Source: Marsupella aquatica
Taxonomy: Eukaryota; Plantae; Marchantiophyta
NCBI GenBank assembly: GCA_973895155.1
Contig: OZ316893.1
Location: 124,001 to 188,000, forward strand
DNA: 64,000 bases
Reading direction: 5' to 3'
Within the stretch, counting starts at the first letter, position 1, and every line of letters begins with the position of its first letter. This document shows positions 1 through 64,000 of the stretch, piece after piece. Position numbers and translations under genes: made by a program. The notes below the pieces were generated by a model. The model had not been told where the DNA came from and did not search any database. It saw only the letters and a program-made list of their open reading frames with translations.

Positions 1-335
1 CTCAAAATCTGTTGCCCTCTACTTTGCATCTTTTTCTTCTCAAAATCTTTTTCTCTCCTCAACATCTTTTGTTCACCTAGACATATTTTATCTCTTCAAT
101 TTTTTTCTCACCTCACCATCTATTTCTCTCCTCAACATCTTTTCTCTCCTGGACATATGTTTCTCACTTGGACATTCTTTTAAATATCACCTTGACATCT
201 TTTCTCTCCTCGACATCTTCTATCACCTCAACATCTTTTGCTCACCTCAACAGTTTTTCTCTTCTATACATCTCTCCTGGACATCTTTTGTGCTACCCTA
301 AAACGGGCATCGGGCGGGGCATCGGGGCGGGCTAG
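1..335 (+). mobile_element. 3' part of a non-autonomous Helitron (GACATCTTTT-rich degenerate repeats, CTAG end)
   Basis: The segment ends in GC-rich GGGCATCGGGCGGGGCATCGGGGCGGG then CTAG (332-335) followed by T. Its internal repeats resemble 23680-23931. Confidence 0.55.
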
Positions 336-420
336 TTTTACTATAAAAGAGCAAACGAAGTCTACTCTTAATTAAGGGCCTAGGGTCTAGGGGTGAAGCC
401 TCTAGAAGTAACCCCAGTAC
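336..420 (+). mobile_element. 5' end of Helitron family A, abutting the upstream Helitron
   Basis: TTTTACTATAAAAGAGCAAACGAAGTCTACTC...GGTCTAGGGGTGAAGCC resembles the TCTTACTATAAAAG... 5' ends at 40874, 46151 and 46892 (minus). Confidence 0.55.
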
Positions 421-1242
421 AGACAAAAGTCCTCATCTCAATATAAATTAAATTTACGGTTTACAGTTTAGGGTATTAACTTCAAAGTAGTATGTGGGTC
501 CAGCCCAATATTTTTTTCCAGCATCGGTAATATTATATTTCTTTGTTTTACTACTGTAGTTATTTTTCCTTAATATCTTTCCTGGTCATCAAGTGTGCAA
601 AAAAATTCCAGACAACCCTTGGAACCTCCCTTGCCTACCACAATGATCTCTAAACCCTAAACCCTAAACGTGTGCCCTCCCTTGTGTGGGGATGGGCTGA
701 AAGAAAAGGGGGGAAGACGGATGGAAAAGGTAAGAGAGAGAAGAAAATCACGAATAGCATTGAAATGTTTGTTGCCATAATCATACAAGTTACTCTTTGA
801 GAAAACCAATGATGTACCCAAATATGGTGCCAAGAATTTAGAAGGAGCTTCTACTCTGGCTTCCACTCTGGGATACATAATTAATATTGTCATACCTTCT
901 TTGTCTCCACCTCTCTCATGTTCTTCTCACCTTCCTGAGTAATCCACATTGCAGCTCTTCATTGTAGTTGTCATCTTGCTTGTTCTCATGACAAATTGTT
1001 CATCACAAGGGTAAGCGAGGAACGATCTTGGAGGCAAGCAGCTAGACAATCACCTACACTTCTCATCATTGTCTACCCAAATTTTTGTGCAATGGATATG
1101 TATTGCACTTGTCTATAAAATTATTTGCAAAAGTTGGCATCACTAGCAAACAAACTCAATAAAATATTAATAGCATTGGTTTTTAATTGTTTTGTCGGGA
1201 GACGGGTATACTTTTTGTTTGAATAGTGTATTTTATTCATGA

Positions 1243-3025
1243 CTAGCTCAATACCCGTGCGTTGCACAAAAGAAGTCATGTCGGCCAAGATGTCGTTGAG
1301 AAAAAAAGATGTCGTGTCGGCCAAGGGGTCGTTGAGAGAAAAGATGTAGTGTCAGCCAAGAGGTTGTGGAGAGAAAAAGATGTTGTGTCGGCCAAGAGGT
1401 CGTGGAGAGAAAAGATGTAGTGTCGGCCAAGAGGTCGTGGAGAAAAAAGATGTAGTGTCGGCCAAGAGGTCATGGAGAGAAAAGATGTTGTGTCGGCCAA
1501 GAGGTCGTTGAGAGAAAAAAGATGGCCAAGAGGTCATTAAGAGAAAAGAAGTCATTGAGGAAAACATTTGTCATGTCGGTCAAGAGGTCGTTGAGAAAAA
1601 AGATGTCATGTTGGCCAAGATGTTGTCAAGAAAACAATTGTCATGTCGGCTAAGATGTCGTTGAGAAAAAATATGTCGTGTCAGCAAAGACATCATTGAG
1701 GGAAAAGATGTCATGTCAGCCAAGACATCGTTGAGGGAAAATACCCGTGCATTGCACAAAAGATGTCCTTGAAGTCATTTTGCCAAAGATGCCATTATGT
1801 GAAAGATGTTGATAAGAAAAATGTGTCATTTTGCCAAAGATATCGTGAAGTAAAAGATGTTATAAAGAAGAAAAAGGTGTCGTTTCATCCAAGTCGTCAT
1901 TATGTGAAAGATGTTATGAAGTAAAAAGTCAAGGAGAGAAGGAGCAAGTCTTTTTCTTTGTTTGTTTTTTTACCCAAAATGCCCTTGCATTTGAATGGCG
2001 ACCACTCTATACATTGGCGCAATGTTATATTATCGGTTTCAGGTTTAAGGTTTTAGGGTTTAGCAAAGATGACCATTTTATCGCTATCCTGTGCGTTGCA
2101 TAAAAGATGTTGTTTGGTTAAAGATGTTGTTGAGAAATAGCTCATGGTGCAAAAGATATCATTGAATAAAAAATTGCACAAAACTTTTTGTTGAATGAAA
2201 GATATCATTGTGCAAAATACTGGCCACGGCAGCCACAAAAGTTCCCTTTTTCTTTTTTCTCCTTGCACAAAAAAATTCTTTCAATAAAAGACGTCATTGC
2301 ACAAACCACTGGCTATGACAACCACAAAAGTATAACAAAATGAGAGGTGTTTTCCCCCCCTTTTAAAACTTTTTTTCCTCTTATGTTCCTTTTAAACCTT
2401 AACCTCCCCCTTTTCCCCATTTCACCATCACTCCACTCGCTCGCCGCCCCCTCCCTCCCCACCCGTGCGCGACTGGAGCCCTTCGAGGGGCTGCCCTACA
2501 TTGCAAGTGTGCCCCTTGCCCGACAACTTGTCCGTGTCATGCGTTTCACTATGTCTTTGGGCCTTATTACTGTTGTTTTTTGGCATTGAAAATGATAGTG
2601 CAAATGACTCTAAAATCACCACAAATCTTGGGAGAACAATTTTTTATTTATCAAGTGACTAAAATATTATTAGCAATTAAACTCCTCTTATCACTATTAT
2701 ACAAAACTATGTTGCACATAATATTGAATATGTAGAATACTCTGAATATGTACAATACGGATCATGGAGGCCTGGAGGGAGTATCCTCCTTCATCCTCGT
2801 GCATTGATTGTCGTGCATTAATTAAAGTCTTTCACTTTTTGGGGTGTCTCGTGTGATTATTTGGCTTGTCTTGGACAATGGTGTAACTTTTTGTGTCACA
2901 CTAAACTCAATCCACATTTTGATTTTATTACTTACCTTTGATCACATTTTTAAAATTTTTATGCCCTTCAAATTTGAATGACGACCACTCTAAAAAGTGG
3001 CGCAACTGTGTATTATACTTTAGGA
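1243..3025 (-). mobile_element. Composite non-autonomous Helitron (family B)
   Basis: On the minus strand it starts A|TCCTAAAGTATAATAC at 3025 and ends with the hairpin GTGCAACGCAC, then GGGTATTGAG-CTAG|T at 1243. There is an internal second start-like copy near 2030 and extra end-like copies near 1745 and 2090. Confidence 0.65.
1275..1740. repeat. ~35-bp minisatellite (GTGTCGGCCAAGAGGTCGTGGAGAGAAAAGATGTA-like), about a dozen copies
   Basis: TCGGCCAAG recurs at 1281, 1317, 1388, 1423, 1458 and 1493. A reverse-complement copy of the array lies at about 47425-47590. Confidence 0.85.
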
Positions 3026-3776
3026 TGATCTGAAAAGTGTACTTTATCCAAGTTAAATTCTATAAGGCCATCAAAACGTACTCCTTGAATAAATGATCGA
3101 TGGAAATACAAATCATGTCTGAAAAGTGCACTTTATTCATCATGATCTGAAAAGTGAAAGGAAGTGGTGAGCAGTTGTGGTCACAACACTAAATGCCAAA
3201 CAGAAACATCGATAACTTTCCAACGAGAAGAAGTCGGTTGGGGGACTTCTTGGCTGCATTCTTTGGTGCGTTGGAAAGCTCTCGAGGAGGGCTACAGTTG
3301 AAGGTTTTGTCCATCCAATTCTTGACATGAGCAATTTTGTGTGAGTGAGTTGCTACACAAATATTGGTTTCACTAAGAAACAACCCCAAGCTTTCATCAA
3401 GGCTTGAAATAGAGGTTGTTTGTTTCTCTCTTTTTTACACATTCAAATTAGTGTCATTGCTAAAACTGATCTCTTATAAAGCTAAATCAAAGCATTCTAT
3501 ACTTTAAAATCAAATTTTCACAATCTAATATACACAATCTTCATAATAGTGTTTATTTTAAAATATATGATCAAAAAGGTTTAAATGTAGCATTGTATAA
3601 ATATTAGTATATTAAAAATTTGCCACAACACTTGAAGCTTTTTATTTGAATAATCATAGATTTCTTCAATTTCAGCAATGCTCTTGGTAGGTACATGAGT
3701 ATTTTATAATTTTGTTTCATGTTGTTATGGTTATCTTAGCACATAATTACATATTGAGAAAGTGAAATTTACCCTT

Positions 3777-4022
3777 TGTTGGATTCCAAAAATTAAGAAG
3801 TTAGTTAGTTGTTTGTACCTAAAGGTAACCAGAGCTTATTGTTGAGTATTGCTCTTAGTATTGTGACTCTAGAGCTAACCAAAGTTAGGATAACTCAGGT
3901 TAGGACTTAGCTTAGGTTAGCAGTGATGCATGCTGTATATAACCAAGGCTGATGCTAGCCCCTGGTGTATCTTTAGTTCATTGTTGGAATGGAGCAAGAG
4001 AGACGTAAAGGTCTCTTCATCA
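3777..4022 (+). mobile_element. Possible solo LTR
   Basis: TGTTG...CATCA ends with an internal TATATAA. The flanks (CCCTT / GGAAA) are not a TSD. Confidence 0.3.
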
Positions 4023-7000
4023 GGAAAATGGGGTGAAGAATATTCATCAAATAATCATCAATGAAATTGACTGTGCGGGGTACGATATTGACCAAGTAAT
4101 GTGTCATTGCTTATTACATGCTGACATGTCATTGTTGAATTTACAATGTTTACTCATTCATTCATTGTTTTGTATTTTTTTTAAATTGATTCATCAATTA
4201 TCCATTGTATGATCAAGATTGATTCAATTTCAAAATAATAAACAAAGAATTTGCATTGATTCATCATTGGTCTAGCATGTTGAATTATCAATATATCAAT
4301 GCCACATTAGTGTGTAATCATCGTGTTTTCATTGTGTAAAAGCCATATTTTCATTGAAGGATCATTCATGTTTCATTGGTTATTCATTCTCACTTCATTG
4401 ACAAATCATTGTCCTTTCATCATGAACGTATATCATTTGTCCATTGTCATTCAGTCAATATTGATTCAATACCATTCCATTGATCCATCATCATGATTTC
4501 CATGATATTGTATCATGAGTTTATCATTATTTCATCATCTGCTAAATTGTCATTTCAGTGCCATTTCATTGTGACATTGGTCATCATTTGGTCCTCGTTA
4601 AACAACTGTGTTTTTGTAGTTGATTTGTTGTTAGTTCAGCATAGTTTTCAAAATATCACCAGTGTGATTTATTTGTCATTTTTTCATTACAGATTCTTTT
4701 TCAGTTCCTCGTTGAATCTATGTCAATTTAATGTTATTTCATTAGCATTTCAATAGGATTTTCTCATTATCATTTCCTTGTATTTGCATTGTCATCTTAT
4801 TGGTGAGAAGTTGTTATTCCATTGTTATTTCATCAATCTCCCTTAAGCTCATCAATGTTGTTGACCGAGACAATGATTTGTTGTTGATGCATCACAACTA
4901 TCATTGAATAGATAATTTTTTTGGGGTATCCCAATTTTTCCAATTTGAATACACTTTCGCAACCTATTTCAAAAGCTTTCACTTTAAATGTTTCCAATGA
5001 ACTTTTGATCAAGATGCAAAAGAAATTTGAGCTATGTAGTCAAATATTCGTCTCCATATTAAAGGTCGACTAGAGCTAGAGTTATCAAAGTTTTAACAGA
5101 TATGTTACCGCTGGATTCCAATCATAATGACAGTTTGTCCTAGAGAATCATAAGAGAACTTTCCTAATTTAAGATTAACTTGGCCTAGTCCAGAGCTCTA
5201 AATCTTGGGAGAAGACTTGTTTTTCTGGTGCTTGCCGACCTATCCTGCCACTCTCTTCATACATGTGAACCAGCGCAGAGCCCACACGCAAATCCGAGCG
5301 ATCCCATCTTCAGACACATTGACCACTCTTTTCTCGGCACTCCGTCCACCTGGCTACATTGCATGACTTCCGCAAGAATCTTCTCTCACCTGGATTCGGA
5401 TACCATTCATCTCGCCCCATTAAAATAATTTAAAATATGGCATGACAAGACCAGAAAAAGTGCGAAGGCAACCATAATTCTCGAAGATCCATCACGGAAA
5501 ATGTTGTCATAGTATGTAAATTCCACCAAACAAGGAACAACAGAGCACACCAACAAGCAATGACGTGCCTTGTCTGCAAGAAACCGTGCCTGGCGTCACG
5601 GGGCGGCCGAGTCCCCATCCACACGCACCGATTGCGAGCAACTGATGTTCATTGACGACACTCCCTGCTCCCTCCCCGCCACCCTCCCTGCCTCCTGCTA
5701 CCACTGCTTCAGCAAATTCTTCAAATCACACATCCATGTCTCCTCCTGCCCGCAATCCCGCACCGCATCCCTTCTTTCCATTCCTACTTGTCTTCCACTC
5801 TGCACTACGCGTCCTCCTCCAACATACATACGGTGGGACCGAGAAACTGTTTCGGAGTCCGGATAACTTGCAAAAGTTAAATGACTCCTTTCCAACTGAG
5901 AGTAACGGCTATCTGTCAAGAATGCAATGATCTTAGAATAGAATATTGAAACAATTGTGAAAGGCATATCCAGGTATCAAGAATCTCGTTCCTTCTCCCG
6001 TATTTCACTGTACCCACAGAAAGTACAGAGTCAAAAGCCTGTCGAATTGGTACTAAAATACTTCAACCAGAAGTCACATGTTATCCTTGGGTTGTGTAAA
6101 GGACAGACTCTTAGGGCATCTTGACAGGCGTTCATTTGTAAGTTGCCTACACTGTCCTTTCTGCGCTATACACAAACCAGAATCTCAGGTTTCTGAAAAG
6201 AGACTACTTAGAAATAAAGCCTAGCCATCATCTGTACAATCCATCGTGATTAGACACAGATGACATGAACGTGAAAGCGCTTCCCTCCCTCTCCTACAAT
6301 CCAGAAATAAAGGCTATCCATCATTCTTAAACTTGGCTCTTATACAATCCGTGAAGAGACACATACGACATGAATGTAACAGCCTCCCCTCCCCTCCCCT
6401 CCCCCCCACCCACCCTGTGCTTCTTAACACGAAAAAGGAATCAAACTTGAAGTTCAACTCAAGTCTTGATCACATAAGCCTCATAGCAGGAAATTCCCGC
6501 AACTATAAATGTCACACCGTGGTGCTGGAACAAGAGTTTCTGTTTAAAAGTAGGTACGCATAACGTTGAAATCGCTCTTCAGTCTCATTACCTGAAGGTC
6601 GTGTACAAGAACAATGGCGGATGCCAATACCAATCAAACCGGAAGATGAAGGATAAACTCTGCAAAACAAACGTGTTTGTTGAGAATGTATTCAAGGTCT
6701 TTGGTCACATCAAATCCAACAAAATGACATTCATACAAAATTAATCATACCTGGCTGAGGACTGATGCCTAAAGCGGTCCATATCCAACAGTTCCATCGA
6801 GTCAGCTCCGTTCCCGTGCAGGGAATACGGAGCTCAATGGTACAGTTTTGAGAAATACAATCTTACCTGTTTGACAAAGGTTCAAATCAGTCTAAGTAGT
6901 GCAATCTTGCAGAGCCCTCAAATTTCAAGTCTCATCTTTCCTTCCCATGGATTAAGGAAAGAATATTCATTACGCGAAGGCTCTGTTGGGGAAACCTTGC

Positions 7001-7421
7001 CCGGGCAGAGGAATCTCAGCTCAGCGTAACAGTTAAAGGAAGCCCTAGAAGCATAGCAGTAGCGATATCTTCTCCAGGATCAATTCCTCCTGCTGGACTC
7101 TTTTACGAATCATCCCAGCTTTGCCATCAAAACTTGAGAATCAAAACTACAAGTTTTGAGAAGAAAAAGTATGAGAAGATCTTCCATCCAAACCCCAAAG
7201 CAACCCACTTCAGATGGAGGAGAAGCAGATCAATTACCAAGTGGAGAAAATCAACATGCGGTGCTACGGTGAGAAGCCGGATTGGTACAAGCGCATGGTG
7301 CCCTCAGGGTTGCTCCCAGCGGTCATGCTGGACGGCGAGCTGCTCACAGAATCTATGGACATCATGTTCATTAAGTTCTGAAGCTTTCACAAAATCAACT
7401 CCGCAGCACTTTGCTGCATAC

Positions 7422-7842
7422 TGTTGAGCATAGACGACGATCGCAACGGCAAGCCCATGAACCATCCAACGCACAATAGTCGACACAAGAGATACGTGGT
7501 TCACCTCCTTGAGGCTACGTCCACGGGAACACACAAGAGAGCTTTACTGAACTCTAAGCCCGTCGGCTATACCGAGTCTCCACAGTGTAAGCTCTCCCTA
7601 TCTCTCAAGTGGCTCCATAACAATGAGCCTTGGTTCTACCTCTCCAAGCACACATGCCTCTTATGATATAGTGTGCAACTTAGTTGTACCTAACCACATA
7701 GTTGTACCTAATCACGTAGTTGTACCTAACCACATAGTTGTACCTAATCACGTAGTTGTACCTAACCACGTAGTTGTACCAACCCACGTTGTTGTACCAA
7801 CCACGTCATACCTAACCTAGACGTAAGAGTAAATACCCAACA
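7422..7842 (-). repeat. 3' LTR of the copia element
   Basis: Identical by eye to 13048-13468, with TG...CA ends. Confidence 0.97.
7681..7806. repeat. 18-bp tandem array in LTR U3 (about 7 copies; same array at 13307-13432)
   Basis: Units are TAGTTGTACCTAACCACA / TAGTTGTACCTAATCACG. Confidence 0.95.
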
Positions 7843-7858
7843 ATCTTCCCCTTGACTC
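7843..7858 (-). promoter_or_regulatory. Polypurine tract
   Basis: The minus strand reads AGAGTCAAGGGGAAGAT immediately before the 3' LTR. Confidence 0.85.
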
Positions 7859-8033
7859 TGGTCTAGGGGAGAGTAATACTGCCAATGTATATGATCCCTC
7901 AGCGGGAAGTTCTGGACAGAAACCAAACCGGTTTCCCTCTCTAACTAGAGCAAACCAGAACTAAGCCGTAGCCTAATACATAGGAATGAGGAAGAGCATA
8001 TATCAGTAATTACAATGAATGTTTAAGAAAACT

Positions 8034-11000
8034 CTACTTGTGATGCAATTGCAAAACCTGCAATACGTCACGGTGTCTAGAGAAACTCTCCAAAGGAATC
8101 ACTTTGGTAAATGCGTCAGCCGGGTTGAGTTTACCATCAATCTTGACTAGCTCAAACAAATTATCAGACACAGCCTGCCTGATAAAATGGTACCTGACGT
8201 CAATGTGCTTCACTCTGCTATCCATCACCTGGTTCACAGCAAGGTGGAGTGCACTTTGACTATCACAATGGAGCTTCACATTCCCCTGTGGCAATCCCAT
8301 TTCAGTGATAAGTCTATCCAACCAAATCGCTTCCTTTGCTGCTTCCGCAGCTGCAACATACTCCGCTTCTGTAGTAGACTGAGCAATACACTTCTGCAAA
8401 GTAGACCTCCAACTTATGCATCCACCGCCAAGTGTGAACACGTATCCTGTTGTTGATCTCCTTCGGTCCAAATCTTGTCCATAGTCAGAATCTACATAGC
8501 CAATCAATGATCTAGCATTCTTTGCATTCGCATCAAATAAAAGACCATGATCCACGGTACCCTTCAAGTACCTGATAATCCACTTCACTGCTTCCCAGTG
8601 TACCTTCCCTGGATTCGACATGTACCTGCTCACCTTGCCCATAGCCATGGCAAGATCAGGTCTAGTGCAAGTCATCAAATACATGAGACTCCCCACTGCC
8701 TTGTCATATGGAACCTTTGACATCAACCCCTTCTCTGTGTCATTCGTAGGACAGAACGCTGATGATAACTTGAAGTGTGGAGCCAACGGGGTACTTACTG
8801 GCTTGCTATTCTCCATGTTGAACCTTGCAATTACCTTCCTCGCATAACTGCTCTGCGTCAACCATAGCTTGCCAGCCTCCAAGTCCCTAGTGATCTCCAT
8901 ACCCAAAATCCTCTTAGCTGGCCCTAAGTCCTTCATCTTAAACTCTGCACTAAGCAGTGCCTTGAGCTTAACAATCTCAGACCTATCCTTGGCTGCAATT
9001 AGCATGTCATCCACATAAAGTACTAAAATAATGAACCCAAAGACAACATTCTTCACCGGTTTCAAATACACACAAGGGTCAAATACACTTCTGTGAAAAC
9101 CTTGTGACCGAATCCAATCGTCAAACCGCTTGTTCCACTGTCTTGGTGACTGCTTCAACCCATACAAGGATTTCAGCAATCTGCAAACCAATTCCTCCTG
9201 TCCTCTCTTCACAAAACCTAGCGGTTGTCTCATGAAGATCACCTCTTCCAATGTGCCATAGAGGAAAGCTGTGACAACATCCATCTGATCTAGGAGCAGA
9301 CCAAACATTACAACAAGTACACACAATAGTCGTATTGTAGAGTACTTAGCAACTGGTGAGAAGACCTCATTGTAATCCACACCTTTCTCTTGTGTGAATC
9401 CCTTTGCTACCAATCTAGCCTTGTAGACCTTCGATCCACCTCCTATGGAATTATCCTTCAGCTTGTAAATCCACTTGCTGTCCACCACTTGCTGACCCTT
9501 AGGCAGCTTAACAAGCTCCCAAGTTTTGTTGTCCTTTAGTGACTGCATCTCCGTTTGCATTGCTGCAGTCCACTTCTGCTTCTCTTTTGAAGCACTTGCC
9601 TCATGAAATGAAGAAGGTTCTCCTTCTTCCAAAATTAACGCATCACCCTCATCATCAACTGTAAAATCATCCTCTTGCAGTTGAGATGAATCAACCCACT
9701 GTCCATACCTTGATGGAGCGCGTACAGTGCGACCAGATGTTCTTCTAGCCGATGACTCTGGTTGATCTGCGTGTGCTGGTACAATTTGAAGCTCAACAGC
9801 ATCCACTTGTTGCTCACCAGCATCAACAAACTCCTCTGGTTCCTCTGGCATAGGAACCAGCTCCATAATTGGAGCAACTCCTTCTCTCCGGTCATGCACC
9901 TCATAACCAATCTTCCCCTCAACGAGATCCGGGATAGGAGATTTTCCTTTGTCAGTACGGGAGACCTGAGTATTCTCCCCCTCCTTCAATAATCTGGATT
10001 CATTGAAGGAAACATCCCTACTGACAACGAGCTTACAGGCAATAGGATCCCATAGCCTATAGGCTTTCACACCACTCTGGTACCCAAGAAAAACACATTT
10101 CCTGGAGGTAGGATCCAACTTGGTCCTATTTTGCTTTGGTGTGAGAGCATATGCATCACTTCCAAAAATTACCAAGCCATGATAGTCTGCTTGCCGCTTA
10201 TAGCGCATCTCAAATGGCGTTTTGAAATTGATAGCACTAGAAGGAGAAAGATTTACCAAATAAGCTGCGGTATTGACAGCTTCTGCCCAAAATTCTTGTG
10301 GTAAACCTGATTGGCTCAACATACTCCGTGACCGCTCCAACAGTGTCCGATTGAGCCTCTCAGCGACACCATTCTGCTGCGGAGTATAAACTGTGGTAAG
10401 ATGGCGAGTTATCCCCTGTTCTGAACAGTACTCTTCAAATTCCATTGAAGTGTACTCCCCGCCGTTGTCTGACCTCAGACTCTTCACCCTTGTATCCAAA
10501 CACTTGATCGTGTTTCCAGTCTGATTCTCCACCTGGGCCTTCCACTTCTTAAAAATGGACAAGACATCAGACTTATGCGTCATGAAATAAATCCACACAA
10601 ATCTTGAGTAATCATCAATAAATGATACATAGTACAACTTTCCAGAGTGTGAGGGAGTCGGGGATGGACCCCATACGTCACTATGTATGTACTCAAGAAC
10701 TGCTTTGGAACGATGAGTTCCAACACCAAAAGCACGACGATGCTGCTTTCCAAGAATGCAATGCTCACAAAACTCTAATTTACAAGATTGCAAATCAGAA
10801 ATGAGTCCATTCTTCCGTAAGATAGCCAAACCCTTCTCACTCATGTGGCCTAGCCGTGAATGCCACAGTTGAGTCATCTCCTCGTGAGACTTGGTTACAT
10901 TGGCCTCTCCACATACAGTATTGCCCTATAACACATACAAATTCTTTTGTCTACTCCCCTTCAAAATCACTGTCTCTCCCGACCTGACTTGAAGTTCACC

Positions 11001-11306
11001 ATCAATAACGCTCCATTGATGACCATTTGAATCCAACACACCGAGTGAAATCAGATTCTTACGCATGCCAGGTACATACCTGACTCCGGACACTGTGCGC
11101 ACAGCGCCATCAAACATTTGAATCTTCACAGACCCAATTCCCTCAATTTGACAGGAGTGATCATTTCCCATCAGAACTGAACCGTTTGAAACAGAGTAAG
11201 AACTGAAAAACTCACGAATGTAACAAATATGAAAAGAGCAAGCACAATCAAGAATCCACACATCATCTGCTCTCCTAGATGACGTGCACAGGGCATACCC
11301 CCGGCT
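8034..11306 (-). pseudogene. pol: Copia Pol (protease, GAG-pre-integrase, integrase, RT, RNase H) with an in-frame TAG at 10926-10928
   Basis: WILDCACSFH protease, LWHSRLGH, HSDVWGP/SDNGGEY/GVAER integrase, KARLVAKG and YVDDML RT, and DSDY/EAEY/CDSQSA RNase H. NLYVL*GNT matches the usual LYxLQG. Confidence 0.93.
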
Positions 11307-12341
11307 TCATAAAACATACTCATCATTGAGTAAATCAGCTTCTCCATCAGCCCTAGCCACATTTGCCGATGAAGTTTCCGCTGCCTTTCCCTTACAGTCT
11401 CGCTTGAAGTGTCCAACTTGGTTGCACTTCCAACATGTCACCTGCCTCCTCTGAGGGGATTTACCCTTGGACTTAGATCTGGATTTAGATCTAAACTGGG
11501 TTCTACGGTCCCCAGTTGGTCGCTGCATACTCCTCCCACGGTTAACATTGAGGGCAGCACCAGATGATGAAGGCTGTGACGTGATGTGCATCTTCTGCTG
11601 AAGATCATCACTAAGCAAAGAACTTACCACGTCATTGTATGAAATGGTATCCCTATCACGATGCAACAACACTCGTGATAGGGACTGGTAAGATGGAGGC
11701 AATGAACTAAGAAGCTGCAGAGCCTTCGTCTCATCATTCAAAGTCTCCCCAAGATTTTCCAAGTCAACGACCATGTCGTTGAAAGCATCCACATGGTCTT
11801 GCAACTTCGTACCAGATTCCTTCATCCTGAAACTCATCAGTTTGTAGGAAGTGTAGAGCCGGTTCGACAACTCCTTGCGGTGATACTTGCTCTGCAATTC
11901 CGCAAACAAGGACATGCAATCCTTATGTGCACCTAACTGCTTGATGATGGGAGGCATGAGATAGAGTGTAACACACCACACTCCCTGCTCCTGCATGCGG
12001 TCCCATTGTTTCTCATCAACATCGTCTTCACGAGGGCTCAGCAGTTGGCCCATCCCTGACGCATAAAGCACTCCCTTCACCTGCTTCTCCCATAGCAAGT
12101 AGTCAGAGCGCCCATCATACTTTGTCACTTCATACTTGGGTCCCCCAAGCTTGAAAGTCCCCATCTTCTTCTTTACCGTGAGCTCCGGTAGTAGTACTGC
12201 TTCCTCCACCACACGCCGCACCGGTGATGGTATCGGTGTCACGTGCTCTTCCTCCTGCTCCTCTCTCTGCCCCTGAAACCTCCGTGGTGATCCTCGTGCT
12301 TCAAGTTCCACGTCTTCGAAAAACTCCTCCGAATCACTCAT
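11307..12341 (-). CDS. gag: Copia Gag (UBN2/gag domain plus CCHC knuckle)
   Basis: KYDGRSDYLLW, LLSSLPPSY and CWKCNQVGHFKRDC. It ends at a TGA that is in frame with pol. Confidence 0.92.
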   Translation of the reverse strand: MSDSEEFFEDVELEARGSPRRFQGQREEQEEEHVTPIPSPVRRVVEEAVLLPELTVKKKMGTFKLGGPKYEVTKYDGRSDYLLWEKQVKGVLYASGMGQLLSPREDDVDEKQWDRMQEQGVWCVTLYLMPPIIKQLGAHKDCMSLFAELQSKYHRKELSNRLYTSYKLMSFRMKESGTKLQDHVDAFNDMVVDLENLGETLNDETKALQLLSSLPPSYQSLSRVLLHRDRDTISYNDVVSSLLSDDLQQKMHITSQPSSSGAALNVNRGRSMQRPTGDRRTQFRSKSRSKSKGKSPQRRQVTCWKCNQVGHFKRDCKGKAAETSSANVARADGEADLLNDEYVL

Positions 12342-13033
12342 ATGAGAAAGTCACAAAAAATGTTGTTTTTCACAACTTCTCAAAAAACTCGAAACTCAAC
12401 ACCGCCGCGTAGCCCACAAAGCTAGGAGTCCAATACTGAAAACCAAAATCAAAATCAAAATTTGACGGAAAAGTTATTCAAATTTCGGTCGAGGTGGGTA
12501 AAACCTTGGGAAACTCCCCCGTTTTGACCACCTCAGGGAATAACTGAAATACCAAGTACAACCCGTTGTCGGAATTGCGATGTGATTGGTGCGCTGCATT
12601 GCCAACTTCAATGGCTACGACCTCACTTGTCAACAACGAATGTTGATCAATTGCACTTGGTGCCGTCACCAAGTCCAACAAGGTAATTGATTTTGCTTAG
12701 CCTTCCTCTTTGCATCAAAGAGCCAATCCCGGACTCAAAAACAATCGTCTTGCCTCAATCTCTCCGTTGAGTCAAAACACTTGACGCTTCTCCCTCCGAG
12801 TCGATTGCCAACTTTCTTCACAAAATCCAGAACGACGAAAACTTAGATCTCTCTGCACCACGAGCTCCGTTCAACGATTTCTTCACACCGTTAGAAAGCT
12901 CTTGCCCTGATCTATCCGTTGAGCCCATAAACTCCAAGTTCCATGCGATGGAACTCTGGAAAATCCACCAACACTCAACGCTGGAAAAACCGTCATGAAA
13001 TCCCGTCACGAACACACGTCACCTCCCAAGCAT

Positions 13034-13045
13034 GCTCTGATACCA
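13034..13045 (-). promoter_or_regulatory. Primer binding site complementary to initiator tRNA-Met
   Basis: The minus strand reads TGGTATCAGAGC, 2 nt inside the 5' LTR boundary. Confidence 0.95.
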
Positions 13046-13047
13046 AT

Positions 13048-13468
13048 TGTTGAGCATAGACGACGATCGCAACGGCAAGCCCATGAACCATCCAACGCAC
13101 AATAGTCGACACAAGAGATACGTGGTTCACCTCCTTGAGGCTACGTCCACGGGAACACACAAGAGAGCTTTACTGAACTCTAAGCCCGTCGGCTATACCG
13201 AGTCTCCACAGTGTAAGCTCTCCCTATCTCTCAAGTGGCTCCATAACAATGAGCCTTGGTTCTACCTCTCCAAGCACACATGCCTCTTATGATATAGTGT
13301 GCAACTTAGTTGTACCTAACCACATAGTTGTACCTAATCACGTAGTTGTACCTAACCACATAGTTGTACCTAATCACGTAGTTGTACCTAACCACGTAGT
13401 TGTACCAACCCACGTTGTTGTACCAACCACGTCATACCTAACCTAGACGTAAGAGTAAATACCCAACA
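13048..13468 (-). repeat. 5' LTR of the copia element
   Basis: Identical by eye to 7422-7842 and followed on the minus strand by the PBS. Confidence 0.97.
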
Positions 13469-15263
13469 CATACTAGTGGATAAATTTGCAGTCAAAGCAT
13501 CCAAAACTGACATCCAGAAGCGAATATTGCAGCTTACCAAATTGTTGAAATTCATCTTCTAAACTTTTCTTCTGGATCACAAGAGAAGACATACCTGGCT
13601 GAACTAGAAAGAGGTCCAACTGGAGATGTTGACAAATTTGGAAGAAAGCAAAGCGAGTCGAGAACCTGTAACTACGGCCACATCAGAGGTTAATCAACCA
13701 CATTAATAGTGCTAACAGATGGTATCGCCCCACGAGAACTAAGATGACCAACATAGTAATGAAGAAGCTTTGTTACCGACTTGGATCCAGACCATATCAA
13801 GGGCAATGCCAGATTATAATTATCCGGTGAATCAAGTCCCAAGAAAGGCTCACCTCTTGCTCAAAACTCCGTGATAGCTTCTTGTCTTGCCTGAATCAAT
13901 TAACCAACCATAGAAAGTCGTAAGAAAGCGCGAGACTAAAACACTCCCTCCAAAGGTCGAGGCAGAACGTTGAAAGCCTCGAGGGATCAGGTGGAATAGA
14001 GCACACGGTTCACTTCCCCCTGAAACTACCATTGATTTGAAAAGAAAATAGTGACCAGAAGCGTTTCAGTGACTACAAGAGTTTAATTGAGGAATGCTTG
14101 TCCAGAAACTGCAACATATAACCTGTGCACCAAGCTCTGAAGACTGAGAAAACCGTAAACCTGCTGAAAAACTGCTACGTGGTCCACGACAAAGGTCCAA
14201 ACCAGTGTAACACTATAAGATCAAGAAAAAGACATAGGCATGACTGCTGAAGAGGAAGGAGGACTATACCACAAGACTCAATCATTAGCTGCCTCAGAAG
14301 TCAACAAACGCAAAGGAGTAGAAGACCATTTAGACCATTACTCTGTAACGGAGTAGTTATCCATCTACACGAACACAAGACCTAGAAGTTGAGACTCACA
14401 AGAATAGGCCTCCAGCGCTCCTTGTATGAGGCCGAGGTTGACATTGGACAGGAAAGCGTTTATTCTGTGCGAGAAAAGCGACAAAAACCGAGTTACAAGA
14501 CAACGTTCTTATGATATAAGGTCGACATGATCAAAGACTCTTTCACAAGAACACTCAAACGATTGGCACATACGCACATGTTGAATAAATGCAATAGATA
14601 ATGGCATGTTCAATTTCCATATAATTGAACATTGGGGACCGACTTGGACAGAATTGGGACTAACAACCTCCAAACTTCCATTAATAACAGAATCAAAGTA
14701 CCAATGCCATACAAGACAACGAGGAAAGAAAGGAAACGAAAGGACAAACAAATGTGAGAAGAAGCCTACCTTGCAAGCGGGGTGTATTCGAGGTACTTCA
14801 TAGCACTTATGGTTCATGTATCCTTTGTGAAAACTGAGAAAACTGGACGTTCCCGTCCGAGAAACCGACGGAACCCTCGCTCGGACCAATGCACTCCCCC
14901 AAAGCATCCAAATCGAACTCGATAGGTCTCAAACCAAATGATCACCCTCGACTCACGGATTCAAAATCAGAGTGCCATCATCCTTCCAATCGAGAGCCAA
15001 CGCCAGAGGCAAAACGCTCGAGGCAAAACCACGCTCGTCGTCAGCAACTGCGAGACAGCGAATTGAGACGGAGGGCAAAGACGAAACGCAATTGAGCTAA
15101 ACTTCAGTTTGCACGTTTCATGTTTCGACATCTTCACTTCTTTCTTCTTAGGCTTCTGCTTACCGTGGTACCAGACCACGGCTGCTGACCACGTGAAAGA
15201 GGAGGATGAAGAAGGGGAAAAGGCTAGCGCGGGCCAAAAAGGAAGACGAGCCGCAAAGCACAG

Positions 15264-15372
15264 CAAAGAAAGACCCACCACAACTACAAGGAATCATGGG
15301 GTGAAGGTAGGGGCCTACAAAGAGAGACCCACCACAACTGCAAGGAATCGTGGGGTGAAGGTAGGGGCCTAC
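15264..15372. repeat. 54-bp tandem duplication
   Basis: CAAAGARAGACCCACCACAACTRCAAGGAATCRTGGGGTGAAGGTAGGGGCCTA occurs twice. Confidence 0.9.
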
Positions 15373-16879
15373 AGTAATAATAGTTGTGCCGTGGCCAGGA
15401 ATGGTTCGAGCTCACCCTGTCACTCATGGCATGACACCGTCCAAAGATGAATACGGTCAAACACAAAGCCAGTAACTGGCTTAGGTCAGTCGGCCAGGGG
15501 AGTATGGTAGCCTAGCTAGAACTGGGAGGCCTCCCAAGGTTCGTGAACCCCCGTTTGCTAGTCATGTAAGATTCTAAGGCATTAGAGAGTGTCAAATTTC
15601 TCCCTTAAGCGAAGTGTTCCGGCTTTATTTACAAGTCAGGACCGTCGATGCACTGCGCACTGGATCATTCACAGTCGTAAATGTATTGCAGGTAATTTCA
15701 CGCACCCCACCGGTGGGCAAGGTACGTTTGGCAAGCGCATCTTCGGGAAGTGCGTAGTCGGCAACCTTGTGGGCTGCTCAACATGTACTTTGCATCCAGT
15801 GCTCCCTACCCTATTGCGGGTCGACAACCTCTTCGTCTCTTCGTGAGGTAGTCCGTGCACAGTGGAATTTCAACGCTCGACATTTTCGTCGTCCTCCTCT
15901 GTTCGCGGGCGAGTGTACAACCGGAGTCAACTGCATCAGAGTAACCTTTTCCTCAGGTGCTCCATTAAGAGTGCTGCTGACTGTTGAGCTTTGAGTAGCG
16001 TCTGTTGGTTTCTCCAGAATGATCAATCGGGCCCATCTTCTACTCATAATTTCTCTGAATCCGATTCTCTCCGTTGCGTCCAACTTCCCGAGATTTCCAT
16101 ATATCTCAAGTTTCGAACATCTATTGTATGAAAATGTTCTTCCTAAATAACCAGACATCTCCATGTACGCCTCTGTTATGGGAGATTTAGCCGGGACGTA
16201 GCCTGTCAAGGGGACGGCCTTCAGTAATGTTTTTTTTGCCACAATGGATCTGTCGACGGTGAGATGTTACATAGCGGGAGGGGCTCGCAAAGCCTGCGGA
16301 TCTTTAAGGTAGTTCTGTAGAAGCAGCAGGTGTTGGGTCTGGCCCCACGAGGGACGGGGCAAATTGATTAGCCACTGACGCTCTCGTGGGATTGCATCAC
16401 GGGTGGCCGCGGATGTTTGTTGGGCAAGATAGCCCATAAATTAAAGTCTGAGTCTCTGGAAGACATGAAGGAATTAATGCATGAGTCATGATCGGGTTCC
16501 CGCGTGTTGTTTTTAAAATGTAGAAAGCTTGCCCGAGGGTGTTGTTCATTTCTGTGGCACGATGCGTGTGAAATGAATGATTTCCGGAGCATTCTCATAT
16601 CTTAGGACATCCCCTCAAATTGTGGCCAACTCCGTGTGAAGCAGAAAGGCCTGTCCATGCGTGAACTGCTTTCCAGCCGACATCGTTATTTCATGCTAAA
16701 AAGCACAAATCTGAAAGATGGTTAGACATGAACGACACGATGGTCGCTTAGGTTGATGGGGATCTGGTGGCATCCTTATAATATGAGGGAATCAAGTTTC
16801 AGTAAACAATAATAATGCTTCCTCGCTGCGTAGCTTGGTTTGGGGGGAGCTTCCGAAGAAAAATGCCTACTTCTTATTC

Positions 16880-18560
16880 ATTATTTTTTTGCCTCGAAAA
16901 AAACAATATGAATTCCATTGAAAATGCCAATAAACATAAAGAGGGGCCCACATGGGGCACCAACCCAGAGGACCAAATAAGGTCGAAGTGCTAACAACCG
17001 GGGAGGCCGGTACCAGGTAAGGAGCTGATCCCCGAATGAGAAACTAAACAAGCAATTTAGAAACTACAGGTGAGAGTAGCACACTCTCAAAGACCGGCCA
17101 GTTGTCGGGTTCCGGCGAGGTTCCCAACAGTGGATCCGCGGTAAGGTAAGAACCTTATCAATCTGCCTGCAGTGCAACTCCAGAACCTGATCAGAGAATA
17201 GGTCATGGTGGACGTGGGGCAACAGGTGGAATCTGGAGGATCTCTTCGTGTATTTCCCAGAGGCCGGCCCAAGTACCAAACTCATGAGACATCTCTCGTT
17301 GAGCATCCCCAAAGGTGAGTTTCCCAATCCTGATTTTGTGACGGTGCCGGGCCCAGTCCCGTCAAAGGTAAATCCCAAGTCTATGCCACGATTTTCGAAT
17401 GACCCCCTGTGGATTAGGAATTGAGTGGTCCATGAGGTGCATATTACGATCTTTCCAGATATGCCAACATACGGTCGCTCTGAGGATAAGCCACTATTTT
17501 GTGAGGTATGTCCCACTCCTCAGGTAACGTAGCGCCCACAAAGACACGTACAGGCTGCACCTGGACAGAGTTACCTCTGGAGAAAGAACACAACAACAAG
17601 AGATGATTCGCCCATCTCCAGACAATTTCCGAGCTGGGGCAGCCCTAGATGCAGTGTTCGATATCTTCCTGCTGATTCTGATCACATCTGGTACACCAGG
17701 TGATGGCATCCGAAGGTGGTAGCTTTGGGAAACGCCAGTGCTGGGTGGCTGGTATTCTATAGGTCAGCTGCCACAAGAAGCAGTTCTCAGCAGCAGCACG
17801 AAAAGGGCGCCAGAGGTCCCGCCATAACACAGGGGGATTGGGTCTCCAGTACAGCCTGATAGCCCACTTGTGGAGTGCTTTGTGTAAGTTCCCGTGGGAT
17901 GTTCCCTGGATTTCCCTCATGTGGGCAGTGGTGGTATCCATGAATGGCCGACCATCTTTCCATTCATAAAGCAGCAGCGGTGCCAACAAGCCCTGTGGTC
18001 TCCCAATGCGGACCAAGATTTTCGTTGCAGCGGCACCATGCGTCCTCACAATCACCCTGTTCAGAATAGTTCCCATCGGAGGGGGACTGTTGTCAGCTTT
18101 GTAAAGTACCTCGTTGATGACTCTGAAGGTTCCGTTTGATGTATTCCGTGGTGTCCTGCGAGATTGACTGCTTGCCATAGAGTCCGAGCGTGACGTTGTG
18201 GGCGTGGAAGGGAATGGCAGGATGTCACTCAAAACCTCCTCGCCGTAGGTGCAGCAGAGAAAAAACCGAGGCCTCCAATCCACAACAGGTTGTGTAGATC
18301 CAATCCACGTCTCGGACAGGACCGTTTGTTTTCGCAGAAGGCACCGATCGCAGCCGCGTCCTTACGTCCTCCAGATGGGTGGATGCTTGTGGTATTGGCA
18401 GCAAAAGTCGTCCAGCTCAAAAAACCGCAACAAACGTGTAGCTCCTGGCAAAAAGCTTAGCAAAAACGCTATGTTTGCGATGTGCGTTGGGGACGTAGCG
18501 GTGAGCTGCGTGCCAATACCATAAGTAATTTCTTGACTAGCCGTGGAGGGAAGACACACA
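16880..18560 (-). mobile_element. 5'-truncated L1 LINE remnant (zf-RVT C-terminal part of ORF2)
   Basis: CFLWQLTYRIPATQHWRF...CTRC...EDIEHCI*GC is the zf-RVT pattern. It has in-frame stops and an A-rich minus-strand end near 16880. Confidence 0.75.
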
Positions 18561-20819
18561 AGAGGTGAATGAAATCAGACGGTTATTCTAGCTGTTAATA
18601 TGAGACAAGGCATCCGGGTGTCTGAGAATTGTCGTGGGTTTGAAAGTTTGACTCTCCTGCAATGACATTAGAAAGATACACGACCTCCAACTCGTGTTCG
18701 GCGAACGTACTTTCAAAATCTCCTTGAGGATCTTCGGCTGCCGGATCTTGGACTATAATACATGATATGCTCACTCCATCAATGGCTCCTGTTCTGAGTA
18801 TCGGATCTTCCACTCTGAAGAACTGGGAAGCAATACATAGATTATCCAACTGTTGTTGGAGCGCTTCCTTCGCCATTCGAATTTCTTCCATCTGCTTCTC
18901 TAAAACACTCAATCTTTCACATGCTACTGCCGCTTCTTCCCATAACCGGGCTGTTCTCGCCGTCGGTGATATGCGTCCTGTGGCTTTTTTCTGTCTGGAA
19001 ATTCTTACCATCTTCCCTCAATGAACCTCTTCGGTGTCTTCTCCGTCGAGCCCATCTCCTTGGACAATACTGCTCTCTCCGGGGGCATCCACCGCGCACT
19101 CGTCCTGGGCTTGGGCCTCTTCGACATGGCTACCACTGCTGGCTTGCACAATATCTCCAGCGGCTACTTGCTGCTGACCCCTTGCCAGGCTAAAACGCAT
19201 ATAAGGGATGATGCCGTGCAATGCATCCAATACCACGCCTCTCTTCAGCCCAATCATTTGCTTCGTTACCCAAGAGAGCCCATACGCTACCAGCCAAGGG
19301 TATGAAGGAATGACCGTCACATTAGTCTTCTCAAGGACTCCCGCCTTCCATACTTGCACCGGATGCAGCTCTCCCTTCAGCACCTTGGCGGCTAATGTGA
19401 TCTGCTCCGGTCATAGACACTCTCCAGCATCACCCACTTTGTAAAGAATGCGACATACTTCAACACCTCTTCATTGGCTGAACTTTAGTTCAGTAGATGT
19501 GATGGGGGCCCAAAAATGGCCCCAAAATACTTTGGTTTGGTTCCAATACTTTGGTTCCAATACATTGGTCTGCTATACTTTGTCTTTTGTAACTAGGCCT
19601 CATTTCTTGGCATTATGACTTTATCATTGAGCAGAATAAAATATTTTCCCCATAGTATTGTACATGTGTACATATACTACAACATGAGACAAAAGGAGAT
19701 GAGAGAGAGCATTTAATGTTTTGTTTCTTTCTAGAGAATGTTTATTGCTATTGAATCCTTTTTGTTTCTTCATTGGGAAAAGGGTTACCTACTTATGTAC
19801 AGCATCTTTGAACAAGGGTGAGTTTTTCTTTCGAAAGAATCATACTGAGAATTTATATTTTCTTTTAATCTTTGGAAACACTTAAGGTAAATGAAAGGGA
19901 TGGATATAAAAGGGAAGTGGATAATTTACTTTATTCTCTGTAATTTTTAATGTGTTGTTTTTTCTTTTTTAATTTCTTTTTCCTTTAAATGAAATGGGTG
20001 ACCTGGGACACTCTTTCCAAGGGGCTGAATAAGAGGGGCGACTCTTTGGGCTAATAAGAGAGGAGGGATCAAAAAAAGGAGGGGAGGAATAACTGTTAAC
20101 AAATAAAAAAAAATGTATTCTTCACCTGAAGAGTACCTGCTTCCAAGGGGCTAAGTAAGAGGGGAGGAAGAAAAAGGAGGGGACTTTTTGTGTTTCTATT
20201 TCTTCTTCATCTGGCTGTTTAGGACAAAGGATGGTCTTTTTTAAGAGAAATGATGGACATGGAACTCATAAATGATTGCTTTTAGATTATTTTCTTTGTT
20301 TGAGGGTGGACTATAGAGGATTAAGGGTATATATCTTAAAGGAGGGGAGGAATAAAAAGACAAAAAAGAGACATTTTTATTCTTTGGTGGGGATGGAGAA
20401 GGTTACCTTAAGGGGAGGGATAAAAAAAGGGTAAAGGAAATGTTTTTTTAATTGTTGAGATATTCTATTCTTTGAATCAGTTATTTTCAATCTTTTAGGG
20501 TGGGTGGGATGGAGGTTTAAGTGTATTTTAAGGGGAGGAATATAAAAGTTAGACAAAAAGGGAGATTTTTTATTTTTATTAATCTTTGTAACTTTGTATT
20601 GTTTTTCTTGGCAAGACTCATCCACAACAAATTCCACTTCTTTTGACTTTTATCTGTTTTTGCACAAATGAACTCAACAATGGGATGCAAAGCCATCCAA
20701 AAAGTTCATGAGAGAAGACCCAAAAGTCCATGTCTACATCATTTGATTCGTGCCCAGAGTTATATTATGCTGGTCAAAATTACCAAGTGGGACCTGATAG
20801 GGCTGTCACTCAAAATGGA

Positions 20820-21330
20820 GCTTCTAACTTCCGGATATTAATTGTACAATAAAATAAAATAATATTAATAACCTATTTGGGGCATTAATTGTGTTCATCT
20901 TCATTCTCTTATAGTAGAGTTGCCAAAATCTTATGACTTTTAAGACCATATATTTTTGCATAGACAAGCGACAGCAGTTTGGGTACATAGTACCTTCAAG
21001 AATGTAATCCATGCATACATCCTTATCTGCTAATTGTTTGCATGGTTGTGAAACAAATATTAAGGTCACAAAATACAATAAAGTGGGGTGAAAGCTTCAA
21101 GTTTTATCAGATGTGAGTTCACTCGGCGTCACTCCCTAATCAATCAATTTGGCCCCAGAGTCAAGAGAACCGCAAACAAGTTGTTGAAGACAAAGGGATT
21201 CTTTTCCATGATGTAACACTCTCTTGAACTCAATCAATTCTAGATAACTCTTGGTTTTTCAAGAATAATTGGAATATGTAGTCAATCATGTTTGAAACAT
21301 GGTTTTCATCCGCAAAATAACACAACCACC
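20820..21330 (-). repeat. Dispersed repeat related to 38430-38965 and 48405-48570
   Basis: Shares GGGGCCAAATTGA...ACTTGAAGCTTTCAC with the 38.5-kb copy and ATGGATTACATTCTTGAAGGTA..ATGTACCCA with both copies. Confidence 0.7.
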
Positions 21331-21658
21331 AAGAGATACCCACAAGGTTTGAGGAGGCGAGCAGCAACTGCCAAGCTACTTTGATTGGGAGGGAGGGTGT
21401 GGGAATTGAGGGAGGCTGTGACCTGCAGCTAGGGCAAAGGCAATGGGCCTTGCAAGGCCTCAGGCAGGCCCTGCAAACCACGGGGACCAGGAAAATTAGT
21501 CTAGCAAGGGCAGGGTTGGTGGCCATCTTACACCCTGAGTTGTGGTTTAACACACCTAGTAGCCGTGTAATAGTTCAGCCTTTGTGACCGACCCCTTTGG
21601 TCACGGGCCTGGTTATTGGACATTGTCCCGTAGTGGACCTTCCCCGTCAGAATCCCTG

Positions 21659-22246
21659 CTACGAAATCTCTGTCGGAGCCCAAGATTTCATCGCTTCTTC
21701 CTGACTGTAGTGGGTCGCGACTACTGTGGTTGGGAGTGCCCCCACTGTCCCTTCGATTCCGAACAGAGTGCCTAGCTCATAGTCGGACACTCGTATTAAC
21801 CTCTCCTGGTACTGGATCGTCACATTGTCCCCGTACACTGCGCGAATCCCCTTGTGATAGAACCGAGCTTCGGCCAAGGTTAGATCGTCGCTCACTCGAA
21901 CCATTCCCAGGCATCTTGCCTTCCGGAAAATTCCCTCGTATTGCCCAATGTATCATGATTCCGCCGTGCTGTTGGGCATTGTATGCTCCGACGTCGCCGT
22001 GGGTTCCTTGGCCATTGCACTTGCGCTTCCACAACCTCCGCGGCGGGAGATTTCCCTTCCCACATGTTTCCGTCCAACTGGGAAAAACGGGGCTATGGAC
22101 GACGGTGTTTCAATCAAAAACAATTCGAAGTTTGAATGATCGAATGACGTGCTCATGCACCGGGTTTCCTCTTCCCTGCCTCCGGCGTCATTATACTTTT
22201 GATCATCGAGCACTTCAGAGTTCAGAATACAAATGGAATGTTCCAA
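21659..22246 (-). pseudogene. Fragment of a TE-associated ORF (mobile-domain-like)
   Basis: ARFYHKGIRAV...IRVSDYELGTLFGI resembles the xxEVFGLP segment of the 56936 ORF. The frame is broken. Confidence 0.35.
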
Positions 22247-23569
22247 AGCGGCGACGGTTGATGGGTCTTCAATATTATTATTATTATTTATTATTTATTG
22301 ACCAGTGTTCCACGTGGCATACTCACATTCCTGGGCATCCCGCCAGGCCGTACTGTTCCAACCGGTAGTGTAATCCCACCTTAATTATGGAGGTATGTCG
22401 TGACGAATCGGCGATTGTCCTTTCTACGAAACGGTTTGGAGCAGTCGTGACGGCGCAGCCTCAGTCTATACGTGTACCTTGTGCAGTTGGCAGTGCTATT
22501 GCGGCTCCCGTCTCCATGGTTGAGATGTCGTGCAGGGAAATCTAAATCTATAGTATGCAATCGCGCCACAATTTACTGATCGTCTGCTCATGGAAAGCAA
22601 AAAGGGCGGGAGTAAATTCTGACCATCCATTATAATCACAAATTATTCTCACCCTTGGATCAAACCAAAAGTACTTGCCCTGCCTCCCTTGGCTGTCCAG
22701 TTTGGACTGCATTGAATAAATACACCAGCGGTAGTATTTAGGTCCTGACTATACTTACTCCACAGTATGTCAGAGTCATTGTAATTTCCTGCCCTACCCT
22801 GGGTGTACCGGTGTAGGTACCAGAGTGTATTTACATGTCAGATGATTGTATAGTGTGCAATGAGGTACAGAAGACTTTAACATATTACCCTTCCCAAGAG
22901 AGAAATGGATAGTGGTAGTGCGCAGGGGAAGGAGGGCCCTTGAGGGGAAGAGAGGAGAGAGGGGAATAAAAGGAAAAAAAACAACAGTACTGTAGATAAT
23001 GTTGAGAAATGTAACAATGTTTAGAAAGGGAGCTTTGATGTAATGAACAAATGGCTAGGTTAAAATTTATTTATTGCCATAAATAAATTCTAAGCCAATC
23101 TTGGCAAAGTTTTGCCAAAGCTCTAGCACTAAGTGCTTCATTCTCTCTACCTATTTGCACCTTGCGCCCTCAAGTGTTTGTCTTTGTCTACAACATATCA
23201 ATACCCATATTTTGTGCAATGACAGATTTTTGGATAGATAATTTATTTTTTTACGCGCATAGCACATAAACCTCATAGCACATCCCCACAAACCATTGTC
23301 TCTCTTGCGCTCCGGACTGCCCTCCCGAACAACATTGATCATTTTCTCAACAACATCAACCCCTACATCCAATTTGACAGACCAATTTTACGATTGTTGG
23401 GTTCATTCTTATTTTTATTTGTTTGATCTTTATTAGAGATCCCAGTTTTTGTTATTCCAATTAAACTACAAACCATTTAAGGAAGACTTTTTCGATGAAG
23501 GCCAATGAGATCAAGCTCCAAACAAAACAATTTTGAGACCAAGCTCCAAACAAAGCACTCTTCACAATA

Positions 23570-23931
23570 AAGTTTGATATACCCCGAAAACCCGTTAATC
23601 CCCTCATCCCCTCATCCCCACCCTTCTAATTGCATTCCCAATACACCTTGGCTCACCCATCTGTGCCTCCACCCTCCACACATCTTTTTCTCTTCTCCCC
23701 ATCTTTTTCTTACCTTGACATCTTTATCTCATCATGGCAATTTTTTCTCACCCTCAAAATCTTTACTGTCCTCGACATATTTTTCTCTCCTCGAGACCTT
23801 TTCTCACCTTCACATCTTTTTTTCATCTTGAAATGTAAAGTTTTTCTCATATTGCCATCTTTGTCTCACATCGACATCTTTTCTCTCCTTGACATCTTTC
23901 GTGCAACGCACGGGCATAGGCATAGGGCAAG
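23570..23931 (+). mobile_element. Non-autonomous Helitron 3' portion
   Basis: GACATCTTT repeats as at 1-300, a GTGCAACGCAC hairpin, and a degenerate CAAG|T end. Confidence 0.55.
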
Positions 23932-26900
23932 TAATTAAGAGACATAAGAGACGATGTTTGGGGTCATTTTGGGGTTCAGATTCGCCAAAGCCAAGAGGCC
24001 ATGTTTGGGTTTTTTGGCTTTCGCATGGGCAGGAGCCCCGGCAGGAGCCAGGAGGCCATTATTTTCGATTGAGGGTATCTTGCCTTTCGGTATTAATTGG
24101 GGTTCTGACATTGGCCGGAGACGTCCGTTGAGGTTAGGGGTATTTTCCCTTTGATGATTGGGGTATTTTGGCTTTGATGATTGGGGTATTTTGGTGTTGA
24201 CATTTGCCACAGCCAGGAGTCCATACCGGGGGTATTTTTGCTTGGATGTTTGGGGTACTTTAGGGCTGGGGTGCCATGAGGCGATCGATTCACCACCCTG
24301 TGCAGATGATGAACGCTGTGGACTGAGGAGGGGCGTGTCGAGGGACCATCGACGTTGTCATGCAAGGAGTCGACCATCATTGTGGAGGGATGACTACCTC
24401 GACACCAGGATCAAATGTCAAGCTCGCGCCAGAGGATGAGGATATCAGTGACGGTGAGTGCGCCGCCTGTGTTTTGTACTTTATGAGTTATGTATACTGG
24501 GTTGGAGCCGTTTTTGAAAGAATTGGCAATCTTTTTGCAGGGGTCACCCGCACCATATGGAAATCGATGACTCCAAGGAAAATACGTTCCAGCCTGCAAT
24601 GTGAGCCTGGAACGCACGATTTGTTGGTGGCAGGAAATCTGGTTGAGGCATTTCAGTTGGAATGGCCGTAGGTGGCTGTAAGTAGTGGGTAATTCCAAAA
24701 GCATGAAGAAACTGAAAATTTTTAAATTTTTTACGGTGTTTAGACTGCAATTATTGCTAACTGTAACTAAAACAACATTCAAAGTTACTAAGTTCCTAAG
24801 TTACGAGTAAACTCAGTTTACGAGTTTACTAGTTCACTGCTTTACGAGTTACACCTTAAGATTTGGCGACCCTGTGATCGTGACATCTTACAACTAGTTC
24901 AACGGGACTCCACAACGGATGAAGAGCACTACAAGAAACCAAAATGAAAACTCTTGGTGGGAGTTGCTCGATAGTGTGAGCTCTTTTTTGGCGACAGATG
25001 TTTTTGTTAAGCGCCCGGTGCATTGCGACGTTCACTGCCGTACATTATTATATTATCCTACATAAAACACACCTGACCAAGGATGAATAATTTGTATTGA
25101 GCTTTAGGGTTAGGATTACCAACATGTTTAATGCAAACTATGATTTTTACTGGCCCCGGTCAAAGAATGGTGACCGTACGAGAATCCAACGCACTGGAAG
25201 TCGTGCCCCATGTTACTCAACTTCTCAGTACAGGAATTCATACTGGAAATTATGGGTCTTTCACTATTTCCATAAACCCTTCAACCACTAAGGACAGCTA
25301 ATTTTATTCACCCAGACCTAAACACAGTGGCGCTATAATGAAAATAGCAACAACAAAATAAATGGAAAGATATGTTAATCGCCAAAGAAGAGTTTGTAAG
25401 TAGCATAACGATGACAAATGGAATGGGTGCGATCGTATCATGCAAGTGGAATAGCTGCAATTCCCATTTAATCAAATTTGTAATTTATGAGAGCGGCACC
25501 AGAAGCACGCAGCTGGAGAATAGAGCAACTTGCAGAGACATATCCCACTTCGCCCGTTCTGTTTTCTCGCGCCCGATGGCACACCTACACCCTATTATTA
25601 ATAAAAATTATCAATCTGCCGGGCAACTTGTTGCGACTTATGTGGAGCAAGAGCCTTGAGCTGCAAGAGACAGCCGCAGAGTGTGCTGGAAGGCCACAAC
25701 CACCGCGGCTTAGATTACGGGCAGAATGTAGGGAGGGAAGAGATTACTGTGGGTTTTCTTCACAAGAAACTATTGGACGAGCTACATTCTAGTCACAATG
25801 TCAATGCAGTTGGAGCTGTTTCCAAGCTATGTATCACATCATTCGCCGATGATAGCAAGGATGGTTTGAGGGGGATTTTGGGGATGGTATCATGGTAGGA
25901 CAAGTTTGGCTTACGGCAAGGTTGAACCAAAACAAACTGAACAGAAGAGAAGGCTGGAGTTTAAGAGGTTAAATAAGGGTTTTCTTCTGGATAGTTCAGC
26001 AACAATTTTGGAAACTTCAAGTTGTGATTTGGTACAAACCTGTGAGACATAACATAAGAAAAGGGGCTAAGGTCCACAGGGGATTCCTTGAAGTATGTCG
26101 TTAACTTCATCGGAATGAGTTTTGGTATAGAGAGAGACCAGCCACGAAAAGCCACACCACAAGGGGGATCCCTAAACCCTAAACCAAACAAAACGCACAA
26201 CATACCCCCGAAAGCCCCCAAAAGAAGAGGGCCAGGGAGTCGCACAAGAGTAGAAGCTCAACAACAAGCGCCGCCTGGACAACTAAGGTGCAGTCAGAGC
26301 TTCTTCAATAATCAGGAGTACGTAAAGACACGGGAGATGATCATAAAAAGTGGGCGGGATCAAGTGTAACAGTGCAGAGGAGCATACAGTTTTGCCAGCT
26401 TTATCGATGCCAAGAATGAGCACATAAAACTCTGCTGTGGTGAACAAGTTCTTTGCACGGACCGTTCATCCGGACTCGAGAGCCGCTCGCCAACACACCC
26501 AATCGGAGAAGGCATCGTGAGAACAAAGGTTCCTCTATACTCTCTCCTCCCATACCACTAGCAGAGGGAGAGAGCATTGTGTGAAATGGATGGGCAAGCA
26601 ACAAGGGGATTGTGAATGAAAGAGCACCAACATCCAATAACAAAACAACATTCGACATTTGTACACATAAAGATGAGCTTGGGATATTCATGGGAAACAT
26701 ATGTGCCTAACAAGAATCCCGGTTGATGTTGGCGAAGGCATCCCTGAAACCAGCCTCCCATGTCAGAAACACCCAAGCCTCTGAGGCGGAAAACACTAAG
26801 GCGGAAAACGCAAGCACTTTCGGTTCACACCTAAACACGATGCACACTATCAACTAACAAATTCCTACGCGACGATTGCGTCCGCACCAAACACAGCCCC

Positions 26901-29580
26901 AAAACACCTCCGACACCTGACTCAATAATGCCTCAATCGTTCCAGGATGATGGCATCCACTCGTCGGTGTCCGCATTATCGCTATCCAGAAATTCTTCCC
27001 TTCCCCATTCCTTCAGACCTCTCTCTGAGCTTCGCTTCTTCTTCAAAGGTCGGTAATACTTTGCCAAATGCTCCTTCTTCTCACGACGCCTCATCTTTCG
27101 ACATTCCTCCCGGCGGTTCCTCTTTCGTTGCTCCTCCGCAACCTTTGAAGGCTTCTTCTATTTCTCTTTCTTTTCCTCCCCCACCTCATCCGCAACAGGT
27201 GCCTGGTCCTTGGTCTTGTCATGAATAACCACAGTTTGGTTGCTAAGAGGAGGAATGCTTGCCATTTTTGCAGCATCTCCAGAGTTGAAACTATCGGACG
27301 GATCCCAGCACACAAAGAAGTTGGACAGCTGCTCATTCACATCAACTGCCTGTAATGCACTATTACTCTTCTCCGCATGTAAAGCCGAAGAGCTCCTCAC
27401 TCGTCTCCCAGGTGCCATTATGAAAGTTAAGCAAAATCACAACGATCCAAAATGGTTGCCAAGCGCTCAAGGAGGAGATGAAAAGCGCATTGATCAAAAG
27501 GAGCCTTTAAACCTTTAACCTCCGGCATGCAGCAAACTGAGCTCATCCCAGCCAAATCCCGTGACCCGGCGCCAAACCATCATCGTGACCACAACGGACA
27601 CGAGCCAAAGATCGACATGCGTGCCATTGCGGTCAATTTCACATTGAGTACAAGTACACACCTTTCACTTTCAGAAGGTTGAAAATGATGGGTCTAGTGC
27701 TAGGTAGTTCGGCCTACAACCTTAAATCATTTCTTTAGCTAACGGGGAAAGCAAAAGGCGTCAACAAACGATGGGACCCACCCTGTCAGTTCTCTATCGG
27801 GGTTTATTTTTTACCCGTGCACGAAGGTAACTCTCAAATCCAATCAGAGCGACGCCAGTACATATGCTAAGAAAGTGGTGAACAATAATATTTCTAAAAG
27901 CTAACCGGGGTCGAGGAAGTGATTGGAACCAACCACCTCCAAGCATATCCCCACCTCTACTTGAGTTGAGGCTCGCCCATTGTTCTACCATAGTCCTGAA
28001 CCCGACAATTAGGAAATACCGTGCATCACCAAAAATCTTCCACGCGAGTCTCGCGTCGAGCAAGGTTTCTTAGTTACAGCTTTTTATGAACCTGTCCCCC
28101 TAACTTGCCGGAATTCGTAAGCTGTCCCCCAAACAATTTTATTTACTTTCCTGCCCCCCCCATTCCGTAAACGAAGTAGTATGTTCTCATCCTGGTGTTC
28201 CGGAGGCGAGGTGGCAAGGCGTCATTGGCCCGTACATTTCCCTAGAGTATTCCTTCCCCCGTCCCTGTCACGGCCCGTTTTTGTGATGCAGGGACATGCT
28301 TTAGACCCGGGACGAACCTGTGCTCCCCCTACGCCCTAGCCCTGACCTCTGCTGCCCCTACGCCTTCACGAACCCCCACCCTCAGCGGACCCTGACCCCC
28401 GGCCTTTGCCCCCTTAGACCTCCGCTGCCCCTGCCCTCGGACCAAATATTGACCTCTCACGCTCAGAAGGGTGTCCGACAAAGATCTTTTGCCTCTCTTC
28501 TTGATCTTCTTGAAGCTCTCATATGTTCCAGATTATATGCATCGCCCCATTGCCTTTGCTTGGGTTGGTATCCACATTCAGACCATCCTTACGATACCCA
28601 ATTCCATGCTTCGTAATCCATCAAGTAAATGGATTCTTGTACTCCCCTGGCCAGTAAGAAAACTTGCAGTCAACAGCACACTTCATTGACTGCTGCTTGA
28701 TGATGACTGGTGTTCGGCTGCTGTTTGGCAAACTGCAGTGCGCAAACCCTAAATGTTTTGGTTCCACTTATGTGGTCACGTTCGACTTCAATCCTACCTA
28801 AAACTTACAAATGCTTCGAACATGGCTGCTACACTCATTTACTTGCCATTAGCAGACTGTAATTTCATCATGGAGCGCCCTCGCGACCCACTGTGGCTTG
28901 TTGATTCCGATGAGTTTGTCACTGAAAATTTGTTTTTGGGGCTGTGGAATTACCCAAGCTGGCCTGAAAGAGTGAAGGTGCCATTCGAGAAGTACTTTGG
29001 CAAAGTGTCACACTTCCAGAAGACGTGGCCCTCTGTGCAAGTCCTACCGATTTTGTGGGATGACTTTTTCCAATTTGCAGAGGAAGTGTTGGTCTCGACA
29101 TCGTCTCTCCACAAGGAGTTGTTGGAATGAATTGTTCTATCGTGAACACTAGAGAAGTAGGCAACATGTCAAATGAATTCATACCAATTCTGGAATAAGA
29201 AGAATCCATGCATAATGAAATGACACAGAGAGTAACACCAACAATAAACATATATCACATTCTAGTGACAGAGAGCAATTCATTGTCATAAGCAAATATA
29301 GGTTGTTGTGACAAGAAAAGAAGGTGTACATCAATTATTATATAAAAATCTGTTACATTTTTCCCTATGACGGATGTACCAAAGGGCACAAAACAAATAT
29401 GCACACATAACACACACTAGCCATCCAAATCATAAAACTTCAAAGACCGAACGAGGTCCTCTATAGCTTCTCCAACAGGTTTTGCTGGTTTTTTGTCTGT
29501 TTTCTTTGGTGTGCTACCCGATGTGCTGCCGTGGCTTCCTATAGGGGAATGTGGAGTGACTCGCTCCCTGTGCTTCACAT

Positions 29581-30110
29581 TCACTGTGGAGAAACAAAGC
29601 ATGCCTGGGTGGGAGGGAGATGCACTACAGGACGTTCGTCAAAGAATGTCAAATGCTGGACTTTGATTTGAAAATCATAAACAGACAGCCAAATCTTAAC
29701 CCTCGGTGACTCCTGCATAATCGAATGCAAGAACTCGATCTGGGCATGCTCTGTGCACATCGAAAAGTTTATTGCATCACAATCTAGGAGAATTTCTGCA
29801 ACATCCCAGACTTGAGCAGTGACAGGTTTCACGTCCCCATGAATTGCGTCAACGATGCGTATACCAAATCTGAAAGCATACCTCCCTGGAAGCATGTGGT
29901 CACACTTGGGTCCGAATTCAAGGGATTTCGCACACATTCGGCCTGTTTTCAGTCTGTAAGGACAAGCTAAATAGACGAATCTATGAGGATGGGGATTAGT
30001 CGCCACATAGTTCACTGCCCACACTAGAGAAGGGGAGAAAACTTCATTGGCTCCTGCGGCCCTTCTTTCCTCCACTTCACCTAGTGTAGTCCATGAAACC
30101 ATTCTCAAAC
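29581..30110 (-). pseudogene. RPA1 (RPA70) C-terminal OB-fold/Zn-like fragment
   Basis: FVYLACP...CAK...C...YAFRFGIRIVD...VWDVAEILL follows the Rep_fac-A_C pattern (YxACP..CxK..C..YRxxxxIxD..AExLLG). Confidence 0.6.
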
Positions 30111-31099
30111 TCTGCAATGCAGTAGCACTACTCAGTTGAAACACGGCGCACAAATATACCAGAATGAGCAAGTAATCGAAATGCATTCCAACAACACAAG
30201 CTTCAGAAAACAGACTTCACCTGGCACTGAATGTATGGCTCCTTGCAGCCCCGCTGAATTTCTGGATTGCGTAAGCTCAATCGCCTGCACAAGCTCAATC
30301 GCCTGCCAATTCCAGAATCGATGCACCCACGTCTCCCAGCTAGGTCCACACCAAAGCCCTGTCAGTGCTCTCGAAGTTAGCAATCGAGTGAACCAAGTTC
30401 CAAGTCGAAGATGCAGATCGGGAGTACTGAAAATCCGAGCATGACACGCCCGCATCAGTCATAGTTTGAACGATCTTCAAAAAGGCATACAGTGTTCGCG
30501 CTTCAACTTGGGCCATCCCTCCCGTTAGCTACAGTTCACGGGTTACGTCTTAGGGTCACGACACAAAATTACGGGAGCCGGTTTTGGCCTCCCATAACCC
30601 TTATGGAGTAGTCCGTAACTTCCAAGTTATGGACCGGTGTTAATGGGCCCCACCTCTACTCTGAGACGCCCTAATGAATACGATTTGTCGACCCCGTTTA
30701 TTTTCTACGGTGAGTCTCGTGCACATGTTTTGACATATTTCTCTTTGTCCTAACGGAGTTCGATCCGTTATTTTCATTTTGACACGCTTCGGATTGAAAT
30801 TCCAATGGTGGCCAAACTTGAGAATATTTTGTCGACTATGAATTCGTGGTCTTTTGAATTGCAACCAATTAAAGGTAACTATCGTTTGATTGTCAATGGA
30901 GTTAAAACAGAGAATGGATGAAGAAACTTTGTGAGTTTTGGCACTATCGGGGACTGTACAAGATTTGCGTCCCCAAAGGAATTTCAAGCAGATGGTTGGT
31001 TGATCCACTTCATGGGTTCTGCTCAGCACATTGTCTGGAACATTACAAATAAGAACACGAATGTTGTCTAATGCGGTTTCTTTGATCCTTTGATGGATA

Positions 31100-32430
31100 G
31101 ATTAGATGGCTGTCACCTGATCGGGTCTTTAAGGCAGATGAAATTATTCTGGGTCTTGGACGTGTCTCCTATGTCATGAAGCAGTCGGAATATGTTATCT
31201 CTCGGACACGAGAGGTGGATCACATAATGCGGATGAAGATCCCAGACGATGACTAGAGGAGAAAGATGACTATTTCTCCGAATGTTGTGTTCATGAAACT
31301 TTTCAATGAGAGACAAAGGTGGAGGAATGGATTCAAGGGCATCCAGTAATCCATGACTGGATGCGCCCAAAGAAGAAAGAAGCTGGTGGAAAGGAGATGA
31401 TTAGGATTGTCGATGATCATGAGGAGGATGACGAGCCCGCATCTGGAGAGAAAAAGTCCCATGAAACAATTTATGTATATGAGTCAAGAAACGAGGATGA
31501 TGGAGAGAAGGGAACTGTCCAAGAAGAGAGCAAGAAGACTATTCAGAATCAGGCGGAGTCAGAGATAGAGTCAGAGTCGACTGGTTCAAAGGGTGGGGTT
31601 CAGCCAACCGACGATGATGTTGAGAGCGGGGAAATTCAGCAGAATGAGGTCATCCCCCCCACCAAAGCCTACAAAACAGAAGCGATACACAAAGACTTCA
31701 AACTAAGCCAGGCAGTAGCCGCAATCATGGGGATTTGGGATGTAACAACCATGGATCCAGAGCCGGCCTTTGAAGCCAAGGACTCTTCCCCCGTTGACAT
31801 GACCCCGGAGCAGGCCGGTTTCTCACCACCATAGTTGACCAGACCTTGGCAAGCCTATCCGGGTGACAAAGGCAAGAAGTGCAGGGCCAAGTTCACCGTC
31901 AGGAGGAACAGGCAATTCCCGGAAAGTTTCTCATCGACTTGCTGGGAAATGTCGCCAGGAATGTCTGCCTCGAGATGGGTTTGCTCTTGACAATGAAAAA
32001 GGATGGTATCCTTGAGGGACATCTTCACTGCCACCGAAGCCGAGTACCAGGCTTGCTAATATCAGTGGGAGGATACGGAAGACCGACGCTACACTGAGAC
32101 TACCGAGGCGATCAAAGCACATGTAAAAGAGGCCATCGACAAAATAAATGAGTATGTGGCTTGCTCATTCATCACGACCATGGACAAGGACGATCATTGT
32201 CGTCCTCTCGAGCCCGAGGTTGATCGCCTTAGGCGAGACGTCAACGAGCAAGGCCAGCTAGCAGACATGCTGACGAGTAACATCCACGACTTGGAGGACG
32301 CCTCTGAGGAGGAGGTCACCAGATCCAGATCCGGGTCCTACAAGAGGACACTGATCGTCTGCGGGGTCATCCGGACTGGCGGTCCGGATCTAGTTCGGGG
32401 TGGGACTAGCAAGCATGCCAAGCATTAGGG
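31100..32430 (+). pseudogene. Decayed acidic/coiled-coil ORF, probably TE-derived
   Basis: Acidic low-complexity segment (31319-31834) and a heptad-like segment EVDRLRRDVNEQGQLADML. It has several breaks and no recognisable catalytic motif. Confidence 0.3.
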
Positions 32431-33119
32431 GCGGGATTCACGGAAGATGGAAGCACCAGCGTCCGGGCGACACTGGCTAAGATTAGGTTGGGATTACACC
32501 GCTGGCTTAGCTCAGGCTGCAGGTATTAGTGTAGGGCGTCTCAAACCCCCTCAAACCCCTACACGTTGTCAGACTCCTTCGGGTCACCCGGATGCCTCTG
32601 GTCCCTGCCCGCCCGATATTGAACACCGGTACCCAAAATCGGACTATCAAGTCCTCCCATTTTAATTATGCCTCGCTTTGTTCGCAGTTACAATCATTTC
32701 CGGGACGCCAGGAGATTGGTACCTATAAGCTTTTCTAACATCAGTTGCTATTTTCAAGGTTCACACACAATGCGATAATCAGATAGTTCAACATTTGGTT
32801 ACGCAGCTTGTTTTCCAACCTTGTAATTAGAATGAAGAGAATTTTGCAAGTGTTTGTATTTCTGTGAAAGCTCGTGATGAGGAACGGAATGAGGAGAGCA
32901 AACCCGACCACCTACCTAACCCGGGCAGCCCACGCCAGTGAAATACCGGGTGCCAAACTGTATTACTAAAAACATAAGTTTCAGTCAGTAGCCCTAGTGC
33001 GTAGTGGTAGACTTAGTAGTAGTAGCGGTAGTAGTAGGGAGGCAAAGTTTTAGCCGGGGCACAAGCACGAACGGTCGTGGGTTTAGCATGGGTTATGACT
33101 ACCCCGCCCACTAAACCCT

Positions 33120-36100
33120 TTACCCACCCCATCTCGGAATATATACATCCTGAACAGCTGCTCCGTCTGGCCTTGTGTGCGAGTGGTGTCTCGGGCGATT
33201 GCCTCCACTTCGGCTTGGCGTAGTAGCCGCGCCTTCCAGGCACACGTCGCAGGCCAAGCCGCCGGGGAGCAGGGCACAAACCTGTGCCTTCCCGTCCATC
33301 TCAAGGTGAAGGTTGTATCACCGACAAATGGTATTTTTCGCGATCCATTGGTGCGCAATCTTCATGCTCTCCTGGTTGACTCCTTCGATTTGCACGGATG
33401 GCGCGGACAACGCCCAGGCACGATAGTCCTTGTGTGAAACCACCACGCACACTCTGGGCCGGCCGTCCCCTCCACATCTGCCCGACTCTTGGTGGTAGTC
33501 TTCCAACCCATAAAAGCCTCCCCGATGCACGACCAAGCGAATGCTGGGATAGTTATATCCGCAGGAGATCACTGAGGTTGCCACCATGACTTTAGGCGTG
33601 CCCGCCTCCCAACTTTGTAGCTTGCTAAGTCTATCTGCCTTCACGATGTCGGAGGTTAAGAAGCAGCTTTGGACATGATGTAGTCGTAGAGTTTGATCCA
33701 AATCCACAACTTCATTCTTCGTCATAGTGTATACCAGGGCTCTGTCCTCTGTGCCGGCGGCGGCCATCCAATCATGTAGAAGTTCCGCGATTTTCAAATC
33801 CAGCCGGGCCTCATCGTCCACAACTCTGTACTCGAGGTTGGGTCGTGTTGTACAGGACCGAATCACCTTCCATGGACTTCCCAACTTCCACCATAACGCC
33901 GCTTCCTTGCGGGGCGGTAGAGAGGCCGTCAATCCAATCAGCTGACAATGAAGTCGGGAAAGCCAGAGAAGCTGTGCCATGGATTGACGGTAGGGACACA
34001 ACACCTGATGCACCTCGTCTATGACGATTGAATGCAATTTGCCGGCGCAAATGAGTTGTCTGGCCCAACTTTGGAAACTCTCTTGGATGGCAATCTCGAC
34101 AGGGACAAACACGAGCGGAGGTGCCTCTGCCACAGGGATACAGCTCACCCTGAACTCCGAACAATCAAAACCTGCAGCCCTGCACTCCGCCAGCTGAGTG
34201 TGGATCAACACATACAGAGGAACTATGACAACCACCGTCTTTCCGCTACTCCGAGCGGCTGCCATGAAAACGGCCGATTTCCCGGAACCCGTGGGTAGGA
34301 TGGCTACAAAATTCTGCATGTTGTCCACCGCCGTGGCGACTGCAATTGCCTGCTCACGCGTCTTCCAATCCCTATGACCAAGGCTGAAAAGTGCAATCCG
34401 TGCTTCATACATCGCAGCAGGGTCCAGGCCCTCCAGTTCATTGCCATGATCGGTGTTTGATCCATCATCACATCTGTGCAGGATCCGGATTCGCTTTGAG
34501 GGCGGAGCGAACTCAACTTCCACACCTGGGTGAGGCCGGACCACTTCTGTGCCTGGCCACAGCTCAGGCTCAGGCTCGGCCTCGGCCTTGGCCTCCTGGT
34601 GTCTCCTAAGGTCTGTGGGCAGCCGCAGTAAATGGTGAAGCTTCTTTGCGACAAACGTAAAGTTCCTCCACTCATGTCGATCAACAACTCTTAAATCCTG
34701 GCTATTCTGTGCATAGTTATGGCCAGCGGTGGACACCGAATGGCCTGCAGATGCATCCAGCCGCTCATTAGCCAGTGATATCTGCAGCTGGAACCGAATG
34801 GGCTCGGAAAAGAACGTTATAATGTGCCGATGAGGCCTAATCCCAAACGGGGCCTTAAATCATTTCAGGAACTCCCTCTCCACACCTGCACTCACATGCC
34901 ATGTTGAACGCCTTTTTCCGGTTTCAACAAACCAACAATCCGCGTACACCGCTGCTTTCTCTCGACCCCACAATTGACTCGCAACGAACACCTGCACAGG
35001 CCTCACCACGGTAAGGTACTGGAGGAAGGCTAGCCTCAGACATAGGGGTAAGAACCGAACAATGTGCTTCGAGCGTCTTCGACCACACGTTTTGTTATAT
35101 GTTTGGTGTATCACCAAGGTCCCTTCTGCCCACAGGAACGTCCGTTGGTTGGTTGTCGTGTTGCGGATCAAGAAACTGCCGTACTCTGCTGCCCTAGCTG
35201 GCTGACCCGATGTAAAATGCAGCAGCCAAGTGAGCCGGTCGTTCAATCTATCGGCGGCGGCCAGCCATTCGCGTAGGGCCTTCTTGTTCCACATCTGGAT
35301 GCCGTTCTCGTCGTAGCGATGGACAAAATGTGATGATCTCATGTCATCGGAGAACAGATGCTGGTGCAAATCGTGCCTGTGCTCGTGGAACGGGTTTCTT
35401 TCTTCGGTGAGGAACGAGTATCCGTTCCTATCTTTGTTGAGCTCGTCCACAATTACGCTGCCCCCGGGTACCAACAGTCGCTCCAACCAATCCGTGTCCA
35501 GACCCAGAAGAACTTGTTCCCGCATGAGGACGGTGCATTCACTAATCACCGCCATCACCATTTCTCTATAGCCGTCCAGTGTGATTGGGTAACCGTTCAC
35601 TTCGCATTCTGTGTAACCGGGCTTTGATGCAACGAGATCCGGTCTTTTCGGCTTTTCACCGACAAGCGAGCAGATAAGGGTCTGCCAAGAAGAAATGTAG
35701 CCGAATGGTGTCTCTATTAGCCTGGGTTTATCCTCCACGTACGCCAGAATTGCTCTCGCATCTTCGACATCCAGGTCATCCGCTGCCGCTCGATTCCAAA
35801 GAGTGCGACATAACTCCATTTTGATTGCCGCTCGGCACCAGAATTTCATCATTGACAGCATTGGGGTGACATCTGTGGATTCCTTCCATGCATAACCAGT
35901 GGAGAGCGCGCACGCTTTGAGCGAGGACAGGATCAAAAACTGCAAAAAAAAATTGTCCGTCAATTTCCGGGCTACCACCTTCGTCGGATGTGGGGGGGTC
36001 CACAAACCGAGCAACAGGTCGTGTAGGACAGTGTAGTCAAAGTGGTCCGGGTCTATGGGACCCTCTGGAAGGGACTCCAACTGGATCTTTAGGGCTTGGA

Positions 36101-37396
36101 GAAGGACCTTCAAGCGGTCGGGAGCCTTCACAACGAGGAGCACATGGGAGCCTGGAGGATCACATGCAGAAAGCAATAAAGTGAACAGGAAATTTGTCAT
36201 GACCGAGCAATACTTCTCTATCGTGGACTCCTGGAGGAACTCGGTGAATCCCTGTGGAGAGTCAGGACTCACAACCAATGTCCTCACTCTGAAATCCGCC
36301 TTGACCAAGACTTTTTGCACAAGCGTGGCATACGAGAGCACAACATCCGGGACCCGTGCATATGGGGAACCTTCCCGGCGAGCCAAACGCATGGGACCAC
36401 TGATATCGTTGTACGTTGAATTCTCTGGTATGAGTCCTGCCGCAACCTTCACCCATCCAGTGGCTCGCAACCACGCGGATAGCTCTCGAGGGGGAGGATC
36501 GTTCTGTGCGGGGAGCGTCCGCTCCATCTCAAGAATTGCCTTGGACAGCGCGGACTTCAGGCTTTGGTTGCTACCTCGGGCTCGGTCGGGTGGACATCGG
36601 ACTGCAAAGTACTTCTTCCCGACACCTTGAACAAGACATTGAACACTACTACTGCAACACATGGTCATATCGGTAACTTGGGGATGCACTCGTATTGTGT
36701 GATTATGCATAGTCTTCTTACTTGCGCTGTGGTAGGTAGTGCAAAAGGGGCACGAGTAGCCTCTGCGGACAACGATACCGGGGACTGGGGAGACTAATCC
36801 CCGAATACAATGATCCCACACTGCATTGGGGGGGTTAATTGCATCCCCATGATGGCCGTAGACAGCTGTCGCTCATCTTGTCGGCTCCATAAGCTTCTTC
36901 CCCCATTCCTACGGAGGGGCGCGAAATCCTTCCAGACATGCCTGCAAACCGTCCCCACGCTGGAACCGTCCAGGATAACATTGCAAGTAACGCACAAGAG
37001 CAATGCCATGCCCTCGTACTTCACCACAGACAAATCTGCTCGACTTAACACATCTGGGGTGTCCACAAATTCTGAGATTGTCGCCACCCGGGGACTTTCA
37101 TTACTGGGAACCGAATCACCCGAATCGCCTGCTGGGACCGATGCATGACTACGGGTTGTCCCTTGGATGTGTTCTCTGGCATAATGGTTCTGCAAGCGGT
37201 CCGGTCGACGGAAGCGAGACAAGCAAGAACGGTGAGGGCACGGCCAATCACGAGCTACGGATATGCGGACTGAAGATCTCATGCCATCAGCCTCGACGAC
37301 ACTGCAAATCGACTGATGAACTACTCTCCTATGAGCGGCTCTTTGAGAAACAGTAACAAACTCCATTCCAGGACACCCATCGCACCGGAACGTCAT
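33120..37396 (-). pseudogene. C2H2 - DUF3505-like - tyrosine-recombinase-like - RecQ helicase fusion (fungal telomere-linked-helicase-like)
   Basis: The ORFs 36794-37396, 34860-36821 and 33318-34736 plus a tail to 33120 join through one frameshift (near the G7 run at ~36830) and two in-frame TGAs. Helicase motifs: LPTGSGKS, VIVPL, DEVH, LTAS, RPNL, VATS, QESGR, and a Zn tail CR*...DG...C...CDVC. YR-like residues: GQPAR, YNKT, HRH, AGHS...Y. Confidence 0.85.
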
Positions 37397-37529
37397 CGTA
37401 ATGTCTGCTAGCGAATGAACGGGCTGGGTAGTTATATGTGGCCAAAAATATCATTCAGCTCCAATCGAGCATGATGATATAATTGCACCCACAACCACTT
37501 TTTGTCGGATGAGACTGAGGGGGGGCTCC

Positions 37530-37718
37530 AGCTTGTCATCCGAGAGCAATGGCAGACGCCAACCATTCCCTTTACACCTCGACTAGCTTGTCATCCGAGA
37601 GCTATGCCAGATGACCCTTTATACCCCGACTAGCTTGTCATCCGAGAGCTACGACAGACCCAACGATAATTCCCTTCGTACCCCCGACTAGCTTGTCATC
37701 CGGGAGCTATGGCAGACT
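37530..37718. repeat. Four spaced copies of AGCTTGTCATCCGRGAGC upstream of the helicase gene
   Basis: Copies start at 37530, 37585, 37632 and 37690 (periods 55, 47, 58). Confidence 0.9.
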
Positions 37719-40473
37719 GAACCATCCCCACTACTATACCCAAAAAACCCAAAAACATTTGTTACCCCTAATTTTGTTGGTCATCTCTGCCCCCAATTCC
37801 TCTGTATCCTTTCACTTGTGCCCTCACGGTGTACAAGCTTTACTAACTCAAGACAATAATAGGCCCGCGAGGTAGCTTTCGATCGGCGCCCATTGGTTTA
37901 TTTTAGTTAACATGTCCTGCCCGGCCAAGTGAGACACTTCACAACCACGCCTCGGACCTGGTGATGGCAAATGCAGCTTGAGCGTGACATTACATAACTG
38001 TGCCTGGCAGCTGGCGGCAGGACTAATCAATGCAACCTATCATTAATTACCCTTGTCAGAGTCATTCGCCCTTATTTGGAAAGACGGTCCATCGCAATTC
38101 AATGGGCCGACGGCTGTACTGGTGAGTGTCATCATAATAATAAGGACCCTAAACCGGCCCCCACCTTTGTTAGTGCATACAACATTATTGTATCGCTACC
38201 GTAGGGGCAGTATTGTCAACAACAACAACAACAACAATGCTACTACTGTTGCAAGAAATTCCTTTTTGCAAACTCTCAAATACCAGGCCCATGACCGAAG
38301 TCCGAAGGGTAGTAGTAGTAGATGAAATGTTAAAGTAAACTGTTGAAATATTCTACGCTCGATTACGCGGATGAAAGTCATGTTTCAGATATGACTGATG
38401 ACATTTTTCAAGTATTGATGAATTAAAAACCAGGAGTTATCTTGAAGTGAATGATACATCATGATAAAGAATTCATATAATATCTCTCTGCATCAAAAAC
38501 ATGTTGTAAACTCTTCCTCTAACAACTTGTTTTGTGGTTCTCTCAGCGCCGGGGCCAAATTGACTAATTAGAGAGTGACACCAAGTTCGGAACGCACATC
38601 TGGTACAACTTGAAGCTTTCACACAAATTTATTGTCCTCTTTGATCTTCCAATTTTATATCTGACATGGTAATAATTCACAACCATGTAAACAATTAATT
38701 AAAACCATGTAACGTTAGAAATACTGGGCAGCGGGCAGTCACGTACTGGATTAATAAAGGCTAATAGCATTGATTAGCCTCGGTCTTGCCTTTCGTTCTT
38801 AATAACAATTAGCACATAATAGGATGTCATCATGGATTACATTCTTGAAGGTATCATGTACCCAAACTACCCTTGCCTATGCAAAAACTAAAACCTGCTT
38901 GGAGGGACAGAGTATAGGCCTTGTATTTTTGTGAGGAAAGTATGCAAAGAAAAGAGCTTGGAATCCCGGGATCCACTTGCCATGATATTGAGATAATGAT
39001 GAGAATTTTCTTTTACTAGTATGTATTAACAAATTGAATCTTCAAACTAAGTTGCCCAAGATCAAATTACAGATAGTTATAACTAATGGCTCAATCCAAG
39101 CCATCATTTTTCTTATGGCGCATACTCTTGTCATTGTAGATGAGCTTTGATGTCATTCTTATAAATTTATTTTAATGCACATAAATTTAATACAAATTTA
39201 CAACACTACTCTGAATGTACTTTGCCTATATCATTTACGTGAAAGAATTGAGTTTGGACCCACATACTAGTTAAGCACCTTGGAAAGAGTGTCACAGGTG
39301 ACCCATCTCTCACCCATAGGAAAAAAGAAATTAAAAAAGAGAAAGAAGAAAAAAGAAGAAAAAACAAACACATTACTTGCATGATACTTGCAAAGTAATG
39401 CAAGTCTCATGCACAGTGATTTAGGAACACTGGGCACATCTCAAATATGATTTTCTTGCCATTTTAGATTCTAGCGAGCGCTACCAAGTGTAGGACACTG
39501 GGAATATGAAAAAATGGCACACTGGGCACATGTCAAACATGATTTGCTTCCTTACAGTAATCATTTTACTATAGAGTAGTACTCGTGTAATTTAGTTGAG
39601 CCTCTACGACAGACCCTCTCGGTCACGGGCCTGGTTGATGACTTGACGATGTCCTCGTCCATGATTGATGAGGATCCCTCACGATTCAATGGGCTGGCGC
39701 CTGTACTGCATAGGGTTCATTAACGACGTATTGCGCTAGTCGGCACCCACGGACCCACCATAACTAGTGGAATAGTGGATGCGTGATTCGGTGATTGTAC
39801 ACCTACCGTCGCGGAGAGGAGAACAACAACTTACTGTGAACCTTTCAAGACCTACTCTGAAATAGATGAATGTACAACACAATAATCCAGTAATTTTCCC
39901 TCTAAAAGACTAGAATTATTGGAGGTATATGCTTAATAAACCCCCTTTGGAATGTTTCTTGCTTAATCAACACCCTATGTTCAAATCTGCCCCAACCGAC
40001 CCCCTATGTTCAAATCTGCCCCAATCGACCCCCCAAAGTATGTTTGTTACACAATCAACACCCTTTGATTTTTTATGGTTCATGACATGATGCTGTGTAT
40101 TGCAATTGCATTGTACCTGAACCTGTCCGTGGGTGCAAGCGACTTGACCAAACCGTCAAATGCTTCATTTAGAGTCGATCTCCCCACGACGGGACCATCT
40201 AGGATTTCAAGAAATGATGTGAAGACAAAATGTGTTATGTCTTCAGATGTTCATTATTGAATTAGCCTCATATAACTTGGTCCAAATGTTCATTGTTTCA
40301 CATTCTGTCATGATGACTTCTGTTTGTCATGACGTTTTGGGGGAATCTATTGTATTGAGGGTTATTGGGAAGCTCAGTCTCTTTTTGTTAGAGTTTGCAT
40401 GCAATCTAGATGACTGACATTGTAGTGGTGTGAGGTACAATTAGGGATATCAATGTTGGAGATTTTGATGTCA

Positions 40474-40874
40474 CTAGCCCCAATTACCCGTTCTTTGAAC
40501 GTGAATAGAGGACAAGATAATCAAAGAGTTACCAAAATATAATCTCTATTCATATTCTTTGAAGATTAATGAAATGATAAAAAAAACCCATCATTTTAAT
40601 AGTCATATATATATATACCATTCTCCTTTCTGTGCACATCCGTCTTTCTATCCACATCCTTCTTTCCATGCACATATGTTGTGGTGGGGCCATAGTGCCC
40701 ATTTTATGAATGTAAATACTTAAAAATTATCACAAAAAAACTTGCACCAGTTGACATACATCATAGTCATGAATTTTTCCCATGCACATGATGACCATGG
40801 AGTTACGGTCTATAGGCTTCACCCTAGACCTAGGCTCTAGAGCGTAGACTTCAGTTGGCACTTTTATAGTAAGA
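40474..40874 (-). mobile_element. Non-autonomous Helitron family A, complete (401 bp)
   Basis: A|TCTTACTATAAAAG start, CGTTCAAAGAACG hairpin, GGTAATTGGGG-CTAG|T end. Confidence 0.85.
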
Positions 40875-41307
40875 TCGATTGTGCATCTCTGGCATAGAGG
40901 GGATCTATTTGAAGTGGACATTTTTTACGGGCACCATTCGGAGGTCCCGATCCCATAATTTTCTTCAGCCTGGCAATAAACCAAAACACCCGCCTGGAGA
41001 TGTCCTGAAGCTCAACCAGCAGCCATGCCGCTAGGGCCTCATGAGTGACCCACACAGTACATGGTGGAGGAGTTGCACAATTACAAAAGTGTAGGACTCA
41101 CTGGTATCACACTCTGACATCCAACAAGGAGTTTGTGTGGAAAGCATGATCCGAAAGGACAAACCGAGGAAAACTAAATTCTCGTAACTATGAGGAATGA
41201 ACTACATAAGTACAGTACAGTCATATAAAACTACATGAATATATGTCTGGATGCCAAAAATGTTGAATTCGAGTAAAAACCAAAGCATGATGAAGATTGC
41301 CATGGAA

Positions 41308-43686
41308 CTACACCGCATCAGCATCGAATCCAACAACAGCGGTGCCTGACGCAAAGGTATCGAACGGAGGGGAAGCGAACGAGTTTTCGACCAAGCATTT
41401 CTCCACCAAGCCACGGACGGCAGAATAGTGAGCAGCAAACGGCAAGGAACAAATCTGCCTCAACCGGTTCAGATCTGGCAGCTCATTTTCTGTGAACATC
41501 CGATGTACTCGAGCAACTTCCATCCAGATTCGGATCAAATCAATGCGTGAACAGGAATGATAATGATAAGAGGGGTAAGCTGTGCGAAATTTATGTTCGT
41601 CCTTCCAAGTCTCGACAAAAGGGCTAAGGGACTCCATAGTGTTCCTGTAGTGCTCGCAGTGTGCTAGCCTGCATTGAGCAGCAATAGTACCCCATATGGT
41701 ATGCTTCTCTGTAGCAGACAGCTGAGGTGAAACCGAATGCACAGGGCCAGTAGGAATGACGACAGTAGCCTGGGCATTGGTCTGCTCCAAGAATTCAACA
41801 ATGAATTGCAGCGAGTACAAAGGCAAGTTGCCAAAGTAGGCAAAGGCAGCCTCAACCTTTACCACGGACAGATCACCGTACAGCAACATAAAAGCGAGTA
41901 GAGGTCGATATTGTTTACACAATGTCCAGTATCTCTCCAGATCGCAATGCTCGAGGGTGACCGAACAACCGGGAACAATGTTGAGCACCACAGAAATCTC
42001 TAAAACACGATGGTAATAGTAGCGCCAAAACTCCAAGATTGGCATCTCAAATCGGGAAGCTTCTTGCCTGAACAAAGTGAACTTCCGCCTAAAATTCTCA
42101 TCCTCATCCTCCTTCTTCAATGACACACTCGCGGCCGGAAGCTTCGAAAGCTCAGCAGCAGGTGCTAGGGACGCACAGACAGAGGTAGTAGGTGATGGTA
42201 CGGAAGGTGGGCCTGCAGACATTTTCGCTGTAGACTCACATTGTGATCGGGATGAAGTAGCAGCAATCATAGCAGCAAAAAGAAAATCCAACTTCCGCTT
42301 CTTACCTAGTAGCACATCTGAATCTCCTCCCGGATCCGTACGCATCAAGTCCTTGTGCAGGTCACTCATGGCACCATAATAAACTTGAACTGTAGATGCA
42401 AAGCTGGTAGCGCATCTAAGGACTCTATCGGCTACATTGTGATCGAGCTGCATGAGTGCTTCATCAAACAACTTTGCTTTCATGAGGTCAATCGCCGGAA
42501 CATCCAACAGAGGTCGCAGCTTATCTAGAGCCCGATCTAGAGTAAAAGAAACATCAGAACTCCTGGCAGTAGCACATCATAATTTCTCTTGGAGATCGAG
42601 GTTCTCCGCGGATAGAGCTTCCACACGAATCTGGAATTTCTCTTGGAGATCAAATTTCTCGGCAGTCAGAGTTCCCACACGTATCAGAGCATCCAATCTG
42701 TCCTTATCTATCTTGGTAAACTCTTCGACGGAAATGAAAGAAAATTCCTGAAACTTGCTGAGCAATTGATCCGGTGGACAGCCGATGAAGCTAGTTAATT
42801 CAGACAGAATTTTCGACTGGGTCGTAGAGATTTTAGACAGCGCTTCACTTTCCTTTAGAAACACGGCCCATCTGGGATTTTCCTGGTTCACCTCGACTTT
42901 CGCCTCGTCCTCCGATTCACCGGGCTTGTCTTCGCTTGATTCGCCTTCCGATTCGGGCGTGGTATCCGCATCGGGATCCCTCTCTCCATTCTCCAGGTAG
43001 GCAAGATGAAGCTCCCACTCAATCAACTCGGGTGCTGTCAAACATTTCTTGTGCGCATACACATGGGAAAGGTAAACAGCAATCCAAGTGAAGGAACCAG
43101 ACCTCATTGACAACATTTGCGTCTTGATCACGGCGCAGAGCACATTCGCCCAGTTGATCACCTTCAGTCCCTTCCAGGAAGCGATGATGGTGCTGGCCAG
43201 AGCTACGGGTGCTCTATTCTGACATTCCGGATTTAAAATAGGAACCAGAAATTCCAGCAAAGGTAGGAGGTTCAATTTATCAGCACATTGTTCCAGATTC
43301 CAGCCGATACGTACATTTTTCTTTCCTGCGAAGTAAGGTCCAGTCAAATCAATGCATCTCAACATACATTCTCCTTTCGACTTCAAATCATAGACCTCAG
43401 CGATGAGATTCTCAGTCCACTGATCAGGGTCTCCATGAATTGTTGTACCTTTGGATTCTCTTCCCATGCCTCGCATCCACACATCCTCCACGATAGCGCT
43501 CGACTTCATCCCCCATGGCACACGAATCAAATTCACAAGGCCCATCGTGGTTAAATTTGCTCACAACCGATCCATGGCTTCCTCTGCATGAGGTATGCTG
43601 GCATGGATGATTCGGCATGACGGTGGTGGTTCTTCTCTCATCTTCTTACTCGGAGCAACAACAGTTACCTTTTTGTTTCTATCCAT
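41308..43686 (-). pseudogene. TE-associated ORF (mobile-domain-like N-terminus, acidic linker, helical C-terminus) with two in-frame TGAs
   Basis: One frame runs from ATG 43686 through TGA 43561-63 and TGA 42577-79 to the stop at 41308. It contains IHGDPDQWTENLIAEVY, LLEFLVPILNP and INWA. Confidence 0.6.
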
Positions 43687-44793
43687 CACAATTTCGCAGC
43701 TCCAACGACAACTGATTTTGCACCGAGGCCGTTTTGGTCAAAGCAAGGGGCCTCTTTCTGACTTCCCGGAATTGCAAATTGAGCTCGGGTTCAAGCTCAA
43801 TCTCCCACTACCTCTTTTCACAATCCGATTTCCTGTCCGACTGTTCACAATTTTCCCCCATACACCTAGCCTTCCAACAACGAAGAGCACTTCTCCGAGG
43901 GGAACTTTGTGGTCGGGAACTCTTGTCCAAAGTTTAGCCCACTGGGTATTTGCTTTGGTAATCCCTTACTCACAATCTATACACACCGCCCACAACGTCC
44001 AAGTTCCTTCCCGCTTACGATAGGTCGTGTACGAAGGAAGTACTGATGGTCTATGCCCTGACCTGTGCATTGACTGCGTTCCTTCCTTCTGCATGTTAAA
44101 TGAGTATGCTCGAACCTCAGGATTGAATTTTGGCGGCTGCCTGCTCAGATGTGTACGGCGACGATTCTCTTTCCAGGTATTTGTGATCCAGAGATACGAA
44201 TCATCCCGGGCGGCAGATATGGTGGCCGCTACGGATACAGTAATGATACAGGCCGGACAGTCTCTGGGGGCTTTTATACCCCGATGCGTGGTTTATATGT
44301 GCCTCGGTTCTCCCCACAGCCTAAACCCCAGCCTACCAGATTCACCGGAATGTTGCCCTGTGTTTTCACATTTTGGCTTGCTCGAGCCTCTTCTTTCAGG
44401 GCAGGCTTTCCCACACTCGCTGCCCCTGACCGACTGTGAATTACAGGGTTTCACTTGTATTTCACTTTTAGTTTTGAAATACAATTCATGGTGTCACTGG
44501 GGACGAGATTGAACCTAAACTTGCTTGTAGACTGCTTGTAGACTGCAGATGACATCGAGAATGTGTGCTTTGATTTGATCTTTGCCGCTGTGTGTAAACA
44601 GACTTAAAGGCAAATTACATACACCCCGCCTCCTGACAAGACCCTGACAAGATCCAGACAAGACCGTACAATTCCCCCAGGATCCTTATCAACGACTCGA
44701 CAGGGCTTTGTCTCCAAATCATCGCAACAGGCCACCGTCATCGCCCTATTATCTTGTAGTTTACTCTACGTTTAATGTCACTAGCCCCAACTA

Positions 44794-46519
44794 CACTCTT
44801 TACAGTATTTAGTCTCACACACTCTAATTACTGTGAGGTTATATTTGAGGTAAGTGATGGTAATTAGAGTGTGTGACACTAATTCTGGTCAGAAGTCAAA
44901 TAGTGTCACATACACTTAAGTTAAAAATAGAATGGACAATTCTATTAAAAATTTGCTTATAAAAGATTAAAAAACATGCACAATATTTAATTACACTTTA
45001 CAAAATTTACTACTCAAACATTGAGAAAACTTCAGAAACTTATAATTCCTTTCATATATTACTCAAACATTGAGCAAACTTCAAAAATTTATAATTTCTT
45101 CTCACATAACACAAAATTGTAGTTGGGGTATTCAACCACAGTGAACAAACAAGAGTTGTTTGATTCACTTCTATCAACAACGAATAACACATGTTAACTC
45201 ACATAAGCTACAAACTAACATCATTTTACTCTCTTATAACCTGTCCCTTATGTCTCATCCTTGAGACGGCGTAAAGCCCCAAGAGAAGTGGGTTGAGCTG
45301 GCTCTTCACCTGGTTCACCAACATCAGGAGCCACTTCAACAGTAGCATCAATGTCAAGGCCAACTTGACTCCCTTCAAAATTCACTCGATACTTCGCTAT
45401 GCTATTCTGAAGCTCAGGTGTAAGTTGATTTTCAGACTATACACAATTGACATTTAGAGACAAATAGATGTTTATCATTGAATTTTGTGCATAAGACATG
45501 CCATGCTGTCAACCCTGAACTGTTCCCCTTAGCTATAGAGTCCCTTGCCAATGTCAAAAACAATGTTTGTGTGTATTTTATCAATTTCCCAGATGTGCCC
45601 TGTGTCCCAGTCCCCACATTTTTTGGGTCTTCATTTTTCATTTTTTGAAGTGAAGCGAGGATAAGCCAAAGGAGATGCACACTAATTACCAGTGACATTT
45701 TGACATAGTTTTGATTCTTTTTTAACTAGCCCCACCTACCCGTTCTTTGAATGTGAAGAGCCAGGAGGACAATAAAAATGTCACCAAAATATATCCTTAT
45801 TCACATATTTTGAAGGTTAATGAAATGATAAAAAAATTATCATGCATATCATCATTTTAATAATCAGACATAACATACCAAAGTACTCTTTTCTATGCAC
45901 ATCCCTAGTTTTTCTATCCTACATATATCCCACTTATGCACATATGATATGGTGGGGCCATAGAGATCAGTTTTTAATATAAATAGAAATCGTAACAAAA
46001 GGCAGTCATGATTATCACTTGACATGACATACATCGTAGACATCAGTTTTCTCATCATTCCACATGATGAGCCATGGAGTTAGGGTCTAAAGGCTTCACT
46101 CTACAAGCCTAGGCCCTACTCTAGCTTGTAGTTGCAGATTTATAAGTAAGATTCCCTTGGTCTAGCAAATCCAGCTATGATGGCCAATCCATTCCCGCCA
46201 CGTTATCAATCTATCAACATCCTTTCACAAAGACTCACAAGCTAAAACACAAAGAAGCTTTCTAAGAACATACTCACAAAGAGCCCACAATGAGATGTTC
46301 CTTGGTAGTCCATCAATATCTCTTTGTGGAGTGGATCCAATTTTGGTTTACCACCAATAACACAGTCACCTCTAATTATCAATATTTTACAATATATTAA
46401 TTTATTTTTCAAAATTGGGGGTGGCGGTAGATAGTGTCACTTGGCTGAAAATCAAGGGCTACCCCTAATTAGTGTGTGACACACTAATTGTTTCATGACA
46501 CTAAATACTGTAAAGAGTG
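44794..46519. mobile_element. Non-autonomous TIR DNA transposon (CACTC termini, CMC/EnSpm-like)
   Basis: Perfect 20-bp TIRs CACTCTTTACAGTATTTAGT (44794-44813 / 46500-46519), TA on both sides, and subterminal TAATTAG/GTGTGTGACAC repeats. Confidence 0.85.
45726..46151 (-). mobile_element. Helitron family A nested in the TIR element
   Basis: A|TC...CTAG|T ends. It is absent from the paralogous element near 61905. Confidence 0.85.
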
Positions 46520-46892
46520 TAGTGGAGAGGACAATAGAAATACAATCAAAAAATATTATTTATTGATATTCTTTGAAGGTTAATAAAATGATTTAAAAAA
46601 AACATCTTTTTAATAGTCATATATAATATACCATTGTCCTTTGTGAGCACATCAGTCTTTTTGTATGCACATCCATCTCTATGCACATATGGTGTGATGG
46701 GGCCATGGTTCCCATATTTTTTGAATGTAAATACTTAGAAATTATAATAAGAAATTTTGACATACATCATAGATCATAGTCATGTCATGAGTTTTTTCCA
46801 TGCACATGATGGCCATAGAGTTAAGGTCTACAGGCTTCACTCTAGACCTAGGCTCTTAAGAGTAGACTTCTGTTGGCACTATTATAGTAAGA

Positions 46893-47120
46893 CCAGCCCT
46901 ATGCCAGTGCAAGGAGGGCAGGCCCATAGGGATTGGCCGGGGGCATTACGGGGCAGCGGGAAGCAAATACGTGATAGGGGTGTACATTTCTCTCATCAAT
47001 GGTGAGAAAAAACAGCTAATCAAATCCAACGGCTGTGGATCTTTCCCGACCAGAAGCTTTTTTGTATGGTGACCACGGGCGAAAAAAGGTGGGATCCCTT
47101 ATTATAGTTGTAGATAGATA
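46893..47120 (-). mobile_element. Short Helitron-like unit abutting the 5' end of family A
   Basis: The minus strand begins TCTACAACTATAATAAGG next to a (GATA)n tract and ends GC-rich ...GGCATAGGG-CTGG directly before the TC of the next element. Confidence 0.4.
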
Positions 47121-47419
47121 GATAGATTGTAGATAGATAGATGGGTTGATTGATAATGATAGATTGATATCTCTTGCCTACTGTAGTGATTAAGTGATAT
47201 CTCTCTCACTTGTCTGGTCGGTGTGCACATTTGAGCGCTTCCAGGAGGAAGGGAATCCTGTCAGGGTCCATGTGTGCCAAATTGCCAATCAACACGATGA
47301 AAGGCATACGGTGTCAGTTATGGTTTATACGACCTCCCAGGTGTCTCAGAGCATACGTGGGTCGACATACGATCTACCACTACTTGATCACGGATACCTT
47401 TTACGTATAGTCTCACTCA

Positions 47420-47623
47420 TCGTTTCTCTCAACGACCTCTTGGGCAACACGACATCTTTTCTCTCCACAACCTCTTGGGCAACACGACATCTTTTCTCTC
47501 CATGACCTCCTAGGCAACACTACATCTTTTTTCTCCATGACCTCTTGGCTGACACTACATTTTTTCTCAATGACATCTTGGCCGACAAGACTTCTTTTGT
47601 GCAACGCATAGGTATTGAGCTAT
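47420..47623 (+). mobile_element. Helitron family B 3' fragment with the 35-bp minisatellite
   Basis: It is the reverse complement of 1243-1450, and its end has degenerated to GGTATTGAG-CTAT. Confidence 0.75.
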
Positions 47624-50600
47624 TTCTTCTATAATACTCAATCCCGCCCTTTTGGGCGACGTCGTCCTTTTACAAAAACAATTTTGGCGGATACATATAT
47701 GGCCATCGGATCATGTCATCGCATTTTGATGATAAAAGAATAAAAGAATGAGGTGTATATTACCTTGCTTCCTCTCACCTCACCTCTAGCTCAGTGTGTG
47801 CTTCCTCAAGGATAGTACAATCAAGACAGTCAAGTAAGGCTCTGGGACAGTACAGTTTGATTGAATGTACAGATTGGATAATACCAGTACTAACAGTATA
47901 GTTTAAATAATACAAGACAGGACCAGAAAAATACCCTTTTCTGGGAGAGATTTAGTACAAAATGGTCGACACCAGTAGTACTCCCATACCCATAATTCAC
48001 TTGGAATGCACAACAATAGCCAGGCCCCATGACCGAAGGGTGAATCATTATTATTTATTACGCTGCCCCTAAGGTCTTCCCACTCATCCCATCCCTCCTG
48101 TGGGACTCGGTCGGTGGGTACCTTCCGGAGGACGCCGTTTACGACGTCTATTAGGAAGGTCAGGAGTTCCCATTGCAGAAAAGGACTATAAAATAGATAA
48201 ATGTAGGTAAAAATTTCAAACCACCTAAAGAGAGTTAGTACTACAGAAATTTAGGACAAAGACCGAAATCAATGCCAAGCACCACCCTCTACATAATAAG
48301 AAAAATAATATAAGTTGAACCCAAAATACAGGGACAACTGTGAGGCCCCTCACTAACAGGCCAGGCCATTTTATACTCTCTTTCTCATACATTTCGAGGT
48401 TTGGGCCCTCTCTATTAGCAGATAATAGGATCTCCTCATGGATTACCTTCTTGAAGGTACTATGTACCCAGAATGCCCTTGCCTTTGCATAAACTGTACC
48501 TTGTTGAGGGAGAGAGTATAAGGTATTTATGTGAAGAAAGTATGCGGAGAAAAGAGCTTGGAAGCATTTTGGCGCCCCCCCCTCCTCTCACATCACAAAT
48601 CTAAGTTGAAAGTTCAGCCAATAATTACTCAAATAAAATTATAGATTTATGTTTAAAAATGGGTGGGAATTTTAGCAAAGCGGTAAAGGAAGAACTTTTA
48701 TATGTTCTGATTTTGATTTCATAAATATTTTATATGAAGCCATAATATATCCTACATATCCTATCCTACATCCCTACATACATACATACATTACATTACA
48801 TTACTACTATAATACCCTATCCCGCCAAAAGTGGAAGTCGTCCATGCACAAAATCACTTTTGGAGGGAAGATTCCGTGACCATTGGATTTATAACCTCTT
48901 TTATCCAAGCCTTTGATTAGTCAAAAAAACAATATCTCTAACCCAAACAAAGACAAAGTAGTTTGTTATACACAAAGATTCTCTAAGGAGGGGGCATGAT
49001 GGCATACGCTGTATGTGAATGCCATGTGTTGCCATTATTGGAAATTTGGAAGGGTCTCGGTAACTGCACATCAAAATATGACATATACTATGTACAACCC
49101 CTGCATACCTGCATACCATGATAATACTAGTTTTTTTTTCTTTCAATCAATGAATGCAGCCACATTTTGATGTGTGATTACCAGCAGGGTTATTGGAATG
49201 GGGCACTTGGGACACCATTATGAGGGGATATGGACTAGGAGAGTGGGAGACATAAAGGGTCAAAATAGGGAGGGGAAATAATAATACAACCATGGGTGAA
49301 GGGATGGATGGTATCATACCCTCCCATAAGTACAAGATACGGGACGAGACAAAGTAGAGCAAAGGAAGGTGGAAATAAAGATAAAGATGATGTGGATTTT
49401 TCCCTGAATTTTCAGAATTACAAGAGTCTCTAACTAGACCCATAAATAATAATAATAATAATAATAATAAGGCAATAAGTAGAGTGAGGTAACTTCTACA
49501 AATTTCTTTTGTTATGCATTTTTATTTCAATTTGTCTTACCAAGGTGCATCCGTTGTATAGTTTAGATTTTGAATTTATTCTGGCACCCCTCTAATTTTT
49601 TTAAATCTTTACTATATTTAATTTCTAGCCCTATGTTATTAACAAATCTAAGGTAGACCCACATACTGGTTCATTTTTGTAAGCCCACGATTATCCATAA
49701 ATGCCAGGATACCATATTGTAGTGGTTGCTGGAGTGCCGTCATATGCAATTACCGTCCAATTCCGTCCGTTCGTTGAATGAACCATAGATTTAGCCCTAA
49801 GTTCTCACACTAAGCCACTTACGGAGTACATAAGTGCTGCAAATCCCCTGTGGCCCTGCCTGCATTCTAGACTGCGTTTCGCTTCCAAGATCGAGGTAGC
49901 CAGGCGGCACGACAGCTCGGGAGACGAACACATCGGGATCGAGGCGCCTTAGGTGGGGAGGTCGAGTGTAGGGTGCTTACGATTGCTTTCTTCCTTCTTT
50001 TGCTTCTTCGTTCCTTGCTTTAGTCCTTCTTTTGCAGACGGCAATGGAGAAGCTAGCCTCATCGGGCAAACTGTTTCTTATTTTGTGATGAGGGCTGTTT
50101 TGAGAGGATGGAGTTTGCTACCATGCCTGTTTGCTACCCGAAGTTCTCGATGTTACTGGAGTTGAAGTCTTTCTCATTCACACCTTTTTAACATTCGTTT
50201 TCCTGCACACGATGAACAGCCACACGGAAGAGGTGATTTGCAGAAAATGGCCGCCAGGTTGTCTTCATCGATGTTGGAGGTTCACTATGTCAGCGAGTAC
50301 AATACATTCAAGGAGACCGAAATGTCATTGCGCAAGAGAGTGGCGCCTGCATTCCGACCTTCATGGGAAAGGTACGATTAATCACCCAGTTTAGTTTAAA
50401 GTTTCACCTCTCCGTAACGCGCGTGCCGGTGATAGCACATCAGGTAATATACTGTTAATATACTGGGGTGCACTCACTGATTTTCATAGAATAACTGTGT
50501 TTATCTTGGTATGGATTGATGTCGTCCCCCGGCTATCTACGCGCATTCTATGTTTTTCATTTCCATTTCTCTGTGTTTGTGCAGGCTTCCAGTCACCAAT

Positions 50601-52149
50601 GACATATATTCGTGTTGTTTCGCGAGTCTAGCGATGAGCAGGTATGTGGAAGACTACCACCGCTTCCTCGTCGATCCATGCTGGAATTGGAAGCTTGCTT
50701 CATCCACTCGGCTAGACATGAAGTTAGCTTCTATAGAGCCAACCGAGTTTGAGTTTTGGGCAGTCGAAGACAGTGAAAGGATTTGCCGAACGTGGACGCT
50801 CCGTTTTGCTGACTGTACCATACTGATTTTCATAGATTCACTCTGGATTTCCAGCCGCAGTTGTATTGGAAGGAAACAGTTATAGAGATGGCGATCTTTG
50901 CTATTGCTTCAGGGAGGAACCCGACTGTCTAGTGGTTAATGAGTTGTTCTATCTGGAAACCACCCGCGGTAGGAGCGGTTTTGTTCTGTATGGCACTCAC
51001 AAGTGGGCAACAGACAAAGTTGATGATTGGAAAAGAATTTCCAACATGCCTAGCAGAGTTTGTGTGCACAGTATGCCTCTTCCCTAATTATACCTAAACA
51101 CCAAGCTGTACAAGAAGTAGTCCGCTGGAGGATATGTCCCACTAAAAGATGGACACCACTGAATGTACTGGAGTCATTCATAATATTTTTTTTTTCATTT
51201 GATTGAAGGGAAAGTTATCACCACATTGTAAATGGAGTGGCGGGTGATTAGGCATGTCATTCCGTGCTCCCCCCCTCCCCTCGGCTTCTAAAAAAATCCC
51301 CGCAGCCTTTTAGTCCGAATGTAGGCTACGCCGATTGGAAGACGGTTTGGTAGAATGCCATGTTTAAACTGTAGTATCGGGTGATTAGGCATGTCATTGT
51401 GCTCTTCCCCCTATTAGTCCGATGTAGCCTATAGTCCGAATGTGGAGAGCCAAATTTGACTGATTGCCGGCACTCCACTAGTCGGCAACCCTCTACAGAG
51501 GAGCCCTATTTCACCTCGGGCTTGCCAATGGGATTCAAATGGATCTCGCACAATTTTTCAAAATGATGTGTCCGAGAAGGAAAGTTCCCTTCAGTAAGTG
51601 GTGCTCTTCCGATAAATATTCTACCAAAGAGTCTTGTAGAAAAGAATCAACTGACCGCGACTTCCGCTCGTTGGTTTATTTTATTCTAAACATTTATCCG
51701 GTAGCGCACCAGAGAGAAATAGCTATGGCAAAAACGCGGAACCTCCAATTTTCTGGCATGGTAGTTAACGGCGACCCGAACTCGCACACGCAGAACTCAG
51801 CACGCAGCGGGTGGTACGTCACAAGTGCGAACACCGCCACCATGAAGGAGAGACCAAGAAGGATTGCTGAAGTTCACCGTGACTGTGCTATGCTGCAGCC
51901 CCGCAGCCTAATCCTCAACAGCGGGAAGACGAGGAGAATCATGAACAACATGCACAATGGGACAGAGAAAATGATGGGTACAAAGCAAATGAAGAGGAGG
52001 AATACAACAATCCTTACGATCAGAATCTGGGTATTGAAGCAGGCCAACACGTAACCAGTGAAGACTTGAGAACTCAACTACAAAACTACAACCGAGCATC
52101 AAACAGTTGGGATGAGATCTGAAACTATCGGGGTAGACCGAAATATCAT

Positions 52150-54150
52150 CGCTAGCAGAATAATTCACCTACAGAAGAGAGGAACCATTCTATGCACTGT
52201 GGACTTCAATCCAACACGCGACTACCTTAAAGATTGGATCTACGATGTTCATCAGCGCTGATATCAGAATCGATATCGAATTCCAGAAACACATTCTGAT
52301 GGAAGATGGTGGTGGCCATGCCCTGGACGCCTGACTTTGACGCTAAGCCGATGAAATCTACCAGGGCTCCTGTTTGGATCGACATGCCGCTGTTCAACCC
52401 TGCTTTTGAATATTATGCTTGCCGAGGTTGGAACTGTGCTATATATGCGCAGACACATAAATCCAGGAGTAAATTCTCTCACATACGAGGATGTGTTTCA
52501 TGTAATATGAAGACCCGATTGAGTACATCAACATTGCGGTGCCAGGAGTGGGATGTAATAATTTACCGTCCTCTCCCGGATGCCTACTTCGGATGCTAAC
52601 AGAGTGGACGTACAGAGAGAGGTCCCAACAAACCGAAGAAAGCACAAAAAGGAAACAGAAGGACAGGGAGGAGATGTCGAGGTAACCAAGGCAGTGTATC
52701 TAGGTAGACAACCGAAGATGCAGATATTCTTAAAGTGGTTACAGGGATGCCAAAAGATAAGTCACCAGGAATCGACGGAGTCACCATCAAGATGCTGCTA
52801 AAGGGATGGTCGTACATGGGTCCTACTTGCTCTGCTGTTGTTCGGGCTTCATTAACACGGGACCATGACAACCAAAGCACTAGCCGGAGTTATTGAACTC
52901 ATACCCAAGAGTCAGGACTTGCTTCAGTTATCAAATTAGCGACCACGCACTATGCTTACCCTCACAGAAGTTGATCATTGCTAACCGGGTGAAACCAATA
53001 GCCAACAGACTAGTAGATCACCAGCAACCCGGTTGGATAATCTCCTTGCTTTTAGCCTGGCGCAAGATCTGGCCACCCATAGCAAACGAAAACTTATCTT
53101 TCTCAAACTCGACTTTATGAAAGCATAGGACTGGGGCAGGGTTTCTTTGGTCAAGGGGCTTGTAACTAGAGCTCATTCCAAGATCCCCCAAGTATCATAT
53201 ATACCACCGAAATATAAAGCCTTTACCACAAGCGGAAGATATTCTGCCCTGATTGACCTGAACGGGGGGCGGGTGGTGTCAGACAGGGATGTCCGCTCTC
53301 CAGCATCCTTTTGACAGTCACCGGTAAACCTCTGATGGCCATGCTCAAACAACAATTGGATGCAAGGGTCATCAATGCATTGCAACTCTGAAATGGGAGT
53401 AGACTTTGCCACCAGGTCTTCGCTGATGACACGGGACTCTTCCTCGAAAACACAGTAGAGGAATTCATTCATTGCTGCTCGTGAGGTGATCCAAAGGTTC
53501 AAGAACATCTCGGGAGCTGTCTTGAGCTGTCTTGAACGTCAAAAAGTCTCAGACCATTCCGATCTACCTGGAGCATGGCATCTATCCTGACTGGCTCAAG
53601 GCAACGGGATGCAAAATTGCTAAAGAGGCAGAGATATGTATTTACCTTGGAGATGTAGGACTTGACCTTCACAAGATGCAAATTTCGTTCTGGACAAGTT
53701 AAGGAAGAGTCTCCACACATGGGCGAACAGCAGCCTCATGTTTGCTGGTAGGGCGATCATGCTAAAACACATTCTCAAGGCTATCCCAACTTACCACCTT
53801 ATGGTGCTGGCACTCTTTATCAAAGGGCTTTTGACGAACTGGAAACAGGTCTCTTTGGGGGCGAACACACAAACACAGGAGAATTCCAGAAACCACTGAT
53901 CGCATGGAGAGAAAAAGGATGAAGGAGGTCTTTAAGAAACAGGCTGAAGCACTTAAAATGAGACATCTCACAAGGGTGATTGACGGAAAAAACAAAGAAT
54001 GGATCTGGATGGCCTACCTACGAGATCATTTCCAAGTGTCTTAAAAATGGAATCCATCAAAAGGAGGACAGACAATTGGTGTTGCTCTGAAGCACATTTT
54101 CATTGAAAAATGCTTCTGATTGCTCCACTAGCGCTACCAAACCAGCAATT
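52150..54150 (+). mobile_element. Degenerate L1 LINE (ORF1 DUF4283-like and RT remnants)
   Basis: Broken frames give PWTPDF..PVWIDMP, KSPGIDG, ANRVKP, KLDFMKA, QGCPLS, FADDT and AGRAIMLKHILKAIPTY. Confidence 0.85.
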
Positions 54151-54253
54151 TAATAGGATCTCTTGTTCGATGTCATCCATCATTTCTTCATCGCTAGAAA
54201 TTGCAGAATGTTCACAAATTGCATAGAGAGAGCAGAGTACCAGGAAACCATCC

Positions 54254-54844
54254 TCACCCCCCCGCCACAGACCTACAGCCCCAATGGCTCCACTCGGTAC
54301 TCATCCGTGACTTGCAAAGATTCTCTGCAAAGTTGGCTTCATGAGTAAAAAACACTACACCGAACCTCGAGCCGGACATGATCCTTGATATTGAGGGTTG
54401 CAGAACGGCCGACCGCATAAACACCACATCTCCAGGTTGTAATCCAAATTGTAAACCAAGTTGTGGCACTTCCAAACGTCCACCCTCAAAATCACCAAAC
54501 GCTACATTTGCAACCCAGCCATCCACAACGTCATTTGCATCTCTGTGCGGACCAGGAGCGAGTTGTGTATTTTTTGCCATCCCTAAGAAACAATTTCGGG
54601 AAGTGGAATGCATATAACTGGCTGCTCCACGAGCGAAAGCATCAAATACTGCCTTATATGTTTCGTACATGTCACTGTCGATGCATTCAAAGAGCGTTCC
54701 GATCGCCTGTGTCACCGGCGCGAACTTGTTTATGAACTCTAGGATCCAATTCATGAACTCTAGGATCCAATTCAACTTCTTCCCGGATCCAATGATGTGC
54801 TGCGACAAAACCCCTGGGACATGTTTGTGACCGGTGCCATGCAA
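54254..54844 (-). pseudogene. TET/JBP-like 2OG-Fe(II) dioxygenase domain, probably inactive
   Basis: PHRDAND (HxD), FGDFEGGRLEVPQLG, QPGDVVFMRS and GSRFGVVFFTH. The expected distal His is CCC (Pro) at 54395-54397. Confidence 0.7.
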
Positions 54845-55249
54845 AAATGCCAGAGGGTGTACACCCGGGCCAAGGGGAATAGCTTCTCATGTTTAACGAT
54901 CTCCTTTGGCTCTTGTGATTCTCGTTACCTCTCAAAGCATCTTAAAAGTACTCATCGTGAACATGCATCCAGCACGAGGCCCATTTGCACATTCACCTAA
55001 TTGTCTTGTTTAGGGAGTTATTACCAATCTTCTACTGTGCGCTATTGACGCAAAAATACCAATGCAATGAAAGATGGTGGGGAAGAAGTGGAAAAACGCT
55101 TCACAAAAGGACGTTACAAATAATTGTGATGCAGGCCATGGGGTCGTTCTGCTGCAACGGCCGGAGGCTCGGGCTGCGAAGAAGGGCCATGCCCAATTGT
55201 CAATGCTCTACAAGGATCCGTCACACCGCCGGTATAACAGTGGGGATTC

Positions 55250-55975
55250 GAGGGTTTAGGGTTTTAGGGTTTTCAGTTTAGGGTTTAGGACGGTGGGCAA
55301 CAACGATGAAAACGTGGCACGAAACAGAGGGTGCGCAGCAGGTGGTTTGCCCCAAAGTCTAAGCCGGCTGAAACACAGCCATTTACGGTCCATTTTGTCA
55401 CCGGAAAACCCATAGGACATGGATCTTGGTAGTGAACCCGAACAGGACTACAGTAGTCATCAACCAAGGCTATGCACGGGAGTTGTGTAGGGCGGGTTGG
55501 ACATTCCGCAGTCCAGCAAGGATGGATGTCCGGAACAACAAGTATGATGATAAGCATCAATTGGACTAGGCCATTGGTTTAGTATGAGGATGGTGGCGAG
55601 TTTCAGAATTTCTTGATGGACCCCCATGGCAAGCTCCTTCTTTCGCGGACCCCCATCATGTTTAATGCAACGCAAGGTAAAACAGCTATACCCAACCCTA
55701 ATCCAGCTAAACTAGTCGTAAAACGACCGAAATTCATCCCTTACTTGACTAATGGTAATCAGAAACCTAAAAAAAATGAAAACATGAGGGAAAATGAAAA
55801 CCCTAAACCCTTGGGACTTGATGTTACCCTAAACCCTAAATCCACCAACGAGAGGCTCATTGAGAGAGAGAGACGAGTGGGAAAGTTGAAATCAATCTAT
55901 AAACCCTAAACCCTCAACACTACTATGCTTTCAAATAAGGGTACACTGATTCGGAAAACCCTAAACCCTAAACAC
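55250..55975. repeat. Interstitial telomere-like tracts (TTTAGGG at 55250-55290; CCCTAAA at 55780-55975)
   Basis: Seen directly. Similar short tracts occur at 651-669 and 62575-62600. Confidence 0.7.
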
Positions 55976-56935
55976 TTCATTGAAATGCTAGGCTCATTGA
56001 AAAACCTCCATCAAAAAGCTTCTCGAGCAATTATAAGCATGAAAGGTTTTATCAAGGGATGAGATGGAAATTTGAGATCAATCTCGTCGATGGTTTCCAG
56101 ATAGACATATATAGGGTATATAGGTAGGGACACTATTTGGCTTTCTTGTCTCATTAAATTGAAATGTATTTTTATGTTAATCAGGCCTAGTCCATGCTTT
56201 AGTCATGTACTGTTTGGAATTTAGTCACTTAAATTTTTTTCATTTCCTAGTTTTTATCAGGTCCCCTATATTTTACTTATCATTTTGAGGGGCATATTCC
56301 TTACTTGCATGAGAAGGTTCGACCCTTCAACCAAGCAACTAGTGTTCTATTTACTGATGAGCGCACCTTATATGCCCATTGGATATAAAATTTACATTGA
56401 TCATGGTTTATTCATCAATAGGTATCACGAAAATAGAGAGCCCGAATTTGAGCAGAAAACTAGAAAAGCACACAGTTCAAGCCCTTCTCTTTGAATCATA
56501 AAGTGCCTAAAGTATTGTACCTTTCTCACTTTTGAAGAGTTGTGTAGTTTTTTCATTAACTTTGTGATGCCTAGACAGGAATCACTCGGCCGGTTAAGTG
56601 GGTAAAGCAGGAAGGCACCCTAGGAACACCTTAGTATAGTGACAAAACAAGGAAAATATAAACAATTAGGGGCAACCATGGAACCCGGGCCGAGGCCGGA
56701 GGTAAGGCTAAGGGTGAAAACCCGATTAGGGTTAGGGCGCGTTAAGCGTCGGCGGCTAGGAAGGATCAACGGGAAGAAGGACCGGCAAAGGAGAGGGGTA
56801 AGGAGCGCTTGCAGGAGATAGTGGCTCATTTGCGAGCACGAACTAGGCAGACGACTACGGGAGGCCAACTACTGTCAGCTGCTTAGGCAAGCACTCGGGG
56901 AGAGAGTAGATACCGACGATCAACCTAAGGAGGGT

Positions 56936-59900
56936 ATGAGCAACGTCAATCAAGCGGCACATTTCTGGGGATGCCTGTTCGAACGGGCAACTGAGTACAT
57001 CAAGACTTACGAGGACGAGGAATCAGAAAGGGCAGCTCGAGAACGGCAGGAGCTCGCTCGATTGTGGGAGCTGCAGAAGACGGCTTTCTTAGGAGGCGAA
57101 CTCATCAAGGACGAGTTCCTGTGGACGCCTACTTCCAATCAACTCGACGATCTTCTGTTTTGCAAAGACAGCGTCGTTGGCATCCGAGAGGCCATCAAGA
57201 ACTGCAACGACATACACTGGGAATTAAAGGGTAGCACGGAAAGGTGGACCCAGGCAACGGTGCTAGGAGAAACCTCCACGGCAGCAGAGATGAAGAGGAA
57301 GGGAGCCGTCAACGATGAAGCCACCCCGGCAAAAAGAACGAGGTCGGCGGCACCAAAGAAGCCAGCCGAGCAGCAGAGCAGGAGGCAGGGAGAAGCCGAA
57401 GAGGAGGAGGTCGATCCCATCAAGGCCATTCCAACCAGGGATGACACCTGGAAGGGCTGGGCGGCAACCCTACCGGTGGAGGTGCAACTACATTTTGCAC
57501 GGGAGGAGGATGCATGCTTTACGGCCATGCAGACCAAGAAGTACCAAGGCTTCATGGCCGGATCCGGCTTGGAGGCCTTTGTAAGATTACCATGGCTGAA
57601 GCTGGAGGTACCGGAGTCAGACCTTTTAGAATTCGTGGGGTCATGGGAACCTGAGACCAATTGCACGAGGATATATGGGAAGGATTTCTATCTTACTCCC
57701 AAGGTAATTGCCGAAGTGTTTGGCCTGCCGATAGGCAATAAGACCAAAGTTGATACCAGGAAGACCTTGCCTGACAAGGAGTTCCGGTCGTTCCCCGGGC
57801 CATCAACGAAGAATGGCTTCTTCCGGAACACCTGCACCAACCCGCACATAGGAGAGATGATCGACTTCTTGCGGGTGACCATGCATTATAACTTGCCGAG
57901 GGCAGAGATCGGCAAGGCACAGGTCTATCTGGCAGAAAGGCCAGACCCAAGCCGGGACTACAACGGGTACCTCCTCAACCAATTGAAGAAGATCTTAAAG
58001 GAGGAGCAGCAGGTAATCGGCATGGGGAGCGTGTCGCAGCTTGGCTATCACATGCCGCTGTTGTGCCGGTATGCCAGAGGTCAGACTTTTGCCCCGGTAC
58101 TTCCCCTACAGGTAAGGGCACCCGAGGAAGCTCCAACGCCGAGGCCGTTGGCTGAGAAGCCTCAACCACCTGTTAGTCCTACGATCGAGCAGGTGTTTAG
58201 GCCCAGGAAGGAGGACTTGCCGATGCAGCAACCAGGCATGCAGAGTCTGCTGAAACTACTGGAGAAAGAAAAGAAATCGGCATCGGCAACAACAACGGCA
58301 ATGGCAACAATGCAGGACACTACTACAGAGGTAGGCCTACACCGGCTCACAAGAGAAAACCCCTTTGCTGGAGACAAGGAGAGAATCAGGCCGGAATCCA
58401 AGCCAGGTGTTTGAATGTACGTGGGAACCTCAAGCTCCGAATCTGAGGCAGAATTGCCTGAAGCTCCTACCGACGAAGAGGAGAGGGAGAAGCCGGACGT
58501 CCAAGAGGTAGAGGAGGCAGTGGAGGACTGCAGCCATGATAATTCCGGCTATGGGTCGGACCATCACGTTCCAGGAGTAAGGACCTGTGGCCGGTTTGTC
58601 CCCACACTTCCAAGGGTAGTGCGAGGGGACCCCAACCAGCAGAGTAGCCCTGAGTCTCCCCCACCAGATGTTGCTCCCCCGAGCTTCGACGGCATAAAAC
58701 AGACGGTGCAGGAATTTCAGGAGCGAATCAAGCAGGAGGAGGAGGCCGCCCTGGCTAAGGAAAAGGATTTACCAGGAGGAGATTGGCCGGAGGACATCAG
58801 GCGGCTAGCCGAAAAAGGAAGCAAACCTCTAGCCATGATTGAAGAGATCCGCAGGACGGCTTGGGAGCAGAGGCCACGATGGGCGATGCCGATCACTTCT
58901 ACTTACTCCACCTACGCTAAGAATAGAGCCATGGAGTATGGTGAGATGTGTGGGGAACTTGCGCTCGGCATCTTTGGAGAGGAGTTGGAGGTAGGACCCT
59001 TTTTCCATAGGGAGCAGTTGGAGAAGCACCAATTAGAAGAAGCGGTGGCTTTAGAGAGAAGCAAGAAGGACGAGGTCATTCGGCGGCTTAGGAGGATGGA
59101 AGCCGAGATTGAAGATCTAAGGGCGGCCAAGAAAGCCCAAGATGAACTGCGGATTAAACGACATGAGCTGAACATCATGCAGGGGCAGTTGGACACCGCG
59201 CAGGCTGATAATCAGAATATCAAGGATAAACTGACTCAGACGCAGGAAGAGTTGGCCGACACGATCAAAGAGAGGGAGAAGTGGAAGCAAGAGCTGAAGA
59301 ATACAGAGGAGGCCCACATAACAGCCAACAGCCGGGCCATGGCGGAGACCCAAAGAAAGGAATGGGCGTTGAAAGGGGAGCTCGAGAAAATCCGCGGAGC
59401 CCTTGAGCAGAAGGAGGCCGAGTTAGGGAAATCCTATCAAGGGATTATGGCGCTGCAGCAGGAGCTTGCGTCCCTGACGGCCAGCTTCAAGGCCGACCTA
59501 AGGGAGAAGGACGAGATGCTCGAATAGACTTACGCCAAGATGAACCAGATGGAGTCTGTCATCATTGCAGAGCTCGACAAGGAGCTAAGAGCAACCCGGG
59601 AGGAGAGGGCTACCTTGAAGAAGGAATTGGAGGAAGCCCACAGGGAGCAGGAGGAGGCCAAAAACGAGCTGGAGGGGGCACGTAAGGACTTGGATGAAAC
59701 CCAAGAGGAGTTGGAGGAAATCACGAGGAAGATGGAGAACCTACAGCGGCGGGCCGACAACCAAACAGAGCGGCTGAAGAAACAAGCCGCAGTATTTAAA
59801 TGCTTAGCTGCAGTAGGTCCATCTCCCGTTGGGACAAACCAGTTACCAGGGGTGGTAATTGCCGAAGGACAAGCCGCGCCACCTGCACCAGTGCCGGAAG

Positions 59901-60205
59901 TAAGTGGGAAGGGGAAGGGACCAGCTGCCGAGCCACCAACGAAGAAGAAGCAGAAACCTTCAGGGTCAAGGAGTAATACGACTTCACAGGCCGTGGTGAT
60001 CAAGGAGGTAGACCCAGCACCGACCCCAGACAGGGTCACGGCTAAGGATCCAACTACCCTAGGGGAAGGGGAGGCCGAAGCCGAGGGAGTGGCTGAAGCC
60101 GAAGCCGTGGGAGTGGCTGAGGCCGAAGCCGTGGGTATTGCCGAGGCCGGTGTCGAGGCTGAAGCCGAAGGTGGACTCGGTCAAGGGCAGGTAATCTGTC
60201 AGTAG
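56936..60205 (+). pseudogene. ~1,090-codon TE-associated ORF (Transposase_32/mobile-domain-like plus long coiled coil) with two in-frame stops
   Basis: Three listed ORFs share one frame, separated by TGA 58412-14 and TAG 59525-27. It contains GLEAFVRLPW..LLEFV..IYGK.FYLTPKVIAEVFGLP and long heptad repeats. Confidence 0.65.
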
Positions 60206-61241
60206 GCGGGCCAACGGCAGTGGCTGAGGAGGAAGTGTTGGGGGCGTCCATTGAGGATCCACCACCGGTGTCGTGACGGTGCAAGGGCGCCGTTCCTTTT
60301 AGGGAGGGCGGACGTGGAGGGAGGAGGCGTGAGTGGGCAGGGCGGGCGCGGATCTCCACGTTTAGGATTAGGATTAGAACTAGGAGCGGCCCTGACACTT
60401 AGCTTAGTGGGATTGCGGTTCCACTGGTAGGAGCAACACTTGTGCTCCTGCCTTACTGTACATAGGTAGATTCGGGCAAGTAGATTACTGTCAGGTAGAT
60501 TAGGCTTACGATGCAAAGAATGGCGGATCCACTACCAGGATAAGTACCTGGGCAGCGGGGAGCTCAGGGCCTCTTCTTTAGCAAGTTTTTAGTTTGCACC
60601 AGCCGGGCTGGGATCAAGTAGTACGAGAAGCTCTCGGTTAGTCATACAGTGACCCTTGTGTATATTCATGTTTCCTCATGCCTAAGAGCTGAATAGAGTT
60701 GGCCTCACGGCTTAGTTCGCAGAACTTGTGTATGAGATGTACTGTTTGTATGGCAAGTGCATGGTATGACTCAGTCAGAATGAGTCATTTTGCTATTTGT
60801 GTGTCGCATTAACTTGTGTGAAGAGTGCCCACATCAACAGAAGGAAGGAAAGTAAGCAGGGGAGTGAGAGTTGGATGTGTCGAGCTGAGAGAGGTCTTAG
60901 CGGCTTAACCAAGCCTATTGGGGATCATTCCGGCGGCGGAATCCAAACATACCTAACAAGACGGAGGGGAAGACAGGGGAAGACAGGGGAAGGCCTATAT
61001 TAGGCCGGCTACGTATCTCATGACCCGATGAAGGATCTGTCCAGTATATGTGTGTAAAATGTTAATAGTAGTAGTAGAAGGTTAGCAGCGTCCCATGCCG
61101 CTAAGCCGCGGAAACGGCCTCGCCAAGCACGAAACCTGCGGGAATCGGCTTGAGCTGGGGGGTTTCTTGGGTTTAGGGAGCCATGGGACGCACCACAAAC
61201 TTTCATTCTTTCTTTCTTTCATTCGTTTTTTTCATAAACTA

Positions 61242-62050
61242 CACTCTTTACAGTAATTAGACTCACACTCTAATTAATGTGAGGTTAGATTTGAGGTAAG
61301 TGACGGTAATTAGGGTGTGTGACACTATGGTATGACTATAATTGTGGTCACAAGCAAAATAAGTTCAAAAAATATAGAATGGACAATAATGAGAGTGTGC
61401 TTATAAAAAATTAAAAACTGTGCATTATATTTGATTACAGTTAACAAAATTTACTACTCAGACAAACATTGGGAAAACATTGAGAAGTGGGTTCAGCTGG
61501 CTCTTCACCTGGTTCACCAACTTCAGGAGCAACTTCAACATTAGCATCAATGTCAAGGTCATCTCGACTCCCTTCAAAATTCACTCGATACTTTGCTATG
61601 ATATTCTGAAGCTCAGGTGTAAGTTGACACAGAGACAAATCGGTGCTCATCATTGAATTTTGTGCATAAGACATGCCATCTCTGTCAACAAAATTGTTCA
61701 CCTCAGCTACAGAGTCCCTTGCCACCCTTGCCAATGGCAATGGCAAAAACCAATCTTTGCTTGGCTTTATCAATTTCCCAGATGTGACCCTTGTCCCAAT
61801 CCCCACATTTTTGGGGTCTTCATTTATCAATTAGCATTTAGCAGCGAGGATAAGCCAAAGGAGATGCAGATTAATTACTAGTTTTATTTTGACATAGTTG
61901 ATTCTCTTTCCCTTGCTCTAGCAAATCCAGCTATGATGGCGAATCCATTCCCGCCAGGTTTATCAATCTGTCAAAATCCTTTCACAAAGACTGACACGCC
62001 AAAACACAAAGACACTTTCTAAGAACATAAACACAAAGAGATGTCGTTGG
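61242..62050. mobile_element. Truncated second copy of the CACTC-TIR element
   Basis: It starts TA|CACTCTTTACAGTAATTAG and is colinear with 44794-46300 without the Helitron. I found no right TIR. Confidence 0.8.
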
Positions 62051-64000
62051 TTCCAGTTTATGGTTACAACGTGTACCGGCCAATCTAGGAACATTCATTT
62101 CGGTTGAGTTCAATTCTCAGAGCATGCGAAGATTCTGTGCCACAGGATTGGGAAAGGCAGTTGGAGTGCAATCCGTCGAGAAAGCGGACAACAATGCGAG
62201 ACCGATCGCAGGTACGTTGATGAGGTCATAATAATTCGCACCACCTCCTGTAAATCCATGGAATGGATCTGAGGAATTTTCTCAATATATTTCCTCTTTC
62301 GTGCCTTGTGTAACAGGTTGATCTGAAAGACAAGTGGTGCAATTTGGAGATGAGGTCCAACAAAGTATGACAAGCTGAAGCCATCGACCCCACATACACG
62401 TACATATTTTATTACACATTCAAAATGCGGTCACACAATGTATATATTCCAAAAATTCTTCCTTTCAAACCAGCTATGTATGAGCACGACCCCAGAGTAC
62501 AGCGGGCTCTATTTTTGATAGATTGGTTTTGTAGTAGGTAGCATTGGCGCAATATGCGCTACACTGTAAAGCTTTAGGATTTAGGCTTTAGGGTTTAGGA
62601 AAGAATGGAGGGAGTTGGCCTGTAGGGCGTGCTTTTCCCGACTATCGAGTTGGTTTTTACAATCTATGTATGACAGCGGAACTAAGCCTCTATTTTGTTC
62701 AATGCAAAGCCTTCTCATTGGACGTCTTATAGCCATTCCAAACCCGATGACAAGAATACACCGGATTGGGTTCCGTTGAGTCAGCAGAGGCCGTACTAGC
62801 ACTGCAACTGCTTCAGAAGGTAACTGAATTCATTCACCGATGTGGTAAGTGAAATAACTTGCGGCCAAAGTTAGCTCGAGTCTCAGCCGGTTAAGTACTG
62901 TTGTGTTGTGACCAGTTTTGTGTAGTCAGATCGGCACTACAGATGGATACCAATCGAACGAACCTGAACTCACTCTGTTCCATCCACGGTCCAGAGCTAC
63001 CCTCCATTGTTTTATCGAAACTCGACACAGCAATCTAGAATTGCCCTAGCCGCTGCCATTTTACCCACACCACCAGTATATGATCCAAAAAACAAATTTT
63101 CCATACAACCCTAAACCATAAATCCTGAAAGGGATAACATAGAGCTCAAATCGGAGCTTCACCAAATTGGCCATTGAAGACCCAGTTTCAATTTGGCCAC
63201 CTCTTGAACCCTAAACGAACCATCAAAACAATGACATATATTCGTTGTCACCACACACCGTGGCAACCTTCCTTCTATTTCCCCAAGCATGATAAACAAG
63301 GGGACCTCTGTTGAATATTCAATTCGGGCTGAAGAGTCTCTTCAACCAACCAACCATAAAGTCAATGATGATAATGATACATCTCATTTTGTTTGACCGA
63401 AACCCAATTTTGGGAATGCTCGGCCCTCTCGTAAATATGAGGAACGTCACCGTAACCCGCCGAGTGTATCTAGAGGACAACGGTAATGTACACCCTAAAA
63501 TCTCACAAATAGTGTCAGATCAAAGCTTCTCTCATAAGTCTTGGAAGAAATACAAAAAAACTTAAAAGACAGATTGCTTTCAAATATGACCCTCTAATTT
63601 GCCGCACGCGATGTCCGGCTTCAGCGGAAGTCAGCCCTAAAAACGTCCGCCACCTCGAGACGAGCGATACAATAATGGGGCAAACATAGTTGGATAAAAA
63701 GTGATTCGAGCAATTCGCCAAAATTGTTCCGGCACCCGAACGAACGATACAAGTTTCGGAAATTAACTGTGGTTTTGCAAAGGTGTCCTTCCGTTCATTT
63801 CATGTCGAGCAGAAAGAGGTCTCACGCAGAGACTACTCAAAACACTGCAGTAATCGATGGCTCAAAAACCATTACAATAGCGGCAGAGGCCAACATTCGG
63901 AACTCGCGAACGGACACAGCTTACATTACTCAATTTGAGAGCATCTTCCGGCATGCCAAATGCCTGGGTATGGTCCGAATGGGTTGCGATATGACCTTGG

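Follow-up and report, generated by a model that had tools for sequence, protein, structure and literature searches.

A decayed liverwort gene resembling telomere-linked helicases joins a predicted tyrosine-recombinase-fold domain to a RecQ helicase

Telomere-linked helicases (TLH) have been known since 1998. Proteins of this type from fungi and Monosiga, including M. oryzae TLH1, S. pombe Tlh1/2 and those of U. maydis, F. oxysporum and B. cinerea, share one domain order and are encoded in many copies. According to the accessible text of the papers cited here, they combine amino-terminal C2H2 motifs, a conserved domain located about 250 amino acids ahead of the helicase and a RecQ core (10.1101/2024.02.27.582403), with a Pfam set consisting of OrsD/DUF3505, DEAD and Helicase_C (10.1101/2023.02.05.527183). 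In M. oryzae, a repeat array lies 181 bp before the gene and a CCTAACC motif marks a sharp boundary (PMC1635262). A Helitron-like element flanks the Botrytis TLH genes, which number 14 in one strain and none in two others and are located up to 63 kb from chromosome ends; their spread has been attributed to exchange of chromosome ends (10.1101/2022.03.07.483234). In this copy variation and in the M. oryzae boundary, fungal TLH genes act like mobile DNA. The domain preceding the helicase, known as the TLH domain, is given no function in the accessible text of two of these sources (10.1101/2024.02.27.582403, 10.1101/2022.03.07.483234).

Here, we report the analysis of a gene with this architecture in a 64 kb stretch of DNA (the window) from the liverwort Marsupella aquatica. 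On the minus strand, positions 37396-33120 hold a single decayed gene for zinc fingers, an OrsD-like domain, a recombinase-fold domain and RecQ (Table 1). The first-pass annotation had assembled this gene from three open reading frames, and tblastn with P0003, an intact relative of 1,654 amino acids, joins all three (35% identity over 177 columns of ORF1; 44% over 1,258 columns of the remainder). The reading frames 36872-34860 and 34859-33318 are in the same frame, separated by a TGA, and a second TGA (33320-33318) is followed by a tail up to the stop near 33120. The Cys-rich carboxy-terminal part, about 190-240 amino acids long in the nearest relatives, is missing from the gene and was not found elsewhere in the window. 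The C2H2, DUF3505-like and RecQ domains originally annotated are all present: Pfam recovers DEAD (2e-13), Helicase_C (2e-12) and weak C2H2 matches in the gene itself, OrsD matches reach E 2e-12 in relatives, and the published TLH C2H2 patterns (10.1101/2024.02.27.582403, accessible text) match three times in ORF1/ORF2. The helicase core is not, however, the intact one originally described, its motif VI arginine being replaced. With a frameshift, two TGA stops, the loss of this arginine and a shortened tail, the window copy is dead, and the term 'autonomous' is unsupported for it because of these at least four lesions.

Table 1. Features of the gene and its upstream DNA (window coordinates)
Feature	Position	Strand	Remarks
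Short tail and stop	33119..33220	-	gene end about 190 aa before that of P0003
RecQ-type helicase core and Zn-binding motif	33220..34400	-	motif VI arginine replaced by G at 33470
Tyrosine-recombinase/topoisomerase-IB-fold domain, probable 'TLH domain'	34620..35750	-	predicted structure and conserved residues
Premature TGA	34860..34862	-	inside recombinase-fold domain
Helical domain preceding catalytic domain	35751..36542	-	model pLDDT 87; only generic helical look-alikes
OrsD/DUF3505-like domain, second half, with C2H2 motif	36600..36800	-	Pfam OrsD E 0.0015-0.003, below cut-off
ORF1	36794..37396	-	200 aa from ATG; two C2H2 fingers, low-complexity linker, first half of OrsD/DUF3505-like domain
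Frameshift	36820..36840	-	seven-C run near 36830; real or assembly slip
Repeat block	37505..37716	-	four repeats spaced 47-58 bp, core TAGCTCTCGGATGACAAGCTA, one inverted core TCGGATGA
Upstream DNA, apparently in repeated unit	37717..38025	-	joint 37318 to 37996 in 3 of 4 runs, borderline (30 letters on its short side)

The middle domain, for which we collected 1,479 relatives, contains a set of predicted catalytic residues on the minus strand: R 35195, K 35093, R 34829, H 34742 and Y 34715. The residues lie where they were first placed, and they are conserved among homologues. In relatives that span them, the residues are kept in 147/151, 147/149, 121/131, 116/128 and 116/126 cases, respectively, with an H-to-Y spacing of 8-13; all five are kept in 109 of the 126 spanning rows, at 22-50% identity, and they rank among the seven best-kept of 358 alignment columns. 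One element of the proposed recombinase motif did not hold: the histidine of HxxR is absent (R 33, A 24, S 22 and N 14 of 132 in this column), and the histidine of 'RPHRH' ahead of R occurs in 6 of 132 rows. Among recombinases, an active-site histidine is described as variable, and as not strictly needed in Cre, in the accessible text of PMC10104507.

Structure comparison supports the proposed fold, in part. When the AlphaFold model of the recombinase-fold domain (pLDDT 92.7) was compared with 48,161 PDB representatives, the top 22 rows consisted of Xer, Cre, integrases, TopIB, Ndc10 and Flp. XerA was the best match (Z 10.3, moderately above the 7-8 typical for unmatched models; rmsd 3.0, 162 residues aligned), TopIB chains scored Z 6.0-7.6 and TelA Z 3.8, and the first plainly unrelated row appeared at Z 4.7. 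In contrast, Foldseek with the same domain returned nothing at E <=0.001; its first 17 rows listed were Cre, Tre and Xer, yet the best E value was 0.12. The nearest named Atlas clusters, Integrase_2, Phage_integrase, DUF3504 and NDC10_II, scored 0.78-0.83 and serve as leads only. Profile searches with the middle domain recovered neither a PDB chain nor a suitable Pfam or NCBIfam family. Likewise, none of 48 family members matched a recombinase family; standard profiles thus miss the domain, and annotation pipelines file such loci as RecQ genes. For the helical domain, Foldseek with a 641-amino-acid model returned noise and no match; this domain may be a candidate for a core-binding role. Given the residues and the modelled fold, R-K-R-H-Y is predicted to make up an active site of the 3'-phosphotyrosine kind seen in Xer, Cre and TopIB. 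Because the HxxR histidine is absent and no core-binding domain is recognised, a topoisomerase-IB-like or resolvase-like enzyme would also fit.

Fusion to the helicase is a rule of the family. RecQ follows the tyrosine domain in all 57 relatives with at least 250 residues after the tyrosine, and the motif VI arginine, G in the window copy, is R in 45 of 46 relatives. The trees of the recombinase-fold and helicase domains (49 rows) agree in 18/19 and 15/16 strong splits; with shuffled labels, at most 2 splits are common to both. The fingers, OrsD-like domain, recombinase-fold domain and RecQ are passed on as a unit. This helicase scored 358, 213 and 209 bits against family members and no more than 57 against solved RecQ structures.

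The resemblance to fungal TLH that had been noted initially is supported by architecture and by the repeats before the ATG. In the window gene, the repeat block, whose four copies span 37513-37716, ends about 110-115 bp before the ATG, a likeness to M. oryzae in place, and these repeats are candidate zinc-finger binding sites. A conserved domain, the one with the recombinase fold, lies before the helicase where the TLH domain would be expected. Most likely, the window family is the TLH family itself and the TLH domain would be the recombinase-fold domain, an identity that we infer from position and architecture. Since the architecture, including the repeat block, matches fungal TLH, the family is probably known. 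The distinction from Cryptons, DIRS and Helitrons that was initially proposed stands; the gene is less separate from known systems than was then suggested. Within the literature as accessed, we found no paper on a recombinase reading of TLH or on a TLH-type fusion, although subscription journals, Repbase and preprint supplements may hold one; plant copies did not turn up either, in searches that did not query plant occurrence directly. The window gene differs from fungal copies, which lie at chromosome ends, in being located in a land plant with no telomere in the window: no telomere array was found across 33 kb downstream and 26 kb upstream. The telomere-like motifs near both ends are not special, given that the window contains 30 occurrences of TTTAGGG.

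A recent transfer from fungi, as initially suggested, is unsupported because the nearest named relatives come from liverwort. Of 22 proteins looked up, only 4 have a species name, and the two from fungi are both far from the window sequence in the midpoint-rooted tree, which includes no plant RecQ sequence; the window copy groups with the liverwort sequences. Further copies in the host, which had been anticipated, were detected in public reads from runs of two studies as contigs 8-10% divergent across the gene, alongside near-identical ones. The runs that yielded the divergent contigs contain 58-75% of the window's words, so that some of these contigs may be alleles or other strains, and read depth gives no copy number. 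No RNA data set was among the runs listed, which does not bear on expression.

The gene sits amid repeats. The 5' end of the repeated unit was not found and is placed between about 38025 and about 38530, with another dispersed repeat beginning at 38531. Among the joints listed (15 of 30), there were no precise shared ends. Neither the locus nor the read contigs showed element termini, a duplicated target, an empty site or a circular junction, and the original claim of a transposon was not substantiated by termini, target site or empty site. A 3' hairpin was discarded as a terminus (z -0.79 relative to shuffles). Two metagenome scans and one viral-contig pattern scan yielded nothing on the flanks of relatives. 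Separate word-indexed homologue searches were insensitive (2, 2 and 0 matches). In two runs, position 33130 is the end of a contig with zero differences from the window, which may mark the start of sister-copy matching or a single variant.

On balance, we lean towards the window gene being a dead copy of a TLH-type recombinase-helicase DNA element that spreads itself, a reading that we hold slightly above even, and it is likely the sole gene of its element. The intact protein would cut and rejoin DNA via its tyrosine, with R-K-R-H-Y predicted to act in the manner of Xer, Cre or TopIB; the part of the helicase would be to unwind the joined strands or drive their branch migration. The fingers might bind the pre-ATG repeats and so direct the enzyme to the end of its own element; nicking or strand exchange there, extended by the helicase, could copy or move the unit to new sites, which in fungi would often be chromosome ends. 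A broader proposition, that TLH, including fission-yeast Tlh1/2, serve as the transposases of tyrosine-recombinase-RecQ elements, an element class spread across eukaryotes and so far unrecognised, with a long-standing land-plant lineage (liverworts, mosses), is put forward tentatively, at somewhat less than an even chance.

The protein could instead maintain chromosome ends, as a TopIB-like nicking-closing or telomere-resolvase-like partner of RecQ whose copies multiply passively by end exchange, the window copy being a displaced pseudogene. We consider this unlikely, albeit deserving of weight. The TopIB matches, the missing HxxR histidine and the location of fungal TLH copies at chromosome ends (10.1101/2024.02.27.582403, PMC1635262, 10.1101/2022.03.07.483234) are all compatible with it; recombinases, TopIB and telomere resolvases are described as sharing one chemistry with switchable products (PMC12270096), and ResT as coupling recombinase-type chemistry with unwinding (PMC5388405), in the accessible text of these sources. 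However, Xer and Cre outrank TopIB in the structure comparison and TelA lies far below, the 64 kb window has no telomere array, and presence or absence among Botrytis strains, together with decay in the window, speaks against a needed host function.

The gene could also be passive cargo that another element, Helitron-like or one of the adjoining repeats, has picked up and multiplied, with a recombinase domain no longer acting on its own DNA. Strong family-wide constraint on the catalytic residues, the lack of Rep/Pif1 or DDE genes among the window ORFs scanned and the unremarkable hairpin render this improbable, even though the divergent contigs cover the entire 12.3 kb compared, so that the flanks are repeated too, and a Helitron-like element adjoins the Botrytis genes (10.1101/2022.03.07.483234, accessible text). 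Fungal or algal DNA mis-joined into the plant assembly is very improbable. Most knowledge of the family comes from fungi, the gene has a GC of 0.52-0.55 vs 0.39 immediately upstream, and no gene-flank bridge with 31 letters per side occurs among the matches listed (32 of 2,944 pieces), but the near-identical contigs over the gene, which come from two studies, resemble the flanks in depth within each run (X3, 64 vs 54-74; X1, 26 vs 37), and one of the liverwort proteins nearest to the gene is encoded on a 46.8 Mb contig.

If the tyrosine active site is real, invasion and homogenisation of chromosome ends by TLH in crop-pathogenic fungi and fission yeast become open to a one-residue test, and the predicted enzyme would account for the spread of TLH-type genes. 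The liverwort copies extend the family to land plants. The self-spreading element, if true, would be a third kind of recombinase-driven eukaryotic DNA element beside Cryptons and Starships.

With tyrosine recombinases (XerA/D/H, Cre, lambda Int, Flp) and type IB topoisomerases, the window family shares the predicted fold and the order R, K, R, H, Y; it differs in the missing HxxR histidine, large insertions, the fusion to fingers and RecQ, the lack of a recognised core-binding domain and the lack of sequence-level matches in Pfam, NCBIfam or the PDB. Cryptons and Starships are likewise eukaryotic, with a recombinase-fold enzyme and no reverse transcriptase, and the window domain bears a weak likeness to the DUF3504 and NDC10_II clusters; DUF3435, DUF3504 and NDC10_II gave no match in the 48 and 13 proteins scanned. 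Cryptons have a recombinase-only gene and are not known to carry a helicase, whereas the window family has RecQ fused and no Crypton-type Pfam match. Starships depend on a DUF3435 captain gene, unmatched in the window gene or the relatives scanned, and the word 'helicase' is absent from the accessible text of the Starship paper (PMC10104507). As for DIRS, no reverse transcriptase or RNase H Pfam match was found in the gene or 13 long relatives. Helitrons encode an HUH Rep and Pif1; the window helicase is of RecQ type, and the gene and the 13 long relatives have no Rep match. Academ-type elements use a DDE transposase and are bounded by terminal inverted repeats. RecQ helicase within a transposon is described for Academ (accessible text of PMC3627910), and AcademH, as far as its description was available, is a RecQ-bearing DNA transposon similar to the window family in helicase type. 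RecQ in the window family is partnered, within one protein, by a tyrosine-type domain instead of a DDE transposase.

The first-pass annotation had joined three ORFs into one gene, and this reading holds. The first piece is a 200-aa ORF starting at ATG. The frame then changes at a stretch of seven C near 36830, and the 1,250 codons that follow are interrupted by TGA at 34862-34860 and at 33320-33318. P0003, an intact relative of 1,654 aa from Logan, aligns with the first part at 35% over 177 columns and with the second at 44% over 1,258 columns. The match stops at P0003 residue 1465, and the last 190 residues of this protein match nothing anywhere in the window. A Pfam scan of the gene detected DEAD and Helicase_C, along with OrsD, which we take to be the new name of DUF3505, and C2H2, and found no family in the middle part. 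The fingers and DUF3505-like region proposed earlier are present, but as weak matches; among the long relatives, 9 of 13 scanned match OrsD, with E down to 2e-12. The supposedly full RecQ core with its Zn tail likewise stands in part: both helicase domains are found, but the motif VI arginine, R in 45 of 46 relatives, is G. A second conserved R (40 of 48 relatives) is S. Because of the frameshift, the two stops and the loss of these arginines, this copy is dead, contrary to its description as a candidate autonomous gene. Its tail past the Zn motif is 39 aa; among the 29 relatives measurable here, 18 have at least 150 residues with at least two CxxC, and 8 have at most 55 residues.

The predicted fold and the conserved residue set, taken together, are strong evidence that the middle domain is a tyrosine breaking-rejoining domain, with recombinase, topoisomerase and resolvase types all compatible. 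Scanning 1.84 billion representatives with 34620-35750 yielded 1,479 relatives at E <=0.001, the best 150 of which were locally aligned together with P0004, another related protein. The ordered R-K-R-H-Y set noticed at first pass is conserved: R at 35195 in 147 of 151 spanning rows, K at 35093 in 147 of 149, R at 34829 in 121 of 131, H at 34742 in 116 of 128 and Y at 34715 in 116 of 126, with all five in 109 of 126 rows and most of the 17 misses being fragments or gaps. These residues, with E189 and R203, are the best conserved among 358 columns; the column corresponding to the H of the recombinase HxxR is variable in this alignment.

Sequence-profile searches with the middle domain recovered neither a PDB chain nor a fitting family in Pfam or NCBIfam. 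The AlphaFold2 model (108 alignment rows; pLDDT 92.7, pTM 0.89) gave no Foldseek match at E <=0.001, but Cre, Tre, XerH and XerA fill the first 17 places of the match list (best E 0.12). In structural alignment against 48,161 chains, XerA came top (Z 10.3, rmsd 3.0, 162 residues), followed within ranks 1-22 by XerH, XerD, Cre, phage and integron integrases, type IB topoisomerases (Z 6.0-7.6), Ndc10, Flp and lambda Int; the first clearly unrelated chain scored Z 4.7, and the protelomerase TelA, Z 3.8. Among Atlas look-alikes, unnamed eukaryotic clusters ranked on top, and the nearest named ones are four recombinase-type families, with scores <0.9. Structure comparison of the helical part in front of the domain returned no match. 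Among viral structures, the best whole-length match to the model is B5LWN9, an uncharacterised 620-aa Feldmannia species virus protein (probability 0.99, TM 0.45, E 0.03) and a possible viral relative.

The proposed junction with RecQ proved to be the rule of the family. A RecQ-like helicase is present in 57/57 aligned relatives having at least 250 residues past the tyrosine, 95-384 residues beyond it. Trees of the two domains (49 proteins) have 23 of 46 splits in common, with 18/19 and 15/16 of the strongly supported splits in agreement, and shuffling the labels 200 times never gave more than 2 shared splits; both parts were therefore inherited as one gene. The window helicase lies far nearer to family proteins, at up to 358 bits, than to cellular RecQ proteins of solved structure, at 57 bits. 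P0008, a JGI/IMG protein of 930 aa, has fingers, OrsD and the recombinase-fold domain and then ends without a helicase; a second member of its cluster is of equal length, and this is possibly a helicase-less or split form.

A FastTree tree covering 143 rows (those with cover <55% excluded) places the gene with P0003 and P0005 (support 0.99). P0005 and the neighbouring P0006 are proteins of the liverwort Calypogeia fissa, and the two fungal proteins with a name, from Arthromyces and Ceratobasidium, are distant; species names were available for only 4 of 22 relatives examined. On this tree, the suggested acquisition from fungi is unsupported as a recent jump.

Contigs from four public runs of two studies, sharing 58-75% of the window's words and with one run possibly being the source of the window itself, were compared across 27000-39300. 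Near-identical contigs have similar depth in the gene and its flanks. At five places along the gene, divergent contigs differ at 16-31 positions over 201-316 letters, and at a single site up to 12 contigs carry an alternative letter. A loose end lies at 33241, beyond which the letters continue in frame, and the joint 37318-37996 is seen in three runs. These observations point to several diverged sister copies, although variants are perhaps partly allelic and read depth is not copy number, and to a repeated unit extending at least ~600 bp upstream of the ATG. No element end, empty site or circle junction is among the contig rows listed for this region. Another dispersed repeat occurs in three pieces (20976-21176, 38531-38910 and 48414-48516); 13 contigs of one run depart from the window sequence at 38710, within the second piece, which bounds the element on its 5' side.

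Features of the gene and its surroundings (window positions)
Feature	Position	Strand	Details
Zinc-finger/recombinase-fold/RecQ gene, three pieces read as one	37396 to ~33120	-	ORFs and alignment with P0003
Helical part before middle domain	36542-35751	-	confident model
Four repeats, spacing 47-58 bp	37513-37716		core framed TAGCT...AGCTA
LTR retrotransposon	7409-13464	-	LTRs 98% alike over 300 nt, with 7 x 18 bp array
ORF remnant with Tet_JBP oxygenase domain	54254-54886	-	Pfam E 9.6e-9, just over cut-off
35-bp-unit arrays	1268-1743 and 47418-47598		opposite orientations, 46 kb apart
Related 18-19 bp arrays	27-273 and 23680-23899		
Long ORFs with stops	41308-43560 and 56822-60205	- and +	partly coiled-coil

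The upstream repeats, in which the inner TCGGATGA of the core also occurs once in inverted orientation, end about 115 bp ahead of the ATG and may bind the fingers or mark a recombination site. In M. oryzae, according to PMC1635262, a compound repeat array stops 181 bp ahead of the TLH start, and seven subtelomeres switch to unique DNA at that array, several inside a CCTAACC motif. TAAAGGG occurs only three times on the minus strand of the window, twice within the upstream repeats (37574 and 37621) and once at the 3' stop (33122), numbers small enough for chance. The window is rich in repeats, with 30 TTTAGGG motifs and one LTR element, presumably Copia-type by domain order in translation, whose polyprotein is interrupted by two in-frame stops; the host is presumably a land plant. 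TET/JBP genes, of which a remnant is present, are rare in land plants. The two long ORFs match no Pfam family above cut-off and may be decayed retroelement accessory genes.

We lean slightly towards an intact gene that drives its own spread: the fingers would bind repeats of the element, the tyrosine domain would nick and exchange strands, and RecQ would unwind or branch-migrate the joint, such that the unit is copied or moved. Under the strongest alternative, roughly half as probable, the protein would maintain chromosome ends as a topoisomerase-IB-like or resolvase-like enzyme and would multiply passively; recombinases, topoisomerase-IB and resolvases share one common chemistry (PMC12270096). 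Less likely than either are that the gene is cargo of another element, which we consider improbable, and that the stretch is a mis-assembly, which is very improbable. At the level of the family, it is well supported that TLH-type helicases conceal a tyrosine active site and that they occur in a probable liverwort, a point open to direct test.

Judged by the membership tests for each, the gene is not a Starship, Crypton, DIRS or Helitron, in agreement with the earlier separation from the last three. In open sources, leaving aside subscription journals, Repbase and closed supplements, nothing links 'telomere-linked helicase' with 'tyrosine recombinase', and no description of the fusion was found among the papers listed. 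Telomere linkage is not seen within the 64-kb window. Botrytis TLH is present in 14 copies in one strain and zero in two others (10.1101/2022.03.07.483234), Fusarium subtelomeric helicases combine OrsD/DUF3505, DEAD and Helicase_C (10.1101/2023.02.05.527183), and fungal TLH proteins consist of C2H2 motifs, an unexplained ~250-residue 'TLH domain' ahead of the helicase, and RecQ (10.1101/2024.02.27.582403). Compared by described layout, the window gene matches the fungal TLH proteins and, because of this match, it is probably a member of the TLH family and would work like one.
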